From IMG/VR virus record IMGVR_UViG_3300034104_005002, positions 64,001 to 128,000 of that record: a stretch of DNA of 64,000 nt; one strand, given 5' to 3'. The notes under the pieces were generated by a model. The model saw only the letters and a program-made list of their open reading frames with translations. It was not told the DNA's origin and made no database searches. This stretch comes from a virus. Within the stretch, counting starts at the first letter, position 1. Every line of letters starts with the position of its first letter. The position numbers and the translations under genes are program-made. Shown piece by piece: positions 1 through 64,000 of this stretch.

Positions 1-1658
1 TGTCCCTTTCTTCCTTTAATAAAACAAGTCAATAGATTTGGATACTCAAGATCATAATGAAGTCCAGTTGCGATCTGATCACCCACATCATTTGTTTCAC
101 AAAGTACAAATGCCTTATTATAATGTAAACCAGCATCTTTAATGATATATGGAAACATAATTGGTTTAATTTGATTGTCTCTATATTTTGCTACTAATTT
201 ATAAGACATTTTCGTTATGTCAATAACTGTAAATACAGAATAATCAAGATCAACTCCTCTTGCTACGTCAACATTAATCATATATTGATGGCCTTCTATG
301 GGATCTTCATAAATATCCAGACCTTTTTTAGATCTTATTGGGGATTTATGAGTCATTGATGACAGTTTTGATGCTGAAACCAGGGTATTTGATGATCCCA
401 GGAAAGAACATGAAAATTCTTGATCAAAGGCTCTTGCCCCTACTTCTCCACCACCCAAGTTTGCGATGGTTTTTATTTTCCATTTTTCATCTCTTCCAGG
501 AACATCATTCCAATTAATTTCAAGAGGAACATAATCGTTTAATTTTTTTATTGCCTCATCCCACATTTTATAGAAATAATTTAATCCCTGGGGAGTGCTG
601 CATATGATAACTTTAGTTTCTTTACCAGAAGAAATAGTAGGATACACGGAATTCATAAAATTGACAGCTATATTATTTGGAACGAAAGCAAATTCGTCTA
701 GAAAAATAATATTATAAGAACCACCACGAACCGATGATGCTGAGGTAGAGGCTGTGATGATCTTAGAACCATTATCTAATTCCAATGATGTTTTATTCCA
801 GGACTTAACTCCAGGTTGCATCCAGTTTGGTAAATTTTCAAATGATACTTGAAGCCTAGAGAGAATATCCTTTGCTGATGATGCTTTGTTTGCAAGAATG
901 GCTATGGATACTTTTTCATTAAAAATAGCATAATGAAGTAGGAAAGAAACGCTAGTAGTGCTTTTCCCAGAATTAATAGTTGGAATAAAATTCTTTCCAC
1001 ATAAAAAAGAGTGGTCTTTATTTTCTACTTCAATACAGGAAACACTAGTTGATTTAACTTCTTTTATTGATTTTAATTCAATAATTTCATTCCAATTATT
1101 TACTAATGTATTAAATTTTGTTCTTTGTAGAGTGATTTTTTCTTTAATACAAGAAATCTGCTCAGCAGTTAATACAATTGGTTTTTCATTTATATAAACT
1201 CGCCAGAAATGATCCTTGTCACAAACAATATCTTCCTCAAAATGTTGACCTTTAAAGGATAATTTATAGCACTTTTCTGTGTTTTTATAACTTACTTTGT
1301 TTATTACTTTTGTTTTATTTCCACTTAGATCATAAACAACATCCCCTATTTTTAGGTCCTTAATTTTGGTATAACCATTTGGTGTTGGAATTGGGGTATT
1401 ATTTTCTAATGGTTGTCTAGGTAGTTTACAAATGGTAAAACGGTTCTCATGAAAAGTTCTGAGCATCTTTTCTTGAAAAGGCCACATATCAAATGGTACA
1501 AGACCATCATCAACGTTAACAATTTTTATATAATTTTTGGCAAAATAAACTGGATCAACCGCACATTTTGCTAATTCAAATAATTGTTCTTGAGAAAACT
1601 CATTGGCAACATTCGCTCTTTTTAAGAGCGGATTGCCCATATAATGTTTATCAGACAT
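1..1658 (-). CDS. gp17: Terminase large subunit (T4 gp17-like), intein-containing, 3' end outside window
   Basis: Manual translation: MSDKHYMGNPLLKRAN...KLPRQ[intein]SGKST (Walker A), IIFLDEFAFV (Walker B), IICSTPQG, DQEFSCSFLGS, VDVARG nuclease motif; follows gp16. Confidence 0.96.
   Translation of the reverse strand, partial: MSDKHYMGNPLLKRANVANEFSQEQLFELAKCAVDPVYFAKNYIKIVNVDDGLVPFDMWPFQEKMLRTFHENRFTICKLPRQPLENNTPIPTPNGYTKIKDLKIGDVVYDLSGNKTKVINKVSYKNTEKCYKLSFKGQHFEEDIVCDKDHFWRVYINEKPIVLTAEQISCIKEKITLQRTKFNTLVNNWNEIIELKSIKEVKSTSVSCIEVENKDHSFLCGKNFIPTINSGKSTTSVSFLLHYAIFNEKVSIAILANKASSAKDILSRLQVSFENLPNWMQPGVKSWNKTSLELDNGSKIITASTSASSVRGGSYNIIFLDEFAFVPNNIAVNFMNSVYPTISSGKETKVIICSTPQGLNYFYKMWDEAIKKLNDYVPLEINWNDVPGRDEKWKIKTIANLGGGEVGARAFDQEFSCSFLGSSNTLVSASKLSSMTHKSPIRSKKGLDIYEDPIEGHQYMINVDVARGVDLDYSVFTVIDITKMSYKLVAKYRDNQIKPIMFPYIIKDAGLHYNKAFVLCETNDVGDQIATGLHYDLEYPNLLTCFIKGRKG
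972..1412 (-). mobile_element. 147-aa class-3 mini-intein in terminase Walker A
   Basis: In-frame insert between PRQ and SGKS: PLENNTPIPTPNG...IVCDKDHFW...VSCIEVENKDHSFLCG...IPTIN|S; no endonuclease domain. Confidence 0.9.
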
Positions 1659-1667
1659 AATAATTAA

Positions 1668-2924
1668 TTAATTTTTACAATTCCAGCGGCGTCTTGCTTT
1701 ACAAATTGGTTTATCTTGAGTTTTAGAGCAACTAATATTATGCATTTCTTGCTGACCTTTGGATCTTGTGCAATAATTAGTCCTTCTCTGCATTCTTTTA
1801 CCAGTTGGATTTTTTTCTGTAACAGCAGTTTGTAATTTAGAACCTGGATTTTCTCTACGGTAAGTATTTACGGCTTTCTGACTCATTCCATCAACTCTGT
1901 CTTTTTTATTAACTTTCTGCCAGTCTTCCTTAACCTGAACAATCGGAGTACTAGAATCCATCTCACAAGGAACATAAGAAATTACTCTAGCTTCTGGATA
2001 AATCTGATTTACCGCATAAGCAATCTCATTTCTTTTTGGAGTTCCAAGTTGTGGGAAGAACATTTGAACCGATAGATGCTTTCCTCGCCAATTGACCAAA
2101 ACTCTAAGAAGCTGACCAGTTTGCATTGGAAGGCGAGTTGTCGCTTCACTCACCGGAACACAATTAGGAACTTTTTTACCCCTTTTCTTTTTAAATCCGA
2201 CCATTTCATAACCTTTCCAACAAGGATCCTCATCTTTGGTCATGTATTTCTTAGCCTCTTCCATCTCAACACTTTTTTCCATCTTATTGAGATGGGTATA
2301 ATAATCAGGAATTTCTTCTAAGTGATGAAGAGCAATAATTTCGGCCTCCCCCTTATCAGTGGTGTGCTCCATTTCAATTTTGATTCCTTTTTTTAATTGC
2401 TTTTCAAGGTATTCAACAGATACTTTATGTTTTTTTGCAATTTTATCTAAGGATTTTGTTTTCTTGATATCTATTCCAGGCTTATCGCCTAGCATTTCAG
2501 AAAGGATTTTATCTACAAGAGATGTTTCTTCTTTGACAATCGGTGGAAGTTGAGTTCCCAATTTTCCTTTGGCCACTTTAGCTTCATTAGGATTTGGAGA
2601 TCGTGTTAGTCCTTCTATTTTTTTTGTCCTGTTTGCGCTAGATTTTACTTTTTCATGCTTTTCTTTATTAATAGTGAATGAAGTATTCTCTTCCATTTTT
2701 ACATCAGAAGCCAAATAATCAGCAATAATATCCAAATAATCACTCGATTTTGTGAGTTTCATCTGCACCCAGGCTGGAAGTTGCATATCCGGTTTTTTAA
2801 TAATCTTCCGAAGTTTTTCTAAAGATTGCTCTATTTTATCCATCTCCACTTTAACCATATACCCTTCATCATCTAATTTTTTTCCTGACTGAATTTCTTT
2901 ATGGTCTTCTGAAAGATTTTTCAT
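1668..2924 (-). CDS. Conserved cyanophage-type hypothetical protein (mosaic, Lys/Glu-rich)
   Basis: 418-aa ORF; modules KGIKIEMEHT..HLEEIPDYY, CWKGYEMVG..VPNCVP and C-terminal YRRENPGSKLQTAV..RRRWNC, as typically seen between gp16 and gp17. Confidence 0.75.
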   Translation of the reverse strand: MKNLSEDHKEIQSGKKLDDEGYMVKVEMDKIEQSLEKLRKIIKKPDMQLPAWVQMKLTKSSDYLDIIADYLASDVKMEENTSFTINKEKHEKVKSSANRTKKIEGLTRSPNPNEAKVAKGKLGTQLPPIVKEETSLVDKILSEMLGDKPGIDIKKTKSLDKIAKKHKVSVEYLEKQLKKGIKIEMEHTTDKGEAEIIALHHLEEIPDYYTHLNKMEKSVEMEEAKKYMTKDEDPCWKGYEMVGFKKKRGKKVPNCVPVSEATTRLPMQTGQLLRVLVNWRGKHLSVQMFFPQLGTPKRNEIAYAVNQIYPEARVISYVPCEMDSSTPIVQVKEDWQKVNKKDRVDGMSQKAVNTYRRENPGSKLQTAVTEKNPTGKRMQRRTNYCTRSKGQQEMHNISCSKTQDKPICKARRRWNCKN

Positions 2925-3376
2925 TGTTGATCCTTGTTCTTCTTATTATTTATGGTTTTATTAGGCTTAATTTTCAATTCATTTTTTAATAAATTCAATA
3001 CTTCACTTGTTGTTCCAACAAAAAGTGCATTATTGGTTACATTTCCAGAAGTTTTCTCCTCTTCAAGATCACGAAGTTTCTTCTGGTTTTCCATAAGTTT
3101 TTCTGTAGCATCCGCAACAGTTTTGATTAATTGTCCAACCACTTCAAAAGATCTTGCCGAATCAGTTTCTTGTGCTAATTCTAAAACACTATTAATCGCT
3201 TCTTGTCCCTTTTCGACTAGGGACATTAATGTGGCCCTAGAATACTCATAGTCTGCTGTAATATCAGAAGAACCCTTGACTATTGACTTGGGTTCTACCT
3301 TTTCAATTTCTGTTGAAACAACCTCGCTTTCAATTTCAAAAGTGTCATTAAGAGCCTGGAATTTTTTAGTTGCCAT
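2921..3376 (-). CDS. gp16: Terminase small subunit
   Basis: DYEYSRATL..GQEAI..RSFEVVGQLIK..VTNNALFVGTT motifs; synteny gp15-gp16-gp17. Confidence 0.9.
   Translation of the reverse strand: MATKKFQALNDTFEIESEVVSTEIEKVEPKSIVKGSSDITADYEYSRATLMSLVEKGQEAINSVLELAQETDSARSFEVVGQLIKTVADATEKLMENQKKLRDLEEEKTSGNVTNNALFVGTTSEVLNLLKNELKIKPNKTINNKKNKDQQ
2947..2953 (-). promoter_or_regulatory. T4-type late promoter (ATAAATA)
   Basis: TAAATA box about 23 nt upstream of the 2924 start. Confidence 0.55.
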
Positions 3377-3378
3377 AA

Positions 3379-4380
3379 TTAATTAAAAACAGAGAGAAAT
3401 CCAAAATTAGAATTCGGGGGAATGAGTATGTTATCTACTGTAGTTATATTTAACAAATCGGAGCCAAGAACATGTAATTGGGGTTTTGTATCAAAAATTC
3501 CTCTTTGAACTCTAATTGTTGTCCCTGTAATTTCTTCGATATAAAGAGTCTCATTATTAATTTGAATAAGAGTATCTTTTGTAAGATTTACAGATTCCTC
3601 TACATCAATAAACTGATCACCAGACAAAACATCTTTAGAAACTTTAGTAACCACCGTTCCTGTATAATTTTGAGTTGCTCTTGGTGTTACTGCAATTCTG
3701 ATATCATTAGAAATAGTAGAAGAATCACTTCCAGCAGCAAATCCAATAGAAACTCTATTAATAATACTGGATTCAATCGAGTCCGAAGAGACTGGAAGAA
3801 ACATATAGGTCTTTGCGGTGAACTTCAAAGTCCAGATAAGAGCCCTTCTATCCTCAAAGTTTCCTTCATAATTATCAGTAATTGAGATATTATCAAGATT
3901 AAACTTAATATCTTTTTTCTCTTGAATTTCTTCTATTGCAACGATTGTAATTGTATAATGTGGTTGAAAATAAGGAAGAATTTGTTCCACAATTTGAAAC
4001 ATATCATCCTCTAACTTAGTAAAAATACTTAATTCAAAATTTACATTATAGGGAACCGGGAGATATGATTTTCTTGGCTTATCTTGTTCATCTTTTGCGG
4101 TAAATCCCCTCATGGTATTTCCTTTTCGTTGGGAATCATAAGAAAGCCCAACAATCTCCATTGACATTCTTGGGGTTGTAATTTGAATTGGCTTACTTAA
4201 ATCGGGCGATTGCTCAAGCCTTGCCAGAAATTTTTGGGTGGGACCATAAGCAAAGGGAACCCTTTGAGTTGATACAACATTTCCTTCATCATTTTTGTGC
4301 TTTATATAGATATTATTAAATAGAGTGCCAAAAGCAATTACAGTTTTTCTTATGGCCTCGTAATAAAAGTGCTCAAACAT
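3379..4380 (-). CDS. gp15: Tail sheath stabilizer/completion protein
   Basis: MFEHFYYEAIRKTVIAFGTLFNNI, VPFAYGP..KFLARL, QIVEQILPYFQP motifs. Confidence 0.93.
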   Translation of the reverse strand: MFEHFYYEAIRKTVIAFGTLFNNIYIKHKNDEGNVVSTQRVPFAYGPTQKFLARLEQSPDLSKPIQITTPRMSMEIVGLSYDSQRKGNTMRGFTAKDEQDKPRKSYLPVPYNVNFELSIFTKLEDDMFQIVEQILPYFQPHYTITIVAIEEIQEKKDIKFNLDNISITDNYEGNFEDRRALIWTLKFTAKTYMFLPVSSDSIESSIINRVSIGFAAGSDSSTISNDIRIAVTPRATQNYTGTVVTKVSKDVLSGDQFIDVEESVNLTKDTLIQINNETLYIEEITGTTIRVQRGIFDTKPQLHVLGSDLLNITTVDNILIPPNSNFGFLSVFN

Positions 4381-5786
4381 TATGGTGTACCAAAGGGGTT
4401 TCTTTCACTAAAATCTAGAATTTCATTTGCCGCAATTTGAATATCGTCATTTTGTTTATATTTATCAACAATTAATCCTTGCTCTTCTCTCTCATCTACT
4501 GTCAACAATTCTGGAGACTGGCGGATCTGATAAGATGCGCCAGATTCTTGACCAACAATTAATTCTCCTGGTAAAAATTCTCCAGATGAATTTCCAAGCT
4601 GGAGCTGTAAAGTAGTTGCGTTCCAGTCTCTGACCCTTGCTGTCATACTGGAGGCACTTCCAACTACTTCTTCATTGAAAATGTAGGTTCCAAAACCAGA
4701 ACTAAATGGAGACCCTATTACAACTTGTGGAATTGTGGTATAGCCAAGACCAGCATGGCTTACAAGTATTTGTGAAACAACTCCATTATTCAATACTGAA
4801 GTTGCAGAAGCAGTACTTGTTGCGGCTCCGACAAAAGTAACTAGTGGGGAGGAAGAGTATCCAGATCCACCATTGATGATTGTTACAATTCCAACAATAC
4901 CATCGCCAATTGTTGCAAATCCTTCGGCTCCGGCACCACCCCCACCAATAAAAGTTACTCTAGGCGCAACAGTGTAACCAAACCCGGCATTTGTAATTTG
5001 AACTCCCTGAACTCTCTGTAAAGTTTCGTCAGGTTCACAAAGATCAACAATACCAGAAATCATGGTTGCAATACCAGTTGCTGTTTGACCTCCCGGTGGA
5101 GGATCCCCGAATACAACCAGAGGAGCGGAAGAATACCCATCCCCTCTATTTGTAATTGTTACAAACCGAACTCCACCATTTACAATAGTTGCCGATGCAG
5201 ATGCTTGGGATCCAATTCCAATCATTGTATAAACCTCAATGAATCCAGAATCCTTTATATTATCGTCAATATTGATAAATCCAGTATCAATAATTTCATC
5301 TTGATACCTAAAGAGTTCACACCTTAGATTGTAAACATAATTTTTCTGTAACTGATAAAATGGGGTCTCATGTTCAACAAATTTAATTTCAAACAATCTA
5401 TCTCCTAATGGAAACCAAATCAAATCGCCCTCTTTTGGTCTTTCTGGGAGTGGTATTTTTGGATTGGTCTTTGAAAGTGGAGTAATATAGGTTTCGTATC
5501 TTTCTTTTGAAATAATCAAATTTAGGTCCGTATTAGGCTGAATTCCAAACTTACTGAGAAGAACCCCGGCTCCTTCATAACCTTCATAGGTGTCAATATA
5601 GGCCTCGATTGGATATGCAGAAGAAAATTTAGATTCTATAACCTCTCTAATTACAGTTCTTTTTGTGACATATTCTCTAGGAAGATAATAAATATCTATC
5701 CCGTGAATTTGGATCGTTTCTTTTATTAGGTCGTTTATGAGACCCTGCTCGGTTTTTGAGCCCTGAAGAAAGAATGGATTTAACAT
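4380..5786 (-). CDS. gp14: Neck protein
   Basis: MLNPFFLQGS..EQ.L..DL, LLSKFG, RPKEGDLIWFP, FYQLQKNYVY.LRCELF, C-terminal DFSERNPFG. Confidence 0.93.
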   Translation of the reverse strand: MLNPFFLQGSKTEQGLINDLIKETIQIHGIDIYYLPREYVTKRTVIREVIESKFSSAYPIEAYIDTYEGYEGAGVLLSKFGIQPNTDLNLIISKERYETYITPLSKTNPKIPLPERPKEGDLIWFPLGDRLFEIKFVEHETPFYQLQKNYVYNLRCELFRYQDEIIDTGFINIDDNIKDSGFIEVYTMIGIGSQASASATIVNGGVRFVTITNRGDGYSSAPLVVFGDPPPGGQTATGIATMISGIVDLCEPDETLQRVQGVQITNAGFGYTVAPRVTFIGGGGAGAEGFATIGDGIVGIVTIINGGSGYSSSPLVTFVGAATSTASATSVLNNGVVSQILVSHAGLGYTTIPQVVIGSPFSSGFGTYIFNEEVVGSASSMTARVRDWNATTLQLQLGNSSGEFLPGELIVGQESGASYQIRQSPELLTVDEREEQGLIVDKYKQNDDIQIAANEILDFSERNPFGTP

Positions 5787-5856
5787 TTTTTACTGAATTC
5801 TTAATTTAGGTAAACTACTGAGAGACTAAAGAATAAAGAGATTTATAAAACATAAA

Positions 5857-6675
5857 TTATCCAACTAAATCGAAACATGGCATCTCATACGAGGAACTCA
5901 TGCGTTCAATAATTATATCAATTTCTCTTTGGGCATCATCATAAATTTCCCGACCATTTAATTCAACCCCACCAGGAAGTTTTACACCTCTAAACTTAAT
6001 AAGATTCTGTCCCCATTGCCTTTTTATGAGGGCCGTTAAGTATGGTTTAAGAAAACTATCATTCCATACTTTTGTTGAATCAGTTGGATCCAGGACTCTA
6101 TAACAATCAATAAGTAAAATATTTCCAGGAGAAACCGTTGCCCAGTCAACATCGATATAAAGTTTAGAGTCTCTTTTATTAAATCTAACCATAGCATCTG
6201 GACTTAAAATCCAGTCCATGTCTTCAAGATATCTCTTGGTCATAAAATAGGTTAAAATATCAGTAGATCCCCAGTAATAAATGTCATTAAGAAACAGTTG
6301 ATATTTAAAATTAAACATTCCATAACCAAGACTCTGACTTCCAAATAATTTAAAGACCTTATTAATACCTATAATATGATCTGGAATTTCAATATAATTG
6401 GAATTTTCTTTATATGTATAGGTTTTTGCAATACCAACTTGGGTGTATGTACCTTCTCCGGTTCTTCCTCTGGCGCGGTCAATATCTTCTTGGGTTATCT
6501 CATATTTTAGAATAGTCTGAGAAACTCCATCAAAGTGTCTTTCTTGGAAGAATTGAACTGCATCATCAACCAGATCATCAATTTGCTCTTCAGCAACATT
6601 TATTTCCAAAACCGGTGCTCCCAGTTTTCTTTTGCAATAATCTACAAGTTCTTGTCTAGAAGATGGTTTTGCCAT
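5857..6675 (-). CDS. gp13: Neck protein
   Basis: MAKPSSRQEL.DYC.RKLGAPVLEINV, KRQWGQNLIKF.GVKLPGG motifs. Confidence 0.95.
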   Translation of the reverse strand: MAKPSSRQELVDYCKRKLGAPVLEINVAEEQIDDLVDDAVQFFQERHFDGVSQTILKYEITQEDIDRARGRTGEGTYTQVGIAKTYTYKENSNYIEIPDHIIGINKVFKLFGSQSLGYGMFNFKYQLFLNDIYYWGSTDILTYFMTKRYLEDMDWILSPDAMVRFNKRDSKLYIDVDWATVSPGNILLIDCYRVLDPTDSTKVWNDSFLKPYLTALIKRQWGQNLIKFRGVKLPGGVELNGREIYDDAQREIDIIIERMSSSYEMPCFDLVG

Positions 6676-6680
6676 TTTTT

Positions 6681-6902
6681 TTAACTATTTAATAGTTTTA
6701 AAATTAGTTCTTTGATTTCTTTAACATCACTTCTAATATCATCAACCTGACTTTGCAATTCTTCTATTCTGGCCTTTGAACTCATCTGCCTGATGTAGGC
6801 ATTAACATAATTTTTATATTCTTCGGTATTGTTATTAATAATACCATTAGAATCTACATCTCTTAGAAGATGTTCATTATCCTTTACCTTGATATAAGAC
6901 AT
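6681..6902 (-). CDS. Small coiled-coil hypothetical protein
   Basis: 73-aa ORF, LLRD..SNGIIN then heptad helix; in operon. Confidence 0.8.
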   Translation of the reverse strand: MSYIKVKDNEHLLRDVDSNGIINNNTEEYKNYVNAYIRQMSSKARIEELQSQVDDIRSDVKEIKELILKLLNS

Positions 6903-6904
6903 AA

Positions 6905-9900
6905 TTAAATCCTCGGTTTAATGGTTGCGATTGCCCTGAGTTGGCGAATCAGAGGGGGTGTCGCCTGGTTACTACTTGCCATGACAATTTTGATGGCAAA
7001 TGCATTGAAATCAGGAAGATCATCCACTGAATATTCATAATCCTTAAATGTTCTATCTGAAGTTTCTTTGACAAACGAATCTGAAGATCCATCATTCTTA
7101 GAAACATCAATAACTCTCTTAATTCCAAACCCATCGACTACATAATTTTTATAACCAGGAAATAGTTCAAAGGAAGGATTAACATTGGATTCATCATCTC
7201 GGAAAATTTGATAAAGAACCCGAACATCATTTAAATCATTGCGACTTGCACTTAAGATCACCTTGATCGCATTGGCGGGGATTTTCAGACGAGTTGGTTT
7301 TGAAATGTAGATAGCCTCATGAGAATCATTATCTCCTCTCACTAAAGTATCGGTTGAATACGTTGCTAATTCGCCAATTCCATTTGAATTATTAATCAAG
7401 TTTGATGTTAGAGCAACAGAGGTATTAATTGTATCAACAACCGGAGAAACCCTAGTATCATCGGTTGTAAATAGCATTTCAAAAGACAATGATCTATTTC
7501 CAGGAGAGTTAGTAATAAATCTTTCTTCATTTACAGAAGAGCAAATTAATTTTGGCTCCGTGAAATAGGTTTGCGTATCAAGGGGAATAATTTCAAATCC
7601 TCTGTCTATAAATGGCTTTTCATTTCCACCAACACTAGAACCAGTGAAGGTCCTAATTTTGGTTGAAATATTTGTTTTTGCCGGAATAATACTTGCAATA
7701 TTTGGAGTAATTGATTCGTACTGGATGTTATTAGAAATAACAATTCCGCTTTGTCCACCTTGTACATGCTGCCTGAAATAGAGATTGTTTTCTCTGTTAG
7801 TTCCAATTGATTTTCCATCAAAATCGGTATCACTCATGTCAATCTTAATGAAGTAACTATTCAAATCAATCGGGAATTTTCCAGTATTGGCTGAATCTAC
7901 TTCCGCAAAATTGTGAATTTTATTAATTCTTCTCAGTGATACTCCATTAAATTCATACTTATAAACAAAAGTATTATTCGCATATGCAATTGCCTGAGTT
8001 CCATCAACTGCTCTTGTAACACCAGTTAATGTATTCCCGGAAATTGCAGTGTATCTGATGACCTCATTACCGATAATTGCATAACCAGGATTTATTGGAC
8101 TTACTGTCACCCCTTCAAAAATATTGAATCCAGCTGATGATTGAAGTGGAATTGTATTTTGGGTTGATGTAATTTCAGATGATGTTGTAGAATTAGTATC
8201 AGAATTAAGTGGTCTAAAATCATTAATTTCTACATAATTTTCAAATGAATGCATACCATGATTTTGTTGATAGACCTTCATATGAAGACCATCAAAGAAT
8301 TGATCCTCGGTAATGGAAGTTACTGTAATACCTGCTCCAATTGCACTTGATATTCCAGAAGAATTTATAAAGTTGACCGTTGATACCCCAACATTAAAGG
8401 TTCCTTGTACTTCATCGAGAACAAATGTGTTAGGCGATGCAATATTGGTAACGGTAATTCGACCATTAATTCCTAGGCCTTGTCCAAGAGGTGGAATCAG
8501 AAGAGAATCGCCCACCTTATAACCAATCCCACCATTAGTAATATTAATAGAACCAATAACACTATTAGCTACACCAACAGTTGCAACTGCACCTAGACCA
8601 AATCCAGTCTCTGTAACCAGATTAACATTAGTAAAGGTCCCATTAGTATAACCAAAACCAACATTGCTTATGGTTGTTCCGGCTCCTGCGCCAGTTGTGA
8701 TTCTACCAGAAATTCCAATTAGAGTAGCCGAAGCACTACCCTGAGTAATAGTGACACCTTCTTGAACCACAGAAGAATAACCAGTTGAACCTAGACCAAC
8801 AATAATTCTCTTTGTTAGGAATTCAAATTGATTAGGGCCGGTGACGGTTTTCTTACCATTTCCAATATCAAGTTTTGGATTAAAGAATTTTAAAATACCC
8901 TCATTTTTAAACTGTGCCCTATAAATTTTGTATTTTAGATCCTCCAATTGAGATGGTGTCCACACAGTTCCATTCTGGGACTTAAACATACTTCCCAGTG
9001 TAGGTTGTTTGGTTATTCTAATTCTACTTTGAATATCATTTTGACCAAGCTCAGTAACAAATACCCTATAATTTGGGCTGTTTGAAATCAAAACAATTGC
9101 ATATTCTGCTGAAGATTCGCTTGCAATTGGCGCCTGTCTTACTGTTTGTTGTTGAGGACCTTGTAAATAAACAGGAGATGGGAATGTAAATTTGGTTGGA
9201 ACTGAGCCATTAATAGAAAGATTAATCTGATCCGGAGTAAGAGTAACCTCAGAGAAAGGTACTACAATATTACTAGGAACCCCAGCAAGAAGTGGTCTAA
9301 TTTGAAGAGTTACTGGAACATTATCCGAATCACTAGTTTCAAAATAGACATCAACAGAAGTTAGGAATACACCTGTATCTTCAAACACATAGAATGATTG
9401 GGCCAGAGGATCATAAGGTTGTTGAATTTGAACAGAACTAGGGACAACATTTTGAGAAACTGTCGTTGTATTGGTTGTTACATTAGTAATAGTTGTTGTA
9501 TTAATATTTCTTGGTGGAATAATTTTAATGTTTCTTGTAGTGAGAATATTTGTCTCTGCAATATTAGTTATAGCACTAGAAGTAAATTCAGCCTCGGCAC
9601 TACTTTCATTGATTCTTGAATTAGGAATAAATTCGACTAATTTTATTTGATCAAGTGAAGGAGTATCAATTAATATAAAATTATTTTCACCATTAATCCA
9701 ACGGGGATTTCCTCTTACATTTGGATCAGGAACATTAAACGAACCAATTAGGGTTCCGCTATTGTCAGAAAGAAGTCTAATTCGTCGAATGGTAGCAACT
9801 GCACCGGAGGTTCTTCCAATAATTCTCATTCTTGGAGCAACCTGCCCAAAAAATCGAGTCTCTGATGCAAGTTCCATAGATCTAGTATCTACATTAAGAA

Positions 9901-12900
9901 CAGCAGAAGTTTCACTATATGATCGTTCAAATGATTGTTGATTATAAGGATTAAACCTGAATGTTTCAGTTGGGTTGTTAAATCTACCTTCTTTGTGATT
10001 GGGAGTACAAAGTCTAAATGAAACATTTTGGCTGGTAAAAGTCGGATCAGAAACAACAGTCTCACCAACAACAAACTTACCAGAAACCATTTCAACTTCA
10101 AGTAACTTAGGAGTTACATAGTTGCTGATATCTACTCCCTGGAAGAATGGATAAAATCGTGTTCTTGGTTTTAGACCTTTAGAAACAAATTCTATGTTTC
10201 GGTTTCTTAGGTATCTTACTGGCTCAGTATAGTGAGACAGTGAAGATGTCTGAGTCTCGCGCTCAACTATTCTTTCTGGGGTAACGGTGGTAATAGTATT
10301 GGAAGTGCTCTTTGTTGTAGTTGAAGTCTTTCTGGTTTCTGCGATTGTTGGTGGGGTGAATTCCAGTGCTCCACCTCTTCCTGCAAATCCCCCAGCCTGC
10401 ATTCTGTTTATAAATTGATTTGCAACATCTGCGGGAACATATTTGGTCAATAGAGCCAGATCCCCGGTTCTCCAGTGGAGACCATCGATTCTAATAGTAT
10501 TGCCATTTACAATTTCAAGAGTTCTTGTTTCTCCTCTAAAATTCTTACCAATAACAAGTGCTCTTCTACTACCTTGAGATGCCGCTCCAGCAACATCAAA
10601 TTTTCCACCTTGGGCTAATCTTTTCTGGGCATTTCCAATCCAATCAAATGGTTGAATACCGGCCTGAGAATTTGGGGCCTTTCGGAAGACCACATCATTT
10701 TCTGTTACATTATTAACAACCGTTATATTAGCATTTGGTAAGCGGTTAACCGATCTTACTCTGTTAAAACTATTTGTTGTAATAGCCTTTTCATCAACCC
10801 ATGTATCCAATGGAGGGTTTAGATTTAACAAACCAGACCAATATCGAACAAGGAATGCGGTAACACTTTCAGTTTTTGTGGCAAATTGTTGTTCGTGGAA
10901 AACAACCTCATCATAATCAAGGGTAATCAAATCTCCGGTTTTTTTAATTCCAATAGACCCAAGATCACTTACAAAACTCTGGTCAGCATTTGGATCAAAT
11001 GTTTGCCCTATACCTGAAATGGCCTCAGATCCAAGTTGCAAATCTAGGGATGTTGTATAATGTAGTGGTCTTAAAATTTTCTTTTCTTTATCAATTGAAG
11101 ATTTAAAATTTGGATTTTCAAGATCATGGTACGCATGATTCTTAAAATCATCAACAAAGAAGCCAGATTTAAATCGGTCTAGTCCAGTCTCAGCATCTTT
11201 AATAACAAAGTTCTCTGTTTTACTTTCTAGGGCAGAAAGTACAGTAAATTCTTCAACCCTGCTAATTCTTTCTTCAAGAAGAGAGATATCATCCATTCGA
11301 TATCTCTTGTGTTCTGACATATTGACCAGAATATTCTTTACATCATAGACATAGGGAGGAATATTAAGGACCGCAATATCAAAAGCATTTGCCTTGAATT
11401 CCGGAAGTTGTGGAGTATCGGAAGGAGTCCCCTGCACAACCTCAAAGGTTCCATTAGGATTCAGAAAAACTACGTCTATCCTTGGGAGATAATAGGAGTA
11501 TGAAAGAATTAGATTATTTTCTGGGGCAAGAACATAGTTTGAATATTGACCATCAGCCGCAAAGTTTCTTGAAATAAACTCAAATGGAGATCTTGAACTC
11601 GCAGAGTATGGAGCAACTCTTGGCCGCAGGTCAATGTAATCACTTAATCTTACATTATTAATATAAGGAATATTATGCTTGAAATCTTCATTTTGGTAAC
11701 TATTTACTGATACAAATTCTCCGGTATCATTTGCATCAATAGTGTAATTTTGGAAGACGATTTTTAATTTCTTTGATGGTTCAATTACATTCCTTTTTCT
11801 GACAATTCTAGAATAATCTAGAATTGTTTCTCTCTGCCCATCATCAAAAATAAAGTTTTGAGTGACATTATTATCACCTAAAGTTCTTGAAAGAACTGTT
11901 GCTTGAATTTTGGATTCTTTTGACGTAATAATCTCGTCTTCTGCAAATTTAAAAGTGTTGAGATACACATATTCAATCTCATCCACTCCAATTCGGTTGA
12001 TAATTAAACCAACTGCTCCGGATGTTTTTCCTGTAATTTGTTCCCCAATAAACAAGTCTTGGTTACTATTGGTTTGTCCGCTGAACGATCCAAATTGTAG
12101 TTTCGGAAGTTGTGGATCAGAAGTAGAAGATGATTCGTAGACCGCAAGAACTCTAACTACATCTGGCACATTAAGTGAAATCTCATCATCTTGTACTCGG
12201 GTTCCATAGACCTGACTATATGTCAAACCATCATTTAATGTGGTAGTTCCAATACCAGAAGAAGTTAATTTAGAATTACTAATAGTAAGAACATTTGCCT
12301 TATTTAAGGTTTTTGCCTTAGAATTTGGTTTAATATTTTTTACGGTTGCGATTACTGTTGCGGTTCCAGATGCCTTGGTAAGGCCTGTAAACTGCACTTG
12401 CTTTCCAGAATTGCCAACAGGACTAAATTTATCCCGCCTCAGTGGCTCTATGGTCCCATCGGAATATGAAATAAGATACTTATCCTCATCAAAACCATCA
12501 AAAAAGACATCCTCATCAGTTATTGTTAGAAGAATGGTTGATGAAGTAATAGTCTGATTAGAAAAAACTCTTCTTTGGAAAATTTCGCTATTGTCTAGAC
12601 TGATAGAAGAGATATTAGAACGGTTTAATTGAGTCAGTAGTGAAGAATTTTCAGAATAAATTGAAGAAGTTAGTTTTACAATATTGGTTACTGTAACATT
12701 AGAAGAAGGAAGTCTTCCATCACAAATACCCGGAACAGTTGTTATTCCGGTAATGGTAAAACTTCTTCCGGTTGGTGAAATTGATACTATTCTGTTATAA
12801 ACGACATCATCAAGATTTTGAACAGCGTATGAGACAACATCTCCTGCCTTTATAGTTCGTAGAAAATCAGTGCTTAGACCTGAAGATACTGTTGAAATTC

Positions 12901-14638
12901 CAGTCGATGCGGCAGTAATATTAAACAGAGAACCAGATGGGGCAATAAGAATTTTATTTTCTAAAACAAGATCCGCATTAAAAGTGTTCCCACTAAAAGT
13001 AGAATATATGGATTTAATATCAGAAGTTGAATAATCCTCTACACTACTAATAAGTCTTCCATTATCAATTCCATTGATTGTAATTGGTTCGTTATTTGAA
13101 AATTGACCAGAGACCTGATAAAGAAGTAGTTCTTTACTATTTGATGTATTTTGATATAAGAATCCAGAAGCATTACTCCGTTTTCCTTTAATTAGTGCAG
13201 GAGTTGCCTGTGTGATTTCAGTAGTCAGAGTAATTTTGGTAAATGTCTGAATATCGAATAGTCTTAGATCAAGAATACTTGTATTGTCAGAATACGAACT
13301 TTCAGGAACATAATCATAAACTCTTGCCACACCAATAGTAGTACCAACCGCAACTGATTTGTTGGCCCCAAGTCTACGATCAATCAAACTAACAGTAGTA
13401 TCGGTCTTAATCCCGATATAAGGAGCCCCATAAACATTGTTGAGAGCGATCAATTGACCAGCATTATATGGAATAACCTGCCTCTCTAGTGTTTTTGTTT
13501 CCCTCGTCTTAGGAACTTCTAAGAGTCTAGGGGAAATTGTTTCAACGTCATAACCATTAACATAGGCCTTTCCTGGGCCAATTTCATACACCATCACATC
13601 TTCTGATGGTGTATTTCCATTTACGGTTCTTTGTTCCTCAAAATAGATACCATTTGTTAAGGTCCTATCATTCAGGGAATCTCTTACGAATAGCGTAAAT
13701 GGCCTTACATAATAGTCACCATTAGTTTCAGCAGTTCTTCTTGCAAGCTCATCCCTGATAAGACTATATTGAGCATTTCTTTCAAAAAACTGAGGCTGAC
13801 CATTAATTACCCGAAGAATTTCAACAAAATTATCCGGATTATCATTTATATTATATTTTTTAAGTTCTAGTTCAATTTGAAATCTATCAGCACCTGGAGC
13901 CGCATAATTAGAAAAACCTTGAGAATTATCATAAAGAGTTTCATCTTCTAGAGCATTTACCACTCTTTCAATAATATTGAAGCCAACTCTGTAAGATGGC
14001 TGAGTTCCATATTGATCAAGAAGAATTCGCTGCGAATTTACTCTTGCAAAAACCCCCCTTACAAAATAAACACCAGAGGCGACATTTACAGCCGAACCAT
14101 CTGAGGTTGAATTTGCCGCAATTGTTGTGACAATTTCTTGACCAGCCTGAATGGTGATTCCGGAATATGTAATTGAATTTTCTGTGATTATTGATTCACC
14201 ATCTAGAAAAACCTTGTTTTCAAAGTTTGGCCCACCGCTTTCTAGATATTGAACGTAAAGAGTATAATTATTTCTTTCTGATAGTCTTTGATCTAAAACA
14301 TAAACAACCTTTGCACTGACTCCACTTAGAGATCCTCGGATTGTTTTTCCTAGAATTTCATTAAAATATGCAGAAACTGGAATTCCATTGAATTGGGGCT
14401 CAATTTCCACCGCATGAAATGGATTATCAATTGAAAGCTGACCTGGGATTACAACGGATCCTTCTTTAAAAATATGATTCCCAAACTGCTCTACTTGATT
14501 TTGTAGAATAGATTGGAGACTATTTAATTCTCTTGCCTGAACAGGTTGAGTTGGTTTAAATAGAACCTTGTAGTAATTCTTATCCGCATCAAAATCATCA
14601 AAATATGGAGATACGTTTAGATTGGTTTCCTGTGGCAT
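6905..14638 (-). CDS. Large virion structural protein (DUF4815/VrlC-like)
   Basis: MPQETNLNVSPYFDDFD..YYKVLF.P..PVQAREL N-terminus, DRFKSGFFVDDF, DPLAQSF; position between gp8 and gp13. Confidence 0.85.
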   Translation of the reverse strand: MPQETNLNVSPYFDDFDADKNYYKVLFKPTQPVQARELNSLQSILQNQVEQFGNHIFKEGSVVIPGQLSIDNPFHAVEIEPQFNGIPVSAYFNEILGKTIRGSLSGVSAKVVYVLDQRLSERNNYTLYVQYLESGGPNFENKVFLDGESIITENSITYSGITIQAGQEIVTTIAANSTSDGSAVNVASGVYFVRGVFARVNSQRILLDQYGTQPSYRVGFNIIERVVNALEDETLYDNSQGFSNYAAPGADRFQIELELKKYNINDNPDNFVEILRVINGQPQFFERNAQYSLIRDELARRTAETNGDYYVRPFTLFVRDSLNDRTLTNGIYFEEQRTVNGNTPSEDVMVYEIGPGKAYVNGYDVETISPRLLEVPKTRETKTLERQVIPYNAGQLIALNNVYGAPYIGIKTDTTVSLIDRRLGANKSVAVGTTIGVARVYDYVPESSYSDNTSILDLRLFDIQTFTKITLTTEITQATPALIKGKRSNASGFLYQNTSNSKELLLYQVSGQFSNNEPITINGIDNGRLISSVEDYSTSDIKSIYSTFSGNTFNADLVLENKILIAPSGSLFNITAASTGISTVSSGLSTDFLRTIKAGDVVSYAVQNLDDVVYNRIVSISPTGRSFTITGITTVPGICDGRLPSSNVTVTNIVKLTSSIYSENSSLLTQLNRSNISSISLDNSEIFQRRVFSNQTITSSTILLTITDEDVFFDGFDEDKYLISYSDGTIEPLRRDKFSPVGNSGKQVQFTGLTKASGTATVIATVKNIKPNSKAKTLNKANVLTISNSKLTSSGIGTTTLNDGLTYSQVYGTRVQDDEISLNVPDVVRVLAVYESSSTSDPQLPKLQFGSFSGQTNSNQDLFIGEQITGKTSGAVGLIINRIGVDEIEYVYLNTFKFAEDEIITSKESKIQATVLSRTLGDNNVTQNFIFDDGQRETILDYSRIVRKRNVIEPSKKLKIVFQNYTIDANDTGEFVSVNSYQNEDFKHNIPYINNVRLSDYIDLRPRVAPYSASSRSPFEFISRNFAADGQYSNYVLAPENNLILSYSYYLPRIDVVFLNPNGTFEVVQGTPSDTPQLPEFKANAFDIAVLNIPPYVYDVKNILVNMSEHKRYRMDDISLLEERISRVEEFTVLSALESKTENFVIKDAETGLDRFKSGFFVDDFKNHAYHDLENPNFKSSIDKEKKILRPLHYTTSLDLQLGSEAISGIGQTFDPNADQSFVSDLGSIGIKKTGDLITLDYDEVVFHEQQFATKTESVTAFLVRYWSGLLNLNPPLDTWVDEKAITTNSFNRVRSVNRLPNANITVVNNVTENDVVFRKAPNSQAGIQPFDWIGNAQKRLAQGGKFDVAGAASQGSRRALVIGKNFRGETRTLEIVNGNTIRIDGLHWRTGDLALLTKYVPADVANQFINRMQAGGFAGRGGALEFTPPTIAETRKTSTTTKSTSNTITTVTPERIVERETQTSSLSHYTEPVRYLRNRNIEFVSKGLKPRTRFYPFFQGVDISNYVTPKLLEVEMVSGKFVVGETVVSDPTFTSQNVSFRLCTPNHKEGRFNNPTETFRFNPYNQQSFERSYSETSAVLNVDTRSMELASETRFFGQVAPRMRIIGRTSGAVATIRRIRLLSDNSGTLIGSFNVPDPNVRGNPRWINGENNFILIDTPSLDQIKLVEFIPNSRINESSAEAEFTSSAITNIAETNILTTRNIKIIPPRNINTTTITNVTTNTTTVSQNVVPSSVQIQQPYDPLAQSFYVFEDTGVFLTSVDVYFETSDSDNVPVTLQIRPLLAGVPSNIVVPFSEVTLTPDQINLSINGSVPTKFTFPSPVYLQGPQQQTVRQAPIASESSAEYAIVLISNSPNYRVFVTELGQNDIQSRIRITKQPTLGSMFKSQNGTVWTPSQLEDLKYKIYRAQFKNEGILKFFNPKLDIGNGKKTVTGPNQFEFLTKRIIVGLGSTGYSSVVQEGVTITQGSASATLIGISGRITTGAGAGTTISNVGFGYTNGTFTNVNLVTETGFGLGAVATVGVANSVIGSINITNGGIGYKVGDSLLIPPLGQGLGINGRITVTNIASPNTFVLDEVQGTFNVGVSTVNFINSSGISSAIGAGITVTSITEDQFFDGLHMKVYQQNHGMHSFENYVEINDFRPLNSDTNSTTSSEITSTQNTIPLQSSAGFNIFEGVTVSPINPGYAIIGNEVIRYTAISGNTLTGVTRAVDGTQAIAYANNTFVYKYEFNGVSLRRINKIHNFAEVDSANTGKFPIDLNSYFIKIDMSDTDFDGKSIGTNRENNLYFRQHVQGGQSGIVISNNIQYESITPNIASIIPAKTNISTKIRTFTGSSVGGNEKPFIDRGFEIIPLDTQTYFTEPKLICSSVNEERFITNSPGNRSLSFEMLFTTDDTRVSPVVDTINTSVALTSNLINNSNGIGELATYSTDTLVRGDNDSHEAIYISKPTRLKIPANAIKVILSASRNDLNDVRVLYQIFRDDESNVNPSFELFPGYKNYVVDGFGIKRVIDVSKNDGSSDSFVKETSDRTFKDYEYSVDDLPDFNAFAIKIVMASSNQATPPLIRQLRAIATIKPRI

Positions 14639-14640
14639 GA

Positions 14641-16221
14641 TTAAAACTGTAGAATTACCTTAATGTCTTCTTTTTGATTCTGAGATCTTGTAATAGCCGG
14701 TCTATTATCAACATAAATGACAGATCCAGAATGTTTTTTGACCTCTGGATTTGCCAGGCCATTAATGAATGATTGACCTAATCTATATGTCCTATTATTT
14801 ATGGTGGTTGTTATGCCAGGATTTGCAATAGAACCGAAAGAGGTATCAATATTTAAATCAATACTTCCACCAGAAATTGTGACACTGCCACCGGTTGCCG
14901 GAGTTGCAGTAAATTTTTCTAGATTAAATCCATATGTCGCTGATGTTTGAATTCCTGCTGTAGTAAATCCGGCTAGTGTTTTGTCTTGCCAATACTTAAG
15001 AACTCCAGTGTTTCTATCATAAGATACCACTCTTCCAACAGCCGTGACACCTAGACCAACCGTCTGGGTGATAAAGGAATCTGGGATGAAGGTTGCTGAT
15101 TGATAATCACTCTGATTTGTAATTCCAACAAGTTTAATTGCATTGAGAGCACTTACTTTATCATCTGTGAGAACCTCCGAGGAATCAAATCTAAGAGGAT
15201 TTTCTACTATACCAATCCTGGCGATTTCATTTCCAGTGATAAAATCCGGGTTATCAAAATCATTTTCAATTCTAGAATAAACTGAAACATAAAATGCTCC
15301 TAGTTCATTATAAATATCAAAACCATGTCCCCCTTTTGGTGGAATAATCACATCAAATTGTGGTAGAGTCGTTGGATTTGGGAGTCCCCCAGCCTGAATG
15401 TCAATTCTTCCATAAGTATAATTTTGTCCACCATTCGCTACGAAGACATTTTCTACCTGAGCATTATTGTTAAACGTGATTGTGACTAGACCCTCAGAGC
15501 CATCACCTTTTATTGGAACATTTCGGAAAACTCGGTTCCGGATTCCTGAAACATTACTGTAATCACCTCTATTTGTAACAGTACAAATTTTGATTTGACC
15601 ACTATTCTCCGCATTATTCTTAATTAAAAACGACTGCTCATCCTCCCCCCAATTTTGTGGGGTTGGAATGAAGTTTATACTATCAAAACGAATAATATCA
15701 GTTGCACTTAAAGTGTAAAGATACTTCCAAATATAACCATCTACTCCGGTTCCGACTGCTCTAGGTTCTAGATCTGTAAATTTTGGTTCAAACTGAGATT
15801 GCCTCCCACCTGGATTTTCTGGTGAAATCCCATTGTTTAAACAAATATAAACCTGATAGTTACTATTTACAACATAATAATTAGAGGAATATAAACTAGT
15901 CGCTCCAGAAGGAATAGTGGTTTTTGTTCGACTTACATCATGACGATACATATCATAAGTAATTCCACTTTCCCATCTAATTTTTCTGACTGCCTGGCGA
16001 ACATCAGTTGAAAAAATCTTCTTTAGAGCAATCATTGTATCCCAATAGTCGGATTCTTGCTCAAAACTATCCTTAGGCGCCAATGGGGAAATATTCCAGT
16101 CAGCATAATAATCAGAAGGATTAGGAAGCCCAATAAAACTGTAGTAGTTTGTAGTTGCGGCAGTTTCAACAAACTGTTTGGCTCTCAGAATTCTTAGATT
16201 ATCAGTTATAATTGCAGACAT
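14641..16221 (-). CDS. gp8: Baseplate wedge subunit
   Basis: MSAIITD..R, VYICL.NG, DGYIWKYLY, PPKGGHG, C-terminal RSQNQKEDIKVILQF. Confidence 0.92.
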   Translation of the reverse strand: MSAIITDNLRILRAKQFVETAATTNYYSFIGLPNPSDYYADWNISPLAPKDSFEQESDYWDTMIALKKIFSTDVRQAVRKIRWESGITYDMYRHDVSRTKTTIPSGATSLYSSNYYVVNSNYQVYICLNNGISPENPGGRQSQFEPKFTDLEPRAVGTGVDGYIWKYLYTLSATDIIRFDSINFIPTPQNWGEDEQSFLIKNNAENSGQIKICTVTNRGDYSNVSGIRNRVFRNVPIKGDGSEGLVTITFNNNAQVENVFVANGGQNYTYGRIDIQAGGLPNPTTLPQFDVIIPPKGGHGFDIYNELGAFYVSVYSRIENDFDNPDFITGNEIARIGIVENPLRFDSSEVLTDDKVSALNAIKLVGITNQSDYQSATFIPDSFITQTVGLGVTAVGRVVSYDRNTGVLKYWQDKTLAGFTTAGIQTSATYGFNLEKFTATPATGGSVTISGGSIDLNIDTSFGSIANPGITTTINNRTYRLGQSFINGLANPEVKKHSGSVIYVDNRPAITRSQNQKEDIKVILQF

Positions 16222-16241
16222 TGGTTATGATTTTTATTAGC

Positions 16242-16248
16242 TATTTAG
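16242..16248 (-). promoter_or_regulatory. T4-type late promoter (CTAAATA) for gp8
   Basis: TAAATA box about 20 nt upstream of the gp8 start. Confidence 0.6.
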
Positions 16249-19200
16249 ACCAAATAATCAAGGTATTTTAGAGGATTAAGCCTCTGAATTACTGTAGAAG
16301 TGGTAATTCCTGGTGCATAGTAATCAAATTCGCTAGATCCAGATTTAGATACATTATATATTCTTCCCCAACTATAATCACCATAATATCCACTTCCAGC
16401 CACCCCAACAAGAGAAGAGTTATTATTGACCTTAACAACGACCTCACTCACTGTTGTTAGTCCAACACCAATTACAACTTTTTGCTTTGTTGTGGTAGAA
16501 ACTACCTGATAAACATTGTCTATAAACTGAGTAGAAATACCTATTACGTTATTTCCAGAATCCAATGAAGAAATAGTGGAACCAACAGAAGTATTGCTCA
16601 CATAGAAATAATAACCAGTAGAAATTCCACTTGAACCAGAAATTCCGGCTCCAACTTGATTGATGGTCGAATTTCTTAGATAGGATTCTTTTGGAATATA
16701 AAGATCAAATATGATAGATCCTGTAGTAGTTCCAATTCCAGAAATAATACCAAAATCTCCTTGATAAGAGACTTCTTCTGCAATTTCAATTATCTGTCTT
16801 GGTGATTCTACAATAACATAAACAGGGGAAGTTGAAGTATAACCAAACCCTGAATTAATTATATTCACTGAAGTGACAATTCCACTAGAATTTATTTGAG
16901 CTGTTGCAGTTGCCATCGCAGTTGTCCCCAATCCAACTGGAGGTGAAATTGAAACTTGTGGGGTCGAGAAATACCCAAATCCTGGTTTATCAATATTAAT
17001 TGATGAAATTGTTCCAGCGACAGAAACAACAGCCGACAATAAACATTGTTCCTGTACTGCTTGAGAGATTATTCGTATGTTGTTCGTTACAGGAGATTCA
17101 TTTGCATTATCAAAAAATGTTTTGACATTATCAACGAATATTTCACTAGAAGTGCTACCAATACCAGAAATTGCAAATGCGGTTGGATAGATTAGTGATT
17201 CATAGATTATCCTGTCTTTGGTAACTAGAATTCCAGAGATAAATTTATCAACATTTTGAGGGCACCATTCAACAGGACGAACTTCATCATCTACTGAAAT
17301 TCCTTGTCTATTATAAATATTAGTTCTTGCGGTATCCGCAGAAATAATGTCTTGGACAGTTCTTGAATTTTGATCTCTAAATCGATCTACATTATCAAAT
17401 ATAGTAAGAGTGTCCCCAATTTTAACGGTCTCAATCACTTCTCTGAGTTCAGTATCTACATTATCAGTTCCACCATAAAACAGAATTGTAGATTTTGAAC
17501 CAATTCTTGGTGGTTCTTTAAATGTTAAAATACTACCACCATCAAATTCATAAGACTCTCTTGGAACTTGTAGTACTGTATCGATAAAAACCAGAAGAGA
17601 GTTTTCTACATTTAAATCAGATCCAACTTTAGCAAGAATGGCAGTTTGCTGTCCATTTAATCTTAGAGAAAATGCTCTTCTTCTTCCATTAAACTGATTA
17701 TCTATTGGGTCAAAAATAATCAACTCTCCAATTGTTCTAACTGTAGAATCATCATTAAAGATTTTATCAACGGTGATTTTAAATTCTTTGAAGTTTGCGC
17801 TGCTAGTAGTTGGAATTCCAGCAATAGTTAATATATCTCCTCCCTGATAACCATAACCAAAATTATCTAAGGTAAAATCGATAACACTAGAGCCCTGTCC
17901 CACTACTATGTTAATTCTTGCTTCCGTTCCAACTCCAGAAGATCCCGATGAATAAATCAAAGGAATATTTGAATATGTTAGAGGCGCATCAAAATAAACA
18001 CTTGGAGGGTTTGTAGAAGTGTAACCAGAACCTGGATTACTAATTACAACTGTTGTGATTCCACCACTTGAAATGGTCGCAGTCCCGATAATTTCTAGAT
18101 CTACTCCGACTACGTTACTATAACCAACCCCAACGTTGACTGTCTGAATACCACTTCGATAACCAGAACCACTATAACCAATTGAGATTGATCGAATTGT
18201 CCCTGCAGCGGAAACGATTGCAGTACCACCTGCAGAAATCAGAGGCTGATAACCGAATCCTTCAGTAGAAGCAACAGAAAAAATGATACCTCCTCTAGGG
18301 AGTTCAGTCAAATTAACGTCATATTCTGCAAAATTTGTGTTGCCTGTAAATGTAATGGAAGTGACTCCAACATTTTCTTCTAAAACATAGGCCCCCTGAA
18401 TAGGGTTGCCAGTTAATCTAGAGGGTGGTTGGAATACATCATTAATTGTGAGAATTGTATTGTCTGTAGAAATTCCAGTGACATCACTTTCATTTACTTT
18501 AAGATTAAAACTTTTAGTCAGTCCATCAAACTGTTGTGAAATATCATCAAAGATGTAATTGGTATCATAAGGTCCCTTATCGGTATTTTTTATTCCAGAT
18601 CTCAAAAAAACCCTTCCACTGAAAGTAGATCCATTAGTTAGACCATTTTCTAAATCAAAGAAATTACCATAGGGCGGATATGTAAAATGAATAAAGCTAT
18701 CTACAATATTATAATTCCCTTTAACTTTTGTTACAACAGAATTTGAAGTGTGGGAAACCCCAACAGTCCCTAGAAGCTCCCTTTCAAAAAATAGATTATT
18801 AGTTGTCCCTACTCCAACTGAAAGAACTCTAAAATATTCATCGTCAATTTTAAATAACTCACCGCCTTTAAAAATATTGGGATTATTTACAGGAACTGAT
18901 AGATCAGAATCATTTATTGATTCCAAAATAAAGGAAGTAATTGCTGTTGATACGATAGGATCTTGAATAATATTGTTGAGTGTAATAATTGTATTTTTAT
19001 TTGGATCTTTAGATGATATTGAGTGATTGCCAGATCCGTAATCATCTAAATCAAGATAAATTGGTTCGGCCAGAAGAGAATCTTCTTTTGTTGCGGATAC
19101 TCTTATGGTTGAAACATCAACTTTCACTGCATAAAGTTTAGATGGTAGAATATCAGTTGTTATACCAGAAATTACAGTGGGAATGATTTTAATTGGTGAA

Positions 19201-19415
19201 ATGTCTGATTTATAAATCAGCTCTTCCCCGGTTATAAAATTGTGTTGAGTAAAGATGAACCAATCTTCTGTCAAATTTATAAATGATGAAGAATTTCCAA
19301 GAAATTCTCTAGAAAAAATAAATCTATCGTTTGATTTAAGTTCAAACGCAGTCCCACCAGAGAACTCACCGCTAACATATTCACCATAACCAGAAGAAAA
19401 GGAAATATTGCTCAT
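16245..19415 (-). CDS. gp7: Baseplate wedge initiator, C-terminal part (gp7-like)
   Basis: FSGRVFLRSG, DDISQQFDG, VIETVKIGD, YSWGRI motifs typical of the C-terminal region of cyanophage gp7. Confidence 0.7.
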   Translation of the reverse strand: MSNISFSSGYGEYVSGEFSGGTAFELKSNDRFIFSREFLGNSSSFINLTEDWFIFTQHNFITGEELIYKSDISPIKIIPTVISGITTDILPSKLYAVKVDVSTIRVSATKEDSLLAEPIYLDLDDYGSGNHSISSKDPNKNTIITLNNIIQDPIVSTAITSFILESINDSDLSVPVNNPNIFKGGELFKIDDEYFRVLSVGVGTTNNLFFERELLGTVGVSHTSNSVVTKVKGNYNIVDSFIHFTYPPYGNFFDLENGLTNGSTFSGRVFLRSGIKNTDKGPYDTNYIFDDISQQFDGLTKSFNLKVNESDVTGISTDNTILTINDVFQPPSRLTGNPIQGAYVLEENVGVTSITFTGNTNFAEYDVNLTELPRGGIIFSVASTEGFGYQPLISAGGTAIVSAAGTIRSISIGYSGSGYRSGIQTVNVGVGYSNVVGVDLEIIGTATISSGGITTVVISNPGSGYTSTNPPSVYFDAPLTYSNIPLIYSSGSSGVGTEARINIVVGQGSSVIDFTLDNFGYGYQGGDILTIAGIPTTSSANFKEFKITVDKIFNDDSTVRTIGELIIFDPIDNQFNGRRRAFSLRLNGQQTAILAKVGSDLNVENSLLVFIDTVLQVPRESYEFDGGSILTFKEPPRIGSKSTILFYGGTDNVDTELREVIETVKIGDTLTIFDNVDRFRDQNSRTVQDIISADTARTNIYNRQGISVDDEVRPVEWCPQNVDKFISGILVTKDRIIYESLIYPTAFAISGIGSTSSEIFVDNVKTFFDNANESPVTNNIRIISQAVQEQCLLSAVVSVAGTISSINIDKPGFGYFSTPQVSISPPVGLGTTAMATATAQINSSGIVTSVNIINSGFGYTSTSPVYVIVESPRQIIEIAEEVSYQGDFGIISGIGTTTGSIIFDLYIPKESYLRNSTINQVGAGISGSSGISTGYYFYVSNTSVGSTISSLDSGNNVIGISTQFIDNVYQVVSTTTKQKVVIGVGLTTVSEVVVKVNNNSSLVGVAGSGYYGDYSWGRIYNVSKSGSSEFDYYAPGITTSTVIQRLNPLKYLDYLV

Positions 19416-22400
19416 GGAATTAATGTATCGGATCTTCTAAATCGTGAAATTAAATTACTAAAAACCCTAACTTCATAATCAGAACTACTAAAGGGGGTAA
19501 AATATATTTCTAAATCGCCATTGACATTTGAATATTCTACTTCCAATTGTCCTATTGAATTTTGTATATTTAGATCACCAAATTCCACTGAATATATTTC
19601 TTGATTTGAACTATTTAACATGGTTAATAATTCCGTATAATTGATAGAACTTGAATTATTATCTTGAATTAATATTTGATGCGAACCTGCCTTAAAATCA
19701 TTATCATAAGAATAAATCAGGGTTTTTGAAGTAGTAGCCACGCCAACATAAGAACTATCTAATTTATTTCCACTAATAATAAAAGAACTAGTGCTAGTAG
19801 ATGTTGTACCTGAGATTTCAATAGACAAAGAATTTACTTCATACGGCGCGGAGCTGTTCGGTTCTACATCAATTTTAACTTCTGAATTTTCTAGGTAAAT
19901 ATTATATGATCCCACACCAGAAGGATTTCCCATATTTAAACCACCATAAGAATTATAAATTACATTTGTCCCATCATGAACATAGTTTATTTCATCAGAA
20001 TAATAGTTTCCATTTTCTTTATCGGAATATACAATAAGAACCTTTGCTGCAGATTTTGAATCTGGAATACTTAATATTGTATTAGTACTTGTCCCAACTC
20101 CAACTGTTTTGTGTGAATTAATTTGTACAACATCACCTAAAGAAATGGAACCAAGTTCATCATCAGAATCACTGATATTGAATGAAAAACTATTCACAGA
20201 GTAGACTTTATTAGAAATATCAAATGGGAAAAATTTAAGATTAATATTTAGACCATTAACCTCGGCGTTGAATGTTCCTAATTCCTTTATGGAATCATTT
20301 ACAGCATATTGATTTATTGACACAATGATGTCATCGTGCAAGAGATTAATCAAAAGAGACTGAGAATCCTGAGGATCAATTCTATCAAAAATGTGAATAG
20401 TGTACTTTTTAAATCTATATAAAAATTTATTAAAAGTATCAATATCTACATTATTTTCTCTTATAACTGGTAAAAATTTATCAGAAATATCGTCAATGAG
20501 AACAACTTTATTACCAACTGATTCAATATAATTTTGGATTCTTTTATTATTAAAGTAGATTTCATTTGAACTTGTTACACCATCAATATCAAAATAATTT
20601 TCCGTGACCAAATCAAAGTCATAGACACAATTCACATCTAAAACATTTTGAATATCATTGATAACCTCAACTGTTCCAAGACCTTGTTCCGTGTTGAAAC
20701 CAACATTATCGTGAGTCGTGTTGATTAAAAGATTTCCAAATTTTTTAAAACCAGCAGTGTGATTTAATGAATCAACGGTATCAGTCCAATCCACATATTG
20801 TTCTTCGGATCTTAAATCATATGAAAAATATTGATAATAATCACTATCATGCAGTCTTTGAAGAGAATCATTTAAGAACCCTACATTGCTATTCCAGCCT
20901 TTTTGTACGACTGAACTTGGTTCAATATCAATATATGCTTCCGGTAAATATGCATAAGTAACCTCGGAATAGTTCTTGCTTGTTACTCCAAAAATTATAT
21001 CATCAGTATTGATCTTATCTACTGAAATTACCTTGAGAATAGAATTATCAACATCCCAATTAATAACTTCACCAATCTTATTAGAAAGAGTTCTAAATTT
21101 TTCACCCCGAAGATAAATATTGGTTTTTAGTTTAATATCGAAAGAGGGTAGATATTTCTGAGGAATAGCGAAACCACTAGTATAGAAATCATCTACTGTT
21201 CCTGGATTTATTTGATCTAGGGCGAATGTAAAATTAGCCAGGCCACCAATATTAGCATTTCCGGAAAGAATTTCAAAATATTGATACCCATAATTACTTG
21301 AATTATAGCCAGAACCACTAATGGCAGAAACTCCTTCAATATAAACAAATTCGCCAGTAGAAAATGGAAATTCATCAACACTATTAAAAGGATTTTTTAA
21401 TTGAACCGTTACAATTTTTGTTCCGGAGTTAAAAGTGATTGCGGAAATTTCAAACCCATTATCATTATTTACTGGAATTATTTCAGCACCATTATCTGTA
21501 ATTTTATTTGTATTTTGAATTATTTTAACCAGATTTGAATCTAGATCATAATCTAACTCCGCAGTATGAGGGATTCTCGTTGTTTTATCAATCAGAATTA
21601 AATCTGGAGCAAATGAATATCCAAATCCTCTTTCAGTTACTGTAACTGACTCCAACTGGAACAATCTCTCAATTCTTAAAATTTGAGGAAGATTTGCCTT
21701 TGGTCTAATTGTATAATCAACAGTATAATCAAAACCAATATCTAACTTCTTAGTATTTTCAATTTGGCCAATATCGCTAGAAATTGGATTTATTACAGCA
21801 TCAGTTCCAGATTGTGTTTCAATTTTATCTATTACTGGCAGGGTATTTGAATATTCTATATTAGTTACTTTAATATTGTGAATAGGTCCAATAGCAGTCT
21901 TAGAATTTGTTGTGTAAGTTATTGAATTTTGATAAGAATTTGCCTCTGGATAATCAAAAAGTTCATAAGAGAAAGTGGTGGAGCCAACTGAAATGATTTC
22001 ATGTGGCCCAGAATATTTGCTATCTATTTTTTGTAAACCAAAGGCCTCAATTTGCTCTAAGTCAAAAGATATTTCTCTTTTAATGACCGGGGCTTCCGAA
22101 GTTGGGATGATAGCATAATATAAATTATCTTTAATATTTTCAGTGGTTAATTTATATTTTGCGGTACTATCAATTCCAACTATTCCTTCTTGAGCCAGAT
22201 TATATGTAAAGTACTCATTAATCAGGTCTTTATCTTCATATAACCTTAATGTAAATGCCGGAAAGATTTCCCCAGAAATTGTATAAGAAAGTGAGGAATC
22301 AGAAACATCAAAAATAATATTTTGATTTTTAATAATTTCTATTTTTGGATTTATTGAATAGAAGAAACCCGAACCGGAAGAAGTCAGATTAATTTCTTCT

Positions 22401-25400
22401 AGTGGGGGTGTCACCGCATCATAATAGGAATTGGCCAGTTTAAACTGATTTTTAGTGATGGGAATGACATAATACATTCCCTGGCCTGTTAATCCACCAA
22501 TAGGAGAGGTTTCATTATAAATTACTTTTTCGCCAAGTCTAAATTTATGATTATTTGATGTAATAACATTAGTTAAAACATCAATAGAATCTATGAATCT
22601 TTTATTGACACAGAATCTTCGATTATGATCATTATAAAAAATACTGTAACTTGTGGTAATTCCACTTACAACATTAACATTTACTTGGTCAAGAAGACTT
22701 AAACCGTGATTGGAATTTGTGATTACATTTACTTTATTATTTGAAATATTTGCAATAAAATTACCCTCAAAATTTGTTTTGAAACTATGATTATCACTGG
22801 TTCCTATTGAAACAAAACTTAATTCATTTCCTGATTGTCTTGTGGTGGAAATTGAAATGAGATCGTTGTTAATTTTGTTTACAAATAGTTCCTGATTTTC
22901 TAGGAGGGTAGTCGTCCCAATTCCACTAAATGAAACTTGAATTGGACTGCCACCGTTACTGGAATAGAATAGAGAATTTCCAGAAACTAGTTGGTGATTT
23001 TCTAGTAGTATAGTCTTATTAGGAATAGTGAGGAATGTAACACCAAGACCAGGATTTGAGAAAAATACAGTAGAAATACCTACTGTTCCAATTCCTAAAG
23101 ATTCTACTGGATTAAAATAGTATTCCCGATTCAATTTAAAATTATAATAAGTAGAAATACCTATATTAAATGTAAGTTTTCTTGAATCTTCAGAAAGAGT
23201 TGTATTTATTGGGTAAGTAGAAATGCCCACCGAAGACCCACCATATCCTCTCTGCACTTTAATTCTAGATGCTTTTGAATCAATTGAAAGAACTCTTACT
23301 TTTTCGTTATTAATGATAAAAACATCATTCTCTTTAAGTGGGAAATTTAAATTACCATCTACACTAAAATATGTGACGAATCCAGTAACAGCCCCCGGTT
23401 CAACAGGAGCCGATAGTGACAGAGTAGTTTGAACCGGAGTTGCTTTTATTTTTTTGTTGAGTTCAAATTCTGAATTTAGTCTAAAGGGGGTAGTGGTTTC
23501 TATATTATGTGGATTTTCAAAAAGGCCGATATGTGAGTTTTTAAATGGAATGATTTCTAGACCAGAAAATGTTGTATGAGAAACACCAATTGAATAAACC
23601 CCGACACCTTGAATTTCATTAACTCTCGCAATTGTCCCATCACTTAAAGTAATAGAATCTTCAACTTTATAATTACTTCCAGATTCAACAATTTCAAAAC
23701 CATCAACAAAAGAAGTTTTGGTTTTTATGATCTCTAGAGATTCTTCTTTTATTTTATTCGGATTTAAGAGGAATTCATATCTACTGGTATCATTTAATAG
23801 TTTATATGGGGTGGTATTTCTTAAAATCTTATTTCCCAGATCTTCAAACTTGTCAATTTGTGATGTTTTTTTATTTTTATATGTTGGACCAATAATATAA
23901 GGAAACACTGGAGTAAAATAATTAAAAAATGGCCCAGAACTTGCAACAATATTTGAAATGGTGCAGAAGTACGCATAGGTTCCTTGGGGAAATTCTGGAG
24001 TAATACAGAATCTTCCATTATTCTCATCGAGGTCTCCACTACCATCAAACAAGTAATCATCCACAAAAAAGCCAATAGGGAAAATAGATAATGGGGGTCT
24101 ATTTTCTTGACTTAGTTCAGTTGTGGTTTTTATTCTATAGCTAGATTTAAGAGCCCTTACCTGTCCAGAATTTCCATTTGCATAACTATAGGGTCCGTAG
24201 ATGGGATTTCCATCATAGGCCCAGCCAATAAGGGGGGAATGTGCATTTGAGGCAATTTCTTTCCCCTGAACAACGTTTAAATCTCTGACATTTACATTTC
24301 CGACTTTTCTAAGTAGGGATCTTCTTAGTGATCTTGGAGCATAAAGATGGGTATATTCAAGAGAATTCACGTTTCTTGCCAAGAAACCATCATCTTTTGT
24401 TATATTTTCACCCGATATTAATTTTTGTACTAGATTGACTCTTCTTGAGGCTATATTTACATTAAACTTTGCATTAAAGCCTTTTGGAATTACAGAAATA
24501 ATAGTATTATCTGGATTAAGATTTTGTCCACCATTAACAACAATTACTTGAACTAATTTTCCTTCAACAATAACAGGAGTTAAATTGACCCCGGTATCCA
24601 CCGGACCAACAACTAATTCTGGAATTTGCTGGTATCCACTACCAGAGGAGTTGACAATTACTCTAGAGATAGAACCGTTTACGATAATTGGAGTTACTTG
24701 GGCATTTCTTCCTTCTTGTATAATTAAATTGGGCTTTCTTTGATAATTTAAAATATTTGCTGAACCATAATTCTGCCCGCCTTGATCTATTTGGATAGAT
24801 TGAATTTTACCAGAAAATACCGGCTGAATTTGCCCTCTAAAATCTTGCCCCAAAAAAGAGGAAATACCTATTCTTCCAGAAAGCTCTACTTTAATTTCGG
24901 GATAATTTAGATAATGATTTCCAGAAGGTAATGATAAAATATCTACATACTTTTTCTTTTTATAATTGACATCGGCTCTTTCAATTGAAGAGGTATCTGA
25001 AAGTCTAATTTGATCGTTATCAATGACAGTAACGTAATATTGAGTAGTCTGGGCAAGACCAACAATTGGTGATCCAGAAGTCTTGTATTCAACAATCTCA
25101 CCAGAAACATATCCATGATTATTAATAATCAAAGAATCTGATGCAGTATTAATTCCAACAATTTTTACTCTCTTATTTTTATACCCGGAACCAGAATTTG
25201 TGACTTCTATTCTTGAAATTTTTTTCTTTGAACTAATCGAAGTCAATGAATGAATTCCGGTCCCAATTCCACTTAAATTAATTGGGGCAGATTGATCAAG
25301 AGCAAAGTATAACTGAACTCTTTTTGCATCAAGAGGCTTTACATAGTATTTTGAGTTTGTATCAATACCTATAACATTCTTTTGGTTGTCGGTTCTATAA

Positions 25401-27838
25401 ATAACCTCTTCATTATCTGCAAATTTGTGATCCTCGGTAAATACAATAATGTCATTTATAGTATCAACCGCTGTCTCTGAATTAAATTCAACAGAATGAA
25501 TAAATGAAACCAATTTTACTGTGGCTTCGGCACCCGCACCATTTCCGCCTGTGATTTTAATTTGTGGAACATCAAGATAATCAAACCCTGGATCAATTAC
25601 ATCAATTCTCTCAAGAGAGCCCTCAACCGCAACAGATAATGAGGCCCCAGTGCCAACTGTGTCAACAACATTTATTGTGGGTGGTTGAATTACATTGTAA
25701 CTATCACCACCATCTAGAACATCAACAGATGTAATAGGTCCATAGAAAGATGAATCTTCTGATTTAAAGTTTGAAATTTCAACCCCATTAATTAGAATAC
25801 CAACAGTTCCGGATTCAGTAACCTCTTCTTTGTCCTTTAAGATAGGAGATTCTAATTTTTTAATGATATTTTGTGGTCGAAGTGGAAGCCTATTGAAATT
25901 TAAGTCATTAAAACCTAGGGGCTCAAGAGAACCATTTGAGATTTGCCCAGAGAAGACAACAAATTCATTAGAAATAATATTTTCTGGGCTTTTTGCTAGT
26001 CTTATTGTATCTATAGAAACAACAAAAACAATATAAGAACCATCCGTTGCGATTGAATTTTGGTTTTTAAGAACAACAGATTCCCCTGTAAACAGGCCGT
26101 GTGGTCTGGAAAATACTATCTGATTTAGGCCATCATAATCACCAGAAGGAATGGTCAGAGTAAAATCGTTGATTTCAAGAGGAAATCCTAGATATGTTGG
26201 GAGAGACGGCGACGAAACATAAACACTCTTATCATAATCAGTGTAAATGTTTTGAACATTTGAATTAAAGATGCTTATATTAGAATATTTTTCAGACTGG
26301 ACATTTACTTTTGAAATATTCTTTCTTATGGTATAAGATAAAATCTCGCTTAACGGACCAGTACCCGTGATAATTACGATTTTCTCATTTTCTACAAAGT
26401 TTATGGTTCCATTATAGTTTGAATCATCAGAGGCGTAGAGAGTAAAGGAATCGCCAATTACGAAATTATGTTCATCAAAAAGAGAAACCCTATAAGAAAA
26501 ATTAGAAGAATCTTCTATTATAATTGCCTGAACATCATAGGTAACTGAAATATTAAAGAACCAGTTGTTAGCCTTCAGTTCGGAAATGTCTTCGCCTAAA
26601 GTCTTGATTTTAATTTTTTCTTTTGGCTCATAATAGAAGGTATTGTCAATATAATCAATATCACCAAGTACCCCATTTACAAACAATTCAACTCTATTTC
26701 CATTGTTATCCAATCCATAAATCAAATTATCAATTTTAATTTCTGATTTTTCTGGAATAGTATTTGAAATACCAGAACAATCTAAAAATTGATTTAAAAC
26801 CTTACTTTGATAAGATACTGTTAAAATTGTTCCATCTTCTAGGTTGATTTTTAACTCACCAGAATCTGGAAACCCAACAGTTGAATCAACATCAATATGG
26901 GCTGATCCTGAATTAACTCTAGAAGTGGATAATGTTTTGGGGTGAATACTGAATTCACTTTTTACTGTACCAGATGCATCCACATCTCGATTATAATCAA
27001 AATCAAGACTAATAATAAAATATTCTTTATTGTCTCTTATGATCTTGGTGGCCTCAATAACCGTCCCCTGGGCTGGTTCTATGGATGAAGTAGCATCCTG
27101 ATAAAGAGTGGAATTGATCAGACCATAAGGATCGCCAGAAATAACCTCCACTACGAGGTCCTTGGTGACCCTATACTGGGCATCTGATGGGCGAATTAGA
27201 AAATCTCTTGGCTTGATAACATCAACAGGCTTACCATAAAGAGCCCCGAACAACATTCTAAAAGATTCATCAGAACCCTTAGAAGAATAAAAAGACTTGG
27301 CATTTTTTGCAAAATTAGATGCATTTAGACCGGAGAAGAATTTTCTATCTTCAAATCCCGGAATAATTTTCTTTTTGGTTTGTATTGCAAATTGCTGAAG
27401 ATATAGGGCACTCAAATTTAAAACAATAGATTCACTTGAATGTCTCTCACTTTCTGATTCAGAAAATTCTAGGAACTTTCTATCAAGTTTCGTAATTCCA
27501 CTAAATCCTCTGACACAACCGATAAATTGAGTCTCTGATTTTGATTTATAAAAGATAATTTCATTATTGATTTTAATTAGACCATTATTATCCGGAAATC
27601 CTTCTGTGGAATCAGCAGTAATTGTGGTATCATTAAAACCGACATTTTGATCTAATATTGCCTCTAATCGAATATTAAAGACTACATCTAGATCAATATT
27701 TTTATCTAAATTTTGAATAAGTTCTTCCGATTTGTCGGAAAGATAATATTGACGAAGGAATTCCGAAAATAGAGGATATTCTTCTCTTACAAAAAGTGGT
27801 AATTGGGAATCTACAATCGTTGAAACGGGAATTCTCAT
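19412..27838 (-). CDS. gp7: Baseplate wedge initiator, N-terminal part (gp7-like)
   Basis: SQLPLFVREEYPLF, FYSSKGSDESF, HSPLIGWAYDGNPIYGP, DLDENNGRFC.TPEFP.GTYAYF, DSDYYQYFSY, HTAGFKKFG. Confidence 0.85.
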   Translation of the reverse strand: MRIPVSTIVDSQLPLFVREEYPLFSEFLRQYYLSDKSEELIQNLDKNIDLDVVFNIRLEAILDQNVGFNDTTITADSTEGFPDNNGLIKINNEIIFYKSKSETQFIGCVRGFSGITKLDRKFLEFSESESERHSSESIVLNLSALYLQQFAIQTKKKIIPGFEDRKFFSGLNASNFAKNAKSFYSSKGSDESFRMLFGALYGKPVDVIKPRDFLIRPSDAQYRVTKDLVVEVISGDPYGLINSTLYQDATSSIEPAQGTVIEATKIIRDNKEYFIISLDFDYNRDVDASGTVKSEFSIHPKTLSTSRVNSGSAHIDVDSTVGFPDSGELKINLEDGTILTVSYQSKVLNQFLDCSGISNTIPEKSEIKIDNLIYGLDNNGNRVELFVNGVLGDIDYIDNTFYYEPKEKIKIKTLGEDISELKANNWFFNISVTYDVQAIIIEDSSNFSYRVSLFDEHNFVIGDSFTLYASDDSNYNGTINFVENEKIVIITGTGPLSEILSYTIRKNISKVNVQSEKYSNISIFNSNVQNIYTDYDKSVYVSSPSLPTYLGFPLEINDFTLTIPSGDYDGLNQIVFSRPHGLFTGESVVLKNQNSIATDGSYIVFVVSIDTIRLAKSPENIISNEFVVFSGQISNGSLEPLGFNDLNFNRLPLRPQNIIKKLESPILKDKEEVTESGTVGILINGVEISNFKSEDSSFYGPITSVDVLDGGDSYNVIQPPTINVVDTVGTGASLSVAVEGSLERIDVIDPGFDYLDVPQIKITGGNGAGAEATVKLVSFIHSVEFNSETAVDTINDIIVFTEDHKFADNEEVIYRTDNQKNVIGIDTNSKYYVKPLDAKRVQLYFALDQSAPINLSGIGTGIHSLTSISSKKKISRIEVTNSGSGYKNKRVKIVGINTASDSLIINNHGYVSGEIVEYKTSGSPIVGLAQTTQYYVTVIDNDQIRLSDTSSIERADVNYKKKKYVDILSLPSGNHYLNYPEIKVELSGRIGISSFLGQDFRGQIQPVFSGKIQSIQIDQGGQNYGSANILNYQRKPNLIIQEGRNAQVTPIIVNGSISRVIVNSSGSGYQQIPELVVGPVDTGVNLTPVIVEGKLVQVIVVNGGQNLNPDNTIISVIPKGFNAKFNVNIASRRVNLVQKLISGENITKDDGFLARNVNSLEYTHLYAPRSLRRSLLRKVGNVNVRDLNVVQGKEIASNAHSPLIGWAYDGNPIYGPYSYANGNSGQVRALKSSYRIKTTTELSQENRPPLSIFPIGFFVDDYLFDGSGDLDENNGRFCITPEFPQGTYAYFCTISNIVASSGPFFNYFTPVFPYIIGPTYKNKKTSQIDKFEDLGNKILRNTTPYKLLNDTSRYEFLLNPNKIKEESLEIIKTKTSFVDGFEIVESGSNYKVEDSITLSDGTIARVNEIQGVGVYSIGVSHTTFSGLEIIPFKNSHIGLFENPHNIETTTPFRLNSEFELNKKIKATPVQTTLSLSAPVEPGAVTGFVTYFSVDGNLNFPLKENDVFIINNEKVRVLSIDSKASRIKVQRGYGGSSVGISTYPINTTLSEDSRKLTFNIGISTYYNFKLNREYYFNPVESLGIGTVGISTVFFSNPGLGVTFLTIPNKTILLENHQLVSGNSLFYSSNGGSPIQVSFSGIGTTTLLENQELFVNKINNDLISISTTRQSGNELSFVSIGTSDNHSFKTNFEGNFIANISNNKVNVITNSNHGLSLLDQVNVNVVSGITTSYSIFYNDHNRRFCVNKRFIDSIDVLTNVITSNNHKFRLGEKVIYNETSPIGGLTGQGMYYVIPITKNQFKLANSYYDAVTPPLEEINLTSSGSGFFYSINPKIEIIKNQNIIFDVSDSSLSYTISGEIFPAFTLRLYEDKDLINEYFTYNLAQEGIVGIDSTAKYKLTTENIKDNLYYAIIPTSEAPVIKREISFDLEQIEAFGLQKIDSKYSGPHEIISVGSTTFSYELFDYPEANSYQNSITYTTNSKTAIGPIHNIKVTNIEYSNTLPVIDKIETQSGTDAVINPISSDIGQIENTKKLDIGFDYTVDYTIRPKANLPQILRIERLFQLESVTVTERGFGYSFAPDLILIDKTTRIPHTAELDYDLDSNLVKIIQNTNKITDNGAEIIPVNNDNGFEISAITFNSGTKIVTVQLKNPFNSVDEFPFSTGEFVYIEGVSAISGSGYNSSNYGYQYFEILSGNANIGGLANFTFALDQINPGTVDDFYTSGFAIPQKYLPSFDIKLKTNIYLRGEKFRTLSNKIGEVINWDVDNSILKVISVDKINTDDIIFGVTSKNYSEVTYAYLPEAYIDIEPSSVVQKGWNSNVGFLNDSLQRLHDSDYYQYFSYDLRSEEQYVDWTDTVDSLNHTAGFKKFGNLLINTTHDNVGFNTEQGLGTVEVINDIQNVLDVNCVYDFDLVTENYFDIDGVTSSNEIYFNNKRIQNYIESVGNKVVLIDDISDKFLPVIRENNVDIDTFNKFLYRFKKYTIHIFDRIDPQDSQSLLINLLHDDIIVSINQYAVNDSIKELGTFNAEVNGLNINLKFFPFDISNKVYSVNSFSFNISDSDDELGSISLGDVVQINSHKTVGVGTSTNTILSIPDSKSAAKVLIVYSDKENGNYYSDEINYVHDGTNVIYNSYGGLNMGNPSGVGSYNIYLENSEVKIDVEPNSSAPYEVNSLSIEISGTTSTSTSSFIISGNKLDSSYVGVATTSKTLIYSYDNDFKAGSHQILIQDNNSSSINYTELLTMLNSSNQEIYSVEFGDLNIQNSIGQLEVEYSNVNGDLEIYFTPFSSSDYEVRVFSNLISRFRRSDTLIP

Positions 27839-29733
27839 CGTCTAATAATTTTTTCTTCTAGGTAACTTGATGTAGATATGTAGTTTGATCCTGTGATGTC
27901 TGCGCCGGATGAGATATTGTCAACAATCATGTTTACGGTACTATTTGAGGTATCCAATTGTAAATAGAGATCCTGTAATCCAATCACATCATTGGATCTA
28001 GGAATTGCTGCAATTTCTATAATATTATCAAAACCAAACTTTTTAACAGTATCTCTAATATTTATTGGGTATAAAATTATTTCTCCTTTGGTGTAATGAA
28101 TTTCACCTACGTTTCTTCTAACGATATTAATTGATTCATCATCAGAAAGAGTAAACAGATAGAGACTTCCAGAATCATTAGAAGAAGGAAGGTCGGCCAA
28201 GTAAACGACTGAATTGATCCCAGGAATATAAAAACCAGAGGATTTTATATTATTTCCATTTTGATTTCTAATATGAAACGCATTTCCATAACAAATTTCA
28301 TATGTGGCGAATTTATTGACCTCCACTTTCAAGTTTCTTCTAATTTTGATCTTTGTGATGTTAGAAGTAATTGCCTCGGATGATTCATCAATTAAATTAA
28401 GAAATTTACTATACTTAAATCTTCCACCATATTTGTTTAATTCGGTTGATTTTGCATAAGACTGAATAATCTCAATCAAATTGGACCTTAGGGCCTCTGG
28501 GGAGACCGTAAAATTGGGATTATAGTAAACAGACGTGTCAAATTCGATATAAAGATACTTAAGATCAATAATTTCAGGAACAATTCCGGCCACTGCATAC
28601 TTTCTGAGAGCAGCTTTAATGTTATCTTTTACATTATTTGATAAGAATTCGCCATTTATGGGCTTTATACTGATAAAAACCTTACCAAATTGAGGTGGAG
28701 TCAGGTTTTCACCTCCAAAGGCCGAAATTGACTCGACTTCGGGATAAATTTGAGGTACTATGGCCTCATAATCAGCCGCCGTGACAGCCCGATTTTGGGC
28801 CGAATAGAGCCTCGGGGCGTATCTTTTGATAGAATCTAGGCTTTCGATGGATTTTCCACCAAATGCAGGGGTGTTGACGGTGATTCTGGAGATGTCATTG
28901 TTAACAATGCCTCCATTATTATCAAAAATACGACCAGAAAATGAAAAAGACCGAGCACCATTAGCCTCTTCACCTGATGATGTTAGGTAAGTTATGTCAA
29001 TATAGTTATTATTTTCTAGTTTTTTGCCAAAAATACCATCACCAAAGAAAATTTCATAATATTCATCCTCAATTTCTTGAATAAAGAACACTTTTGAATC
29101 AGATCTGACCTCAAAAATATCCCTACTAAGGTTATACTTAGAAGAAAAGTTTGATTGCTCACTTTCTCTTACAGTAACAGAAATCAAAGAAGTGTCAATT
29201 CCAATATTTGAAAGAATAAATCTCCGATTTCCAGAAAAAGTGAAGTTTTCTACAATAAAATTACCTTCATAAACCGTGATATTATCAAAAAAGGCCAGAC
29301 CATCAACAACCGGAACAGTAATATCATCTAAAATTGAAAAAGTAAAGTTTCTTCCATTAAATTGAGAAGAAGAAACCGCCACGGTTCCTCTTTTAAGAGT
29401 CAGAGTTAAAGGATTAGTAGTTAAATTATTGGTATCTACAAAAAATGAAATATTAGCCCGCGCTGCGGTTCTGGATCTTGGAAGATAGCCAATCTCTTTG
29501 GCCCTAGAGACGACATTTTCTCTTAGAGTAGCACTATCAAGAAAGACCTCATTTGCAATCGCATTTGCATTATAAGAATTGATGTAGGTATTATAGGCCA
29601 GAGTATTGATCAGAATACTAAAATTAGATCCTTCAAAATCATAATCAGTAAATTCTGAACTGGCTCTTAGATAGTCTCTAATAGAAACCTTAATTTGATC
29701 AAAATCTAGATTAGTAAACTGAGTAAGAGCCAT
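27835..29733 (-). CDS. gp6: Baseplate wedge subunit
   Basis: NLDFDQIK, FTDYDFEGS, LAYNTY, FLDSATLRENVVS, FGDGIFG, AQNRAVTA.DY. Confidence 0.95.
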   Translation of the reverse strand: MALTQFTNLDFDQIKVSIRDYLRASSEFTDYDFEGSNFSILINTLAYNTYINSYNANAIANEVFLDSATLRENVVSRAKEIGYLPRSRTAARANISFFVDTNNLTTNPLTLTLKRGTVAVSSSQFNGRNFTFSILDDITVPVVDGLAFFDNITVYEGNFIVENFTFSGNRRFILSNIGIDTSLISVTVRESEQSNFSSKYNLSRDIFEVRSDSKVFFIQEIEDEYYEIFFGDGIFGKKLENNNYIDITYLTSSGEEANGARSFSFSGRIFDNNGGIVNNDISRITVNTPAFGGKSIESLDSIKRYAPRLYSAQNRAVTAADYEAIVPQIYPEVESISAFGGENLTPPQFGKVFISIKPINGEFLSNNVKDNIKAALRKYAVAGIVPEIIDLKYLYIEFDTSVYYNPNFTVSPEALRSNLIEIIQSYAKSTELNKYGGRFKYSKFLNLIDESSEAITSNITKIKIRRNLKVEVNKFATYEICYGNAFHIRNQNGNNIKSSGFYIPGINSVVYLADLPSSNDSGSLYLFTLSDDESINIVRRNVGEIHYTKGEIILYPINIRDTVKKFGFDNIIEIAAIPRSNDVIGLQDLYLQLDTSNSTVNMIVDNISSGADITGSNYISTSSYLEEKIIRR

Positions 29734-30125
29734 TATCGTGTTGAAACTAGGGCCAAGGTTAACTGTTGAGGTGGAACATCAATTCCGATGATATCATAGG
29801 TCAATCTTACATTAAATGCATTGTTATCAAAATCTGGTGTAATGATGACTTCTCTGACATTTATTCGGGGTTCATTTGTAAGGGCATTTCGTACCTCACT
29901 TTCAAGTGCGGTTGAGGTGAAAGAGTCCATATTCTCAAATAGAAGTCTGTTTACAGAACTTCCAATATCGGAATATGGAATCTCACCGATCTGAGTAAAA
30001 ATTAGATTACGAACGGACCTGGAGATGGCAGTTTCATTTTTAATAGCAATCGCATCCTTATTCAAGGGATTAATTTGAAAGGTTGCACTGATATCTTTAA
30101 ACTGCCTACTGGTCCGAATTGCCAT
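29733..30125 (-). CDS. gp25: Baseplate wedge subunit (gp25-like)
   Basis: FKDIS..F..NP, AI.RSVRNL..T..GE, EPRI motif; directly upstream of gp6. Confidence 0.92.
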   Translation of the reverse strand: MAIRTSRQFKDISATFQINPLNKDAIAIKNETAISRSVRNLIFTQIGEIPYSDIGSSVNRLLFENMDSFTSTALESEVRNALTNEPRINVREVIITPDFDNNAFNVRLTYDIIGIDVPPQQLTLALVSTR

Positions 30126-30130
30126 TTTTA

Positions 30131-30325
30131 TTAGGTATTTAGAGTGAGTGAATCCAGGCCATAATCCCAGGCATCAAAAAGTTCGGTCTCTTTTTGTTCC
30201 TCTTCTTTTTTGAATTTTTCATCAGTAACTTCTCTTAGAAGTTTCTTTTTTTCTGGTTTATAATCAGTTACAAGAGAAGTGGTTCCCCACATTTCTTTCA
30301 TGAATTGTGCATTACGATCAGTCAT
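30131..30325 (-). CDS. Hypothetical protein
   Basis: 64-aa ORF (MKEMWGTTSLVTDY), preceded by an AGGAG RBS. Confidence 0.75.
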   Translation of the reverse strand: MTDRNAQFMKEMWGTTSLVTDYKPEKKKLLREVTDEKFKKEEEQKETELFDAWDYGLDSLTLNT

Positions 30326-30389
30326 TGATTTGTCTCCTTAAATTGAGTTTTAAGAGAAACTTTTTGGGTGGTTTCTGAATCACCAGTGG

Positions 30390-30410
30390 TATTTAGGTCG
30401 ATACTAAATA
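30390..30410. promoter_or_regulatory. Back-to-back divergent late promoters
   Basis: TATTTAG-gtcgata-CTAAATA: a CTAAATA box on each strand between divergent genes. Confidence 0.65.
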
Positions 30411-30436
30411 GTTTTATGTGTAAGAAATTTTTTAGG

Positions 30437-30880
30437 ATGAAACCCTATCAGCAGTTTATTTTAGAGGTGGCCCCACAGAGAATGAAGAGAGTTATATTTT
30501 ATCATGGGACTTCTCCAGAGGCTTCAAAAAAAATAGAAAAATCTGGTTTTAATTCTCCTGAAGTTTATGCATCAACAAGCAGTGGAATTGCCCGGTCTTT
30601 CGGTAGTAGACACGGAAAGGGTGTAAAAACTCTTAAGTTTAATGTCCCTAAAAAGGCCGTCAAAGAAACTCCACCAGGAAAGGTTGTAAAGACAGATGGC
30701 CAAAGAGGAACCACTGTATGGGGAAAAGATGAGTATTCTGTTGCAATGGATAGGGATTATGCTAAAAAGCATATAACAAAAGATTCAGACGGGGTGGTTC
30801 ATGCTCCTAAAGTTCCAGTAGAATATAGACGCCATTCACCGTTTAAACAAAGAACTAAAATTAGGCCTAAGAAAAAATGA
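30437..30880 (+). CDS. Putative capsid-internal protein with ADP-ribosyltransferase-like fold
   Basis: Start reassigned to MKPYQQFILE (resembles T4 internal-protein capsid targeting sequence); FYHGTS..I.KSGF..VYASTS..A..FG. Confidence 0.6.
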   Translation: MKPYQQFILEVAPQRMKRVIFYHGTSPEASKKIEKSGFNSPEVYASTSSGIARSFGSRHGKGVKTLKFNVPKKAVKETPPGKVVKTDGQRGTTVWGKDEYSVAMDRDYAKKHITKDSDGVVHAPKVPVEYRRHSPFKQRTKIRPKKK

Positions 30881-31431
30881 AAACATATTATCAATTCTTA
30901 GAAGAGGCCACCAAACGAATTAAGGTCTTAAGAACTAAACATTATACTACACCAGAAAATCAAAAAGAAATTTTACAAAAAGGATTTAAAGATTCTCCAT
31001 CTTCTGGGACTTATCATCCTCAGGGGAAGTCTGTTGTTTATACTACACCATCATCAAGAGTTGGTAATGATTACGGAACAAGGCCCGTAAATTTAAGAAT
31101 GGTGAATCCTAAGGTCCATTCTACAAGTTCACCTAAAGAATATAGACAAAATTTAAAGTCCTGGATGAGAGGTGCATCAGATGAAGATGTAGTCACTGAT
31201 AAAAATAGACCACTTGATCCAAGAAAACAGGCAAAATCTGCAATAGATAGAGGCGAAAAAATTGTCAGAGTTCCTGATGCTCATGAAAATCCGATGAGAA
31301 AAGTACCAAAGGGATCATACATTATGGTTAATAAAGACGTTGCAAATAAGTCAATAGATAAAAATCCACCGCCAACAATAAGGTCATCTGATAAACCAAA
31401 AAGAACCAGGATCTCGCCAAAAAGAAAATGA
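30877..31431 (+). CDS. Putative capsid-internal protein, ART-like paralog
   Basis: MKTYYQFLEE N-terminus; KHYTT..I.QKGF..VVYTTPS...DYG. Confidence 0.55.
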   Translation: MKTYYQFLEEATKRIKVLRTKHYTTPENQKEILQKGFKDSPSSGTYHPQGKSVVYTTPSSRVGNDYGTRPVNLRMVNPKVHSTSSPKEYRQNLKSWMRGASDEDVVTDKNRPLDPRKQAKSAIDRGEKIVRVPDAHENPMRKVPKGSYIMVNKDVANKSIDKNPPPTIRSSDKPKRTRISPKRK

Positions 31432-31841
31432 AGACTTATAAAACCTTTCTTTTAGAGGTCAAAAATATTAGAAGAAAGAAAGAAAATCTAAAAGTGGATA
31501 TCGAGGCCGAAAGAGGTGAGTTTGAGCGGTATCCAGATTCTAAGAACCTTATGAAAAGGGCCAGGACATCGCCGGTCAAAAAATTATCCGACCAAGAAGT
31601 ATCCAAATTAACAAATACCGATGCCGCCGATATTAGGCCAGGAGCCCAAGGAAGGAGAAATGTGCGTAGGCTGGCCAAACAATATGGCAGAGACATCAAT
31701 AGGGTTATTCAACAAGTGAAAAGTAAATCCGACGAGCCGTCAATTGCAACAAAAGATGGTGAACTTATTGCCGGAAATACCCGGGCCATGGTAAGAAGAT
31801 CTCTTGGTAGACCAGTCAAAGCCTTGGTTGTTAAAGATTAG
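31428..31841 (+). CDS. Putative capsid-internal protein with ParB/Srx-like motif
   Basis: MKTYKTFLLE N-terminus; P.I..DGELIAGNTR motif. Confidence 0.55.
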   Translation: MKTYKTFLLEVKNIRRKKENLKVDIEAERGEFERYPDSKNLMKRARTSPVKKLSDQEVSKLTNTDAADIRPGAQGRRNVRRLAKQYGRDINRVIQQVKSKSDEPSIATKDGELIAGNTRAMVRRSLGRPVKALVVKD

Positions 31842-32323
31842 TCCCCAACAATCTCTTTATAATAATCGTCTGACCAATAAGAATAATAATCGGTCTTCTT
31901 TAATATTTCCCTAAACTTTCTTAGTTTCTCTTTAGGCTGTCCTAATATTAGATTATACTTTCCATTATTGGTCTGAACTCCGTTAATAAAGGTATCATAA
32001 GAGGCGCAATCCTCGAAGAATAGCCAGTTGTTATATTTTTTATTATAGAAGTCAACCCACCAATTAATGGCCTCTAGATCGGTTTCTTCTACAATATAAA
32101 TTACAACATCAAAATCATTAATCGGATATATTTTATCAATATCAATTTTTAGAATTTCATAATTGGCTTTTTTAGAAAATGGGCATATAGAAAAGCCCCC
32201 GAGTTCTGGACGAATCTTGGAGACGTTTTTTATCCATTCTTTTATGTCAGCCCTTTCCTTGTCCCCTATATTTTTTAGATGCTCCGTTTCTACTTGATGC
32301 GGCGTATTTGGTGTTTCGTCCAT
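31838..32323 (-). CDS. Conserved hypothetical protein (start uncertain)
   Basis: LGGFSICPF motif, KLRKFRE.LKKTDYYSYW; 5' part overlaps a small basic ORF. Confidence 0.65.
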   Translation of the reverse strand: MDETPNTPHQVETEHLKNIGDKERADIKEWIKNVSKIRPELGGFSICPFSKKANYEILKIDIDKIYPINDFDVVIYIVEETDLEAINWWVDFYNKKYNNWLFFEDCASYDTFINGVQTNNGKYNLILGQPKEKLRKFREILKKTDYYSYWSDDYYKEIVGD

Positions 32324-32381
32324 TACCCTGACGGCTTTTTTTCTCGACTGGTTGAATTTCTTGTTTCTTGGTGTTTTTCAT
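32247..32381 (-). CDS. Small basic protein (44 aa)
   Basis: MKNTKKQEIQPVEKKSRQGNGRNTKYAASSRNGASKKYRGQGKG; GGAGG RBS; below the ORF-track cutoff. Confidence 0.75.
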   Translation of the reverse strand: MKNTKKQEIQPVEKKSRQGNGRNTKYAASSRNGASKKYRGQGKG

Positions 32382-32513
32382 TTAGACCTCCTCAATTTCA
32401 ATGTCTTCTTCGTTTACTTTATCGTCCATGGCCAATTCTAAAAGAATTTTAGTGATCTCCTCGTCAGAGATGTTTTTATAGATTGGTCTTCCTTTATATA
32501 GGATGTTTATCAT
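32382..32513 (-). CDS. Small acidic protein (43 aa)
   Basis: MINILYKGRPIYKNISDEEITKILLELAMDDKVNEEDIEIEEV; abuts or overlaps its neighbours. Confidence 0.7.
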   Translation of the reverse strand: MINILYKGRPIYKNISDEEITKILLELAMDDKVNEEDIEIEEV

Positions 32514-33661
32514 AGTTTGGTGATTTTTACAATATTTTTGTGTTTATGTTGCTTTCCTTGAATCATAGACCATAGAGAACCCCTTGAATATCCTCTTTCT
32601 CTGCAAAACATATTCAGATTCACAAAAATTTCTTTTGTTTCATCAACATAGGTTACCTCATATTGTTTCGCAACATAGTACATAGTTTCTGGATCTCCAC
32701 CTTTTGCAGAATTAGCACTTGATGTCATCCATTGAAGATTGGACGGATGATTATTTAATTTATTCCAGTCTATGTGATCAACAGTATCAAATTCATCGGG
32801 GTTTGAATTTTCAACAAGTTGTTTTGCAACGAGTCTGTGAACCTTTTGGATGATCTTCTTCTCACCGGGAAGTTTCATGTTTAATTGATAATATCCAGTC
32901 TTATGAACATGTTGAGATGTTTCTCTAACAAAGTTCTCTGATAGAACCATTTCGTTTTTAACCGGTTTCCATTTACTAAAGATTCTTACTTGTTCTGAGG
33001 GATCATCTTTTTTATAAACAATATAATACCCAGGCCAATCATCTAGTTCAACAGTATCATAACCAGAAAGATCAATTTTTAATTCTTCTTTTTTCCTAGA
33101 ACGGCCCTTTATATTCCTTTCAATTTCATTAAAGGCAATAATTCCATTATATTCTAGAATTTCTCCTTTACGAAGTTTATATATGGACTCCTCTGAAAGG
33201 TTGTTCTTTTCTAGAAACTCAAGAAATCCTGTTACAATTTCTTTACGTCCATCTAGGTAAACGACTTCAAATTGTTTCGTTTTTCCCTTGGCCCGATTAA
33301 TGTTTACGGCAAAGAGTTTATAGTCATTGTCTGAAACCCATTTTAGGTTCGTTGGATGGCAATTATAAATGTTGTTGTCTTTATGAATGACTCTATTATA
33401 ATTTCTTGGATTATCAATCAGGTAGGATGCAACAAGAGTATCTAAGTAGACTCTCACCTTTTTACCCATGGTTGCGATAGTGACGTATAGTCGGTCCCTA
33501 TCGTCTGCGGATTTTAAGGGTCTTGAGTACGTTAAATCGATGACCGCAGGAGTCTGTCCGGTCTTTCTCCAGTTACTATGAATTGTTACAGGAACAGATG
33601 GATCATTCTCGTCATATGAGAAGTAGTAGCCATCGTGTTCTTTTATGCGAATTTTGTTCAT
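32510..33661 (-). CDS. HNH homing endonuclease with internal tandem duplication
   Basis: Two similar halves: LVASYLIDNP..VIHKDNN..N.HPTNLKW and VHRLVAKQLV..VDHIDWNKLNNHPSNLQW; start placed at MNKIRI, downstream of the promoter. Confidence 0.85.
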   Translation of the reverse strand: MNKIRIKEHDGYYFSYDENDPSVPVTIHSNWRKTGQTPAVIDLTYSRPLKSADDRDRLYVTIATMGKKVRVYLDTLVASYLIDNPRNYNRVIHKDNNIYNCHPTNLKWVSDNDYKLFAVNINRAKGKTKQFEVVYLDGRKEIVTGFLEFLEKNNLSEESIYKLRKGEILEYNGIIAFNEIERNIKGRSRKKEELKIDLSGYDTVELDDWPGYYIVYKKDDPSEQVRIFSKWKPVKNEMVLSENFVRETSQHVHKTGYYQLNMKLPGEKKIIQKVHRLVAKQLVENSNPDEFDTVDHIDWNKLNNHPSNLQWMTSSANSAKGGDPETMYYVAKQYEVTYVDETKEIFVNLNMFCRERGYSRGSLWSMIQGKQHKHKNIVKITKL

Positions 33662-33713
33662 GTCTATATAATATGGATTTACAAATCTCCTTCTTGCGGA
33701 AAGAGACCTGGAC

Positions 33714-33742
33714 ATTATAGCCCAGGTCTCTAGATTTGTCAA
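33714..33742 (-). promoter_or_regulatory. Consensus sigma70 promoter of the HNH gene
   Basis: TTGACA-17 nt-TATAAT on the minus strand. Confidence 0.85.
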
Positions 33743-33821
33743 GTGTTTGTTGGATTTTTATGGGGAGTATTCGGTACTCTGATTGGTTTTATAAGTTAGA
33801 AATTTACTAAATAGTTAGAGG

Positions 33822-34814
33822 TTAGAGCACACGGATTTTTTCGTGTCCTACTCTGATTCTTGGATCAACTAGAATATCGATACCCAATTTTTTTGCATCC
33901 AGGTTCATTGACACATCTTCGCCGCAATAGTCTTGTACGCCATTCTCAAACTTCTGAAGTTTTGGACCCCACCAAGGATATTCCATATTCTCAAAAACAC
34001 CCTTGGATACCATCATCCAACCACCACCGACATAATCAACAGAAAAAGGCTTCTTTCTCTTAGAAATACTTTCGGCGGTCTCATGATTCATAATACCCCC
34101 ATTCTTCATAAAATCATCGGCCTCTAGCCAATGAGCAACAGAAGTAGTAAAACCGTTCTCGGTCATATAATAACCACTGACAATTGGATTGACATTCACC
34201 ATAAGACGCCGAACCCGCTCTTTTCGTACATTAAAATCTGACTTGTGCATAGATTCAAGTTCCTCATCAGAAACTTCCCATAGAGGATATTCTTCCTTAT
34301 CAAATTCTTTTTCAGAAGGAACGTCCTTTACTGCAAGATCACACAATTGCCAGAATTTTTCAGAATTAAAAACAATGTCATTATCGATCCATAATTGCCA
34401 ATCATATTCTAGTTTTCCTTGCCAGGGTTCTTGCCAGGGACCACTTGTGACATTCGCGCCAAGAACCTTACATCTTGCAAAGTTCACCATAGAAGAATAA
34501 TCCTGAGAAATTTGAATTCCCATTCCATTGTTCACTAGATCAAAACATAGTTGAACAAAACTTTTTAGAAATGCATAAGAACAAGATCTTCCAGGAAGAC
34601 AGAAAACGATTTTCTTACCCCTCATCTTGGCTTTTACTTTATTATAATATTCATTAAGTTGTTGCTGGTATTGTTGTAGTTCTGGTAAGAACGACTCTTG
34701 TTTAGACGAATTTTTTTGAATTTCTTCAGAAAGTCTTTTGATATGATTTTCTAGATCCTGAAAATCAAGATTATCTGATGTATTTTTTGATTTAACTGTG
34801 AAACCTCGTGGCAT
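33822..34814 (-). CDS. Glycosyltransferase family 2-like protein
   Basis: IVFCLPG, VNFARCK, LWIDNDIVF (DxD), VGGGWMMV, GEDVS, DPRIRVGHEK. Confidence 0.75.
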   Translation of the reverse strand: MPRGFTVKSKNTSDNLDFQDLENHIKRLSEEIQKNSSKQESFLPELQQYQQQLNEYYNKVKAKMRGKKIVFCLPGRSCSYAFLKSFVQLCFDLVNNGMGIQISQDYSSMVNFARCKVLGANVTSGPWQEPWQGKLEYDWQLWIDNDIVFNSEKFWQLCDLAVKDVPSEKEFDKEEYPLWEVSDEELESMHKSDFNVRKERVRRLMVNVNPIVSGYYMTENGFTTSVAHWLEADDFMKNGGIMNHETAESISKRKKPFSVDYVGGGWMMVSKGVFENMEYPWWGPKLQKFENGVQDYCGEDVSMNLDAKKLGIDILVDPRIRVGHEKIRVL

Positions 34815-34867
34815 TTTAATATTCTCCTAATAATTAAGTTAAATTCGCGTCATTTTTATGAGCCGAC

Positions 34868-34874
34868 TATTTAT
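34868..34874 (-). promoter_or_regulatory. T4-type late promoter (ATAAATA)
   Basis: TAAATA box upstream of the GT-like gene. Confidence 0.6.
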
Positions 34875-35151
34875 GACGATTTTTACCCGGCGGAAATTTT
34901 TTGGTTTATGGGAAACAAAAAGTGAATTTTGATTTGACCTTTTTATGTAATTTTACCCGGCCGGGATTTTTTTATAAGACGTAAATTGGTTCGGGTTTTT
35001 GGTGGAAAATGGGGGTTTTATGTAATTATGGGATAATGGGGGTGGATTTGGGGTTTTATTTTAAAAGGCTTTGATTTTTATGGTTAGGCCCAGGCCGCGA
35101 TCATAACACACCCCGCCCATACTGTCAACTGCTCGTAATAAACTGTAATAA

Positions 35152-35190
35152 TATCACGAACCCACGAAGATTAGGGGTGAGTTCGTGATA
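35152..35190. terminator. Hairpin terminating the leftmost early gene
   Basis: TATCACGAAC...GTTCGTGATA inverted repeat just downstream of the 35200 stop. Confidence 0.6.
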
Positions 35191-35199
35191 CTAACTGTG

Positions 35200-35433
35200 T
35201 CAGACTCGATGACGCAAACCAGCAGGCAATTGTCGGTTCCTACGTGTTAGCTCCATCCCATAAGTACAGGCCTGGTCGATGTAGTAACCTTCCCTTACAT
35301 TATTCCAGCCCTTCATATTGCGGGCCGCAGATTGACAGTCTTTGATAACATGAACCAGACTGTAACAATCTAACACTTTAGCATGATCTTCCCACCGTTG
35401 GAAGTCTGCTGGAGTGGCGTATTCTGTGGCCAT
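35200..35433 (-). CDS. Hypothetical early protein
   Basis: ORF, ATG start MATEYAT. Confidence 0.7.
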   Translation of the reverse strand: MATEYATPADFQRWEDHAKVLDCYSLVHVIKDCQSAARNMKGWNNVREGYYIDQACTYGMELTRRNRQLPAGLRHRV

Positions 35434-35504
35434 TGTTAACACTGGGAGATAGGAGGTTTGAGAGAATTAGGGGAGAGACTGTGCCCTCCCCTGATGTACC
35501 TAAC

Positions 35505-35912
35505 TCAGATAATTTCGCTCACGATCTCATCACCGCCAAGCGTACATGGCTCGCCATCGATATAATCAACCGGCTGAAATGATGGGCATACGCTCCATGT
35601 TTCCGTCTCAATAAAGTGGTTCAGAGCAAATTGGGCAAACAATTTTGCGCCACTGTTTTTATAAAACTGCCCCATGCAATAATGCAACTTATTGGTATCA
35701 ATCCGGTTAGGATAAACCATAACAACCTCACAGAAAAGCAAGCCCTGTTGCCTACCCTCACCGATGCGGAATGATACCTCAAACTTGTATCCACCAACAG
35801 CGTAGAAGTGTACACAATCGGTGTAGATTCCACCGATGTCATCATCAGCAGGCGGCCACGTAGAGTAGGCTTCCCAGTTGAGAGTGTAACGGTTGAGAGT
35901 GGCGGTTGTCAT
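35505..35912 (-). CDS. Hypothetical early protein
   Basis: ORF, ATG start MTTATL downstream of a -10-like box. Confidence 0.7.
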   Translation of the reverse strand: MTTATLNRYTLNWEAYSTWPPADDDIGGIYTDCVHFYAVGGYKFEVSFRIGEGRQQGLLFCEVVMVYPNRIDTNKLHYCMGQFYKNSGAKLFAQFALNHFIETETWSVCPSFQPVDYIDGEPCTLGGDEIVSEII

Positions 35913-36089
35913 CGGATCGGCTCCGGTTGTTTGACCCTTTAATAATCCCACGTTTCGGCTCGCCGTTCTGTATCAACCGCTACCGTTTCCATGATTCGAC
36001 TGATAAGATACGCTGATGGCCGTTTGGTATCACCCGATACAGTGGCCTGGCCTGATCTGTCCTAGTATTGTTTCAACAAAATAAAAAGA

Positions 36090-36131
36090 GCGGGGGCGCC
36101 GCAATGATATAAAACAAGACACTTAATCTGC
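36090..36131 (+). repeat. Intergenic element copy R1
   Basis: GCGG-gggcg-CCGC then AATGATATAAAACAAGACACTTAATCTGC. Confidence 0.8.
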
Positions 36132-36208
36132 CATAAAATAATAAAGTATAAAGAACAAATAAAGACCCCAGAGTATAAAGAACTCTAGGGCCACTGATTG
36201 TTATTAAC

Positions 36209-36610
36209 TCATGCGGGCAAACTATAAGCAATCATCTCATTTGTGCCCTTGGGCTGTAAACGAATCACCCCATCTTTGACAGTTCGATTACATTTAACAT
36301 TGGTAAGTTGAGTCAGTTCCCGCACTTTACGGGCAATACTCTGGTGGTTTTTAGTAGTCGTAGTGAACGAATATCCCCACACGGGCTGTAGTCCGGCTGG
36401 GGTAATCTCGGCCACGTCTATTTTAATGCGGAACATTTCACCTTTGGCAATGAGAACATTCTCATAATACTCGGTAAATTGTAGCCGCTCGCTGCCATCC
36501 TTGCGGGTTCCAATATAACCAGCAGAGCGAACAATGATAGCATTGCTGACACCAGCAGCACGGCAGGCCTCACGGTGGGCCAGGAGAGCGGTTCCGGTGA
36601 GTTTGATCAT
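36209..36610 (-). CDS. cyAbrB-like N-terminal domain protein
   Basis: LTG.ALL...VR.AGY...KDGSERL.FT.YYE..L.AKG matches the cyanobacterial AbrB-like N-terminal domain; C-terminus is different. Confidence 0.7.
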   Translation of the reverse strand: MIKLTGTALLAHREACRAAGVSNAIIVRSAGYIGTRKDGSERLQFTEYYENVLIAKGEMFRIKIDVAEITPAGLQPVWGYSFTTTTKNHQSIARKVRELTQLTNVKCNRTVKDGVIRLQPKGTNEMIAYSLPA

Positions 36611-36721
36611 GGGTTGTTCCCTTGACTGCTCCCATAGTGTAGCAGCTCTAGAGGCTAGTGGCGAGGTTTTAACGATTAGCGGTGCTTATGGGTCTGATAA
36701 AATATGTTTATGAATAAAACC

Positions 36722-36869
36722 TTGACTTTATGGGTCACTGCTGCTATACTATAAACAACAAAAGAAAACAAAACGCAAAAGCGTGATAATATAAAACGGG
36801 ACACTTATCCTGCACTTTTTTATTATTATAAAAAACAAAAAAAAACCTGGAAGTATAAAACCTCCAGGT
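36722..36869 (+). ncRNA. Element R2: promoter, hairpin core, terminator-like hairpin (candidate sRNA)
   Basis: TTGACT-17-TATACT, ACGC-aaaa-GCGT, ATAAAACGGGACACTTATCCTGC, ACCTGGA..TCCAGGT. Confidence 0.55.
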
Positions 36870-36881
36870 GGTTGATTATAA

Positions 36882-37199
36882 TCAGCAGGTTGGATGTTTC
36901 TTATTCTCCCACCGATCATAATGCGCGTCGATTACTTCCTGCAACGGTTCGTAATCAGTATAATCGGCGGCGATTACACCGGGTTCATTACCCAGAACCA
37001 GGAAGATTGCCACCTTTTTATTGTTATGTTGAAGCCGCAATGTGGATTCGTCTGTAGCCACAGTTTCCTCCAAGAACTCAGTCTTGGATACATCCGAATA
37101 TCGAATATTTTCCTCTCCATTGTTTACACTCAAAGGTGTAAATCCGGCCCGTTTGAGGGACTTAAGCAGGGAGCGGACTTCAGGGTGGTAGTCGTTCAT
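36882..37199 (-). CDS. Hypothetical early protein
   Basis: 105-aa acidic ORF with upstream -10 box. Confidence 0.75.
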   Translation of the reverse strand: MNDYHPEVRSLLKSLKRAGFTPLSVNNGEENIRYSDVSKTEFLEETVATDESTLRLQHNNKKVAIFLVLGNEPGVIAADYTDYEPLQEVIDAHYDRWENKKHPTC

Positions 37200-37289
37200 G
37201 GGGTGAATCCCTTTGACCCTTTAAGTATTGCAGACCCAGGCCGATCCGTCAAGACCCCAAACGATCAGAAATGCTTATGGGTCCAGGGC

Positions 37290-37445
37290 TTGACAATACT
37301 GGAAAAGTGTTTTATACTATAAACAACAAAAGAAAACAAGCGGAGGACCGCAATAACATAAAACGAGACACTTATCCTTCTTTTTTATACTATTTTTTAT
37401 ACTAAACAAAAGTGACCCGTAAGTATAAAGAACTCGCGGGTCACT
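37290..37445 (+). ncRNA. Element R3 (candidate sRNA)
   Basis: TTGACA-17-TATACT, GCGG-agga-CCGC, ATAAAACGAGACACTTATCCT, AGTGACCCG..CGGGTCACT. Confidence 0.55.
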
Positions 37446-37450
37446 GTTTT

Positions 37451-37630
37451 TTATACTACTTCAGTTAGTATAATTTCCTTTGCGTACCAAAGTTGAACCA
37501 ATGCATCATCCAATTCTTTAATCTTAGAATCAAAAGTAGCATCTTTAGTGATAGACGCGCACCGGATCAATTCTCTACGGCGATCAAGTAAAGCCATGCG
37601 AATACAATAACCGCTAAGTGTGACAGACAT
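37451..37630 (-). CDS. Hypothetical protein (59 aa)
   Basis: MSVTLSGYCIRMALLDRRRELI...; manual translation. Confidence 0.6.
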   Translation of the reverse strand: MSVTLSGYCIRMALLDRRRELIRCASITKDATFDSKIKELDDALVQLWYAKEIILTEVV

Positions 37631-37664
37631 AACTATAAAGAATGAAGGAAAGTTGGTAAATTAA

Positions 37665-37864
37665 CTAGATCAAGGTGAGAAATTCTTTTTCGTCATATCC
37701 CCCAGAATCCATAGCGTCTTCCAGTTCTGTAACTAGCCCGTCAAAATCTTCACTAGGGGCAAGATGTTGGTCAGAACATCAACTAGGCTACCATATTCTT
37801 CGCGCAAATTATCAAGATACTCCCCACGATTAGCAAAACCGTTGTTCTGATAGGGGCAAGACAT
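37665..37864 (-). pseudogene. Frameshifted small acidic phage protein
   Basis: MSCPYQNNGFANRGEYLDNLREEYG..ILP continues as SEDFDGLVTELED in another frame; 200 nt, one base short, at a C4 run near 37756. Confidence 0.6.
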
Positions 37865-37962
37865 GAGAGGCGTTCCCTTGGTTGACTAGTCAACTGTAAC
37901 CCATAAAAACCAGACGATCACCGTACCTTGTGCCACTTAAACAACTGGCACAATTAAAATAA

Positions 37963-38346
37963 TTATCCTTGGAAGTTAGGAACACTAAAACCAAACTCAA
38001 ACTTGAAAACTATAATGTTAAGAACATCGAAAATCTCTCTTAGTTTTTCCTTGGCCAATGGGTGCTCTAAAGCATATTTTTCACAAGGATAAAGATCATC
38101 TTCGTCTAGCTCTAAAAGATCCTCATTAACATCTGGAATCTCGTCAGACTCATGGAAACTCAGATCATATTTCTCATTACAAAAGAATATCTTACCCATA
38201 CCTACCACAAAAGTTAGATCATTCTCTTTACAGAATGGAACAACAGTTGATTCAAAGTATTGTTCTGCAATTGCATCAATTTCCTTATAAGCCCTATTTT
38301 CAATCTCCTCAAGTTGTTTGGCTATTTTGTCAGAGATAGTGGCCAT
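37963..38346 (-). CDS. Hypothetical acidic early protein
   Basis: 127-aa ORF behind an early promoter. Confidence 0.75.
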   Translation of the reverse strand: MATISDKIAKQLEEIENRAYKEIDAIAEQYFESTVVPFCKENDLTFVVGMGKIFFCNEKYDLSFHESDEIPDVNEDLLELDEDDLYPCEKYALEHPLAKEKLREIFDVLNIIVFKFEFGFSVPNFQG

Positions 38347-38462
38347 TGGAGAATTGTCTGGTTGACTGGATTAGTATAAGGGAGATAATGGGTTGGTGGT
38401 CAGGGCCTTGTGACACTTATGGAACTGGCACACCATCAGTCACGATTAAGGTTTTTATGGAT

Positions 38463-38586
38463 TATACTATAAACAACAAAAGAAAACAAGCGGAGGACCG
38501 CAATAACATAAAACGAGACACTTATCCTGCACTTTTTTATTATTATAAAAAACAACAAAAAAGAGTCAGAATTAACTAACTCTTTT
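38463..38586 (+). ncRNA. Element R4 (candidate sRNA)
   Basis: About 66 nt identical to R3 from TATACT through CTTATCCT; downstream hairpin. Confidence 0.55.
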
Positions 38587-38596
38587 ATACGAATTA

Positions 38597-38848
38597 TCAA
38601 TAATTCAATACCTCATTAGCATTATCTTCGGCCTCTTCAGTTGTAACAAATGGGCCAAAAAACTCAGAATTAGGAATACAACCAGGAGAACAAACTGCCC
38701 AATAGTAACCTGGTTCATACAAATTATCACCAGAAGTTTCACGCAATCCTTCGGCTTCATTATGTTGATCACAATCGGATTGTGAAAACCAAGTGATCCA
38801 AACCGGGGTGGACCCTTCGTTATCAGTGTGTTGGATGGTGGTTTGCAT
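38597..38848 (-). CDS. Hypothetical early protein
   Basis: GYYW..C.PGC.P.S...GPF.T.EEA motif. Confidence 0.75.
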   Translation of the reverse strand: MQTTIQHTDNEGSTPVWITWFSQSDCDQHNEAEGLRETSGDNLYEPGYYWAVCSPGCIPNSEFFGPFVTTEEAEDNANEVLNY

Positions 38849-38934
38849 GGTCGTGTCCGGTTGACTTGCTTAGTATAGGGTGAGAAGGGGACCATAAACA
38901 GTCCCCTTGTGCCAGTTGTTGAACTGTCTATTGT

Positions 38935-39603
38935 TTAATAATCCCAGCCGTTTTCGTCTTTTATGTATACATTACATGACGAAAAATCGACACATAAAGT
39001 AGCAGTTTGTCCCTCAATTGCATCACTAAGGAAATTATCCGCTGCCTTACGAATAGATGTAAACAAATGATCATAAGAATACATATTAGAAAATCTTTTC
39101 TTAAACATCTGATAACCCTTACAGATCCATCCAACGATGGAATCAATATCATAATCGGCCAATTCTTCTTCACCATATTCACCATCAGACCATTCATCCA
39201 GGGCCTCAATTATACCTTCTCTTACGTTTTTCCTGAGTTTATCCATAATCCACTGATCCTGCAGATACGAATTACACTTATCAATTTTTGTAAAATCATA
39301 ATCATCACCATTTAATGAGGCAGTGAGTAGAGACTGAATATCACTACTTACATCATCAATCGAGGCTGATCTATAACCTCTAGAATTATATCCACACGCA
39401 ACTCTCCCGGCAATATAACCGCCAATCGCCATAAGCTCATCAGTATAACCACAAGAGTGTGGCTTTACAGTATGTTCTAGAATGTCATGGGCAACAACTA
39501 GCCCATCCAATCCTGGCTCAAAATAATTACGACCAGTATCTACAACTATACCTAGTCCACCGTATTCTTCATGCTCTTTAATAACCAGAGAATACTTTTT
39601 CAT
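38935..39603 (-). CDS. Hypothetical acidic protein (possible metal-binding HDILEH motif)
   Basis: ORF, start MKKYSL; AHDILEH..DELMAIGG. Confidence 0.75.
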   Translation of the reverse strand: MKKYSLVIKEHEEYGGLGIVVDTGRNYFEPGLDGLVVAHDILEHTVKPHSCGYTDELMAIGGYIAGRVACGYNSRGYRSASIDDVSSDIQSLLTASLNGDDYDFTKIDKCNSYLQDQWIMDKLRKNVREGIIEALDEWSDGEYGEEELADYDIDSIVGWICKGYQMFKKRFSNMYSYDHLFTSIRKAADNFLSDAIEGQTATLCVDFSSCNVYIKDENGWDY

Positions 39604-39764
39604 GGGAGGAATCCCAGCGACTTCTAAAGAATAAACCACCACCACCGATAAGTCAAGACCTTTACTGATAAGATTATCTGATTGGACCCATAAGCAGGAA
39701 TGATCACCAGAGGCCCCCAGGAGCCCGCCAGAGGCGTTATAATGGTCTTAAGACAACCACACAA

Positions 39765-39805
39765 GCGCAAGGGCGTTATTACATAAAACTAGAAACTACT
39801 CCTGC
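39765..39805 (+). repeat. Element R5 core
   Basis: GCGC-aagg-GCGT then TATTACATAAAACTAGAAACTACTCCTGC; TATAAT at 39738. Confidence 0.8.
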
Positions 39806-39858
39806 AATTTTTTATTATTATAAAAAGAAAAGAGAGAATAAATCTCTCCTTTATATTT

Positions 39859-39987
39859 TTAGACGCGCCCAACGTAATGCTGAACGCCAGATTCCAAAGT
39901 TAATTTAACCGCCAGCTCCCAGGCCTCGTTTATATCCTGGGGAGCACGAAACAACTCCCACTGATTAGCACGGTAAATGATAATCAT
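39859..39987 (-). CDS. Hypothetical protein (42 aa)
   Basis: MIIIYRANQWELFRAPQDINEAWELAVKL...; manual translation. Confidence 0.55.
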   Translation of the reverse strand: MIIIYRANQWELFRAPQDINEAWELAVKLTLESGVQHYVGRV

Positions 39988-39990
39988 AAT

Positions 39991-40191
39991 TCAGGCAGCC
40001 AGAATAAGGTTTGCAACTATTTTTTCACCAGGCAATTCTTGGAGTTTATTATAAACAGCCTCGAATTGTTGAACCATGTTCAGATAATAAGCCGACAGAT
40101 GTGGGCTATTATCATAAACTGCCTGCTCTTCATCACACAAGACTGAAATAATGTCCAGGATTTCACCAGAGGTTAGAGTGATTTGAGTCAT
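39991..40191 (-). CDS. Hypothetical early protein
   Basis: Start reassigned to MTQITL, downstream of the promoter. Confidence 0.7.
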   Translation of the reverse strand: MTQITLTSGEILDIISVLCDEEQAVYDNSPHLSAYYLNMVQQFEAVYNKLQELPGEKIVANLILAA

Positions 40192-40364
40192 GGGAAACAG
40201 GAGTTGTAGAGATTTTAGTGGTGGGTTTTCATCACACGTTACGTTGGTGATGACCCTTTTATTGTAAAGGGAGAGAATGGATGATTGGTCAGGACCTTGT
40301 GCCACTTAAACAACTGGCACACCATCAACCACGGTCCAGGTTTTTATAGTTTATACTATAAACA

Positions 40365-40405
40365 ACGCAGGGGCGTGATTACATAAAACGAGAAACTACT
40401 CCTGC
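40365..40405 (+). repeat. Element R6 core
   Basis: ACGC-aggg-GCGT then GATTACATAAAACGAGAAACTACTCCTGC; TATACT at 40352. Confidence 0.8.
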
Positions 40406-40456
40406 ACTTTTATATTATTATAAAAAACGGGAGAGATTTATTCTCTCCTTTATACT

Positions 40457-40609
40457 TCAGATCCTCCCTACACAAACTGGATTTTGTGAGTTTAGATCGA
40501 GCATAAGAATAAATCTATACATCGTCGTTGACATACAAACAAACAGAAAAGCTCCCATGACTAAACAAACAAAAATGGTACGAATGGTTGAAAAATTAAT
40601 TTGTCCCAT
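40457..40609 (-). CDS. Small membrane protein (50 aa)
   Basis: MGQINFSTIRTIFVCLVMGAFLFVCM...; has its own early promoter. Confidence 0.6.
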   Translation of the reverse strand: MGQINFSTIRTIFVCLVMGAFLFVCMSTTMYRFILMLDLNSQNPVCVGRI

Positions 40610-40660
40610 GGTGTTTTTGTGTTGACCCTTTTATTGTAAAGGGAGAGAATGGATGATTGG

Positions 40661-40822
40661 TCAGGACCTTGTGCCACTTAAACAACTGGCACACTCCGTA
40701 ACTTGATTTGATTGCAATAGATTCATTTTAATAAGAGCCGCATCAAATGCAGATGTAATTAAAACGAAAATAACCGAAAAAACAAAAATAACACAAAAGT
40801 CCTTAAAAGTAATTGGTCCCAT
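40661..40822 (-). CDS. Small membrane protein (53 aa), paralog of 40457-40609
   Basis: MGPITFKDFCVIFVFSVIFVLITSAF...; identical leader and start region. Confidence 0.6.
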   Translation of the reverse strand: MGPITFKDFCVIFVFSVIFVLITSAFDAALIKMNLLQSNQVTECASCLSGTRS

Positions 40823-40874
40823 GGTGTTTTTGTGTTGACTGGTTTATTATAAGATGTGGTGAAATTGGTTTTTA

Positions 40875-41084
40875 TTAAATATCCTGAAACCCCCTACCAC
40901 TAACAAGAGCTATCTGGTCAGCATCTTCCGAAACAAGAAAAATCTGGGAACTGCCAATAATGTCTATACGAGTGCGTCGAGGATAATCATCATGTTCGGC
41001 TATTTGCTGAATAAAGAGTATTTTATTTGGATCTAGGTAAACTGGCTCACGAGTTTGCCAATCGGTTAATTTAAGAAATTCCAT
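40875..41084 (-). CDS. Hypothetical protein (FlbD-like small beta protein)
   Basis: MEFLKLT...PVYLDP.KI..I...T.I......V.E pattern. Confidence 0.6.
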   Translation of the reverse strand: MEFLKLTDWQTREPVYLDPNKILFIQQIAEHDDYPRRTRIDIIGSSQIFLVSEDADQIALVSGRGFQDI

Positions 41085-41250
41085 TGACGATAATGGTGTA
41101 ATGACTAGCTTATTATAAGGGAGATAATGCGTGACTGGTCAGGGCCTTGTGACACTTAAACAACTGGCACACTTATGCCCTTCTCCGCGTTACTAGCAAC
41201 TAGAATAAACTCAGTCGATAGGAGACACCCACCCGCTCAAAATTAAATCA

Positions 41251-41291
41251 GCGAAGGGTCGCAATGATATAAAACTGGACACTTATCCTGC
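41251..41291 (+). repeat. Element R7 core
   Basis: GCGA-aggg-TCGC then AATGATATAAAACTGGACACTTATCCTGC. Confidence 0.8.
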
Positions 41292-41358
41292 CATATTATA
41301 TTTTTATAAAGAATAGAAAAAAATCCAGAGTATAAACACCCTGGATTAGATTTTTATG

Positions 41359-41637
41359 TCATTCTTTCAGATGACAAATATCAGCATGATTGAACTTCTT
41401 AATCATAAGAAAACTGATACGAATTGGTTGCTCTGCAAGATAAAACCACACTCCAGTTTCATCAATTCCAATTTCACCATCAACCGATGATAGGTCTACA
41501 CAATCACCTCCATCATTATCAGCAATGTATGGGGAATCATCCATATCATAACCAACAAAGTAAAGAGTATCATTCAAGACTACAGCATAGGCCTCTGCCA
41601 AAAGATTATGGAAAGTATCAAGAGAAATTGTTGCCAT
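41359..41637 (-). CDS. Hypothetical acidic early protein
   Basis: Start reassigned to MATISL. Confidence 0.7.
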   Translation of the reverse strand: MATISLDTFHNLLAEAYAVVLNDTLYFVGYDMDDSPYIADNDGGDCVDLSSVDGEIGIDETGVWFYLAEQPIRISFLMIKKFNHADICHLKE

Positions 41638-42048
41638 TTGTGTCTGGTGTGGTTGACTCATACAGTGTAACCCATAAGAACCGGTCCCAGTGGACAGTTC
41701 ATAAAGTGACACATACAACAAATACCCCTAAAGATTTTTGGATTTTTTATCCAAACTGGGGCAAACCTAGTATTTTATTGTATAATACACGATGTTCGAC
41801 TTTCTTATAAACTTTAATACTTTATCCCGTAGGAGTATGTAAGAGGTTTATAATAAAGAGAGAACAATTGTCTTTTGTTTAGAACAGTGACCGAATCAAT
41901 GATTCCTGGGTGTTCATTATAAAAAACAATTCTTATCACAATTATATTTAGCATCTTTATGTGGTGGACAGTTGCGAAAGTGTCTGTTTTTTATGATCTT
42001 TTCTGTTTTTTATGATATAATTGTGGGTTGTGTATTTTATGCAGGCCA

Positions 42049-42264
42049 ATACTACTACATAAAAAAGACTAAATTATAAATTATAAAATATAAAATATAA
42101 AATATAAAATAATACAGATATACTACTACATAAAAAAGACTAAATTATAAAATATAAAATAATATAGACATAAAAACAAAATAATACAGATATACTACTA
42201 CATAAAAACAAAATAATACAGATATACTACGAAATAATACAAATAGTACAAATATATTATACAC
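42049..42264 (+). repeat. AT-rich iterated tract (candidate replication origin)
   Basis: ATACTACTACATAAAAA at 42049, 42120, 42192 (partial at 42224), interleaved with ATATAAA and AATAATACAGAT repeats; very few G on the plus strand. Confidence 0.75.
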
Positions 42265-42352
42265 GAATACTAAAAAATTGCCGTAAGGACGTATATTCGC
42301 CCAAATTTTAGACTGCCATAAAAATAAATAACTAGGTTAAGGAATTATAACA

Positions 42353-42931
42353 ATGAACAATCTAAAAGAAGTCTCTAAAATAGAAGGTCTTGAAGATTTC
42401 TCTGGGTATTTTGTAGATATTCATGGGAATGTATATTCCAACAGACAGAAAAATAAAGGACTAAAAAAGAAAGCATTTTTTAAGAGTGGAATAGGTCCCA
42501 GTTATAACAAAGTTATACTATGTGGAAAGAATGGTGTAACAAGAGCCTTTTACGTGCATATACTGGTAGGGAAACTTTTTATTCCTAAAAGTAATCATAG
42601 AAAATACTTCATTCACAGATCAGATGATGTTTACGATAATTCACTGGAAAATATCATAAGCGTAGATAAATACCGCGTTAAAAAGGATCATAAGATGGGG
42701 CGGCCACGCACCAGACCGGAAATGATAAATGATCTGGAAAAAGAATCCATCCTATCCGATAAATTAGTGGCCGAATTGAAACTTTTTTATAAGGCAGCAG
42801 TGATAAAAGGAGCCTATCAGGGTAAAGAATTTGACTTTATAGATGAAATGGTTACAGAATTGATGGATATGTACGCGAATCAGAGAGGTTTAAAAAAAAT
42901 CCTTCATCAGATTCGACAGGAGGAAGGGTAG
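42353..42931 (+). CDS. Degenerate NUMOD4/HNH-derived DNA-binding protein
   Basis: GYFVD.HGNVYS, YVHILV..LFIP, H...DVYDNSLEN; helical C-terminus; ATAAATA box and AGGA RBS upstream. Confidence 0.7.
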   Translation: MNNLKEVSKIEGLEDFSGYFVDIHGNVYSNRQKNKGLKKKAFFKSGIGPSYNKVILCGKNGVTRAFYVHILVGKLFIPKSNHRKYFIHRSDDVYDNSLENIISVDKYRVKKDHKMGRPRTRPEMINDLEKESILSDKLVAELKLFYKAAVIKGAYQGKEFDFIDEMVTELMDMYANQRGLKKILHQIRQEEG

Positions 42932-42966
42932 CGGTCTGGGATCGAGAAAAAGTGAAAGAATCCCTT

Positions 42967-43151
42967 TTATGGGAGGCTGTCTAACATTTTCCAATGAGTC
43001 ACATTTTGAACAATATAAGCATCAGGACCTTTCATTATCCAATAATCTGCTCCCATTTCAAGATCAACTTGCTCATTGTCCTTTTCCATCAGTGAAAATA
43101 ACTTCTATAGATCGCCATTCATTGGACATTTACTGGGATCCAATTGTTCAT
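42967..43151 (-). pseudogene. DUF551-like pseudogene
   Basis: MNNWIPV / EVIFTDGK / VQNVTHWKMLDSLP, split by frameshifts and stops. Confidence 0.55.
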
Positions 43152-43153
43152 AA

Positions 43154-43324
43154 TCAAGAATAGTAATTTTCAAGAGCAATTTCTACCTCGTTAGAGTTTA
43201 TTCCATGAACATAATTGTATGCCGCACGTAAATAAAAACCACTCCTAATCCCCTCGCCTTTTTTCATTGAAGAAACTGCCTCGTCTAACATATAAACGAG
43301 TTTCAAATCATGGGAAGATTTCAT
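43154..43324 (-). CDS. Hypothetical protein (56 aa)
   Basis: MKSSHDLKLVYMLDEAV...; manual translation. Confidence 0.55.
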   Translation of the reverse strand: MKSSHDLKLVYMLDEAVSSMKKGEGIRSGFYLRAAYNYVHGINSNEVEIALENYYS

Positions 43325-43326
43325 AA

Positions 43327-43452
43327 TCAAGCAGAATAAATTTCAGGATAGAAATACCAAGTACCTTTATTATCATCTACCAATCTAAGATCAAATCCAT
43401 ACTTATCTGCAACTGCCTTTAATTCTTGTTCGGCGGATTTGAACAGTTGCAT
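43327..43452 (-). CDS. Hypothetical protein (41 aa)
   Basis: MQLFKSAEQELKAVADKYGF...; manual translation. Confidence 0.5.
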   Translation of the reverse strand: MQLFKSAEQELKAVADKYGFDLRLVDDNKGTWYFYPEIYSA

Positions 43453-43467
43453 CTGGAGGATAATAAT

Positions 43468-43752
43468 TCATAGTTTTTGAATAATTTTTGCTGCCTTAAT
43501 TGCGAGTTTATCGGTTTTTGCATTTGTTTTCAAGAAAACATTTGCCTCAGGTGCATTTTGTTTGATTGGTGTTACCTTGCGAATTGGTGTGGAATTAGTG
43601 GCCAGTTGCCTCAGAATAACATCGGCCATTTGTTCTACTTTTTGTTCGTGGGCGACTTTAATTTTGTTCTTACGCCTAAGGGCGTCATTCATAACTCTCC
43701 CCTCTTTAATCAGTTGACTCACACGTTGGCGGCGAAGTTCTAGGGTGTTCAT
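43468..43752 (-). CDS. Hypothetical basic protein
   Basis: 94-aa ORF behind an early promoter. Confidence 0.75.
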   Translation of the reverse strand: MNTLELRRQRVSQLIKEGRVMNDALRRKNKIKVAHEQKVEQMADVILRQLATNSTPIRKVTPIKQNAPEANVFLKTNAKTDKLAIKAAKIIQKL

Positions 43753-43866
43753 TTGAGTGGTTGTGAACTGAGGTTATTGTAGCAGGTAGAATAGTCTGGT
43801 GAGTCTGGCGCTTGTGCCAGTTTGGTGACTGGCACATTATAAAAAGGAAAGGGATCTCTCTTATAA

Positions 43867-45339
43867 TCAATCCTCTACAATAACCTTGGTCAGATGGTGC
43901 TTTGCGCGAGTTACCTGAACATAAAGAAGATTATCTTCTTGTTGTAATTCCCAGTCCTGTTTGGCCCATTTGGACGGAGAATAATGATTCATTCCCAGGG
44001 AGAATACTCGATTCCATTCCCTACCTTTGGACCTATGAATCGTGGACAATACAAGAATCTTTTTATTCTCGGTATCATCAAACAATTCCCGAATCTTATT
44101 GATTAGAGTAGAAATAGGATCATCAAATGCACACTGATCAATAAAGACCATAAGTGTTTCTACCTGATCCTCGATTACCTGACACTTGGTATCATTTCCT
44201 TTTTCTTTATACTTTTGAATCTCTTTTTCCTTATAAATTTCTAACTTATTGATCAGGGTCTTGACGGTGTTTACCTTCCACCTTGTTGCAAGTTTGATTA
44301 GACCTTCACCGATCTTTCTTCCTTCTACCTTACAAGGAATTTTGTTTCGGATAAGATTATAAGCAACCTCCACAAGAGGCTTAGTATTGCGGCAGATGAT
44401 TGCATCCTCTTGAATTACAAGTTTGGCGAGATCTTTTAGGGTACATTCGTCTACAATTCCATCCGGGGAATCGGGGTGAGATTCAACATGCGAAACAAAT
44501 TTTTGGGCCTCTTTTACTACATTTTTGGGGCAGCGGAATGTCACAGAAAGAGGCAGCTCAACTGCATTAAAATCTTTCTTGATTAGATCCAGGGCATTAG
44601 AATCGGCGCCCGTAAATCCATAAATTGCCTGATGTGGATCACCAACCGCAATAAGCCTACCAGACTTTTTAAGCATCATTTTAACTAATGCCCTGCGAGT
44701 TGCATTAGTATCTTGGGCCTCATCAAGAAAAATATAATCGTACTGCCAGATTTTGAGCCTGTTGCGAATCGGCAGATAAATCATGTCTGCAAAATCCACC
44801 ACACTTGTAATCTGGTTAGAGATACTAAGAAGATATTGACACGCATCTACAGCAGTATCATCAGAAACAGTGGTCGGCAGATTATCCCACAGATCATAAT
44901 GATCAAACATCTGGGTCCAATTATTATAATCATCGTCGATACATGCACCGATTCCGACTTCTTTGGCCATTGCAACAGCAGATGTCACAAATGGGCGCAG
45001 GATTTCGTGCTCATTATTAAATTCTTCCCTGGCCAGATTTTGTAACTTATTTCCGTCTACACTGATTCTGGAATAGGCCCTTCTAAGAGCACCAAAACCG
45101 AAACTATGAACAGTGCCCACCTTTACATCTTTATTGATATTCTGTTGGTTTACTCTACATTCAATTTCTTTTGCAATTGCCTTATTGAATGCACAAAAGG
45201 CGGTGGTGCCTTTTGTTACTTTTAACATTTCAATCAGCGTGCTTGTCTTACCAGCACCCGCGACGGCAGAAAGTATAATCGATCCCTTCCCACTCTCGAC
45301 TTCGTTAATGGCGACAGACTGTTGGGGTGAAAGTTGCAT
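43867..45339 (-). CDS. UvrD/Rep-like superfamily 1 helicase
   Basis: AVAGAGKT, DEAQD, VGDPHQAIYGFTGA, LSVTFRCP, LSTIHRSKGREW, YVQVTRAK. Confidence 0.93.
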   Translation of the reverse strand: MQLSPQQSVAINEVESGKGSIILSAVAGAGKTSTLIEMLKVTKGTTAFCAFNKAIAKEIECRVNQQNINKDVKVGTVHSFGFGALRRAYSRISVDGNKLQNLAREEFNNEHEILRPFVTSAVAMAKEVGIGACIDDDYNNWTQMFDHYDLWDNLPTTVSDDTAVDACQYLLSISNQITSVVDFADMIYLPIRNRLKIWQYDYIFLDEAQDTNATRRALVKMMLKKSGRLIAVGDPHQAIYGFTGADSNALDLIKKDFNAVELPLSVTFRCPKNVVKEAQKFVSHVESHPDSPDGIVDECTLKDLAKLVIQEDAIICRNTKPLVEVAYNLIRNKIPCKVEGRKIGEGLIKLATRWKVNTVKTLINKLEIYKEKEIQKYKEKGNDTKCQVIEDQVETLMVFIDQCAFDDPISTLINKIRELFDDTENKKILVLSTIHRSKGREWNRVFSLGMNHYSPSKWAKQDWELQQEDNLLYVQVTRAKHHLTKVIVED

Positions 45340-45414
45340 GATAGGGGTGTCCCTGAACTGAGGTTATTGTAGCAGGTAGAATAGTCTGGTGAGTCTGGCG
45401 CTTGTGCCAGTTAG

Positions 45415-46035
45415 TCAGGTGTCCAAAAGAGACTTGATTTTGTTTTTAAGTTCTTTAAGTTCTTTTTCTAATTCCTGAATTTTCTTGTCCTTATCATCAA
45501 GAACTTCTTTCTTTTCAAGAATTGTATTCTTTACATTGGCGCCCCAAAGATTGGCGCCCACAAGATTGGCGCCCCCAAGATCGGCGCCCTCAAGATTGGC
45601 GTACTGAAGATCGGCGCCCCGAAGATTGGCGCCCCGAAGATTGGCGTCCCGAAGATCGGCGCCCCGAAGATCGGCGCCCCGAAGATCGGCGTCCCGAAGA
45701 TTGGCGTCCCGAAGATCGGCTATCCCAAGATCGGCGCCCTCAAGATCGGCACCCACAAGATTGGCGTCCCGAAGATTGGCACCCACAAGATCAGCATCCC
45801 CAAGATCGGCGCCCACAAGATTGACCCCCCGAAGATTGACCCCCTCAAGATTGGCGTCCCGAAGATTGGCACCCACAAGATCAGCATCCCCAAGATCGGC
45901 GCCCACAAGATTGGCGCCCTCAAGATTGGCGCCCCGAAGATTGAAGTACTGAAGAATGGCGCCCACAAGATTGGCGTTCCGAAGATTGGCGCCCCATCCA
46001 ATAGTGTACTCTTTTCCGTTAATGGTTTTTTTCAT
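45415..46035 (-). CDS. Pentapeptide repeat protein
   Basis: About 30 A(N/D)Lxx repeats plus a C-terminal coiled coil. Confidence 0.92.
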
Positions 46036-46139
46036 GGCTGGTTTGGTTGAACTGAGACTATTGTAAGTCTAGGAAGGTGGTCAGAGGTTGGCGCTTGTGC
46101 CAGTTTGGTGACTGGCATATTATAAAGAGCAGAGAGAAA

Positions 46140-46694
46140 TTATCGTAGCTTATTTCTATAAAATTCAATCACCCATTTTTGAATCTGAATAATAGCCTCG
46201 TCCGGTACTTTATAATCAGGATTGTCACCTGATTCAGATTGATAATTATTCATTTCAGTATAAAGGTCCTCCCAATAAACCTGACCTTGGGGTGAACTAT
46301 GCCATGTAAACATAGTGACAAGATCCAAAAAATTTGGACAATCTAAGAATGACAGGGCACGATCTAGTATAAAATCTTTAGGGAGTGTATTCTCTTTTTC
46401 TTCTTCTTTCAGTCGTTCAATTTCTTTTTGAAGATCCTCGACTTGTTGCTCTAGTTTTTGATACTTTTTCATGGGTTTAATTTTGATAATGTTGCATGGA
46501 GAGAATGGGTAACGATCAGACTGATAAAAACCATCAACAGTAAATGTATCAAAATTTTTCAGTCCAACTTTATAATTAAGTTCAGTTTCTCTATAGCTGA
46601 TTTTATAAGTCACGACTCCGACAATTTTTTCTCCACATTGTAGAGTTGCCTCTACTTCTTGACCTACAAACTTAGAAAGATCAATTTTCATCAC
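46140..46694 (-). CDS. Hypothetical protein (N-terminal Sm-like/small barrel motif, coiled coil)
   Basis: IDLSKFVGQEVEATLQCG; similar to the repeats in 63018-63557. Confidence 0.7.
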   Translation of the reverse strand: MMKIDLSKFVGQEVEATLQCGEKIVGVVTYKISYRETELNYKVGLKNFDTFTVDGFYQSDRYPFSPCNIIKIKPMKKYQKLEQQVEDLQKEIERLKEEEKENTLPKDFILDRALSFLDCPNFLDLVTMFTWHSSPQGQVYWEDLYTEMNNYQSESGDNPDYKVPDEAIIQIQKWVIEFYRNKLR

Positions 46695-46915
46695 CAGTCC
46701 CGATCATCAATTGGCATCCATTCAATATCCATTTCTTCAAGAATATCAATTGTAATCTCTTCTTCAAGAAGAGAAATTTCTGCACGACAGATACAATCTG
46801 CATATTCTGGTGGATCATAAAGTGTGGCCCCAGAAACCATTACTCCATCCTCAATAATTGCCTCCACGATGAAGTAATTATCTCGTGGAGTGATAGATTC
46901 AATTGATTTGATCAT
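46691..46915 (-). CDS. Hypothetical acidic protein
   Basis: Start MIKSIE; ATLYDPPEY motif. Confidence 0.65.
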   Translation of the reverse strand: MIKSIESITPRDNYFIVEAIIEDGVMVSGATLYDPPEYADCICRAEISLLEEEITIDILEEMDIEWMPIDDRDW

Positions 46916-47067
46916 TTGTCTTGAGAATAAAGAACCGAATAGTGATTTGCCAGTTCTACTGCAGTCGCAGTCACCGGATCGCCACGAAAAAGACACATTT
47001 CTTCATCCTTATAAGCAACCCAGATAGTTTGCTGGGTTTGAATGTCAGAGGCAAGAATGAAAGACAT
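46912..47067 (-). CDS. Hypothetical protein
   Basis: Start MSFILAS, coupled to its neighbours. Confidence 0.55.
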   Translation of the reverse strand: MSFILASDIQTQQTIWVAYKDEEMCLFRGDPVTATAVELANHYSVLYSQDK

Positions 47068-47252
47068 CAGCAATCGTAGATTTTGTTGAAATTGTATTGT
47101 TGCCGGAACCATTCTTGCTCATATTCCTCAAAAATAGGAAGATCAACAAGAAAATTGTAATGCTGCGCCCAAAAATTACAAAGCCATGGAATCATCGCAT
47201 TAAGATCATTTCCATGAAGCGCAAGAGAGAAAGAATAAAGTTCGTTGTCCAT
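47067..47252 (-). CDS. Hypothetical protein
   Basis: 61-aa ORF behind an early promoter. Confidence 0.65.
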   Translation of the reverse strand: MDNELYSFSLALHGNDLNAMIPWLCNFWAQHYNFLVDLPIFEEYEQEWFRQQYNFNKIYDC

Positions 47253-47331
47253 AGTGTGATTTGCTTGGGACTTCCTTATTATGATGGATGGTGGGCTGGT
47301 TTGGGTGGATCAGTGGACAGTTTGGGAAGTG

Positions 47332-47592
47332 TCACACTTCTTTAACTTCTTTAAGAGTCAAACCATCACCAATCTGCATTGCATAATGAATTTCATTAAA
47401 ACTATGCGCAATTGATTCAAAAATCATAGAACTAGTAGGTTCCTCTCCTCCCCAAAATTCACTATCAGTTTTATATTCAAACGTAATTGTAAAAGTTTTT
47501 TCCACTTTTGAATTCTCTTCTTTAATTCGATCTTCTAGCTGGGCTAGTTGATTTTTGATAGAGGCAATTTGTTGCTGAATAGAAAGAGCCAT
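47332..47592 (-). CDS. Hypothetical protein
   Basis: 86-aa ORF. Confidence 0.7.
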   Translation of the reverse strand: MALSIQQQIASIKNQLAQLEDRIKEENSKVEKTFTITFEYKTDSEFWGGEEPTSSMIFESIAHSFNEIHYAMQIGDGLTLKEVKEV

Positions 47593-47600
47593 GATAAAAA

Positions 47601-48014
47601 TTAGATAAAAGTATCCTCATAAGGATCATAAGAAGTTCCGAACTTTTCGGCCACGGACATTTTTAGATCATTAAATTGTTCCTGTACTGCTAAAATTGTT
47701 TCGCGCATCTGATTTTCAATTGAATCTGTTTTTTCTTTGAATAGTTCTAGAGCCCTATAATTAAGAGTCCCCTCTTGACGTTTGTACCAATAATTAACAA
47801 CTTGTTCTAGATCAATCTCCACACCATCAATTGTAAGAACCACATCATATTCATCTTTAGGTGTAGTTGGTTCAAATAGTTCTTGTTCAAGAAGCTCTAC
47901 AGCCTTAGCTACTCGGTTTTGGTTTTTTTGATCCAGAATAACAAAACAATCAAGAATAAATAGACCAAGTGGATCACCATTAAGAGATGTAACACGTCGA
48001 TTAGAGACTTTCAT
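47601..48014 (-). CDS. Hypothetical protein
   Basis: 137-aa ORF behind an early promoter. Confidence 0.75.
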   Translation of the reverse strand: MKVSNRRVTSLNGDPLGLFILDCFVILDQKNQNRVAKAVELLEQELFEPTTPKDEYDVVLTIDGVEIDLEQVVNYWYKRQEGTLNYRALELFKEKTDSIENQMRETILAVQEQFNDLKMSVAEKFGTSYDPYEDTFI

Positions 48015-48080
48015 AGGAATTGGTTGAACTGAGATCAGTATAAAAGAGAATTGATTGTTGGTGGTAGGTCAGTGGACAGT

Positions 48081-48473
48081 TCACAGACTGTCACGCTTGC
48101 CATAAAGATACAAATAATCGTCGAGAATAACTGGGGAAATTGAGAGAAAAGTGTCCAGTAATTCCTGATCACCATTAACTAAATTATAAAAATCTGAATA
48201 CTCATTTGCCATATATGTCCTGTGATTATAATTCATTGTTGCAATATATTTTACTTCTTTATTCTTGTCTGCTGTCAATACATCTAAAAACTCAATTGGT
48301 AGTTTTCGATTTAACGCAAGACCAAAACGAACATGAGAATTCCTATATTTTAGAAATTCTCGCATCTCACAATAAAATTCAGTGGTCTTGGCCTCCTCAA
48401 ACTTTTTAGAAATGTTCTTAAAATAGAAATGCACTGCGACAGGTGGAAGAATCAATAAAAATAGTTCAATCAT
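48081..48473 (-). CDS. Hypothetical protein (N-terminal TM segment)
   Basis: Start MIELFLLI. Confidence 0.65.
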   Translation of the reverse strand: MIELFLLILPPVAVHFYFKNISKKFEEAKTTEFYCEMREFLKYRNSHVRFGLALNRKLPIEFLDVLTADKNKEVKYIATMNYNHRTYMANEYSDFYNLVNGDQELLDTFLSISPVILDDYLYLYGKRDSL

Positions 48474-48726
48474 AATTGGGTAAGAAAGTAATGACTCGAT
48501 GGGTGCCAGGTTTACTATATTTTGGAGACCGTTTGGATAGTTTAATCCATTTCTCAATGTATGGTTCTAGACCGAGAGATTTTAGTTGCCTACAAAAATC
48601 ATGGGCTGTATTATATCTACGAAACCACCTATAATTGGCTGACCTTTCAAAATTATATTTGGGTGAAATATCAAAAAATTCTCCACCCTCACACCTGACT
48701 TCGTAATAATAATTTCTTTTATGCAT
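48466..48726 (-). CDS. Hypothetical protein
   Basis: 86-aa ORF in operon. Confidence 0.65.
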   Translation of the reverse strand: MHKRNYYYEVRCEGGEFFDISPKYNFERSANYRWFRRYNTAHDFCRQLKSLGLEPYIEKWIKLSKRSPKYSKPGTHRVITFLPNYD

Positions 48727-48730
48727 TATA

Positions 48731-49036
48731 TTAACCTAATTCATAACCAAGAAGGATAAGTCGTTTATCGCACCATTCTCGGCAAGGTGGATAAAATCCA
48801 TAAATTTCTTTTTTTTCTGCATCACCAGATCCCCCTACGCCTCTCGGCCCATATCTCCATTTTTTGTAATCTTCTGACCAACATTTACTATCATCATAAG
48901 GGGAAATTCTAATCCTGGCGGTTTTCTCAATAAATGCTACCCTATTCTTAACTTCATTTGGATCTGTTCCTTCTATTGCCCTAAAACAAGAATAGCCGTC
49001 TAATGTAATCCAGGAAGTAGTTTTAATCATATTCAA
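48731..49036 (-). CDS. Hypothetical protein
   Basis: 101-aa ORF in operon. Confidence 0.7.
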   Translation of the reverse strand: MNMIKTTSWITLDGYSCFRAIEGTDPNEVKNRVAFIEKTARIRISPYDDSKCWSEDYKKWRYGPRGVGGSGDAEKKEIYGFYPPCREWCDKRLILLGYELG

Positions 49037-49545
49037 CCCTCCAGCATAATAGATTCAAGAGTTCCATCCTCATAAATGGATTCTGCAATGTTTGCCTCAA
49101 TATCGTCAGATTCCCGGTATTTGTCTACATAGGCTGCAAGAACAGCACCAATCTGGTTATGATCCCAGGTGGAAATTCGACCCCATTCTGAAATGCGATT
49201 GGGATAATGAGAAATAAATCCACTACGAGAAGTGAACATTTGCCTTACCTTGTTATTCAATGTGGTGCCTCTTACGGCACACAAAATCTTGGCAAAATCA
49301 GAACGGCTGATCTCTGCAAAGATTCGATCATTCATAAAATTATATTCTTTGGGTGAAATTAGTTCTTCATATTCAATAGAAACATCCATCCACTCGGCTA
49401 GTTTTTTGACATATTCTTTTGCATATTCCTCAAATACATTTCTCCAATCACTTACTTCGGCCTCTCGCATTTCAAGAACATCATCCATGTAGGAATTATG
49501 AATAGATCCATAAAAACCAGAGAAAGGAATCAGAGAAGAAAACAT
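49033..49545 (-). CDS. Conserved phage hypothetical protein
   Basis: IPFSGFY.S, SPKEYNF..DR, TSRSGFIS motifs. Confidence 0.75.
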   Translation of the reverse strand: MFSSLIPFSGFYGSIHNSYMDDVLEMREAEVSDWRNVFEEYAKEYVKKLAEWMDVSIEYEELISPKEYNFMNDRIFAEISRSDFAKILCAVRGTTLNNKVRQMFTSRSGFISHYPNRISEWGRISTWDHNQIGAVLAAYVDKYRESDDIEANIAESIYEDGTLESIMLEG

Positions 49546-49611
49546 GGTGTTTTTTTGAACTGTGATTATTGTAAGGCTAGAATGGTCTGGTGGTGGTGGG
49601 TCTTGTGCCAG

Positions 49612-49914
49612 TTATTCAGGTGTCACAGGATCGGTGACATACTTATTTCCATTCAAAAATTCAATCAACTTTTGTTTCCATACATCATAACCATTTGAAA
49701 AAAGATGTTCTTCAGGATTCAAAACAACACCTAGGCCATAAAGAAGATCATCAATAAAAGTAAAATCATTATAATTTTCATAACCATACTGATTAGGATA
49801 AGTCTCCATGTATTGTTGAAGATACTTCACCATAAGAACCATCCTCTTTTTCCTATATTCTGGATCTTTTTTATCCAGAGCAATTAGTTGATCGACAATT
49901 TCGTAAGTTTTCAT
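49612..49914 (-). CDS. Hypothetical protein
   Basis: 100-aa ORF behind an early promoter. Confidence 0.7.
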   Translation of the reverse strand: MKTYEIVDQLIALDKKDPEYRKKRMVLMVKYLQQYMETYPNQYGYENYNDFTFIDDLLYGLGVVLNPEEHLFSNGYDVWKQKLIEFLNGNKYVTDPVTPE

Positions 49915-49980
49915 GGAAGATTAGTAACTGAGATCAGTATAGAGTAAAAATGGTTAGATGGAATGGGTGGTTGTGCCAGT

Positions 49981-50358
49981 TTATGAGGTGCCTACTTTTG
50001 ATTCTTCAAGATATTCTTTTGCACATTGTATAATAAATTCCTCTAAAAAGATGGACATCAAAACCACAATACCAAGAAGAATGTGCCCTTGATAAACAAG
50101 TACCCCGATGATTGTAAAGTAAAAAAATAATTCTACTGTGGGAAAGTAATACCTGTTCAATTTGCTTGTAGTGTAATAAATTGAACAGGCTTTTTTGCTA
50201 GTTGCAACAATTAGACCAAAAACAAAGCCAACCCAGATAATAAATCTTAAGACATTCAAAAATCCTGTATTATCTTGAAAAGTACCTTCATAAGTAAGAG
50301 CCGACATCGTGACTGGATTAAGTATGATGTACTTTATGGTGTTGAGAAGTTTTTTCAT
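49981..50358 (-). CDS. Hypothetical membrane protein
   Basis: About 3 hydrophobic segments. Confidence 0.7.
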   Translation of the reverse strand: MKKLLNTIKYIILNPVTMSALTYEGTFQDNTGFLNVLRFIIWVGFVFGLIVATSKKACSIYYTTSKLNRYYFPTVELFFYFTIIGVLVYQGHILLGIVVLMSIFLEEFIIQCAKEYLEESKVGTS

Positions 50359-50538
50359 TTTTCGGTGGTGGGAACGTCAATAATAATGATCTCTTGATTG
50401 TTATTCAGGTATTCAATTTGAACAACTTTTGGAGTGATCTGGACTTTGCCGATAATCAGTGAGCGGTTCATGGTTGTTTGATTGAACTGAAGTCAGTATA
50501 AAAGAAAATTGGGGCCAATGGTCGGCCCCTTGTGCCGC

Positions 50539-50817
50539 TTATTCAGGTGTCACACCTAATTTATCATAAGTATCAAAACTACAATAATCTCCCTCTAATT
50601 CTTCTGGTCTAGCAACATCTAGAAACATTTGATAGGTATAAAAATCAAATGTCGATGATGGGGCAACAAAATTATAAAAAGGATCTCCATCCCTGTATGC
50701 TAAATCCGGTAAATTCCAATTAGCCCCAAAATATTTACAACCACTACACCTAGATTCGCCATAAATTTCCTGACTTTCACAGGTAATACATCCACCATGA
50801 AAAATAGTCATTTTCAC
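50539..50817 (-). CDS. Hypothetical Cys-motif protein
   Basis: CITC...CSGC. Confidence 0.65.
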   Translation of the reverse strand: MKMTIFHGGCITCESQEIYGESRCSGCKYFGANWNLPDLAYRDGDPFYNFVAPSSTFDFYTYQMFLDVARPEELEGDYCSFDTYDKLGVTPE

Positions 50818-51485
50818 CCAACAATCTCATTAACTGTTTTCTTGGCAGGAGAATGAGCCGGGAATGCAATAATAAAATCCCGATCAACATTTGCACAAAG
50901 ACCACACGTAGCGCAATTCACATTATCATGAATAGTGGCTGGGCAGGTAATAACTTTTCTGCCAGATTCTGTTTGATAAAACCTCTCGGTCTTATCAGAA
51001 GGAACAACCGCAACTGCCGGAATTCCATATTCAGACATTACCTTGTCTGCAACTTCTACTGATTCAGTAGAAGCATTGATTGCAAAACCCCTGGCATTAG
51101 CGTTCTCAATGCAGATGCGATTGTGCTCATTAAGAATATGGTGAGTATAGGTGTAGCCCCTTTTATTTGTATTGGCCGTGATCAACTTTTTGAGTTTGAT
51201 GTAATCAATGTTTCCGTCATTATGAGGCAGGTCCCCGGATTGATTATGACGCCACAATTGATTTTTAGGGAGCCTCGCAATTTGTTTTACAAAATCGTCC
51301 CAATCGGTTCCCCTTTCTTTGTTAGAAACCTTGCGCCAATGGATCGCAACCGGGCCATACTTTGCATAACAACCTTTATCATAAAAAGGACAGGTTGTGG
51401 GGCAAGTAGAACGCTCAGAAGTAGAAACCGGAATGTTTCCGGTCTTGCCATTTTTAGATGCAATTGTAAGAGCAACCTGGGTCAT
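50814..51485 (-). CDS. Cys-rich GP88/radical-SAM-like phage protein
   Basis: S.NGKTG, TCPTTCP..GCYA, WRHNQSGD, YTYTH, CPAT..CATCGLC, IAFPAH. Confidence 0.65.
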   Translation of the reverse strand: MTQVALTIASKNGKTGNIPVSTSERSTCPTTCPFYDKGCYAKYGPVAIHWRKVSNKERGTDWDDFVKQIARLPKNQLWRHNQSGDLPHNDGNIDYIKLKKLITANTNKRGYTYTHHILNEHNRICIENANARGFAINASTESVEVADKVMSEYGIPAVAVVPSDKTERFYQTESGRKVITCPATIHDNVNCATCGLCANVDRDFIIAFPAHSPAKKTVNEIVG

Positions 51486-51568
51486 GGGGTAAAAATCCCT
51501 TAACGACAAATGTAGAATACAGCAGGATTAGTGGGTCTGGTCGGGTGCTTGTGCCAGTTAGTCAGGTG

Positions 51569-51795
51569 TCATACCCATGTAACAAAAATGCTTCTAGTGT
51601 ATTTGTTATAATTCCACAATTTAAACCCTTCATCATTTAAATAGGCAATAATAATATCAACCTCTTCTTGTTCGATATTGTCTATTTCACAAGAAATAAG
51701 ACCACCTTCTGCGGCAAGTCTAAGAGATTTTTGACCTTTTCTATGGTTAAATTGTCTTGAAAAGAAAGTTGTAGCAGATCGTAAGAAAGTGTCAT
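51569..51795 (-). pseudogene. Frameshifted small protein
   Basis: MTLSYDLL..IEKVK continues as SLRLAAEGG..FVTWV in a shifted frame; 227 nt, one base short, at an A5 run. Confidence 0.55.
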
Positions 51796-51873
51796 AATTT
51801 CAATTAGTTATAAAAGGTAGAAATTACTTTAAGTTGTTCTTTAGTAACCTGAAAATTGTAGGTTTTGGTCATT

Positions 51874-52173
51874 TCAGTTGTCTTCTTGATTGCGGAATAC
51901 TTCTACAAACTCTTCTGCTGCCGCAAAGGACATTTCAGCAAACATTCGATAGGTGGTTCTATTTTCCACAAGTTCACCATAAGTATCATCGTGGTGAAGG
52001 AGGTCGTGATACTCTTTAACCATTTGTTGATAGATTTGTTGACCCAAATCAACTAGAACATCACCAACTTTGGCGGTTTCGATGGTTGATGTCCCTTTGT
52101 AGTTATACGGTTGTTGTTTGAGATCAAATTCCAGTTCTTGAATTTTGGTTTGGAGTTGTGTTTTGGTGGTCAT
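51874..52173 (-). CDS. Hypothetical protein
   Basis: Start MTTKTQL; 5' part duplicated at about 52997-53037. Confidence 0.7.
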   Translation of the reverse strand: MTTKTQLQTKIQELEFDLKQQPYNYKGTSTIETAKVGDVLVDLGQQIYQQMVKEYHDLLHHDDTYGELVENRTTYRMFAEMSFAAAEEFVEVFRNQEDN

Positions 52174-52256
52174 GGGGTAAAAATCCCTTGTCAACAAAGA
52201 TAGTATAAAAGAGAATTGGTGGGTCTGGTCGGGTGCTTGTGCCAGTTAGTCAGGTG

Positions 52257-52580
52257 TCACGGCTCCAGCAATTCTCTTTGTTCTGGAGTGAGAGATTCTA
52301 AGAATTCTTTACGTTTTTTGGCCTTGGATTCTCTGGCTAATTGTTTTTCAATTTCTTTGTCAAAGTAATCTACCATATCATCATAGGTATAATCGCCAGC
52401 ATCCCAGTCTGAAGTATTATCGTTTTTTATGAAAACCATTTTGTAATAATAATCTTTATTACCCTGCCAATCATAATAGAGATTTATTTTATAACCTTCA
52501 TCATTTTGAACAAAATCAGTACTAATTCCCAATTTTTCGGCCTTCGTTAGAAAATTTAGGATTTGTGTTGCAGTAATCAT
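52257..52580 (-). CDS. Hypothetical protein
   Basis: 107 aa, ends LTPEQRELL. Confidence 0.75.
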   Translation of the reverse strand: MITATQILNFLTKAEKLGISTDFVQNDEGYKINLYYDWQGNKDYYYKMVFIKNDNTSDWDAGDYTYDDMVDYFDKEIEKQLARESKAKKRKEFLESLTPEQRELLEP

Positions 52581-52598
52581 TTTAAGTTGGGGATAAGT

Positions 52599-52787
52599 TT
52601 AAGATGCAATAGACCAATTCAAATCATTTGTCAGATTAACCCAAAAAAAGTATGAACCATTTGATGATCTTAAAAAGATCCTATTGTCTTTGTGCTGTTC
52701 CACAATGCAAATAGGATCTCGATTCATCATATTGGCCAGGCGATTCTTGGCCTTTTTAGATTTTGCGATTACAGTAACAGTTTCCAT
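52599..52787 (-). CDS. Hypothetical protein
   Basis: KSKKAKNRLANMM..YFFWV..D.NW. Confidence 0.7.
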   Translation of the reverse strand: METVTVIAKSKKAKNRLANMMNRDPICIVEQHKDNRIFLRSSNGSYFFWVNLTNDLNWSIAS

Positions 52788-53125
52788 CAGTTTGTGGCAA
52801 GAATCAGGTTTGCGACTCTATTTTCTCCAGAAAATTCTTAGAGTTTATCATGAAAATCCCAAGTATCAAGTATCAAAATTCAAGGTTTAATAAGTAACAC
52901 ACCGGAAGGAACGCCCACAGAACGCGAGCGCCTTGATACTACCACCGCTAAAGATCTGGCAGCAAGCATCTGTTGTTTGAACTCTTGAAGCTCGGATTCC
53001 AGTTCTTGAATTTTGGTTTGGAGTTGTGTTTTGGTGGCCATGGCTAAAAATGTTTAACTGAGATCAGTATAAGGCGTAAATGGTGGTCTGGTGGTGAATT
53101 AGTGGACAGTTATGAAAGTGTCTAC

Positions 53126-53500
53126 TTAAGAAAGAAGATTTTTAATTTCCAGAATGAACCACACTTTCGGGGCATTATGAATTAGAATTAGATCATGAAT
53201 TTTAGAGCCTAGTCCGCCAACACTAAAAATTAAAAAAATTATAGGAAACGTAATAAATATAAGAATTTCACTATTATGCTCTCTTTTTGCTAGTTGAACA
53301 ATGAATCCAATACTCACCAATAGTCCAATAATAAAAACAACTAACCCAATCGCATAAAAAGTGTTAATCCATAGACCATAAGAAATATATTGTTGGGCAA
53401 TGTCTGGAAGTTGAGCAAAAGAAAAGTCTTTAACTTCTCCCACCGAAGTCATAATCTCGGCAAGAATTTGAGAAACTTGAGCCTGAAGTTGGTCGTTCAT
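53126..53500 (-). CDS. Hypothetical membrane protein
   Basis: AQLPDIAQQY, 2 TM helices, APKVW. Confidence 0.75.
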   Translation of the reverse strand: MNDQLQAQVSQILAEIMTSVGEVKDFSFAQLPDIAQQYISYGLWINTFYAIGLVVFIIGLLVSIGFIVQLAKREHNSEILIFITFPIIFLIFSVGGLGSKIHDLILIHNAPKVWFILEIKNLLS

Positions 53501-53547
53501 AATTTAATTAGAAAAAGGTTGGTTGTTGTGTTAGTTCTTTAATTACC

Positions 53548-53811
53548 TTAACAATCACATTTGTCAAGAACCCGTTCAATTTGCCTTTTCAAAATTGATT
53601 TTCCGCAAACAATACCCATTGATTTTCTGCAAACAATACCCTCATTATAGATCAAGCAAAAAAGAGTCTTAAACGCATCAGAAGTTAGTAATTCATCTGA
53701 AAAATGTTCACCTGATTTCAAAACAAAAATCACGTCTCCAGATGGTATATCAATGAACTCAACAAAACCATATGCTGAAATAACTTTAAGATTGTCAAAA
53801 GTTAGTTCCAT
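53548..53811 (-). CDS. Hypothetical protein
   Basis: Start MELTF after GAGGA. Confidence 0.65.
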   Translation of the reverse strand: MELTFDNLKVISAYGFVEFIDIPSGDVIFVLKSGEHFSDELLTSDAFKTLFCLIYNEGIVCRKSMGIVCGKSILKRQIERVLDKCDC

Positions 53812-53975
53812 AAAAAGTGATTCCTCAATCAACAAAGATAATTTAGCATGAAGTCTAAAATGAGTCAATAGTCCTTATGACGATTTTGTTATTGTCACAT
53901 GGTCGCTTGACTTTTATTCTGACTTCCAGTAGAGTTGGTTTGTTCCGAAGATGCGGGAGCTATATTCTATATTAA

Positions 53976-54404
53976 TTACTTTTTATTAATAATTTTATTG
54001 TATTCTTCAAGTGTAACATGTCCTTTAACAATAGGAAAATTACTACTGATTATCGCTTTTTTATTGTCGTCTCTTTCGACTGGTTCAAGTAGAATATGTC
54101 CAGGTATCCAATAAGGCCATTGGATTCTGTTATTATATGCTGTTCTAGATAATTTAGTATACTCCAACTTAGTACATTTTTGGGGTGAATGAATATACTG
54201 ATTATCTCCAACCTTTTTATATGGCTGGGTAAAATGAATAATTTCAACATTAAGTGGTTCAGTATATTGTTCCAAAGAAATTTTAAACAGCTGACCAGTC
54301 CTATCCCATTTAGTCATAGACGGTATACGATACACCCAAATCTTTCCATTTTTATCAGTATCTTTTTCTGTTGGCCATTTTTCGTCAATAGAAATGAGTT
54401 TCAT
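53976..54404 (-). CDS. Hypothetical protein
   Basis: Start MKLIS; PTEKD.D.NG.IW. Confidence 0.65.
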   Translation of the reverse strand: MKLISIDEKWPTEKDTDKNGKIWVYRIPSMTKWDRTGQLFKISLEQYTEPLNVEIIHFTQPYKKVGDNQYIHSPQKCTKLEYTKLSRTAYNNRIQWPYWIPGHILLEPVERDDNKKAIISSNFPIVKGHVTLEEYNKIINKK

Positions 54405-54499
54405 AATAAAGAATAGTGAGTGGTTAGTGTGGATTTTAAACAATTGACCCTAGGACTTGACAGGATCCATAATCAGTGATACAATACTGACCTCCTCGA

Positions 54500-54625
54500 T
54501 CAAATCACCCTAAACTTTCTTTTAAGGTGATTTAACGCTTGTTTTCTTGCTTTTATCTTGTTTTTAGAAATTCCCCGAGTTTTCTTTTTCTTCTCGGAGT
54601 TGTGTTGCCAATTGGGAGTGTTCAT
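54500..54625 (-). CDS. Small basic protein (41 aa)
   Basis: MNTPNWQHNSEKKKKTRG...; manual translation. Confidence 0.6.
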   Translation of the reverse strand: MNTPNWQHNSEKKKKTRGISKNKIKARKQALNHLKRKFRVI

Positions 54626-54635
54626 GACTTTTTAA

Positions 54636-54944
54636 CTATTTAACAAGAAGAAAGTTATTCATTCCGTATGTAAATACTTTATTTCTATTATTTTTAAAAG
54701 TTAAAACAATATCATAAAGATCATCTAGATCTTCATCATCAAGATCCTCATGAAACCACCCATAAATGTACATTTTTAGTTCATTATTATCTTCAAACAA
54801 AATATCCCTGATTTCATCAACTTCCCAAAATATAGAAATACCATACTCATCTAGCCTATGAGAAAGACTATTCATAAAACCCAAATTGCCCAGTTTTTCC
54901 ACGGCTCCAATGAGCCAAATAGTTTTCTGTTCCTGAGTGGCCAT
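54636..54944 (-). CDS. Hypothetical acidic protein
   Basis: 102-aa ORF behind an early promoter. Confidence 0.7.
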   Translation of the reverse strand: MATQEQKTIWLIGAVEKLGNLGFMNSLSHRLDEYGISIFWEVDEIRDILFEDNNELKMYIYGWFHEDLDDEDLDDLYDIVLTFKNNRNKVFTYGMNNFLLVK

Positions 54945-55015
54945 GACGAAAATTGTTTAACTGGAATCAGTTTAAACGACAGTGATGGGTTGGGTGATTA
55001 GTGGTGGACAGTTCC

Positions 55016-55198
55016 TCAACCGACCCAGGTGATAATTCCCCTTTTCATCCACCCCTTTTTTGTGATTTTACAATCAGGAGTTTCAGGATCTCGATACCAT
55101 CCATAAACGCCCTTTTCAATAAAACTTTGCCTCAATTCTCTAGAGAGTTGTTCTTGCTCAATTTCCTTAATCGCGGCCTTAATTTCTTTTTTATCCAT
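55016..55198 (-). CDS. Hypothetical protein
   Basis: Start MDKKEI. Confidence 0.55.
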   Translation of the reverse strand: MDKKEIKAAIKEIEQEQLSRELRQSFIEKGVYGWYRDPETPDCKITKKGWMKRGIITWVG

Positions 55199-55264
55199 TG
55201 TTTTGTGATGAATTTCAACGATTATAAACAAAAAATGCCCCGTTGAAGGACATGAGTGGACAGT

Positions 55265-55633
55265 TTACCAATCGCCTACTGTAAATTTACCATTTTTAAT
55301 CCATCCTTTTTGGCCTTCTTTATTGGTTGCTCTAATTCCTCTCCCTCTGGTTCTTTCTTTATACAGTTCGTCTGATGTTTTTTGTCTCCCGGCTTCTTTT
55401 TTTTCTTGTTCTTTCTTTCTTTGTTTTTGTAACCTTTCTTGATAGTCTGAATCACCATAAGACTTGCTCATTCCAAGTTTTGGAGTTACGGCCTCAAGAA
55501 ATTGTTTGTAGGTCTTCTTTGTATTTTGCCTCAGGTCCTCAACTTCCTTGCGGTTAAGGTCTAGGGTGCGGTCACCGGCCTCGGATCCGGCTTTTTTGAT
55601 TGTTTTAATTATTTCTTGGGATCTTTGGGTCAT
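55265..55633 (-). CDS. Basic late protein (internal-protein-like)
   Basis: Contains KKTYKQFLEA; coupled to 55630-55959. Confidence 0.7.
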   Translation of the reverse strand: MTQRSQEIIKTIKKAGSEAGDRTLDLNRKEVEDLRQNTKKTYKQFLEAVTPKLGMSKSYGDSDYQERLQKQRKKEQEKKEAGRQKTSDELYKERTRGRGIRATNKEGQKGWIKNGKFTVGDW

Positions 55634-55959
55634 TTTACTTCAAATGTCTGTCTGGTTACTTTTCTTTTTGTGGTTGGTTTGGAATTATCACCTAAAGTTA
55701 CTCTAGGGGTGGATTGTCTATTTCCAGTGGAAGTAATTCCACGTTTACCTTCATAAGGACCGCCTGGGCCATATAATCTCTGTTGAATTGTTTTAAGTGC
55801 TTCTTGATCTTTTTTGGGTAATGGTTGGCCCTGTGTATAGGAAAGTTTTTCGTCGATTGTGTCTAACCATTCGTCACTCATTGCCTCATAAATATGAATT
55901 GCGCTTTTTACATCAGATGCGAAACCTTCTTGCATCAAAAATAGAATAACTTCTTCCAT
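55630..55959 (-). CDS. Late protein (internal-protein-like)
   Basis: FLMQEGFA..A..IYEAMSDEW..I.E N-terminus; CTAAATA late box at 55981-55987. Confidence 0.7.
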   Translation of the reverse strand: MEEVILFLMQEGFASDVKSAIHIYEAMSDEWLDTIDEKLSYTQGQPLPKKDQEALKTIQQRLYGPGGPYEGKRGITSTGNRQSTPRVTLGDNSKPTTKRKVTRQTFEVK

Positions 55960-55989
55960 TAGATTGTAAGTATTTTCTACTATTTAGAC

Positions 55990-56014
55990 AAAAAAAGAGG
56001 CCCTATGGGGCCTC
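55990..56014 (-). terminator. Intrinsic terminator
   Basis: GAGGCCC-cata-GGGCCTC followed by a T-run on the minus strand. Confidence 0.7.
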
Positions 56015-56128
56015 AGAGTTTCAAACAAGAATTAATTGGCCCTTTACATTCATGGGCCGGAATATCTCAATCACCCATAATTCCAATAAGATCAAGAGAA
56101 ACAATGATTGCGATTTTAATGTAAAGCA

Positions 56129-56365
56129 TTAATCTGAAAAAGAAGAAAGCGGTGTAATTTGGCCAAATGGATTTCGTAAAAACTCTTTAATATCCAATTC
56201 TACACCATCAAGATTTGTGATCTTAATTTCTTCTATTTCTGCCCCATCTTGTGGCCGATAGTTATGAGTCAACTGCCAATAAAGATCAGAAATACCTAAT
56301 GGGTCTCCAAGAACAGTCACATATTTAAATGGGTCATTTTTTCTGCTGTAAGAGAGTTTTAGCAT
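56129..56365 (-). CDS. Hypothetical protein
   Basis: 78-aa ORF. Confidence 0.65.
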   Translation of the reverse strand: MLKLSYSRKNDPFKYVTVLGDPLGISDLYWQLTHNYRPQDGAEIEEIKITNLDGVELDIKEFLRNPFGQITPLSSFSD

Positions 56366-56383
56366 TAATCTGTTGATTTATGA

Positions 56384-56662
56384 TCAGAAGTTAAAGGTGT
56401 TTCCGTTTGAGGTGATAGAAATTACACGATTGACATCAAAAGACCGCCAGGCTTTTTCACCTTGATCTTTTGCAATCTTAAAATCCCTCACGCGAATAAT
56501 GTCAGGGTTGGTGGAATTAGTGCCGGTTCCTACAATTTCTTGGCGATCACGCGGGTTAAATTGGATCTTGCGGGATTCGCCGTTCTTTTTTACAAATTCT
56601 ACAGAGATGATAGTGGAACCAGATTCCTTAAGAAATTCACGGATAGTTTCTGCGCGGTTCAT
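56384..56662 (-). CDS. WYL_2/DUF2693-like SH3-barrel protein
   Basis: V.FVKKNGE.R ... AWRSFD. Confidence 0.65.
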   Translation of the reverse strand: MNRAETIREFLKESGSTIISVEFVKKNGESRKIQFNPRDRQEIVGTGTNSTNPDIIRVRDFKIAKDQGEKAWRSFDVNRVISITSNGNTFNF

Positions 56663-56761
56663 AATGAATAAAAGTTTGTTGGTGAATTCAGGGCTTTCCC
56701 CCTGATGAACCTATTATGCCAAGGGAAAGGGGGGCATGGAAGCCCCCAGTGGCCAGTTTGT

Positions 56762-57094
56762 TTATCGGCCCATCGCAGACCGAATCTTCATTTCAATCCG
56801 TTCATCGAGTTTGGCCAGGATATAGTTCTCAAGCTGAGAATCCAGACTATTTTTGATGTCAGTTGAAACCATTTCAGTCATTGCCGGAATCTGATAGCGT
56901 TTTAGATAATTAGTCATTCTCTTTGAGAATGGGTCAGACTTAAAGTATTCCTCGACTGCATTATTCATCGAGGTTGTATCTGGTTTGGCGGTCTGAATTT
57001 CTTCATAAAGATAACGAAGAGCATTCAACAGATTAGAAAATTCGACCAGTTGATCGTTCACGTTCACTAGAGCCGGGACAGTGGTTGTTTCCAT
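56762..57094 (-). CDS. Helical hypothetical protein co-transcribed with E1
   Basis: 110-aa ORF 6 nt downstream of the ThiF gene. Confidence 0.75.
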   Translation of the reverse strand: METTTVPALVNVNDQLVEFSNLLNALRYLYEEIQTAKPDTTSMNNAVEEYFKSDPFSKRMTNYLKRYQIPAMTEMVSTDIKNSLDSQLENYILAKLDERIEMKIRSAMGR

Positions 57095-57100
57095 AATAAA

Positions 57101-57814
57101 TCAAGAAATAGAGGTGGACAGAGTGCGGCCATTAAAAAACATTCCGCTTTGTTGAGGATTAAGCACCCCATCAAGGAAGTTTTGAATCACCGAGAGAGTA
57201 ATCGCGGCAGCAAAGAAATTTGCCGAGATCAATTGAGGCCTAGAAGGTGTACTCAGAGCACAGGATCCCTTTTCTGGGATGCTGTCAATAGGGTTACTGA
57301 TGTTGGGATAAGCAATACTAGGATCCATTCCAACACGTTCACCATTACATTTACCAAACCAAAGAGTCTGGCCCTGTACTGATTCCGTGCCGTCACTATT
57401 ACCTGGGGTAATAAAGAAAAAATCTTTATCAGAACAGGTAGTAGAGATTGCCTTTAGAACATCATGTCGAGTTGCATCATTGTCAACAGAACAAACAATC
57501 AGAGGAGACTCTGCTCGCTCCAGAAGAGGAATGAAAGAAGTCATTGAAATAAAATCTTCCTTGCAGTCAACATTTTCTAGACCTTGAAAGGCACAGAAGT
57601 CTACCATTGCGCGGGCCTTGTTCATGCCAATTTGTGATGGGCCTACAATTTGACGAGTTTGGTTGTGCTCTTCAAATTCATCACCATCAATAAAAACTAC
57701 TTTGGCGTTTTCTGTGGCCGGATGGTGCGCAACAAGACGGGCAATAGGTGATGCAAGATAGCCGCCAGTGCCACCTACTCCTACAATAAAAACGGTGTCA
57801 GGATTGAAATTCAT
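57101..57814 (-). CDS. E1/ThiF-family ubiquitin-like activating enzyme
   Basis: VGVGGTGG, IDGDEFEEHNQTRQ, NKA, SVDNDATR, GSCA (candidate catalytic Cys), PQL..N..AA. Confidence 0.9.
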   Translation of the reverse strand: MNFNPDTVFIVGVGGTGGYLASPIARLVAHHPATENAKVVFIDGDEFEEHNQTRQIVGPSQIGMNKARAMVDFCAFQGLENVDCKEDFISMTSFIPLLERAESPLIVCSVDNDATRHDVLKAISTTCSDKDFFFITPGNSDGTESVQGQTLWFGKCNGERVGMDPSIAYPNISNPIDSIPEKGSCALSTPSRPQLISANFFAAAITLSVIQNFLDGVLNPQQSGMFFNGRTLSTSIS

Positions 57815-57883
57815 GATTTAAGGTGAACTACTTTGCAAGTATAAAGGAGAAATGGGAGTGAGAAGCGAGGAGATGGACAGTTT

Positions 57884-58924
57884 TCAGGCTGTCACAAAGG
57901 ATTCATCTAGCTGGCCAATTAGGTATCCTTCAGAAGAAATATACCATTTGCGGCCCACCGCATCTTCTTGAGTAGTGTAACCAAAATAGACCGAATCTTC
58001 TTTTTGAATTGTAGAAGTTTTTGCTGGAATGATCATTACATGCGGAGCTTCTGGAATTGGAGTAAATCCGGCCATCAACATCGTAAAGAATGCCTGAACG
58101 TCCTGATCTGCATCAATCATAATCAGACAATCATAACCAGAACACAAGAATTTATGATCCGATTTATGGTAATTACCACATTCTATAGAATCTTTTAGGG
58201 CATTGATATTTTCTGTAAATCTAGCGAGCCTAAGAAGATCATTATTGAAATTTGACTGAAAGTAGGAACTAACAATTCCCCGAAGATTCGCCGGAGAACT
58301 CACTTGCCCCCAACAGATTTTTCCATATATGTATCCAGTTTCATCTCTCTGGTCTGAACTGTAAACATTTGCCGCAGCAAATGAAGATGTCTGATAAATT
58401 ACACCCTCTTCATAATAACCGGCCCGGAGGTGGGCATTATCTCCTTGGTAAACTTTTTTAAAACGAGGTGGGGTTCCTTTATAATTCAGTTTAATATCAA
58501 AGACCATATTGGAAATGGAGATTTTCTTTTCCTCTTTGGGTTTAGATTCATGGCCTTCCATACAGTGTTGGCCTGTATAACCATCCCACCATACGTCACA
58601 TTCTGTTTGATTTTCCCTGGCATTCCTAAAGAATTCTGTTGACTCGTTTTCATCATAGCTGCCGTCTTCTGCAAACACATTTGGATATGTGGTTTTCAGG
58701 TATTGAGTGGTTCGTCGCGGGCAATACTGGCAGTGATTGCTATAAAAATCTTCATATTCGTTATAATTTGGATCAACTTCGCCAAATTCAGAATAATTTT
58801 CAGGCATCCAGGCCCTAATTGTAAGGGCCTGGGAATCTACCCGATAGGAAATAAATTCCGCTTCAGAGGGAAGCAAGTGAGTGTTTACTTTGGCCGGATT
58901 TGTGGGAAAAATAGGATTCATCAT
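57884..58924 (-). CDS. Prokaryotic E2-like conjugating enzyme (Prok-E2 D/PRTRC-B-like)
   Basis: ANVY...GKICWG (candidate catalytic Cys) followed by YFQSNFNNDL; lies between JAB and E1. Confidence 0.7.
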   Translation of the reverse strand: MMNPIFPTNPAKVNTHLLPSEAEFISYRVDSQALTIRAWMPENYSEFGEVDPNYNEYEDFYSNHCQYCPRRTTQYLKTTYPNVFAEDGSYDENESTEFFRNARENQTECDVWWDGYTGQHCMEGHESKPKEEKKISISNMVFDIKLNYKGTPPRFKKVYQGDNAHLRAGYYEEGVIYQTSSFAAANVYSSDQRDETGYIYGKICWGQVSSPANLRGIVSSYFQSNFNNDLLRLARFTENINALKDSIECGNYHKSDHKFLCSGYDCLIMIDADQDVQAFFTMLMAGFTPIPEAPHVMIIPAKTSTIQKEDSVYFGYTTQEDAVGRKWYISSEGYLIGQLDESFVTA

Positions 58925-59871
58925 ACCTCCGCAAATTGGTGATCTTCGATGTAAACAGAAAGCAAGGCCATAAGTTCTTCAATCTCTTCTGGGTTTCCTT
59001 TGTTTTGTTTTAGGAAATCCTCGATTACGTCTTCAATTTGATGGAGTTTAATAGACTCTTTTTCAGGTGTTTGATAGCCCTGAAATTCATCCCAAAGCTC
59101 ACTAAAATCTCCATTGATATTGTCCTTAAAACCAAATGGAGACTTGTAATTGTAACCATTCCAATTGGTTCTTTGATTGGAGGAGTATTTGGTGACTACT
59201 GGTTTAGAATAATCAACATAATCAAGAACGTCTTCATGGAAAGTAAACCCTTCAAGTGGTTCGGTTTCAATAAGATCTTTATGGGGGATCTTAAAGCGCC
59301 GACCATTTGCCACAACAGAAGAAGCAATAGCGTAAGTCCGATCTTTGGCACTAATGGATCCAACTACAATATGAATTCCAGGATCTCCCAGTTCATACTT
59401 ATCATCGGTGCCCGAAAAGAAGGCTTGCATAGTGTTGTGGCTGTGGGAAGATCCAACAGGAATCCAGCCAATCGGAGGATAACTTGTAATGACTTCTCCA
59501 GTCTCAATGTCAATAGCATCATCAAATCTATCAACCCTCACAGATGTGGCAGATACTTTCTGTTTGGGAACAAGAATCCGATAAAGAGAGGGATCTTCTT
59601 CGCTGCGAAGAATACGAACCGAAACTTCTACATTAGAAGGAACTTTTTCAATAAAGTGAAAACAAAGCTGCACCCACCGTTGCCACAAATCCGCCGGGAT
59701 TTTGTGAATGTCTTCATTAAGAGTGAATGATTCTAGATCTTCTTTGGAAATAATTACGTTGGCATCTGGATCATCGGTGGGGCGAATGTACGTTCCCCAA
59801 CCACCAGTATAAAGTTCAAAACATCCATGCTTGGCGGTTCGTAGAATCTTTGGGATTTCTTGTGTTTCCAT
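58921..59871 (-). CDS. JAB/MPN+ (JAMM) metallopeptidase
   Basis: EVSV.., VPKQKVS, GSSHSHNTMQAFFSGTDDKYE (HxH-x7-S-x2-D). Confidence 0.88.
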   Translation of the reverse strand: METQEIPKILRTAKHGCFELYTGGWGTYIRPTDDPDANVIISKEDLESFTLNEDIHKIPADLWQRWVQLCFHFIEKVPSNVEVSVRILRSEEDPSLYRILVPKQKVSATSVRVDRFDDAIDIETGEVITSYPPIGWIPVGSSHSHNTMQAFFSGTDDKYELGDPGIHIVVGSISAKDRTYAIASSVVANGRRFKIPHKDLIETEPLEGFTFHEDVLDYVDYSKPVVTKYSSNQRTNWNGYNYKSPFGFKDNINGDFSELWDEFQGYQTPEKESIKLHQIEDVIEDFLKQNKGNPEEIEELMALLSVYIEDHQFAEV

Positions 59872-59891
59872 AATAAAGAGAAGAAGTTTAC

Positions 59892-59918
59892 AAAAAAGGC
59901 CCTTGTTTCAGGGCCTTT
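59892..59918 (-). terminator. Intrinsic terminator upstream of the JAB gene
   Basis: AAAGGCCCT-gaaaca-AGGGCCTTTTTT on the minus strand. Confidence 0.75.
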
Positions 59919-59919
59919 G

Positions 59920-60235
59920 TGGTTTTTGGACTGTATCAGCCGATAGATTTTTGCTAACTTGCGTTAACAATGCACAAGTAATTACTTACTTGAGGGGCTA
60001 TCTCCCAAAGCCTCAAGAATTCTTGAGACGCTGTTGTTTTTGTGTTTTAAGTACCAACTAGCTTCCAGAGGGCTCAACTAGCCTGGATTTTGTTTATAGG
60101 ATTTTTATAGTTAACTTGGCTCTCGTCAACTGTTGAATTTTACTTCAACAAATCTATTTAATAAAGTAAAAACCTATTGATTATAGGATTTTATTTGTTA
60201 GCTAATGTTTATTTTTGTTAATAAAACACTAACTG
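59920..60235 (-). ncRNA. Structured intergenic RNA candidate in the Ubl operon
   Basis: No convincing ORF; at least 6 consecutive hairpins and a long-range ATAGATTT/AAATCTAT pairing. Confidence 0.4.
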
Positions 60236-60236
60236 T

Positions 60237-60503
60237 TTATGAACCCTTGCTTTCGCTTGTGATAGCACCACGCACGGTTTCACCGGGCCGAGGCTGAGTG
60301 TCCGAAGGGACAGATTCGCCATTGATCACATAGGTAGTGATTCGGGCCACATCTACACCAAGACTAGAGCCATATTCAGCAAAGAGTTGTGAAACAGACT
60401 TGCCGCGAGCATTTTCAAAAGGAACTTGCACGCTTTCGGTGTTCACGGTAAGGACAACCGGAAGGCTGGTGTCCATGGTACGAACGTTTTGGAGAAATTG
60501 CAT
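60237..60503 (-). CDS. Ubiquitin-like beta-grasp protein
   Basis: VVLTV..VQVP..GKSVSQLF..TYVING..V......PGETV; C-terminal SKG-S; heads the JAB-E2-E1 cluster. Confidence 0.78.
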   Translation of the reverse strand: MQFLQNVRTMDTSLPVVLTVNTESVQVPFENARGKSVSQLFAEYGSSLGVDVARITTYVINGESVPSDTQPRPGETVRGAITSESKGS

Positions 60504-60626
60504 AATAAAGTAAAAGAGGTAAACGACAGTTGGTTTGTTGTGGTGTGAGGTGTCCCCCTCACCGACCTTTATAAGATAACAGGGGCTGGAGGGCTTTTTG
60601 GCGCCCTTGGGCCAGTTTGAGGAGTG

Positions 60627-60863
60627 TCACATCGTCTTCCAATAATCAGGATTCTCTTCCACATAATTATTGAAAACTTCCAAACATTCTGCAACAGAGA
60701 ATTCATGAATAGCAGATGTTTCGGAAAAAGAATTCCAATAAGGAGATTTTAGGTAAATCCAAATGCCATCATTGTTCCAACCACTTCTTTCATCTGAAAT
60801 AAAATCCACCCTCGGATCATTCTTTATATTTTTTAAAGTTCTGGCTATTTTAAACTTAGTCAT
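60627..60863 (-). CDS. Hypothetical protein
   Basis: Start MTKFKI; DER..DGIWIYLK...AIHE. Confidence 0.7.
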   Translation of the reverse strand: MTKFKIARTLKNIKNDPRVDFISDERSGWNNDGIWIYLKSPYWNSFSETSAIHEFSVAECLEVFNNYVEENPDYWKTM

Positions 60864-61077
60864 AATTACCCCAGTTTTCTCTGACAAAAATAAGAAATTC
60901 TTCGATTTTTTTATCATTATAAAATGGATCTAGTTTTCTGTTTTCCACAATAAAACAAACCAGATTTGGCTGTTTTTTAGAAAGAACATAAAGATAAATC
61001 TGCCCCCATCTCAATTGAGGATACCACGCATCGTACTCGTTTACTACATCCCTTAAATAGTGGTTAAATTCAGTCAT
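60856..61077 (-). CDS. Hypothetical protein
   Basis: Start MTEF; LRWGQ..DPFY motif. Confidence 0.7.
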   Translation of the reverse strand: MTEFNHYLRDVVNEYDAWYPQLRWGQIYLYVLSKKQPNLVCFIVENRKLDPFYNDKKIEEFLIFVRENWGNYD

Positions 61078-61621
61078 TTTTAAGATTGATAAAGGCATTG
61101 TTGTTTATTTTGTAGCATGAACCACGTTCACTGATGATAAAAATTTCAGGATTTCCTGTATAAGGATTGACATCAATTCGGTCAATAATGCCCTTATATA
61201 TCCACTTTTTACACTTTAACCAAAGTTCTTTTCCAGAGATATTTCCTTTATAATCAGTAAAACGAACTAGGCCAAGAGTGTTTCCTTTGTTAACATTACA
61301 CTCTAAACACATTGTCTGATAGTTTTCCAATGTGTCCTTACCACCTAATGATTTGGGTTTAATATGATCAATAGTGATCTCCATATCATCTTCAGAGAGA
61401 ATGCGCCAGAAAATTCTATTGTTATCTTTTAAATCCTTACACTTTTGTAGCCTGGACGCAGATCGTCCACATGAAACGCAAGTATGTCCAAGTTTTTTAA
61501 GAAGTTTAATTCTTTTGGCTGTTCCAAAAAATCTAGAAGAATAAATCTTTTCGGACTGAATCACATCATCAAAAGAAAGTTCCTTAACTATTTGAATTTT
61601 AGGAGATTTCTTTTTTGGCAT
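61070..61621 (-). CDS. HNH endonuclease (zinc-finger type)
   Basis: CVSC..TIDHIKPKSLGG..ENYQTMCLECN..KG. Confidence 0.88.
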   Translation of the reverse strand: MPKKKSPKIQIVKELSFDDVIQSEKIYSSRFFGTAKRIKLLKKLGHTCVSCGRSASRLQKCKDLKDNNRIFWRILSEDDMEITIDHIKPKSLGGKDTLENYQTMCLECNVNKGNTLGLVRFTDYKGNISGKELWLKCKKWIYKGIIDRIDVNPYTGNPEIFIISERGSCYKINNNAFINLKND

Positions 61622-61625
61622 TGTT

Positions 61626-61832
61626 TCAGAAAAGCAATTGGTTAAGAATCTGGTGCTTCAATGGTGTTGGGGTGTATGTATCCAATATAATCAGTTGAGA
61701 ATATCTGGTTTCACTTACTTTCGCAAACATGTAGTCTTTCAGAGCCTTTCCTGACATCCAAGAATCAAAATTGTGTATGTTCATGTATTCTGAGTTCTGT
61801 GGATTTTTGAGATCAACAACAAGAAGTTTCAT
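61626..61832 (-). CDS. Hypothetical protein, KLL family
   Basis: MKLLVVD...WMSGK.L.DY; paralogous to 62558 and 63567. Confidence 0.7.
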   Translation of the reverse strand: MKLLVVDLKNPQNSEYMNIHNFDSWMSGKALKDYMFAKVSETRYSQLIILDTYTPTPLKHQILNQLLF

Positions 61833-61911
61833 GGGATTGTTTAGATGTACTTAGTCATTATAAACAAAAAGGCCACCCGAGGGCGGCCTGAGTGGTCAGT
61901 TTGAGAATTGG

Positions 61912-62347
61912 TCACTTTGTAGTGACAAAATCCTTGTCAGAGAGTGAGAGAATAGGCGCCCCATTGATAAGAATTTTTTGGATACTACCATTCTTCATTG
62001 CCTCACGAAGAACCTCAAGTCGCTGATATTCCAGAGACTGGGAAGTTACAGTAGAAGCAAGTGCCTTATTTTCTTCTGCCTTGAGTTGTGCCGTTTCAGT
62101 CTTAACTTTCTGCTCTTTATTTGCCGATTGAGCAGCAACCACGCGATTCACAGATGCGACCAAATCATCAGGAAGGTCTGCCTTTACCGCCACAACGGAA
62201 TCAATTTTAATCTTTCCAGCAAGATTATTTTTCTCAAGAGCAAGATTTAGATTGGTTTTAATTGTATCTTGAATTCGATCAAGACTACTATTCACCTCAA
62301 GAGCCGCAAATTCATCAACGTCCAACAGAAAAAATTCTTGTAATCAT
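61912..62347 (-). pseudogene. Internally deleted SPFH/band-7 gene
   Basis: MITRIFSVG joined out of frame to the SPFH C-terminal part (IDSV....DLPDDL..SVNRVV, coiled coil, IQKILING). Confidence 0.55.
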
Positions 62348-62350
62348 AAA

Positions 62351-62491
62351 TTACTTACCAACAATCATAAAAAACAAAGTCAAACCGCCAAACATAAAAG
62401 TAATAATTGGAATAGATGGAGTGTTCTTATTTGCTTGAGCCAGAAAAATAAAGAATACCAAACTAGCGTATTCAAATCCGGTGAGAGTCAT
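62351..62491 (-). CDS. Small membrane protein (46 aa)
   Basis: MTLTGFEYASLVFFIFLAQANK..FMFGGLTLFFMIVGK. Confidence 0.6.
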   Translation of the reverse strand: MTLTGFEYASLVFFIFLAQANKNTPSIPIITFMFGGLTLFFMIVGK

Positions 62492-62557
62492 AATTGTGGT
62501 TGAACTGAAAGTAGTATAGGCCATAAAGGCCGCCCTCGGGCGGCCTGAGTGGTCAGT

Positions 62558-62905
62558 TCATAAAGTGGCATACTTGTTTACAAGAAACTGAACATAATCA
62601 TCAGAAGATTCCCCCAGATCTTTACCTTCAGGAATGACCTCCACATAATCACCGAATTCGGCTAATTGTTCCCCGGCAACGTCATTATCACAAATTACTA
62701 TAATTGGCCTGATTAGCATTTTGAGCCAATTTTTATAATCTTTCGGTGTTCTTGGGTCGGTGTTTATTTGTTGGATAATTCCGGCCCGTTCGCTGTATGC
62801 AAATAGAGAATAGTCGGCCAATTTTTTACCTTCCATCCATTCTCCGACTTTGTAGGTTTCAATGTATTCTGGTTGTTTATTGAGGCCGATTGCAAGAAGT
62901 TTCAT
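62558..62905 (-). CDS. KLL-family domain fused to a TOPRIM-like C-terminal fragment
   Basis: IIVICDNDVAG...KDLGE. Confidence 0.6.
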   Translation of the reverse strand: MKLLAIGLNKQPEYIETYKVGEWMEGKKLADYSLFAYSERAGIIQQINTDPRTPKDYKNWLKMLIRPIIVICDNDVAGEQLAEFGDYVEVIPEGKDLGESSDDYVQFLVNKYATL

Positions 62906-63017
62906 TGTCTTGTTTGTTCTATTCCTACATTAGACAAAGCAACAGCAAATAAAATTGTACCACCAGCCCCAAACATTGCGCCTAAGACAAAAACAATTGT
63001 GAATAGGGTTTTAGAAT

Positions 63018-63557
63018 TCATGGATTTGATTTAAGTGATTTCAGAAGTTTTGCAATTTGTTCTTCGCTCATTTGAGAGAGCAATTGTTTGGCCTGTTCGA
63101 TTTTGTAGTCATTAGGATTATCAAAGGTGGATTTGGTGTTGATTTCATATGCACCTCTACCATAAATCTCCATAATATCTAGGTTGCCATTTCTAAGAGA
63201 ATAGCCAGTTTTGGAATAAGAACACAAATTTCCAAGATACAGACCTTCATCAAGTTCTCCAACAAAGTATTCATCCATCCGAGTTTTAATCATCACGGTC
63301 TGACCCACAAAATCATCCAAATTGATGTTGGGCGCTTTTTGGGCGATACCACTTTCCTCAAATGGAGTCAGGATTTTAATAATTTTAGGTTTTGACATTC
63401 CTACTCCAGACTCATTAAACAACCAACCAGAAATTTTATAAGGATACACTATATCTGAATAATGTGTATCCTTTTCAAGTGGTCCAGCTAATACAGATTG
63501 GTCACGAAGTTCAACGACGATGGTTTTACCAACGTATTGTGAAAGGTCGATAGTCAT
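63018..63557 (-). CDS. Hypothetical protein with two Sm-like/small barrel repeats
   Basis: IDLSQYVGKTIVVELRD..LAG.L and INLDDFVGQTVMIKTR..FVG.L. Confidence 0.7.
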   Translation of the reverse strand: MTIDLSQYVGKTIVVELRDQSVLAGPLEKDTHYSDIVYPYKISGWLFNESGVGMSKPKIIKILTPFEESGIAQKAPNINLDDFVGQTVMIKTRMDEYFVGELDEGLYLGNLCSYSKTGYSLRNGNLDIMEIYGRGAYEINTKSTFDNPNDYKIEQAKQLLSQMSEEQIAKLLKSLKSNP

Positions 63558-63566
63558 AAGATTGGA

Positions 63567-63947
63567 TTAGGAAAAGTTGTAAATTTGGTTTAGAACTTGG
63601 GATTGAATCTCGGTGTATTCAGAACTTGTCAGAACAATTTGTTGCGTTTTGTTGTCATCGCCAACGATAAACAAAAGATAGTCGGAAATTCTCCGACCCA
63701 AAAAGAAACTAGCAATCGTATTAGCATTACGATACATCGTTGAGCCAGGGTTCTGGATATCAACAACGAGTAGTTTTGTGTTTTCGGCCTTTTCTCGAAT
63801 TTGATGCTTACGCAGTTCTGAATAGAGGTCGGAAGCACGGTCGGCCATAGTTTTATTACCAGCATTGAAATACCTCCCCTGGAGAGACTCAATGCCACTA
63901 AGAATCATTTGGTACTTGTTGTCGGAAACTTCGATGGAGATGCTCAT
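63567..63947 (-). CDS. Hypothetical protein with C-terminal KLL-family domain
   Basis: KLLVVDIQNP...FFLGRRISDY. Confidence 0.7.
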   Translation of the reverse strand: MSISIEVSDNKYQMILSGIESLQGRYFNAGNKTMADRASDLYSELRKHQIREKAENTKLLVVDIQNPGSTMYRNANTIASFFLGRRISDYLLFIVGDDNKTQQIVLTSSEYTEIQSQVLNQIYNFS

Positions 63948-64000
63948 GGTAGGTTATGTTGTGAATTTGTCAAATAAGACCAAGAATTTCTTTTTCTTCT

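Follow-up and report, generated by a model that had tools for sequence, protein, structure and literature searches.

Several described systems combine promoters, stem-loops and short non-coding transcripts in the spaces between genes. The PeSL (promoter-early stem-loop) cassettes of T4-like phages are repeated composite terminator/promoter motifs in the intergenic spaces of hyperplastic ORFan regions; they use host sigma-70-like promoters and are found at the borders of insertions, deletions and replacements between close relatives (Arbiol et al., 2010, PMC2839356; Comeau et al., 2014, PMC4122927). In a PeSL, the stem-loop lies directly upstream of a promoter that faces the next gene and ends in an SD plus start codon. 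The oop RNA of phage lambda is a short non-coding RNA with its own constitutive promoter, which is placed in an intergenic spacer of an early operon, transcribed against the operon, and ended at a terminator near the 3' end of the upstream gene; it is a single copy and acts by perfect antisense overlap with cII. Bacterial multicopy sRNA families, such as Yfr2-5 of marine picocyanobacteria, Qrr, and the Sib/QUAD repeats, consist of several paralogous chromosomal host genes of about 100 nt, each with its own promoter and terminator, that share a conserved unpaired motif. Finally, nut sites and rrn boxB-boxA antitermination leaders are promoter-proximal and carry a short GC stem with a purine-rich loop next to a conserved linear block. 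Few small RNAs are known from lytic phages, and we know of no multicopy paralogous family described for T4-like cyanophages.

Here we describe a repeated element of a T4-like freshwater cyanophage that lies backwards between its early genes. Like PeSLs, the elements are clustered in a hyperplastic region between ORFans of a T4-like phage: the gp7-gp6-gp25 baseplate genes are followed by small hypothetical genes, and the flanking genes have no Pfam hits and only unknown-function PHROGs. However, the promoter (TTGACA-17-TATACT) is on the strand opposite to all flanking genes, no SD or ATG follows it, and it is instead followed by a covarying mini-hairpin and a 23-nt invariant block with no ORF before it runs into the terminator of the convergent gene. 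The true gene promoters form a separate repeat family in this region (families D5-D8). Compared to oop, the elements occur in 6-11 paralogous copies, and their conserved part lies outside any coding sequence.

A seven-copy element and its relatives

The window, the whole stretch of DNA analysed here, comprises 64,000 nucleotides (positions 64,001 to 128,000 of IMG/VR record IMGVR_UViG_3300034104_005002). The original prediction described seven plus-strand copies of an element with a 4-bp stem, a purine-rich loop and a conserved block, and this observation holds. The 23-nt block ATAAAACNRGAMACTWMTCCTGC occurs seven times at 36109-41291, always on the plus strand; its IUPAC form matches seven times with up to 3 mismatches, against 0.00 in 100 shuffles. 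No further copy was found in the whole 161,054-bp record, even with 4 mismatches or with a covariance model. The stem types GCGG/CCGC, ACGC/GCGT, GCGA/TCGC and GCGC/GCGT, the purine loops, the absence of an ORF, and the AGTATAAA loops of the downstream hairpins of R1, R2, R3 and R7 are all as predicted. The copies (R1 to R7) and an associated palindrome are as follows.

36063-36200 (+): R1 unit; -10 TAGTAT 36063-36068; stem-loop GCGG-GGGCG-CCGC 36090-36102; core 36109-36131; hairpin 36164-36192, a minus-strand terminator with a poor plus-side T-run, so read-through is possible (67 bits).
36722-36878 (+): R2 unit; TTGACT-17-(TG)TATACT 36722-36750 (10/12 promoter match with TG); stem-loop ACGC-AAAA-GCGT 36773-36784; core 36791-36813; hairpin 36845-36869 (88.1 bits; fold z = -4.1).
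37290-37453 (+): R3 unit; TTGACA-17-TATACT 37290-37318 (11/12, the best promoter match in the region); stem-loop GCGG-AGGA-CCGC 37340-37351; core 37358-37380; hairpin 37411-37445 (-18.9 kcal/mol, 7 T after the hairpin) followed by TGTTTTTTAT (77.9 bits; z = -5.2).
38463-38592 (+): R4 unit; -10 TATACT 38463-38468; stem-loop GCGG-AGGA-CCGC 38490-38501; core 38508-38530; bidirectional-looking hairpin 38559-38586 (94.7 bits).
39738-39860 (+): R5 unit; -10 TATAAT 39738-39743; stem-loop GCGC-AAGG-GCGT (G.U in the plus sense) 39765-39776; core 39783-39805; hairpin 39828-39852, terminator-like on both strands (81.8 bits).
40352-40458 (+): R6 unit; -10 TATACT 40352-40357, only 7 nt before the stem (almost no leader); stem-loop ACGC-AGGG-GCGT 40365-40376; core 40383-40405; hairpin 40429-40449, terminator-like on both strands (82.9 bits; z = -5.8).
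41201-41357 (+): R7 unit; -10 TAGAAT 41201-41206 with a long leader; stem-loop GCGA-AGGG-TCGC 41251-41262; core 41269-41291; hairpin 41322-41347 (82.3 bits).
38410-38431 (no strand assigned): palindrome GTGACA-N10-TGGCAC, midway between the R4 promoter and the divergent minus-strand gene promoter; equivalent sites lie at 40299-40320 (R6) and 41149-41170 (R7).

To determine if the element is conserved, we searched other phage sequences and found 73 distinct copies, 6-11 per genome, in related uncultured freshwater phage contigs and in the cultured Synechococcus phages B3 and B23. Each of five phage records holds its copies in one 5-9 kb cluster after gp7-gp6-gp25, and this includes B3, in which the cluster is at the same syntenic place and antisense to all annotated genes. 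One copy, in the relative G002, is co-oriented with a helicase gene and has no terminator; it looks like a 5' leader rather than a stand-alone RNA. The core is nearly invariant across at least four clades whose proteins are only about 70% identical at the DNA level. A cmscan of 35000-43000 against Rfam 15 at E <= 1 gave only two sub-threshold chance hits, L20_leader (28.9 bits against a gathering score of 58.7) and rli47. To look for a host counterpart, such as the CRISPR repeat that a solitary-repeat RNA anti-CRISPR would mimic, we scanned 185,579 species genomes with an exact pattern; this gave 7 single hits at about the chance level we estimated, with no array and no cyanobacterium, although the pattern was strict and distant mimicry is not excluded.

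Stem, promoter and terminator signatures

We then examined whether the 4-bp stem, which is marginal on its own, is under selection as RNA. In the alignment, 96.1% of cells pair against 76.9 +/- 1.9 in shuffles, 49 cells carry double changes against 16.5, and slid controls give at most 51%. There are 8 stem types and 20 distinct stem-loops, the loops are about 100% purine, and three independent G.U contexts are all in the plus sense; these would be A.C on the minus strand.

A TAnnnT -10 box lies 18-22 nt upstream of the stem in 49 of 73 copies. These hexamers vary only at positions 3-5 (TATACT 23, TAGACT 21, TAGAAT 6, and others), and TG precedes the box in 40 of 73 copies. At least 5 of 6 TTGACA positions match in 18 copies, at a spacing of 16-18 nt, over 14 different spacer sequences, of which 12 are exactly 17 nt and two 18 nt. 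Within the window, R3 and R2 are the two best promoter matches in the region and the only copies with a -35 box; the other five have a -10 box only. The minus-strand genes have their own proximal promoters downstream of the element, which therefore lies in a spacer that gene-sense transcription should not reach.

The downstream hairpin starts 25-34 nt after the core in most copies. The original prediction assigned it to the plus-strand element; however, these hairpins are first of all terminators of the convergent minus-strand gene, with A-runs of 7-9 in 10 bases before them, and are bidirectional in some copies. Only R5 and R6 passed the plus-strand terminator scan, R3, R4 and R7 have partial T-runs, R1 and R2 lack a plus-side T-run, and across the family the plus-side U-tract is good in only about half of the copies. 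That the stems act only as minus-strand terminators had been set beforehand as grounds for rejection; this condition applies to the downstream hairpins, not to the 4-bp stem and core.

Some transcripts may therefore run on as long antisense RNAs. We considered whether the elements are start modules for such RNAs, in which the hairpin and block form a 5' leader, possibly a nut/boxB-boxA-like antitermination or stabilising signal. Transcripts would read through the shared hairpin and cover the upstream early genes, either protecting them from RNase E by duplex formation, as reported for cyanophage P-SSP7, or shutting them off. The poor U-tracts of R1, R2 and about half of the family, the common antisense orientation of the clustered copies, and the leader-like copy upstream of the helicase gene in G002 are in line with this view, and the small GC stem with a purine loop followed by a linear conserved block resembles the boxB-boxA order of rrn leaders. 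However, R3, R5 and R6, and many relatives, have plus-side terminators that look good, although of these three only R5 and R6 passed the scan. The core does not match boxA of E. coli or of cyanobacteria (GAACCTTGAAAA); one long-leader subclass contains AACCTTGAA, a 9-10 of 12 match to the cyanobacterial ITS boxA, but inside a hairpin arm of the leader. Nothing lies downstream to antiterminate into except antisense of early genes, and no N- or Q-like factor was identified. We consider this reading unlikely.

We also asked if the functional strand could be the gene (minus) strand, with the block as a conserved 5' leader or long 5' UTR of the next early gene, or as the coding region of a small hydrophobic peptide of a type I toxin-antitoxin-like pair. 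TATAAT, TATAGT or TATACT lies on the minus strand 11-13 nt upstream of the core complement in about 75% of copies, which leaves a gene-sense promoter reading open in these copies, and minus-strand ORFs (MSRFMLLRSSACFLLLFIV and MQDKCLVLCYCGPPLVFFCCL) are open in many copies. However, the final T of that hexamer is not conserved, no -35 or TG accompanies it, and 12 of 57 distinct stems would carry A.C mismatches in the minus sense. Both frames are closed in R5 and R6, in their orthologues, and in the copies L012_14099 and L012_15625; R6 has no minus-strand ORF, starts and ends vary, and stem compensation gives radical residue changes (CGPPL, HAFAF, HAPAL). The conserved toxic peptide ORF of Sib-type pairs is thus absent, and a gene-strand function is very unlikely.

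An inferred family of plus-strand RNAs

Taken together, these results are best explained, with moderate confidence, by a paralogous family of small, independent plus-strand transcription units, each sitting in the spacer between the terminator of one minus-strand early gene and the promoter of the next. In this view, host sigma-70-type RNA polymerase would start at the TAnnnT box, often with TG or TTGACA-17, and transcribe an A-rich leader, the 4-bp GC hairpin capped by a purine tetraloop, a 6-nt linker, the almost invariant single-stranded 23-nt block (AUAAAAC-NN-GAMACU-NN-UCCUGC) and an AU-rich spacer, before stopping, at least partly, at the hairpin shared with the convergent gene. The product would be an RNA of roughly 95-145 nt, made early in infection from 6-11 genes per genome, and the invariant block would be the recognition surface for a trans partner, either a host RNA or an RNA-binding protein. 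Promoter, lack of a conserved ORF, covarying stem, invariant block and hairpin are the features expected of a bacterial-type sRNA gene. The repeat family, its strand-specific stem, the promoter signatures, the conservation across clades and the indels bounded by copies (see below) are established by the sequence comparisons, whereas transcription, RNA size, trans action and function are inferred, without transcript data.

The original interpretation is partly supported. Its central claim, a multicopy, independently promoted, structured plus-strand RNA, gains strong comparative support from the covariation, the plus-sense G.U pairs, and the -10, TG and -35 elements conserved over non-homologous spacers. 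However, the mechanism it proposed, masking of a host RBS plus start codon, rests on a motif that is not conserved: the 'start codon' in the reverse complement is present in only 4 of the 7 copies and about 57% of the family, it lies 15 nt from the AGGA, and the GTG alternative is also lost in R5 and R6. No complementary target was found within the phage either, as 10-mer hits are at chance level and translation-start regions pair no better with the core than with shuffled cores (-20.0 against a mean of -20.6 kcal/mol).

The alternative in the original prediction, an array of T4 oriF/oriG-style R-loop origins whose transcripts prime replication toward the iterated AT-rich tract at 42.05-42.26 kb, has no positive support and is very unlikely. 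A promoter is followed, after the core, by a spacer of about 30 nt that is almost entirely A/T, and all copies point at a tandem-repeat tract that is also present at the syntenic place in B3. However, there are 6-11 copies within 5-9 kb rather than single dispersed origins, the AT-rich spacer is largely the U-tract of the convergent terminator, and selection on an RNA hairpin and a sequence-specific block is not explained. There is no GC-skew inflection at the array or the tract, although this is weak evidence for a T4-like phage.

A more speculative possibility, which we regard as unlikely on present evidence, is that the elements encode a host-takeover decoy: a very abundant early RNA, made from 6-11 strong promoters, whose purine-looped hairpin and invariant block would titrate a conserved host RNA-binding factor, such as the Nus/rrn antitermination complex, RNase E or ribosomal protein S1, or would silence a conserved host mRNA, reprogramming the cyanobacterium within minutes of infection.

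If the RNA is made and has a host partner, it would be a new host-takeover mechanism in cyanophage infection. The element is conserved from uncultured lake phages to B3 and B23, whose hosts are in a culture collection, and this undescribed phage RNA family can therefore be tested in the laboratory.

Exchange between copies and early-promoter palindromes

Because the copies are 70-105-bp direct repeats, they would, in the favoured view, also act as homologous recombination points that insert, delete and swap the ORFan cassettes between them, as PeSLs do in other T4-like phages. The stretch 37288-37392 is duplicated around a roughly 600-bp insertion in the relative G001, and it matches both sides of this insertion; further breakpoints lie at the repeats, and indels and replacements against G001 begin and end in the copies. 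The copy of G001 orthologous to R4 carries the other stem type (ACGC/GCGT), which shows exchange between copies, and loop and core variants assort independently. Even if no RNA with a host partner is made, the elements show that PeSL-type cassette shuffling operates in cyanophages, with a different and more elaborate junction module.

These data also raise the possibility that the repeats are PeSL-like junction cassettes without a trans-acting product, which persist because they mediate shuffling and are homogenised by gene conversion. The outward-facing promoter and hairpin would then only insulate neighbouring cassettes, by convergent transcription that stops read-through or by supercoiling coupling with the divergent gene promoter. 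However, recombination or insulation does not require a covarying RNA stem, purine-only loops, plus-sense G.U pairs, or a 23-nt block invariant across clades with saturated flanks, and PeSL promoters face the downstream gene and end in an SD plus ATG, whereas these face away and have neither. We consider this reading possible but unlikely, though it is the strongest of the alternatives.

Finally, we considered whether the repeats are double-stranded DNA sites (iterons or operators) for a phage or host DNA-binding protein, given seven co-oriented copies of a 23-bp conserved sequence. This is very unlikely, as the conserved sub-blocks are spaced about 8.5 bp apart, not one helical turn, and a duplex DNA site does not explain stem covariation with strand-specific G.U pairs or the attached promoter. 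The core does share GACACTTA with one arm of the GTGACACTTA...TGGCAC palindromes of the early promoters. There are about 12 such palindromes in the window against 0.24 expected, and their centre lies roughly 53-56 nt from each predicted start site.

Genomic setting of the repeated element

The virus record is 161,054 bp in length with a GC content of 37%, and CheckV rates it as 68% complete; the window is bases 64001-128000 of this record. Between 36.06 and 41.35 kb of the window, all credible genes are small minus-strand ORFans, which have no Pfam hits and only two unknown-function PHROGs; none of the plus-strand ORFs in this region has a family match. Seven plus-strand copies of ATAAAACNRGAMACTWMTCCTGC (R1 to R7, numbered from left to right) occur there, against 0.00 expected in 100 shuffles, and none occurs elsewhere in the record. 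Each core is preceded at a fixed 6 nt by a 4-bp GC stem with a purine loop and is followed, 25-34 nt later in most copies, by a larger hairpin. The observation made in the original prediction holds, as its coordinates and stem types are correct. The other features of the region are as follows.

32510-33742: a gene for a 410-aa HNH endonuclease (PF13392, phrog_59), left of the array
36164-36192, 36845-36869, 37411-37445, and 41322-41347: terminator hairpins that share a long loop
38363-38433, 40252-40322, 40624-40694, and 41102-41172: second repeat family, forming promoters and 5' UTRs of minus-strand genes
37930-37951, 38410-38431, 40299-40320, 40671-40692, 41149-41170, 43814-43835, 46097-46118, 49605-49626, 50532-50553, 51551-51572, 52239-52260, and 60609-60630: palindrome GTG(C/A)CA-N10-TGGCAC
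42049-42263: A/T-rich tract of nested tandem repeats (periods 7, 32, and 71), just right of the array
42353-42931, plus strand: a lone HNH-like gene (phrog_959), next to the tract
43867-45339: a DNA helicase gene (phrog_1967), outside the array

The second repeat family reads, in the gene sense, palindrome, CCTGACCA, TCTCCCTTATAATAA, AGTCAAC, and ATG, and it represents the promoters and 5' UTRs of the minus-strand genes; other genes have recognizable TTGACG-17-AATACT-type promoters. The seven-copy element therefore sits between the terminator of one gene and the promoter of the next, a spacer that gene-sense transcription should not reach. The palindrome itself occurs about 12 times across the early region, against 0.24 expected. 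At R4, R6, and R7, it lies midway between the divergent element promoter and the gene promoter, about 53-56 nt from each predicted start. It looks like a shared operator for an unknown regulator.

We then examined the downstream hairpins, which have 7-9 A in the 10 bases before them and fewer T after them. A terminator scan calls six of them minus-strand terminators and only R5 and R6 plus-strand terminators as well; R3, R4, and R7 have partial plus-side T-runs, and R1 and R2 have none. In the four hairpins listed above and in many relatives, the stems are unrelated and compensating, but they share an unusually long loop, (A/G)GTATAA(A/G)(G)AA. The same TATAAA(R)AA string recurs 13-15 nt after the core, even in the one copy that has no hairpin (4287-4389 of L010, a locus of the relative G002). 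That the elements serve as leaders of long antisense RNAs, possibly nut-like, is an improbable alternative in our view. A long-leader subclass carries an extra 5' hairpin, CCAAGG-GAGAAAAA-CCTTG, in five of the collected loci (L001 1230-1332, L002 1475-1577, L004 3168-3270, L005 4178-4280, and L010 6385-6487). Its 3' arm reads AAACCTTGAA(A/T)G, a 9-10 of 12 match to the cyanobacterial rRNA spacer boxA GAACCTTGAAAA, which may be due to chance.

Distribution in related phages and recombination

To identify relatives, we first carried out a megablast search, which found only Synechococcus phages B3 and B23 (Kyanoviridae), at 72% identity in one gene. A 161-nt query with R4 hit an unannotated spacer of both phages. 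The B3 locus has the order gp7-gp6-gp25 followed by small leftward hypothetical genes, as in the window, and B3 also has an HNH homing endonuclease at the place corresponding to that of the 410-aa HNH endonuclease. A covariance model built from the copies finds 5 strong and 2 weak copies in B3, all antisense to the annotated genes. The annotated 38-aa hypothetical CDS gp252 of B3 (13444-13560 of L012, the B3 sequence) lies on the strand opposite to an element copy (13446-13516), is covered by it, and is probably a spurious gene call. The announcement paper for B3 and B23 does not mention the element. The host cultures of B3 and B23 are the Polar Cyanobacteria Culture Collection strains P-101 and O-120 (PMC7171214).

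Pattern scans of IMG/VR and of metagenomes gave more contigs, including a divergent clade in 258-kb contigs, in which the palindrome is also present (L024 and L025). In the metagenome scan, only 9 of 34 loci were real copies, all from the same freshwater phage lineages, and no new context emerged. Whole-record searches gave 7, 8, 11, 6, and 7 copies in five records, always in one 5-9 kb cluster and co-oriented, with one exception. In G002, the helicase gene (phrog_1967) sits inside the array (L010 2711-4560), and an inverted element copy with its promoter lies directly upstream and co-oriented with this gene, with no terminator between them, back to back with a normal copy. In total, 73 distinct copies were collected.

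We next compared the window with G001, a 98%-identical relative. The stretch 37288-37392 (R3 from its -35 box through the core) matches both sides of a roughly 600-bp insertion, and other replacements begin and end at the elements or at the gene-promoter repeats; breakpoints against relatives at 40193 and 40820 fall in the latter. The orthologue of R4 carries the other stem type. This is the behavior described for PeSLs; however, the module differs from a PeSL in orientation and content, and a reading as pure PeSL-like or insulator cassettes is unlikely, although it is the strongest of the alternatives. Known phage sRNAs and PeSLs are the nearest kinds, whereas a 6-11-copy, independently promoted, structured RNA module conserved across a clade of T4-like cyanophages did not turn up in Rfam or in the papers we searched.

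Strand and predicted form of the RNA

To determine which strand is functional and whether the element acts as RNA, we measured base pairing on a model-based alignment of 57 distinct sequences. In this alignment, 96.1% of stem cells pair, against 76.9 ± 1.9 in shuffles; double-sided changes occur in 49 cells against 16.5, and slid controls reach at most 51%. The outer pair is G-C in 27 copies, A-U in 18, and G.U in 12, and the inner pair is C-G in 29 copies and G-C in 26, with eight stem types and 20 distinct stem-loops. The G.U pairs arise in three independent contexts, always in the plus sense; they would be A.C mismatches in the gene sense, and no converse case exists. The loops are essentially all purine in the plus sense. 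Gene-strand readings are therefore considered very unlikely. Minus-strand peptide coding was rejected: two minus-strand frames are open in many copies because the strand is T-rich, but both are closed in R5, R6, and their orthologues.

Upstream of the stem, the best -10 hexamer is TATACT (23 copies), TAGACT (21), TAGAAT (6), or TATGCT, TATAAT, TAGGAT, and others, whereby T1, A2, and T6 are kept while positions 3-5 vary. This hexamer lies 18-22 nt before the stem in 49 of 73 copies, and TG precedes it in 40 of 73 copies. Eighteen copies match TTGACA at 5 or 6 positions, over 14 different spacer sequences, 12 of them exactly 17 nt and two 18 nt. Conserved hexamers over unrelated spacers are what selection for promoter function would produce. 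Taken together, we infer from sequence alone that the plus strand is transcribed by host-type RNA polymerase and that the stem forms in that RNA.

From the predicted start to the shared hairpin, the RNAs would be about 95-145 nt, comprising an A-rich leader (AACAACAAAAGAAAAC in the main class, almost absent in R6, and longer in R7), the mini-hairpin, the unpaired block, an AU-rich spacer, and the terminator hairpin. Column statistics over 72 distinct aligned copies show near-invariant positions, A-N-A-Y-A-N-AAAAC, then NN, then GA-M-ACU, then a variable stretch, and then CCUGC-A. We found no support for further structure. A loop-to-core pseudoknot (AGGA with UCCU) shows no covariation, as loops and cores assort independently. 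A second hairpin within the core (C-NN-GA/UCCUG) is fully paired only when NN is GG or AG, and it does not covary. An AU hairpin between the T-run and TATAAAAAA is absent from R1-type copies, which nevertheless keep TATAAA. The block therefore looks like a single-stranded recognition sequence; a role as DNA-binding sites is very unlikely.

The comparisons themselves establish the repeat family, its strand-specific stem, its promoter signatures, its conservation, and the indels bounded by copies, whereas expression, RNA size, and action in trans are deduced. We consider it likely that discrete or extended plus-strand RNAs are made. The full statement, a paralogous small-RNA family with a trans partner that doubles as recombination points, is only somewhat more probable than not.

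Searches for targets and alternative functions

We then asked if the element resembles a known RNA or has a recognizable target. An Rfam scan matched no family. An exact-pattern scan of 185,579 species genomes gave 7 unrelated single hits, about the number we estimated by chance and none in cyanobacteria; at this stringency, there is no host homologue, copy, complementary target, or CRISPR-like array. Within the phage genome, 62 ten-mer complementary hits were found, again about the number estimated by chance, and across 575 phage translation-start regions the core paired no better, by duplex energy, than shuffled cores.

The interpretation put forward in the original prediction is partly supported. 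A multicopy, independently promoted, structured plus-strand RNA gains strong comparative support, but the "RBS plus start codon" that it described is not conserved, and GC skew shows no inflection that would signal an origin. R-loop origins are regarded as very unlikely. At the place in B3 syntenic with the A/T-rich tract (L012 22413-22546), there is an A-rich tandem-repeat tract. The tract may be an origin or a divergent control region, although there is no GC-skew inflection there.

Finally, we considered TATAAA as a T4-type late promoter. This reading was rejected, as TATAAATA is rare and unbiased in this genome (8 on the plus strand and 7 on the minus strand). In contrast, CTAAATA is strongly strand-biased (36 on the minus strand and 7 on the plus strand) and is a candidate late-promoter motif for this phage.

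Follow-up and report, generated by a model that had tools for sequence, protein, structure and literature searches.

A predicted ubiquitin-like conjugation cassette in a T4-like jumbo cyanophage

A five-gene cassette and its distribution

The window analysed here, a stretch of 64,000 nucleotides, belongs to a 161-kb viral record of a Kyanoviridae-like jumbo cyanophage of the T4-like group. The record is ∼68% complete, so absences from it are provisional. Positions 56762–60503 hold five co-oriented ORFs on the minus strand, encoding in order a ubiquitin-like protein (Ubl), a JAMM peptidase (JAB), an E2-like protein, an E1 and a 110-aa helical protein; this agrees with an earlier note on the same DNA, which had described four co-oriented genes followed by a 110-aa helical ORF. 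The stop codon of JAB and the start codon of the E2-like gene share 4 nt (ATGA), and a gap of 6 nt separates E1 from the 110-aa ORF. The genomic surroundings of the cassette consist of small non-structural genes.

A survey of the cassette across phage genomes, proposed in the earlier note, found the five genes collinear in most related loci. The comparison covered 11 distinct loci, plus L023 and L024. Gene order was identical in all related phage loci with enough DNA, the exception being the 110-aa gene, which had no match in L015 or L017, and the catalytic motifs were invariant throughout. Because both gene content and order recur across related loci, the cassette is more than a chance assembly.

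The cassette is patchily spread among related cyanophages, and the phages that carry it are T4-like and of lytic type rather than prophages. Of the cultured relatives searched, Synechococcus phage B23 is the closest, and it has neither the E1 nor the E2-like gene. Among cellular genomes (185,579 species genomes searched), the gene was found in one 4-kb MAG contig only and the cassette was otherwise absent. Distant pairs of ThiF and PRTRC_A-like genes are held by a Bacillus jumbo phage and by Firmicutes phage-like plasmids.

The modifier, its peptidase and the activating enzyme

The first gene (60237–60503, minus strand) encodes an 88-aa protein ending in TSESKGS. Its predicted model is a beta-grasp, the top structural matches of which were all ubiquitin, SUMO, ISG15, MoaD or bacterial Ubl proteins; the model also resembles SAMP1 and TtuB. 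Gly87 is invariant in 20 or more homologues. One residue (Ser88) trails it in the window protein, and 0–2 variable residues do so in the homologues (nothing, S, A, F, VA, LG, VY or LF). Type II Bil Ubls likewise have a conserved Gly with 0–2 variable residues behind it (PMC10557695). The protein shows both marks of a beta-grasp modifier, the fold and a C-terminal tail on which a conserved Gly stands last, either as made or after processing, and the fold model, the structural matches and the invariant Gly87 bear out the original description of a beta-grasp protein ending SKG-S.

JAB (58921–59871, minus strand) is a JAMM/MPN+ metallopeptidase of 316 aa carrying the motif HSHNTMQAFFSGTDD, with a conserved N-terminal domain of ∼130 aa and a variable acidic C-terminal tail. 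The JAMM motif is complete, and E82 and H143-x-H145-x7-S153-x2-D156 are invariant in the family alignment (A6). JAB matched Pfam Prok-JAB with 24.1 bits (cut-off 25; E = 3.6e-5) and TIGR03735 PRTRC_A with 24.7 bits (cut-off 101.8; E = 1.5e-5). These matches and the invariant motif agree with the peptidase assignment made at first reading. In three relatives, group I introns are placed exactly within the JAMM motif; such introns usually home into conserved, functional sites. JAB is also retained in relatives whose Ubl already terminates in Gly.

The E1 gene (57101–57814, minus strand) encodes a minimal ThiF/MoeB-type adenylating enzyme of 237 aa (GVGGTGG, IDGDEFEEHNQTRQ, GSCA) with no rhodanese domain, UFD or separate Cys domain. 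It scored 34.1 bits against Pfam ThiF (PF00899), above the cut-off of 28.1, and its adenylation motifs GxGGxGG, DGD..E..N.TRQ, NK and VDND are all invariant (alignment A5: G12-x-G14-G15-x-G17-G18, D43, D45, N51, R54, Q55, K66, D111 and C185), as expected from its earlier designation as a ThiF/E1. Cys185, in GSCA, and Cys74 are both invariant and, judged from the alignment, are candidates for the catalytic Cys. The match to TIGR03736 PRTRC_ThiF had E = 3e-12 but 46.4 bits against a cut-off of 144.75; ThiS adenylyltransferases were the next NCBIfam matches. In PADLOC, the strongest match was to E1-E2 models of the CBASS Cap2 type (2.6e-11), confined to the first ∼70 residues of E1, and BilD was matched at 2e-5 (21.5 bits). 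No significant match to solved E1 structures was obtained, the sequence being too diverged. Overall, the identities and folds of Ubl, JAB and E1 are well supported.

A divergent E2-like protein and a helical partner

The fourth component (57884–58924, minus strand) is a protein of 346 aa with the motif AANVY...GKICWG...FQSNFNNDL, tentatively assigned to the UBC superfamily. A predicted N-terminal four-strand beta-meander is followed by a Cys4 insert (C65, C68, C109 and C121), a catalytic-type core (N186, C204, N227 and D229) and a C-terminal SH3/Tudor-like barrel at about 300–346. The protein itself had no direct match to any family model in Pfam, NCBIfam or PADLOC, and neither Foldseek against the PDB nor the Atlas searches returned anything. 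Its family gives the connection. Across its 111 representatives, N186 and C204 never vary, and W205, G206, N227, D229 and L230 rarely do; the catalytic residues are kept despite divergence to about 20% identity. Prok-E2_D was matched by 14 of the 111 representatives and PRTRC_B by 9, and two of them, P0208 (27.1 bits) and P0212 (26.6 bits), exceeded the 25-bit cut-off of Prok-E2_D (PF14460) exactly on the motif. Aligned by hhalign, the family of the window protein and the Prok-E2_D-positive subgroup (A8) reached 99.2% (E = 1.8e-19). Asn186 and Cys204 lie 18 residues apart; the corresponding spacing in classical E2s, and also in the Prok-E2_D-positive relatives, is 8. Profile-profile homology, together with the invariant Asn and Cys, supports the E2-like label given earlier and points, through intermediate relatives, to homology with prokaryotic E2 family D.

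When E1, Ubl(1–87) and the E2-like protein were modelled together, the E2-like partner scored 0.37, and the best of three controls 0.01. Of 80 solved complexes, 58 attained this mark, as did 2 of 110 mismatched pairs; scores of ≤0.60 among those passing came from seven of the 80 solved complexes and from both mismatched pairs. Contact agreement between runs was at least 0% and partner pLDDT at least 80. The modelling hints weakly that the three proteins may form a complex.

The last gene (56762–57094, minus strand) lies downstream of E1 in most cassettes and encodes the all-helical 110-aa protein. It is poorly conserved, shows no invariant polar residue in its alignment (A7) and had no family match in Pfam, NCBIfam or PADLOC.

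Relation to known ubiquitin-like systems

The earlier note had likened the gene set to PRTRC-type and Bil-type operons. The comparison holds; membership does not, because the cassette fails the curated models and no ParB was found in the record. As regards PRTRC (models TIGR03734–03742, including TIGR03735 PRTRC_A, TIGR03736 PRTRC_ThiF, TIGR03737 PRTRC_B and TIGR03738 PRTRC_C), the cassette components fell far below the curated cut-offs and PRTRC_B matched none of the window proteins. PRTRC_C and PRTRC_E had no match in the phage genome, as far as the ∼68% complete record covers it, and ParB_N had none in this record or beside the cassette in related loci. The likeness to PRTRC is nevertheless real: its models were the best-scoring curated ones for E1 and JAB, distant members of the E2-like family match PRTRC_B and Prok-E2_D on the catalytic motif, and Ubl, JAB, E2 and E1 are stand-alone genes in both. 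PRTRC carriers, however, are plasmids or ICEs, whereas here the carrier is a lytic-type phage, and the E2-like protein exceeds the 228 positions of the PRTRC_B model by ∼120 aa and has the Cys4 insert and C-terminal barrel in addition.

Bil systems (BilABCD, Type I and II) are bacterial ISG15-like anti-phage conjugation systems. Of the PADLOC models BilA–BilD, only BilD was matched, at the weak level given above, and Bil membership was rejected. BilD is a large multidomain E1, in contrast to the minimal 237-aa enzyme found here. The cassette moreover lacks the CEHH-type E2 signature and is encoded by a virus rather than a host.

The 6d operon of Iyer, Burroughs and Aravind (2006; PMC1779556) has a matching set of parts. 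In both, the small Ubl has a C-terminal Gly that is conserved, JAB carries an additional N-terminal domain, E1 lacks rhodanese, one protein is largely alpha-helical, and the E2-like protein stands alone, conserves a Cys and has no His at the HPN position. On the other hand, the absolutely conserved downstream His of 6d E2s is not seen in the cassette family, nor are the absolutely conserved charged residues of the 6d helical protein seen in the 110-aa protein, and 6d operons were reported from bacteria (PMC1779556), not from phages. The cassette is a distant relative of PRTRC and 6d-type operons.

The Bub (6E/DUF6527) pathway is also a diverged prokaryotic E1/E2/Ubl pathway with a dedicated protease, but its E1 and E2 lack the catalytic Cys and act via oxyesters, and the protease is of the Ser-His type (PMC11601596). 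Bub membership was rejected: both enzymes keep an invariant Cys (Cys185 in E1, Cys204 in the E2-like protein), JAB is of the JAMM type and DUF6527 had no match. A phage Ubl with a conserved Gly adjoining a JAB is known from lambdoid and T1-like phages (TAPI, a Ubl, and TAPK, a JAB with NlpC/P60; PMC1779556); that pair lies in a tail-assembly cluster with no E1 or E2, whereas the cassette has both enzymes and non-structural surroundings.

Proposed mechanism and alternatives

Taken together, these results lead us to favour, with some reserve, the view that the cassette is a virus-owned ubiquitin-like protein-conjugation module. The JAMM peptidase would remove the single residue behind Gly87 of Ubl; where Ubl already ends in Gly, as it does in some relatives, it would act mainly as a deconjugating isopeptidase. 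With ATP, the minimal ThiF-type E1 would adenylate Gly87 and may then bind Ubl on its Cys185. From E1, Ubl would pass on to form a thioester with Cys204 of the E2-like protein. Asn186 would take the part of the HPN Asn, and the N227/D229 loop that of the NPxDPL loop of classical E2s. In the last step, a lysine of a target protein would receive Ubl, with the 110-aa helical protein as a possible adaptor, regulator or substrate. Each of these chemical steps is an inference, and so are the direction in which Ubl is passed on, its targets, what the phage gains, and the roles in takeover, counter-defence or exclusion that had been proposed.

The earlier note had called the system complete. Ubl, JAB, E2-like and E1 genes are indeed all present, but no E3 ligase or target was identifiable for the cassette in the 161-kb record. 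The Cys4 insert (probably binding zinc) and the SH3/Tudor-like barrel may substitute by supplying the E2-like protein with its own substrate recognition, which would account for the absence of a separate E3.

Four other readings were weighed. In the first, which we regard as unlikely, Ubl is joined to a lipid, a nucleotide or a small amine (compare Atg8-PE), to itself or to a partner (compare CBASS Cap2-cyclase), and there is no broad tagging of host or phage proteins. The Cap2-type models are the strongest PADLOC matches of E1, no E3 was identified, and the conserved 110-aa partner could be the sole dedicated substrate. Yet the Cap2 match spans only the first ∼70 residues, no nucleotidyltransferase or effector gene lies beside the cassette, and the zinc-type insert and barrel of the E2-like protein resemble protein-recognition modules.

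It is also rather improbable that Ubl is a sulfur carrier, adenylated and turned into a C-terminal thiocarboxylate whose sulfur goes into a cofactor, a metabolite or a base of tRNA or DNA, with JAB merely unmasking the Gly (as in CysO/Mec+) and the 346-aa protein having a non-E2 role. The minimal ThiF/MoeB-type E1 with its ThiS adenylyltransferase matches and the resemblance of Ubl to MoaD, SAMP1 and TtuB would fit such a role, and E2-less sets of JAB, E1 and Ubl are known from sulfur assimilation (PMC1779556). Against it, no cassette lacks the 346-aa protein, which bears the invariant Asn/Cys motif of E2 type and whose gene is translationally coupled to that of JAB. Furthermore, no rhodanese, PP-loop or other sulfur-transfer gene was found in the 161-kb record or beside the related cassettes examined, in line with the earlier remark that sulfur-carrier and cofactor genes are missing nearby.

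Similarly small is the chance we give to a phage-carried defence or exclusion module that tags components of competing phages, or to a selfish maintenance (addiction) system, on the model of the Bil or PRTRC cassettes that bacteria carry on mobile elements. In favour are the PRTRC models as the closest curated families, which come from plasmids and ICEs, the patchy spread among related cyanophages and the distant ThiF and PRTRC_A-like pairs of the Firmicutes phage-like plasmids and the Bacillus jumbo phage. However, no ParB or other PRTRC partner gene was found in the record, the carriers are lytic-type T4-like phages, and the gene occurs in a single small MAG contig among the cellular genomes. 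This reading also concerns purpose rather than mechanism, its biochemical steps all being common to the conjugation module that we favour.

Very unlikely, finally, is that JAB is a counter-defence isopeptidase that frees phage proteins of the Ubl marks set by Bil- or CBASS-type systems of the host, while Ubl, E1 and the E2-like protein regulate the host's conjugation enzymes or act as decoys for them: host Bil does tag phage tail proteins, Type II CBASS uses Ubl-like conjugation (PMC11601596; PMC10557695) and JAB is kept where Ubl already ends in Gly, but the E1 and E2-like catalytic residues, invariant across a family diverged to about 20% identity, indicate active enzymes and not decoys, and phage B23 lives without both genes.

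Within the conjugation reading, a more specific proposal is possible but doubtful: the E2-like protein may unite E2 and E3 in one self-contained hybrid, with substrates selected by the Cys4 insert and the barrel, through which phage Ubl tags cyanobacterial host proteins during infection. If true, such tagging could disable the machinery or immunity of the host or divert it, and this would be the first ubiquitin-like host-takeover system in a virus of prokaryotes.

To our knowledge, the prokaryotic ubiquitin-like conjugation systems characterised so far (Type II CBASS, Bil and Bub) all serve anti-phage immunity and are encoded by the host. The literature searched, incomplete in coverage and hence not proof of absence, contained no characterisation of a phage-encoded E1-E2-Ubl-JAB cassette. 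Here the whole predicted machine is owned by a virus, in a lineage of large T4-like cyanophages whose hosts are primary producers of global importance. Should the cassette prove active, what a bacterial virus gains from protein tagging becomes a testable question, and the compact E1 (237 aa) and the unusual multi-domain E2 become available for mechanistic study.

Non-coding elements of the cassette

An early-promoter palindrome had been reported at both the Ubl and the E1 genes. A GC-rich hairpin, GTGAGG-N6-CCTCAC (60545–60562, minus strand; 6-bp stem, 6-nt loop), does precede the start codon of Ubl by ∼42 nt and is possibly a regulatory or RNA-stabilising element, but the 69-nt spacer before E1 holds nothing comparable. 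The spacer between Ubl and JAB (59872–60236, minus strand) is non-coding, 365 nt long and highly structured (fold z-score −6.6), while those of relatives measure only 57–124 nt. It had no Rfam match, is unique in the genome and is absent at related loci. It ends with a terminator-like hairpin (59895–59918) and then a T-run, ∼24 nt before the JAB start. A second terminator-like GC hairpin, GGGGGC-N6-GCCCCC with a T-rich tail (56730–56747, minus strand), is located 15 nt past the stop codon of the 110-aa gene and probably marks the 3′ end of the transcription unit.

A ubiquitin-like gene cassette with conserved order

Inspection of ORFs at window positions 56762–60503 recovered five minus-strand genes, encoding a ubiquitin-like protein (Ubl, 88 aa), a JAB protein (316 aa), an E2-like protein (346 aa), an E1 (237 aa) and a helical protein (110 aa), and both coordinates and motifs agreed exactly with those of an earlier note that had proposed a Ubl–JAB–E2–E1 conjugation set. 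An ATGA overlap joins the JAB and 346-aa genes, 6 nt separate the E1 gene from the 110-aa gene, and a GC hairpin and its T-rich tail lie 3′ of this last gene.

The order Ubl–JAB–E2-like–E1 is kept in all related loci whose DNA reaches far enough, among them contigs of 224–284 kb and IMG/VR viral contigs, and also around distant members of the E2-like family; the helical-protein gene follows E1 in most related loci. Identity to the window proteins in these loci is 61–81% for E1, 49–72% for JAB, 48–64% for Ubl, 36–56% for the E2-like protein and 22–86% for the helical protein.

The 346-aa protein as a probable diverged E2

Direct searches with the 346-aa protein gave no match in Pfam, NCBIfam, PHROGs or PADLOC, and the Prok-E2_D model found none in the six-frame translated genome. 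Comparison with known structures was equally unproductive: a Foldseek search of the PDB (lowest E 0.08, TM about 0.1), the ESM Atlas by shape (TM ≤0.26) and by features (scores ≤0.87), and a profile search of PDB sequences (none at E up to 10). No fused, longer (Rosetta-stone) forms were found, which counts as weak evidence.

The family itself comprises 60 near homologues, and when 1.84 billion proteins were searched with a profile, 156 representatives at 50% identity were obtained. In 111 of these, Asn186 and Cys204 are the sole invariant residues, while W205, G206, N227, D229 and L230 are nearly invariant. Pfam Prok-E2_D is matched by 14 of the 111 and PRTRC_B by nine. Two distant members, P0208 and P0212, exceed the Prok-E2_D gathering score, and the match falls on a motif common to the family, Y..ANVY.DG.ICWG...LR.AY..FW.S.FN.DL. 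Profile–profile comparison of the window's family with the Prok-E2_D-positive subgroup gave 99.2% probability (E 1.8 × 10−19, 154 columns), spanning residues 34–235 of the window protein.

Classical E2s present the motifs HPN...C...helix 2...NPxDPL, which are paralleled in order and spacing by ANV...C...helix...FNNDL in the 346-aa protein. The canonical Asn–Cys distance of 8 residues is found in the distant subgroup; in the window protein it is 18, because of an insertion. The AlphaFold model (pLDDT 89) starts with four strands (14–49), followed by a helical insert bearing four invariant cysteines (C65, C68, C109 and C121) and a beta-rich insert; then come the ANV loop, Cys204, helices 214–223 and 233–248, and a C-terminal domain that terminates in an SH3/Tudor-like barrel. 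Very probably, then, the 346-aa protein is a prokaryotic E2 that has diverged and carries two additional modules; its UBC fold is putative.

A three-chain complex prediction of the E2-like protein with E1 and Ubl scored 0.37 (best control, 0.01), with contact agreement between runs of at least 0% and partner pLDDT of at least 80. Of 80 solved complexes, 58 attain the mark set for such predictions, as do 2 of 110 mismatched pairs; only seven of those solved complexes, and both passing mismatches, attain it at 0.60 or under. The score is weak support, and the predicted complex would add little taken alone.

Ubl, E1 and JAB proteins

For Ubl, the only Pfam match was a weak one to Ub-Mut7C (E 0.0038). 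AlphaFold, run with 20 homologues, gave a model of pLDDT 75 in which the elements follow the beta-grasp order and the tail is disordered. Residues E84, K86 and G87 are invariant in more than 20 homologues, in which Gly87 is followed by either no residue or one to two unrelated ones. The same C-terminal signature characterizes the Ubls of Type II Bil systems, where a universally conserved Gly precedes non-conserved residues (PMC10557695).

E1 scores above the Pfam ThiF cut-off. Its top curated match is PRTRC_ThiF (E 3 × 10−12, with a score far under the cut-off of that model), followed by the CBASS E1–E2 and BilD models of PADLOC. Invariant positions are GxGGxGG, D43-G-D45, N51, R54-Q55, N65-K66, D111-N-D113 and Cys185; rhodanese, UFD and separate Cys domains are lacking. 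The E1 profile gave no significant match to any solved E1 among PDB sequences, reflecting the divergence of this protein.

The JAMM motif of JAB is complete (E82, H143-x-H145-x7-S153-x2-D156) and invariant in nine full-length homologues. The protein scores 24.1 bits against Pfam Prok-JAB (cut-off 25) and matches PRTRC_A with E 1.5 × 10−5, and its profile found no significant match among PDB sequences. About 130 conserved residues lie N-terminal of the core, a part that recalls the ‘JAB-N' domain belonging to operon type 6d (PMC1779556).

The window's JAB gene is intron-free. In three related phage contigs a group I intron (Rfam RF00028, 57–63 bits, gathering score 50) splits the gene precisely within the JAMM motif (L008:5160-5400, L009:5164-5404 and L003:4674-4997): exon 1 ends in ...GSSHSH before a stop, and coding restarts at NTMQAFFS.... 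Further group I introns were found at L014:11074-11269, in another contig with the cassette, and L003:10824-11021.

A predicted conjugation cascade and its relation to known systems

A Ubl conjugation cascade is the best-supported reading of the cassette, its chemistry being predicted. JAB would trim Ubl or deconjugate it, E1 would adenylate Gly87, Cys204 of the E2-like protein would carry the Ubl thioester, and Ubl would then be handed on to a target. The target may be proteins of the host or of the phage, one dedicated partner or an acceptor other than protein, and the purpose may be takeover, counter-defence, exclusion or self-maintenance. The alignment of the helical 110-aa protein contains no invariant polar residue, which makes a role as an enzyme unlikely.

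A sulfur-carrier pathway, in which Ubl would serve sulfur transfer instead of conjugation, is weakened by two observations: no rhodanese or PP-loop gene was found in the 161-kb, ∼68% complete record, and the cassette always includes a protein of E2 type whose Cys is invariant.

Among described systems, operon type 6d has an identical parts list (Iyer et al. 2006, PMC1779556). PRTRC provides the nearest curated models, but the cassette proteins miss every PRTRC cut-off by a wide margin, and PRTRC_C, PRTRC_E and ParB had no match in the 161-kb record (∼68% complete). Bil models are unmatched save for the weak BilD match, and membership of Bub was excluded because the cassette has invariant cysteines and a JAMM protease. 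Taken together, these comparisons argue that the cassette would work like such systems and belongs to none of them, being a new phage-borne variant. None of the papers searched characterizes a phage-encoded E1–E2–Ubl–JAB set.

Phage identity and distribution of the cassette

The window represents bases 64001–128000 of a single 161,054-bp IMG/VR record, classed as linear and ∼68% complete (CheckV). T4-like structural genes are present in the record (baseplate wedge subunits, tail sheath stabiliser and head closure proteins), and its gp6 homologue is 79.7% identical to gp6 of Synechococcus phages B23 and B3, Kyanoviridae with genomes of ∼244 kb.

Among 185,579 prokaryote species (one genome each), the E2-like gene occurred on only one 4-kb MAG contig; the cassette is therefore essentially a viral property. 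No match to known phages was obtained with the cassette by blastn, nor to the phage collection with the E2-like protein by tblastn. Homologues of E1 and the E2-like protein were absent from B3 and B23 in tblastn searches of that collection, and neither gene was found when the B23 genome was searched directly, which marks the cassette as an accessory module belonging to a sub-lineage. A distant member of the E2-like family had no tblastn match among plasmids.

Distant E1 homologues (24–29% identity) were observed elsewhere. One lies in the 217-kb Bacillus jumbo phage vB_BauM_KLEB27-3 (OM634661.1:167647-169897), whose record already annotates a ThiF protein adjoining a ‘PRTRC_A domain-containing' protein. 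Others lie amid hypothetical genes on non-mobilizable plasmids of 110–225 kb from Clostridium, Thermoanaerobacterium and Bacillus, for example pRSJ17_1 of Clostridium argentinense.

Candidate regulatory sequence and neighbouring features

The earlier note had placed an early-promoter palindrome at both the Ubl and E1 genes: a hairpin (6-bp stem, 6-nt loop) is indeed present upstream of Ubl, but none was found before E1. Sigma-70-like promoter sites were no more frequent than in shuffled sequence, and the cassette region matched no Rfam family. A 230-aa plus-strand ORF (59038–59730) runs antisense to the conserved JAB gene and was for that reason taken to be a shadow frame.

Ubl and JAB are separated by a 365-nt, non-coding, AT-rich spacer (59872–60236, minus strand) with a predicted fold of −99.4 kcal/mol (z −6.6), far stabler than its shuffles. 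It contains several perfect palindromes and a terminator-like hairpin at its end, has no Rfam match, is single copy in the genome and is missing from relatives, whose spacers measure 57–124 nt. A small RNA, an attenuator setting the Ubl:enzyme ratio and the remnant of an insertion are possible readings of this spacer. Three GC-rich hairpins (56688–56705, 56730–56747 and 60545–60562) of identical geometry (6-bp stem, 6-nt loop) and different sequence are located in intergenic spacers at both cassette ends, possibly a recurrent transcript-boundary element of the phage.

Two giant minus-strand ORFs (6905–14638 and 19412–27838; 2577 and 2808 aa) lie amid the baseplate genes, adjoining the gp6 homologue (80% identity to that of B23); the annotated gp7-like ‘baseplate wedge initiator' of B23 is also ∼8.5 kb. 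In the related jumbo-phage contig L003, a ClpS-domain gene (730–1023) is found ∼5 kb upstream of the cassette, which might be a link to proteolytic targeting or a coincidence. Contig L014 carries a full E1 gene (7064–7777); ∼1 kb downstream, directly before the helical-protein gene, the final 31 residues of E1 are encoded once more (8804–8896), which suggests a mobile insertion that duplicated the end of its target. L014 also encodes, a few kilobases upstream of the cassette, several tRNAs together with a permuted tmRNA of cyanobacterial type (1687–1945; RF01851, 104.8 bits), which fits a cyanobacterial host.
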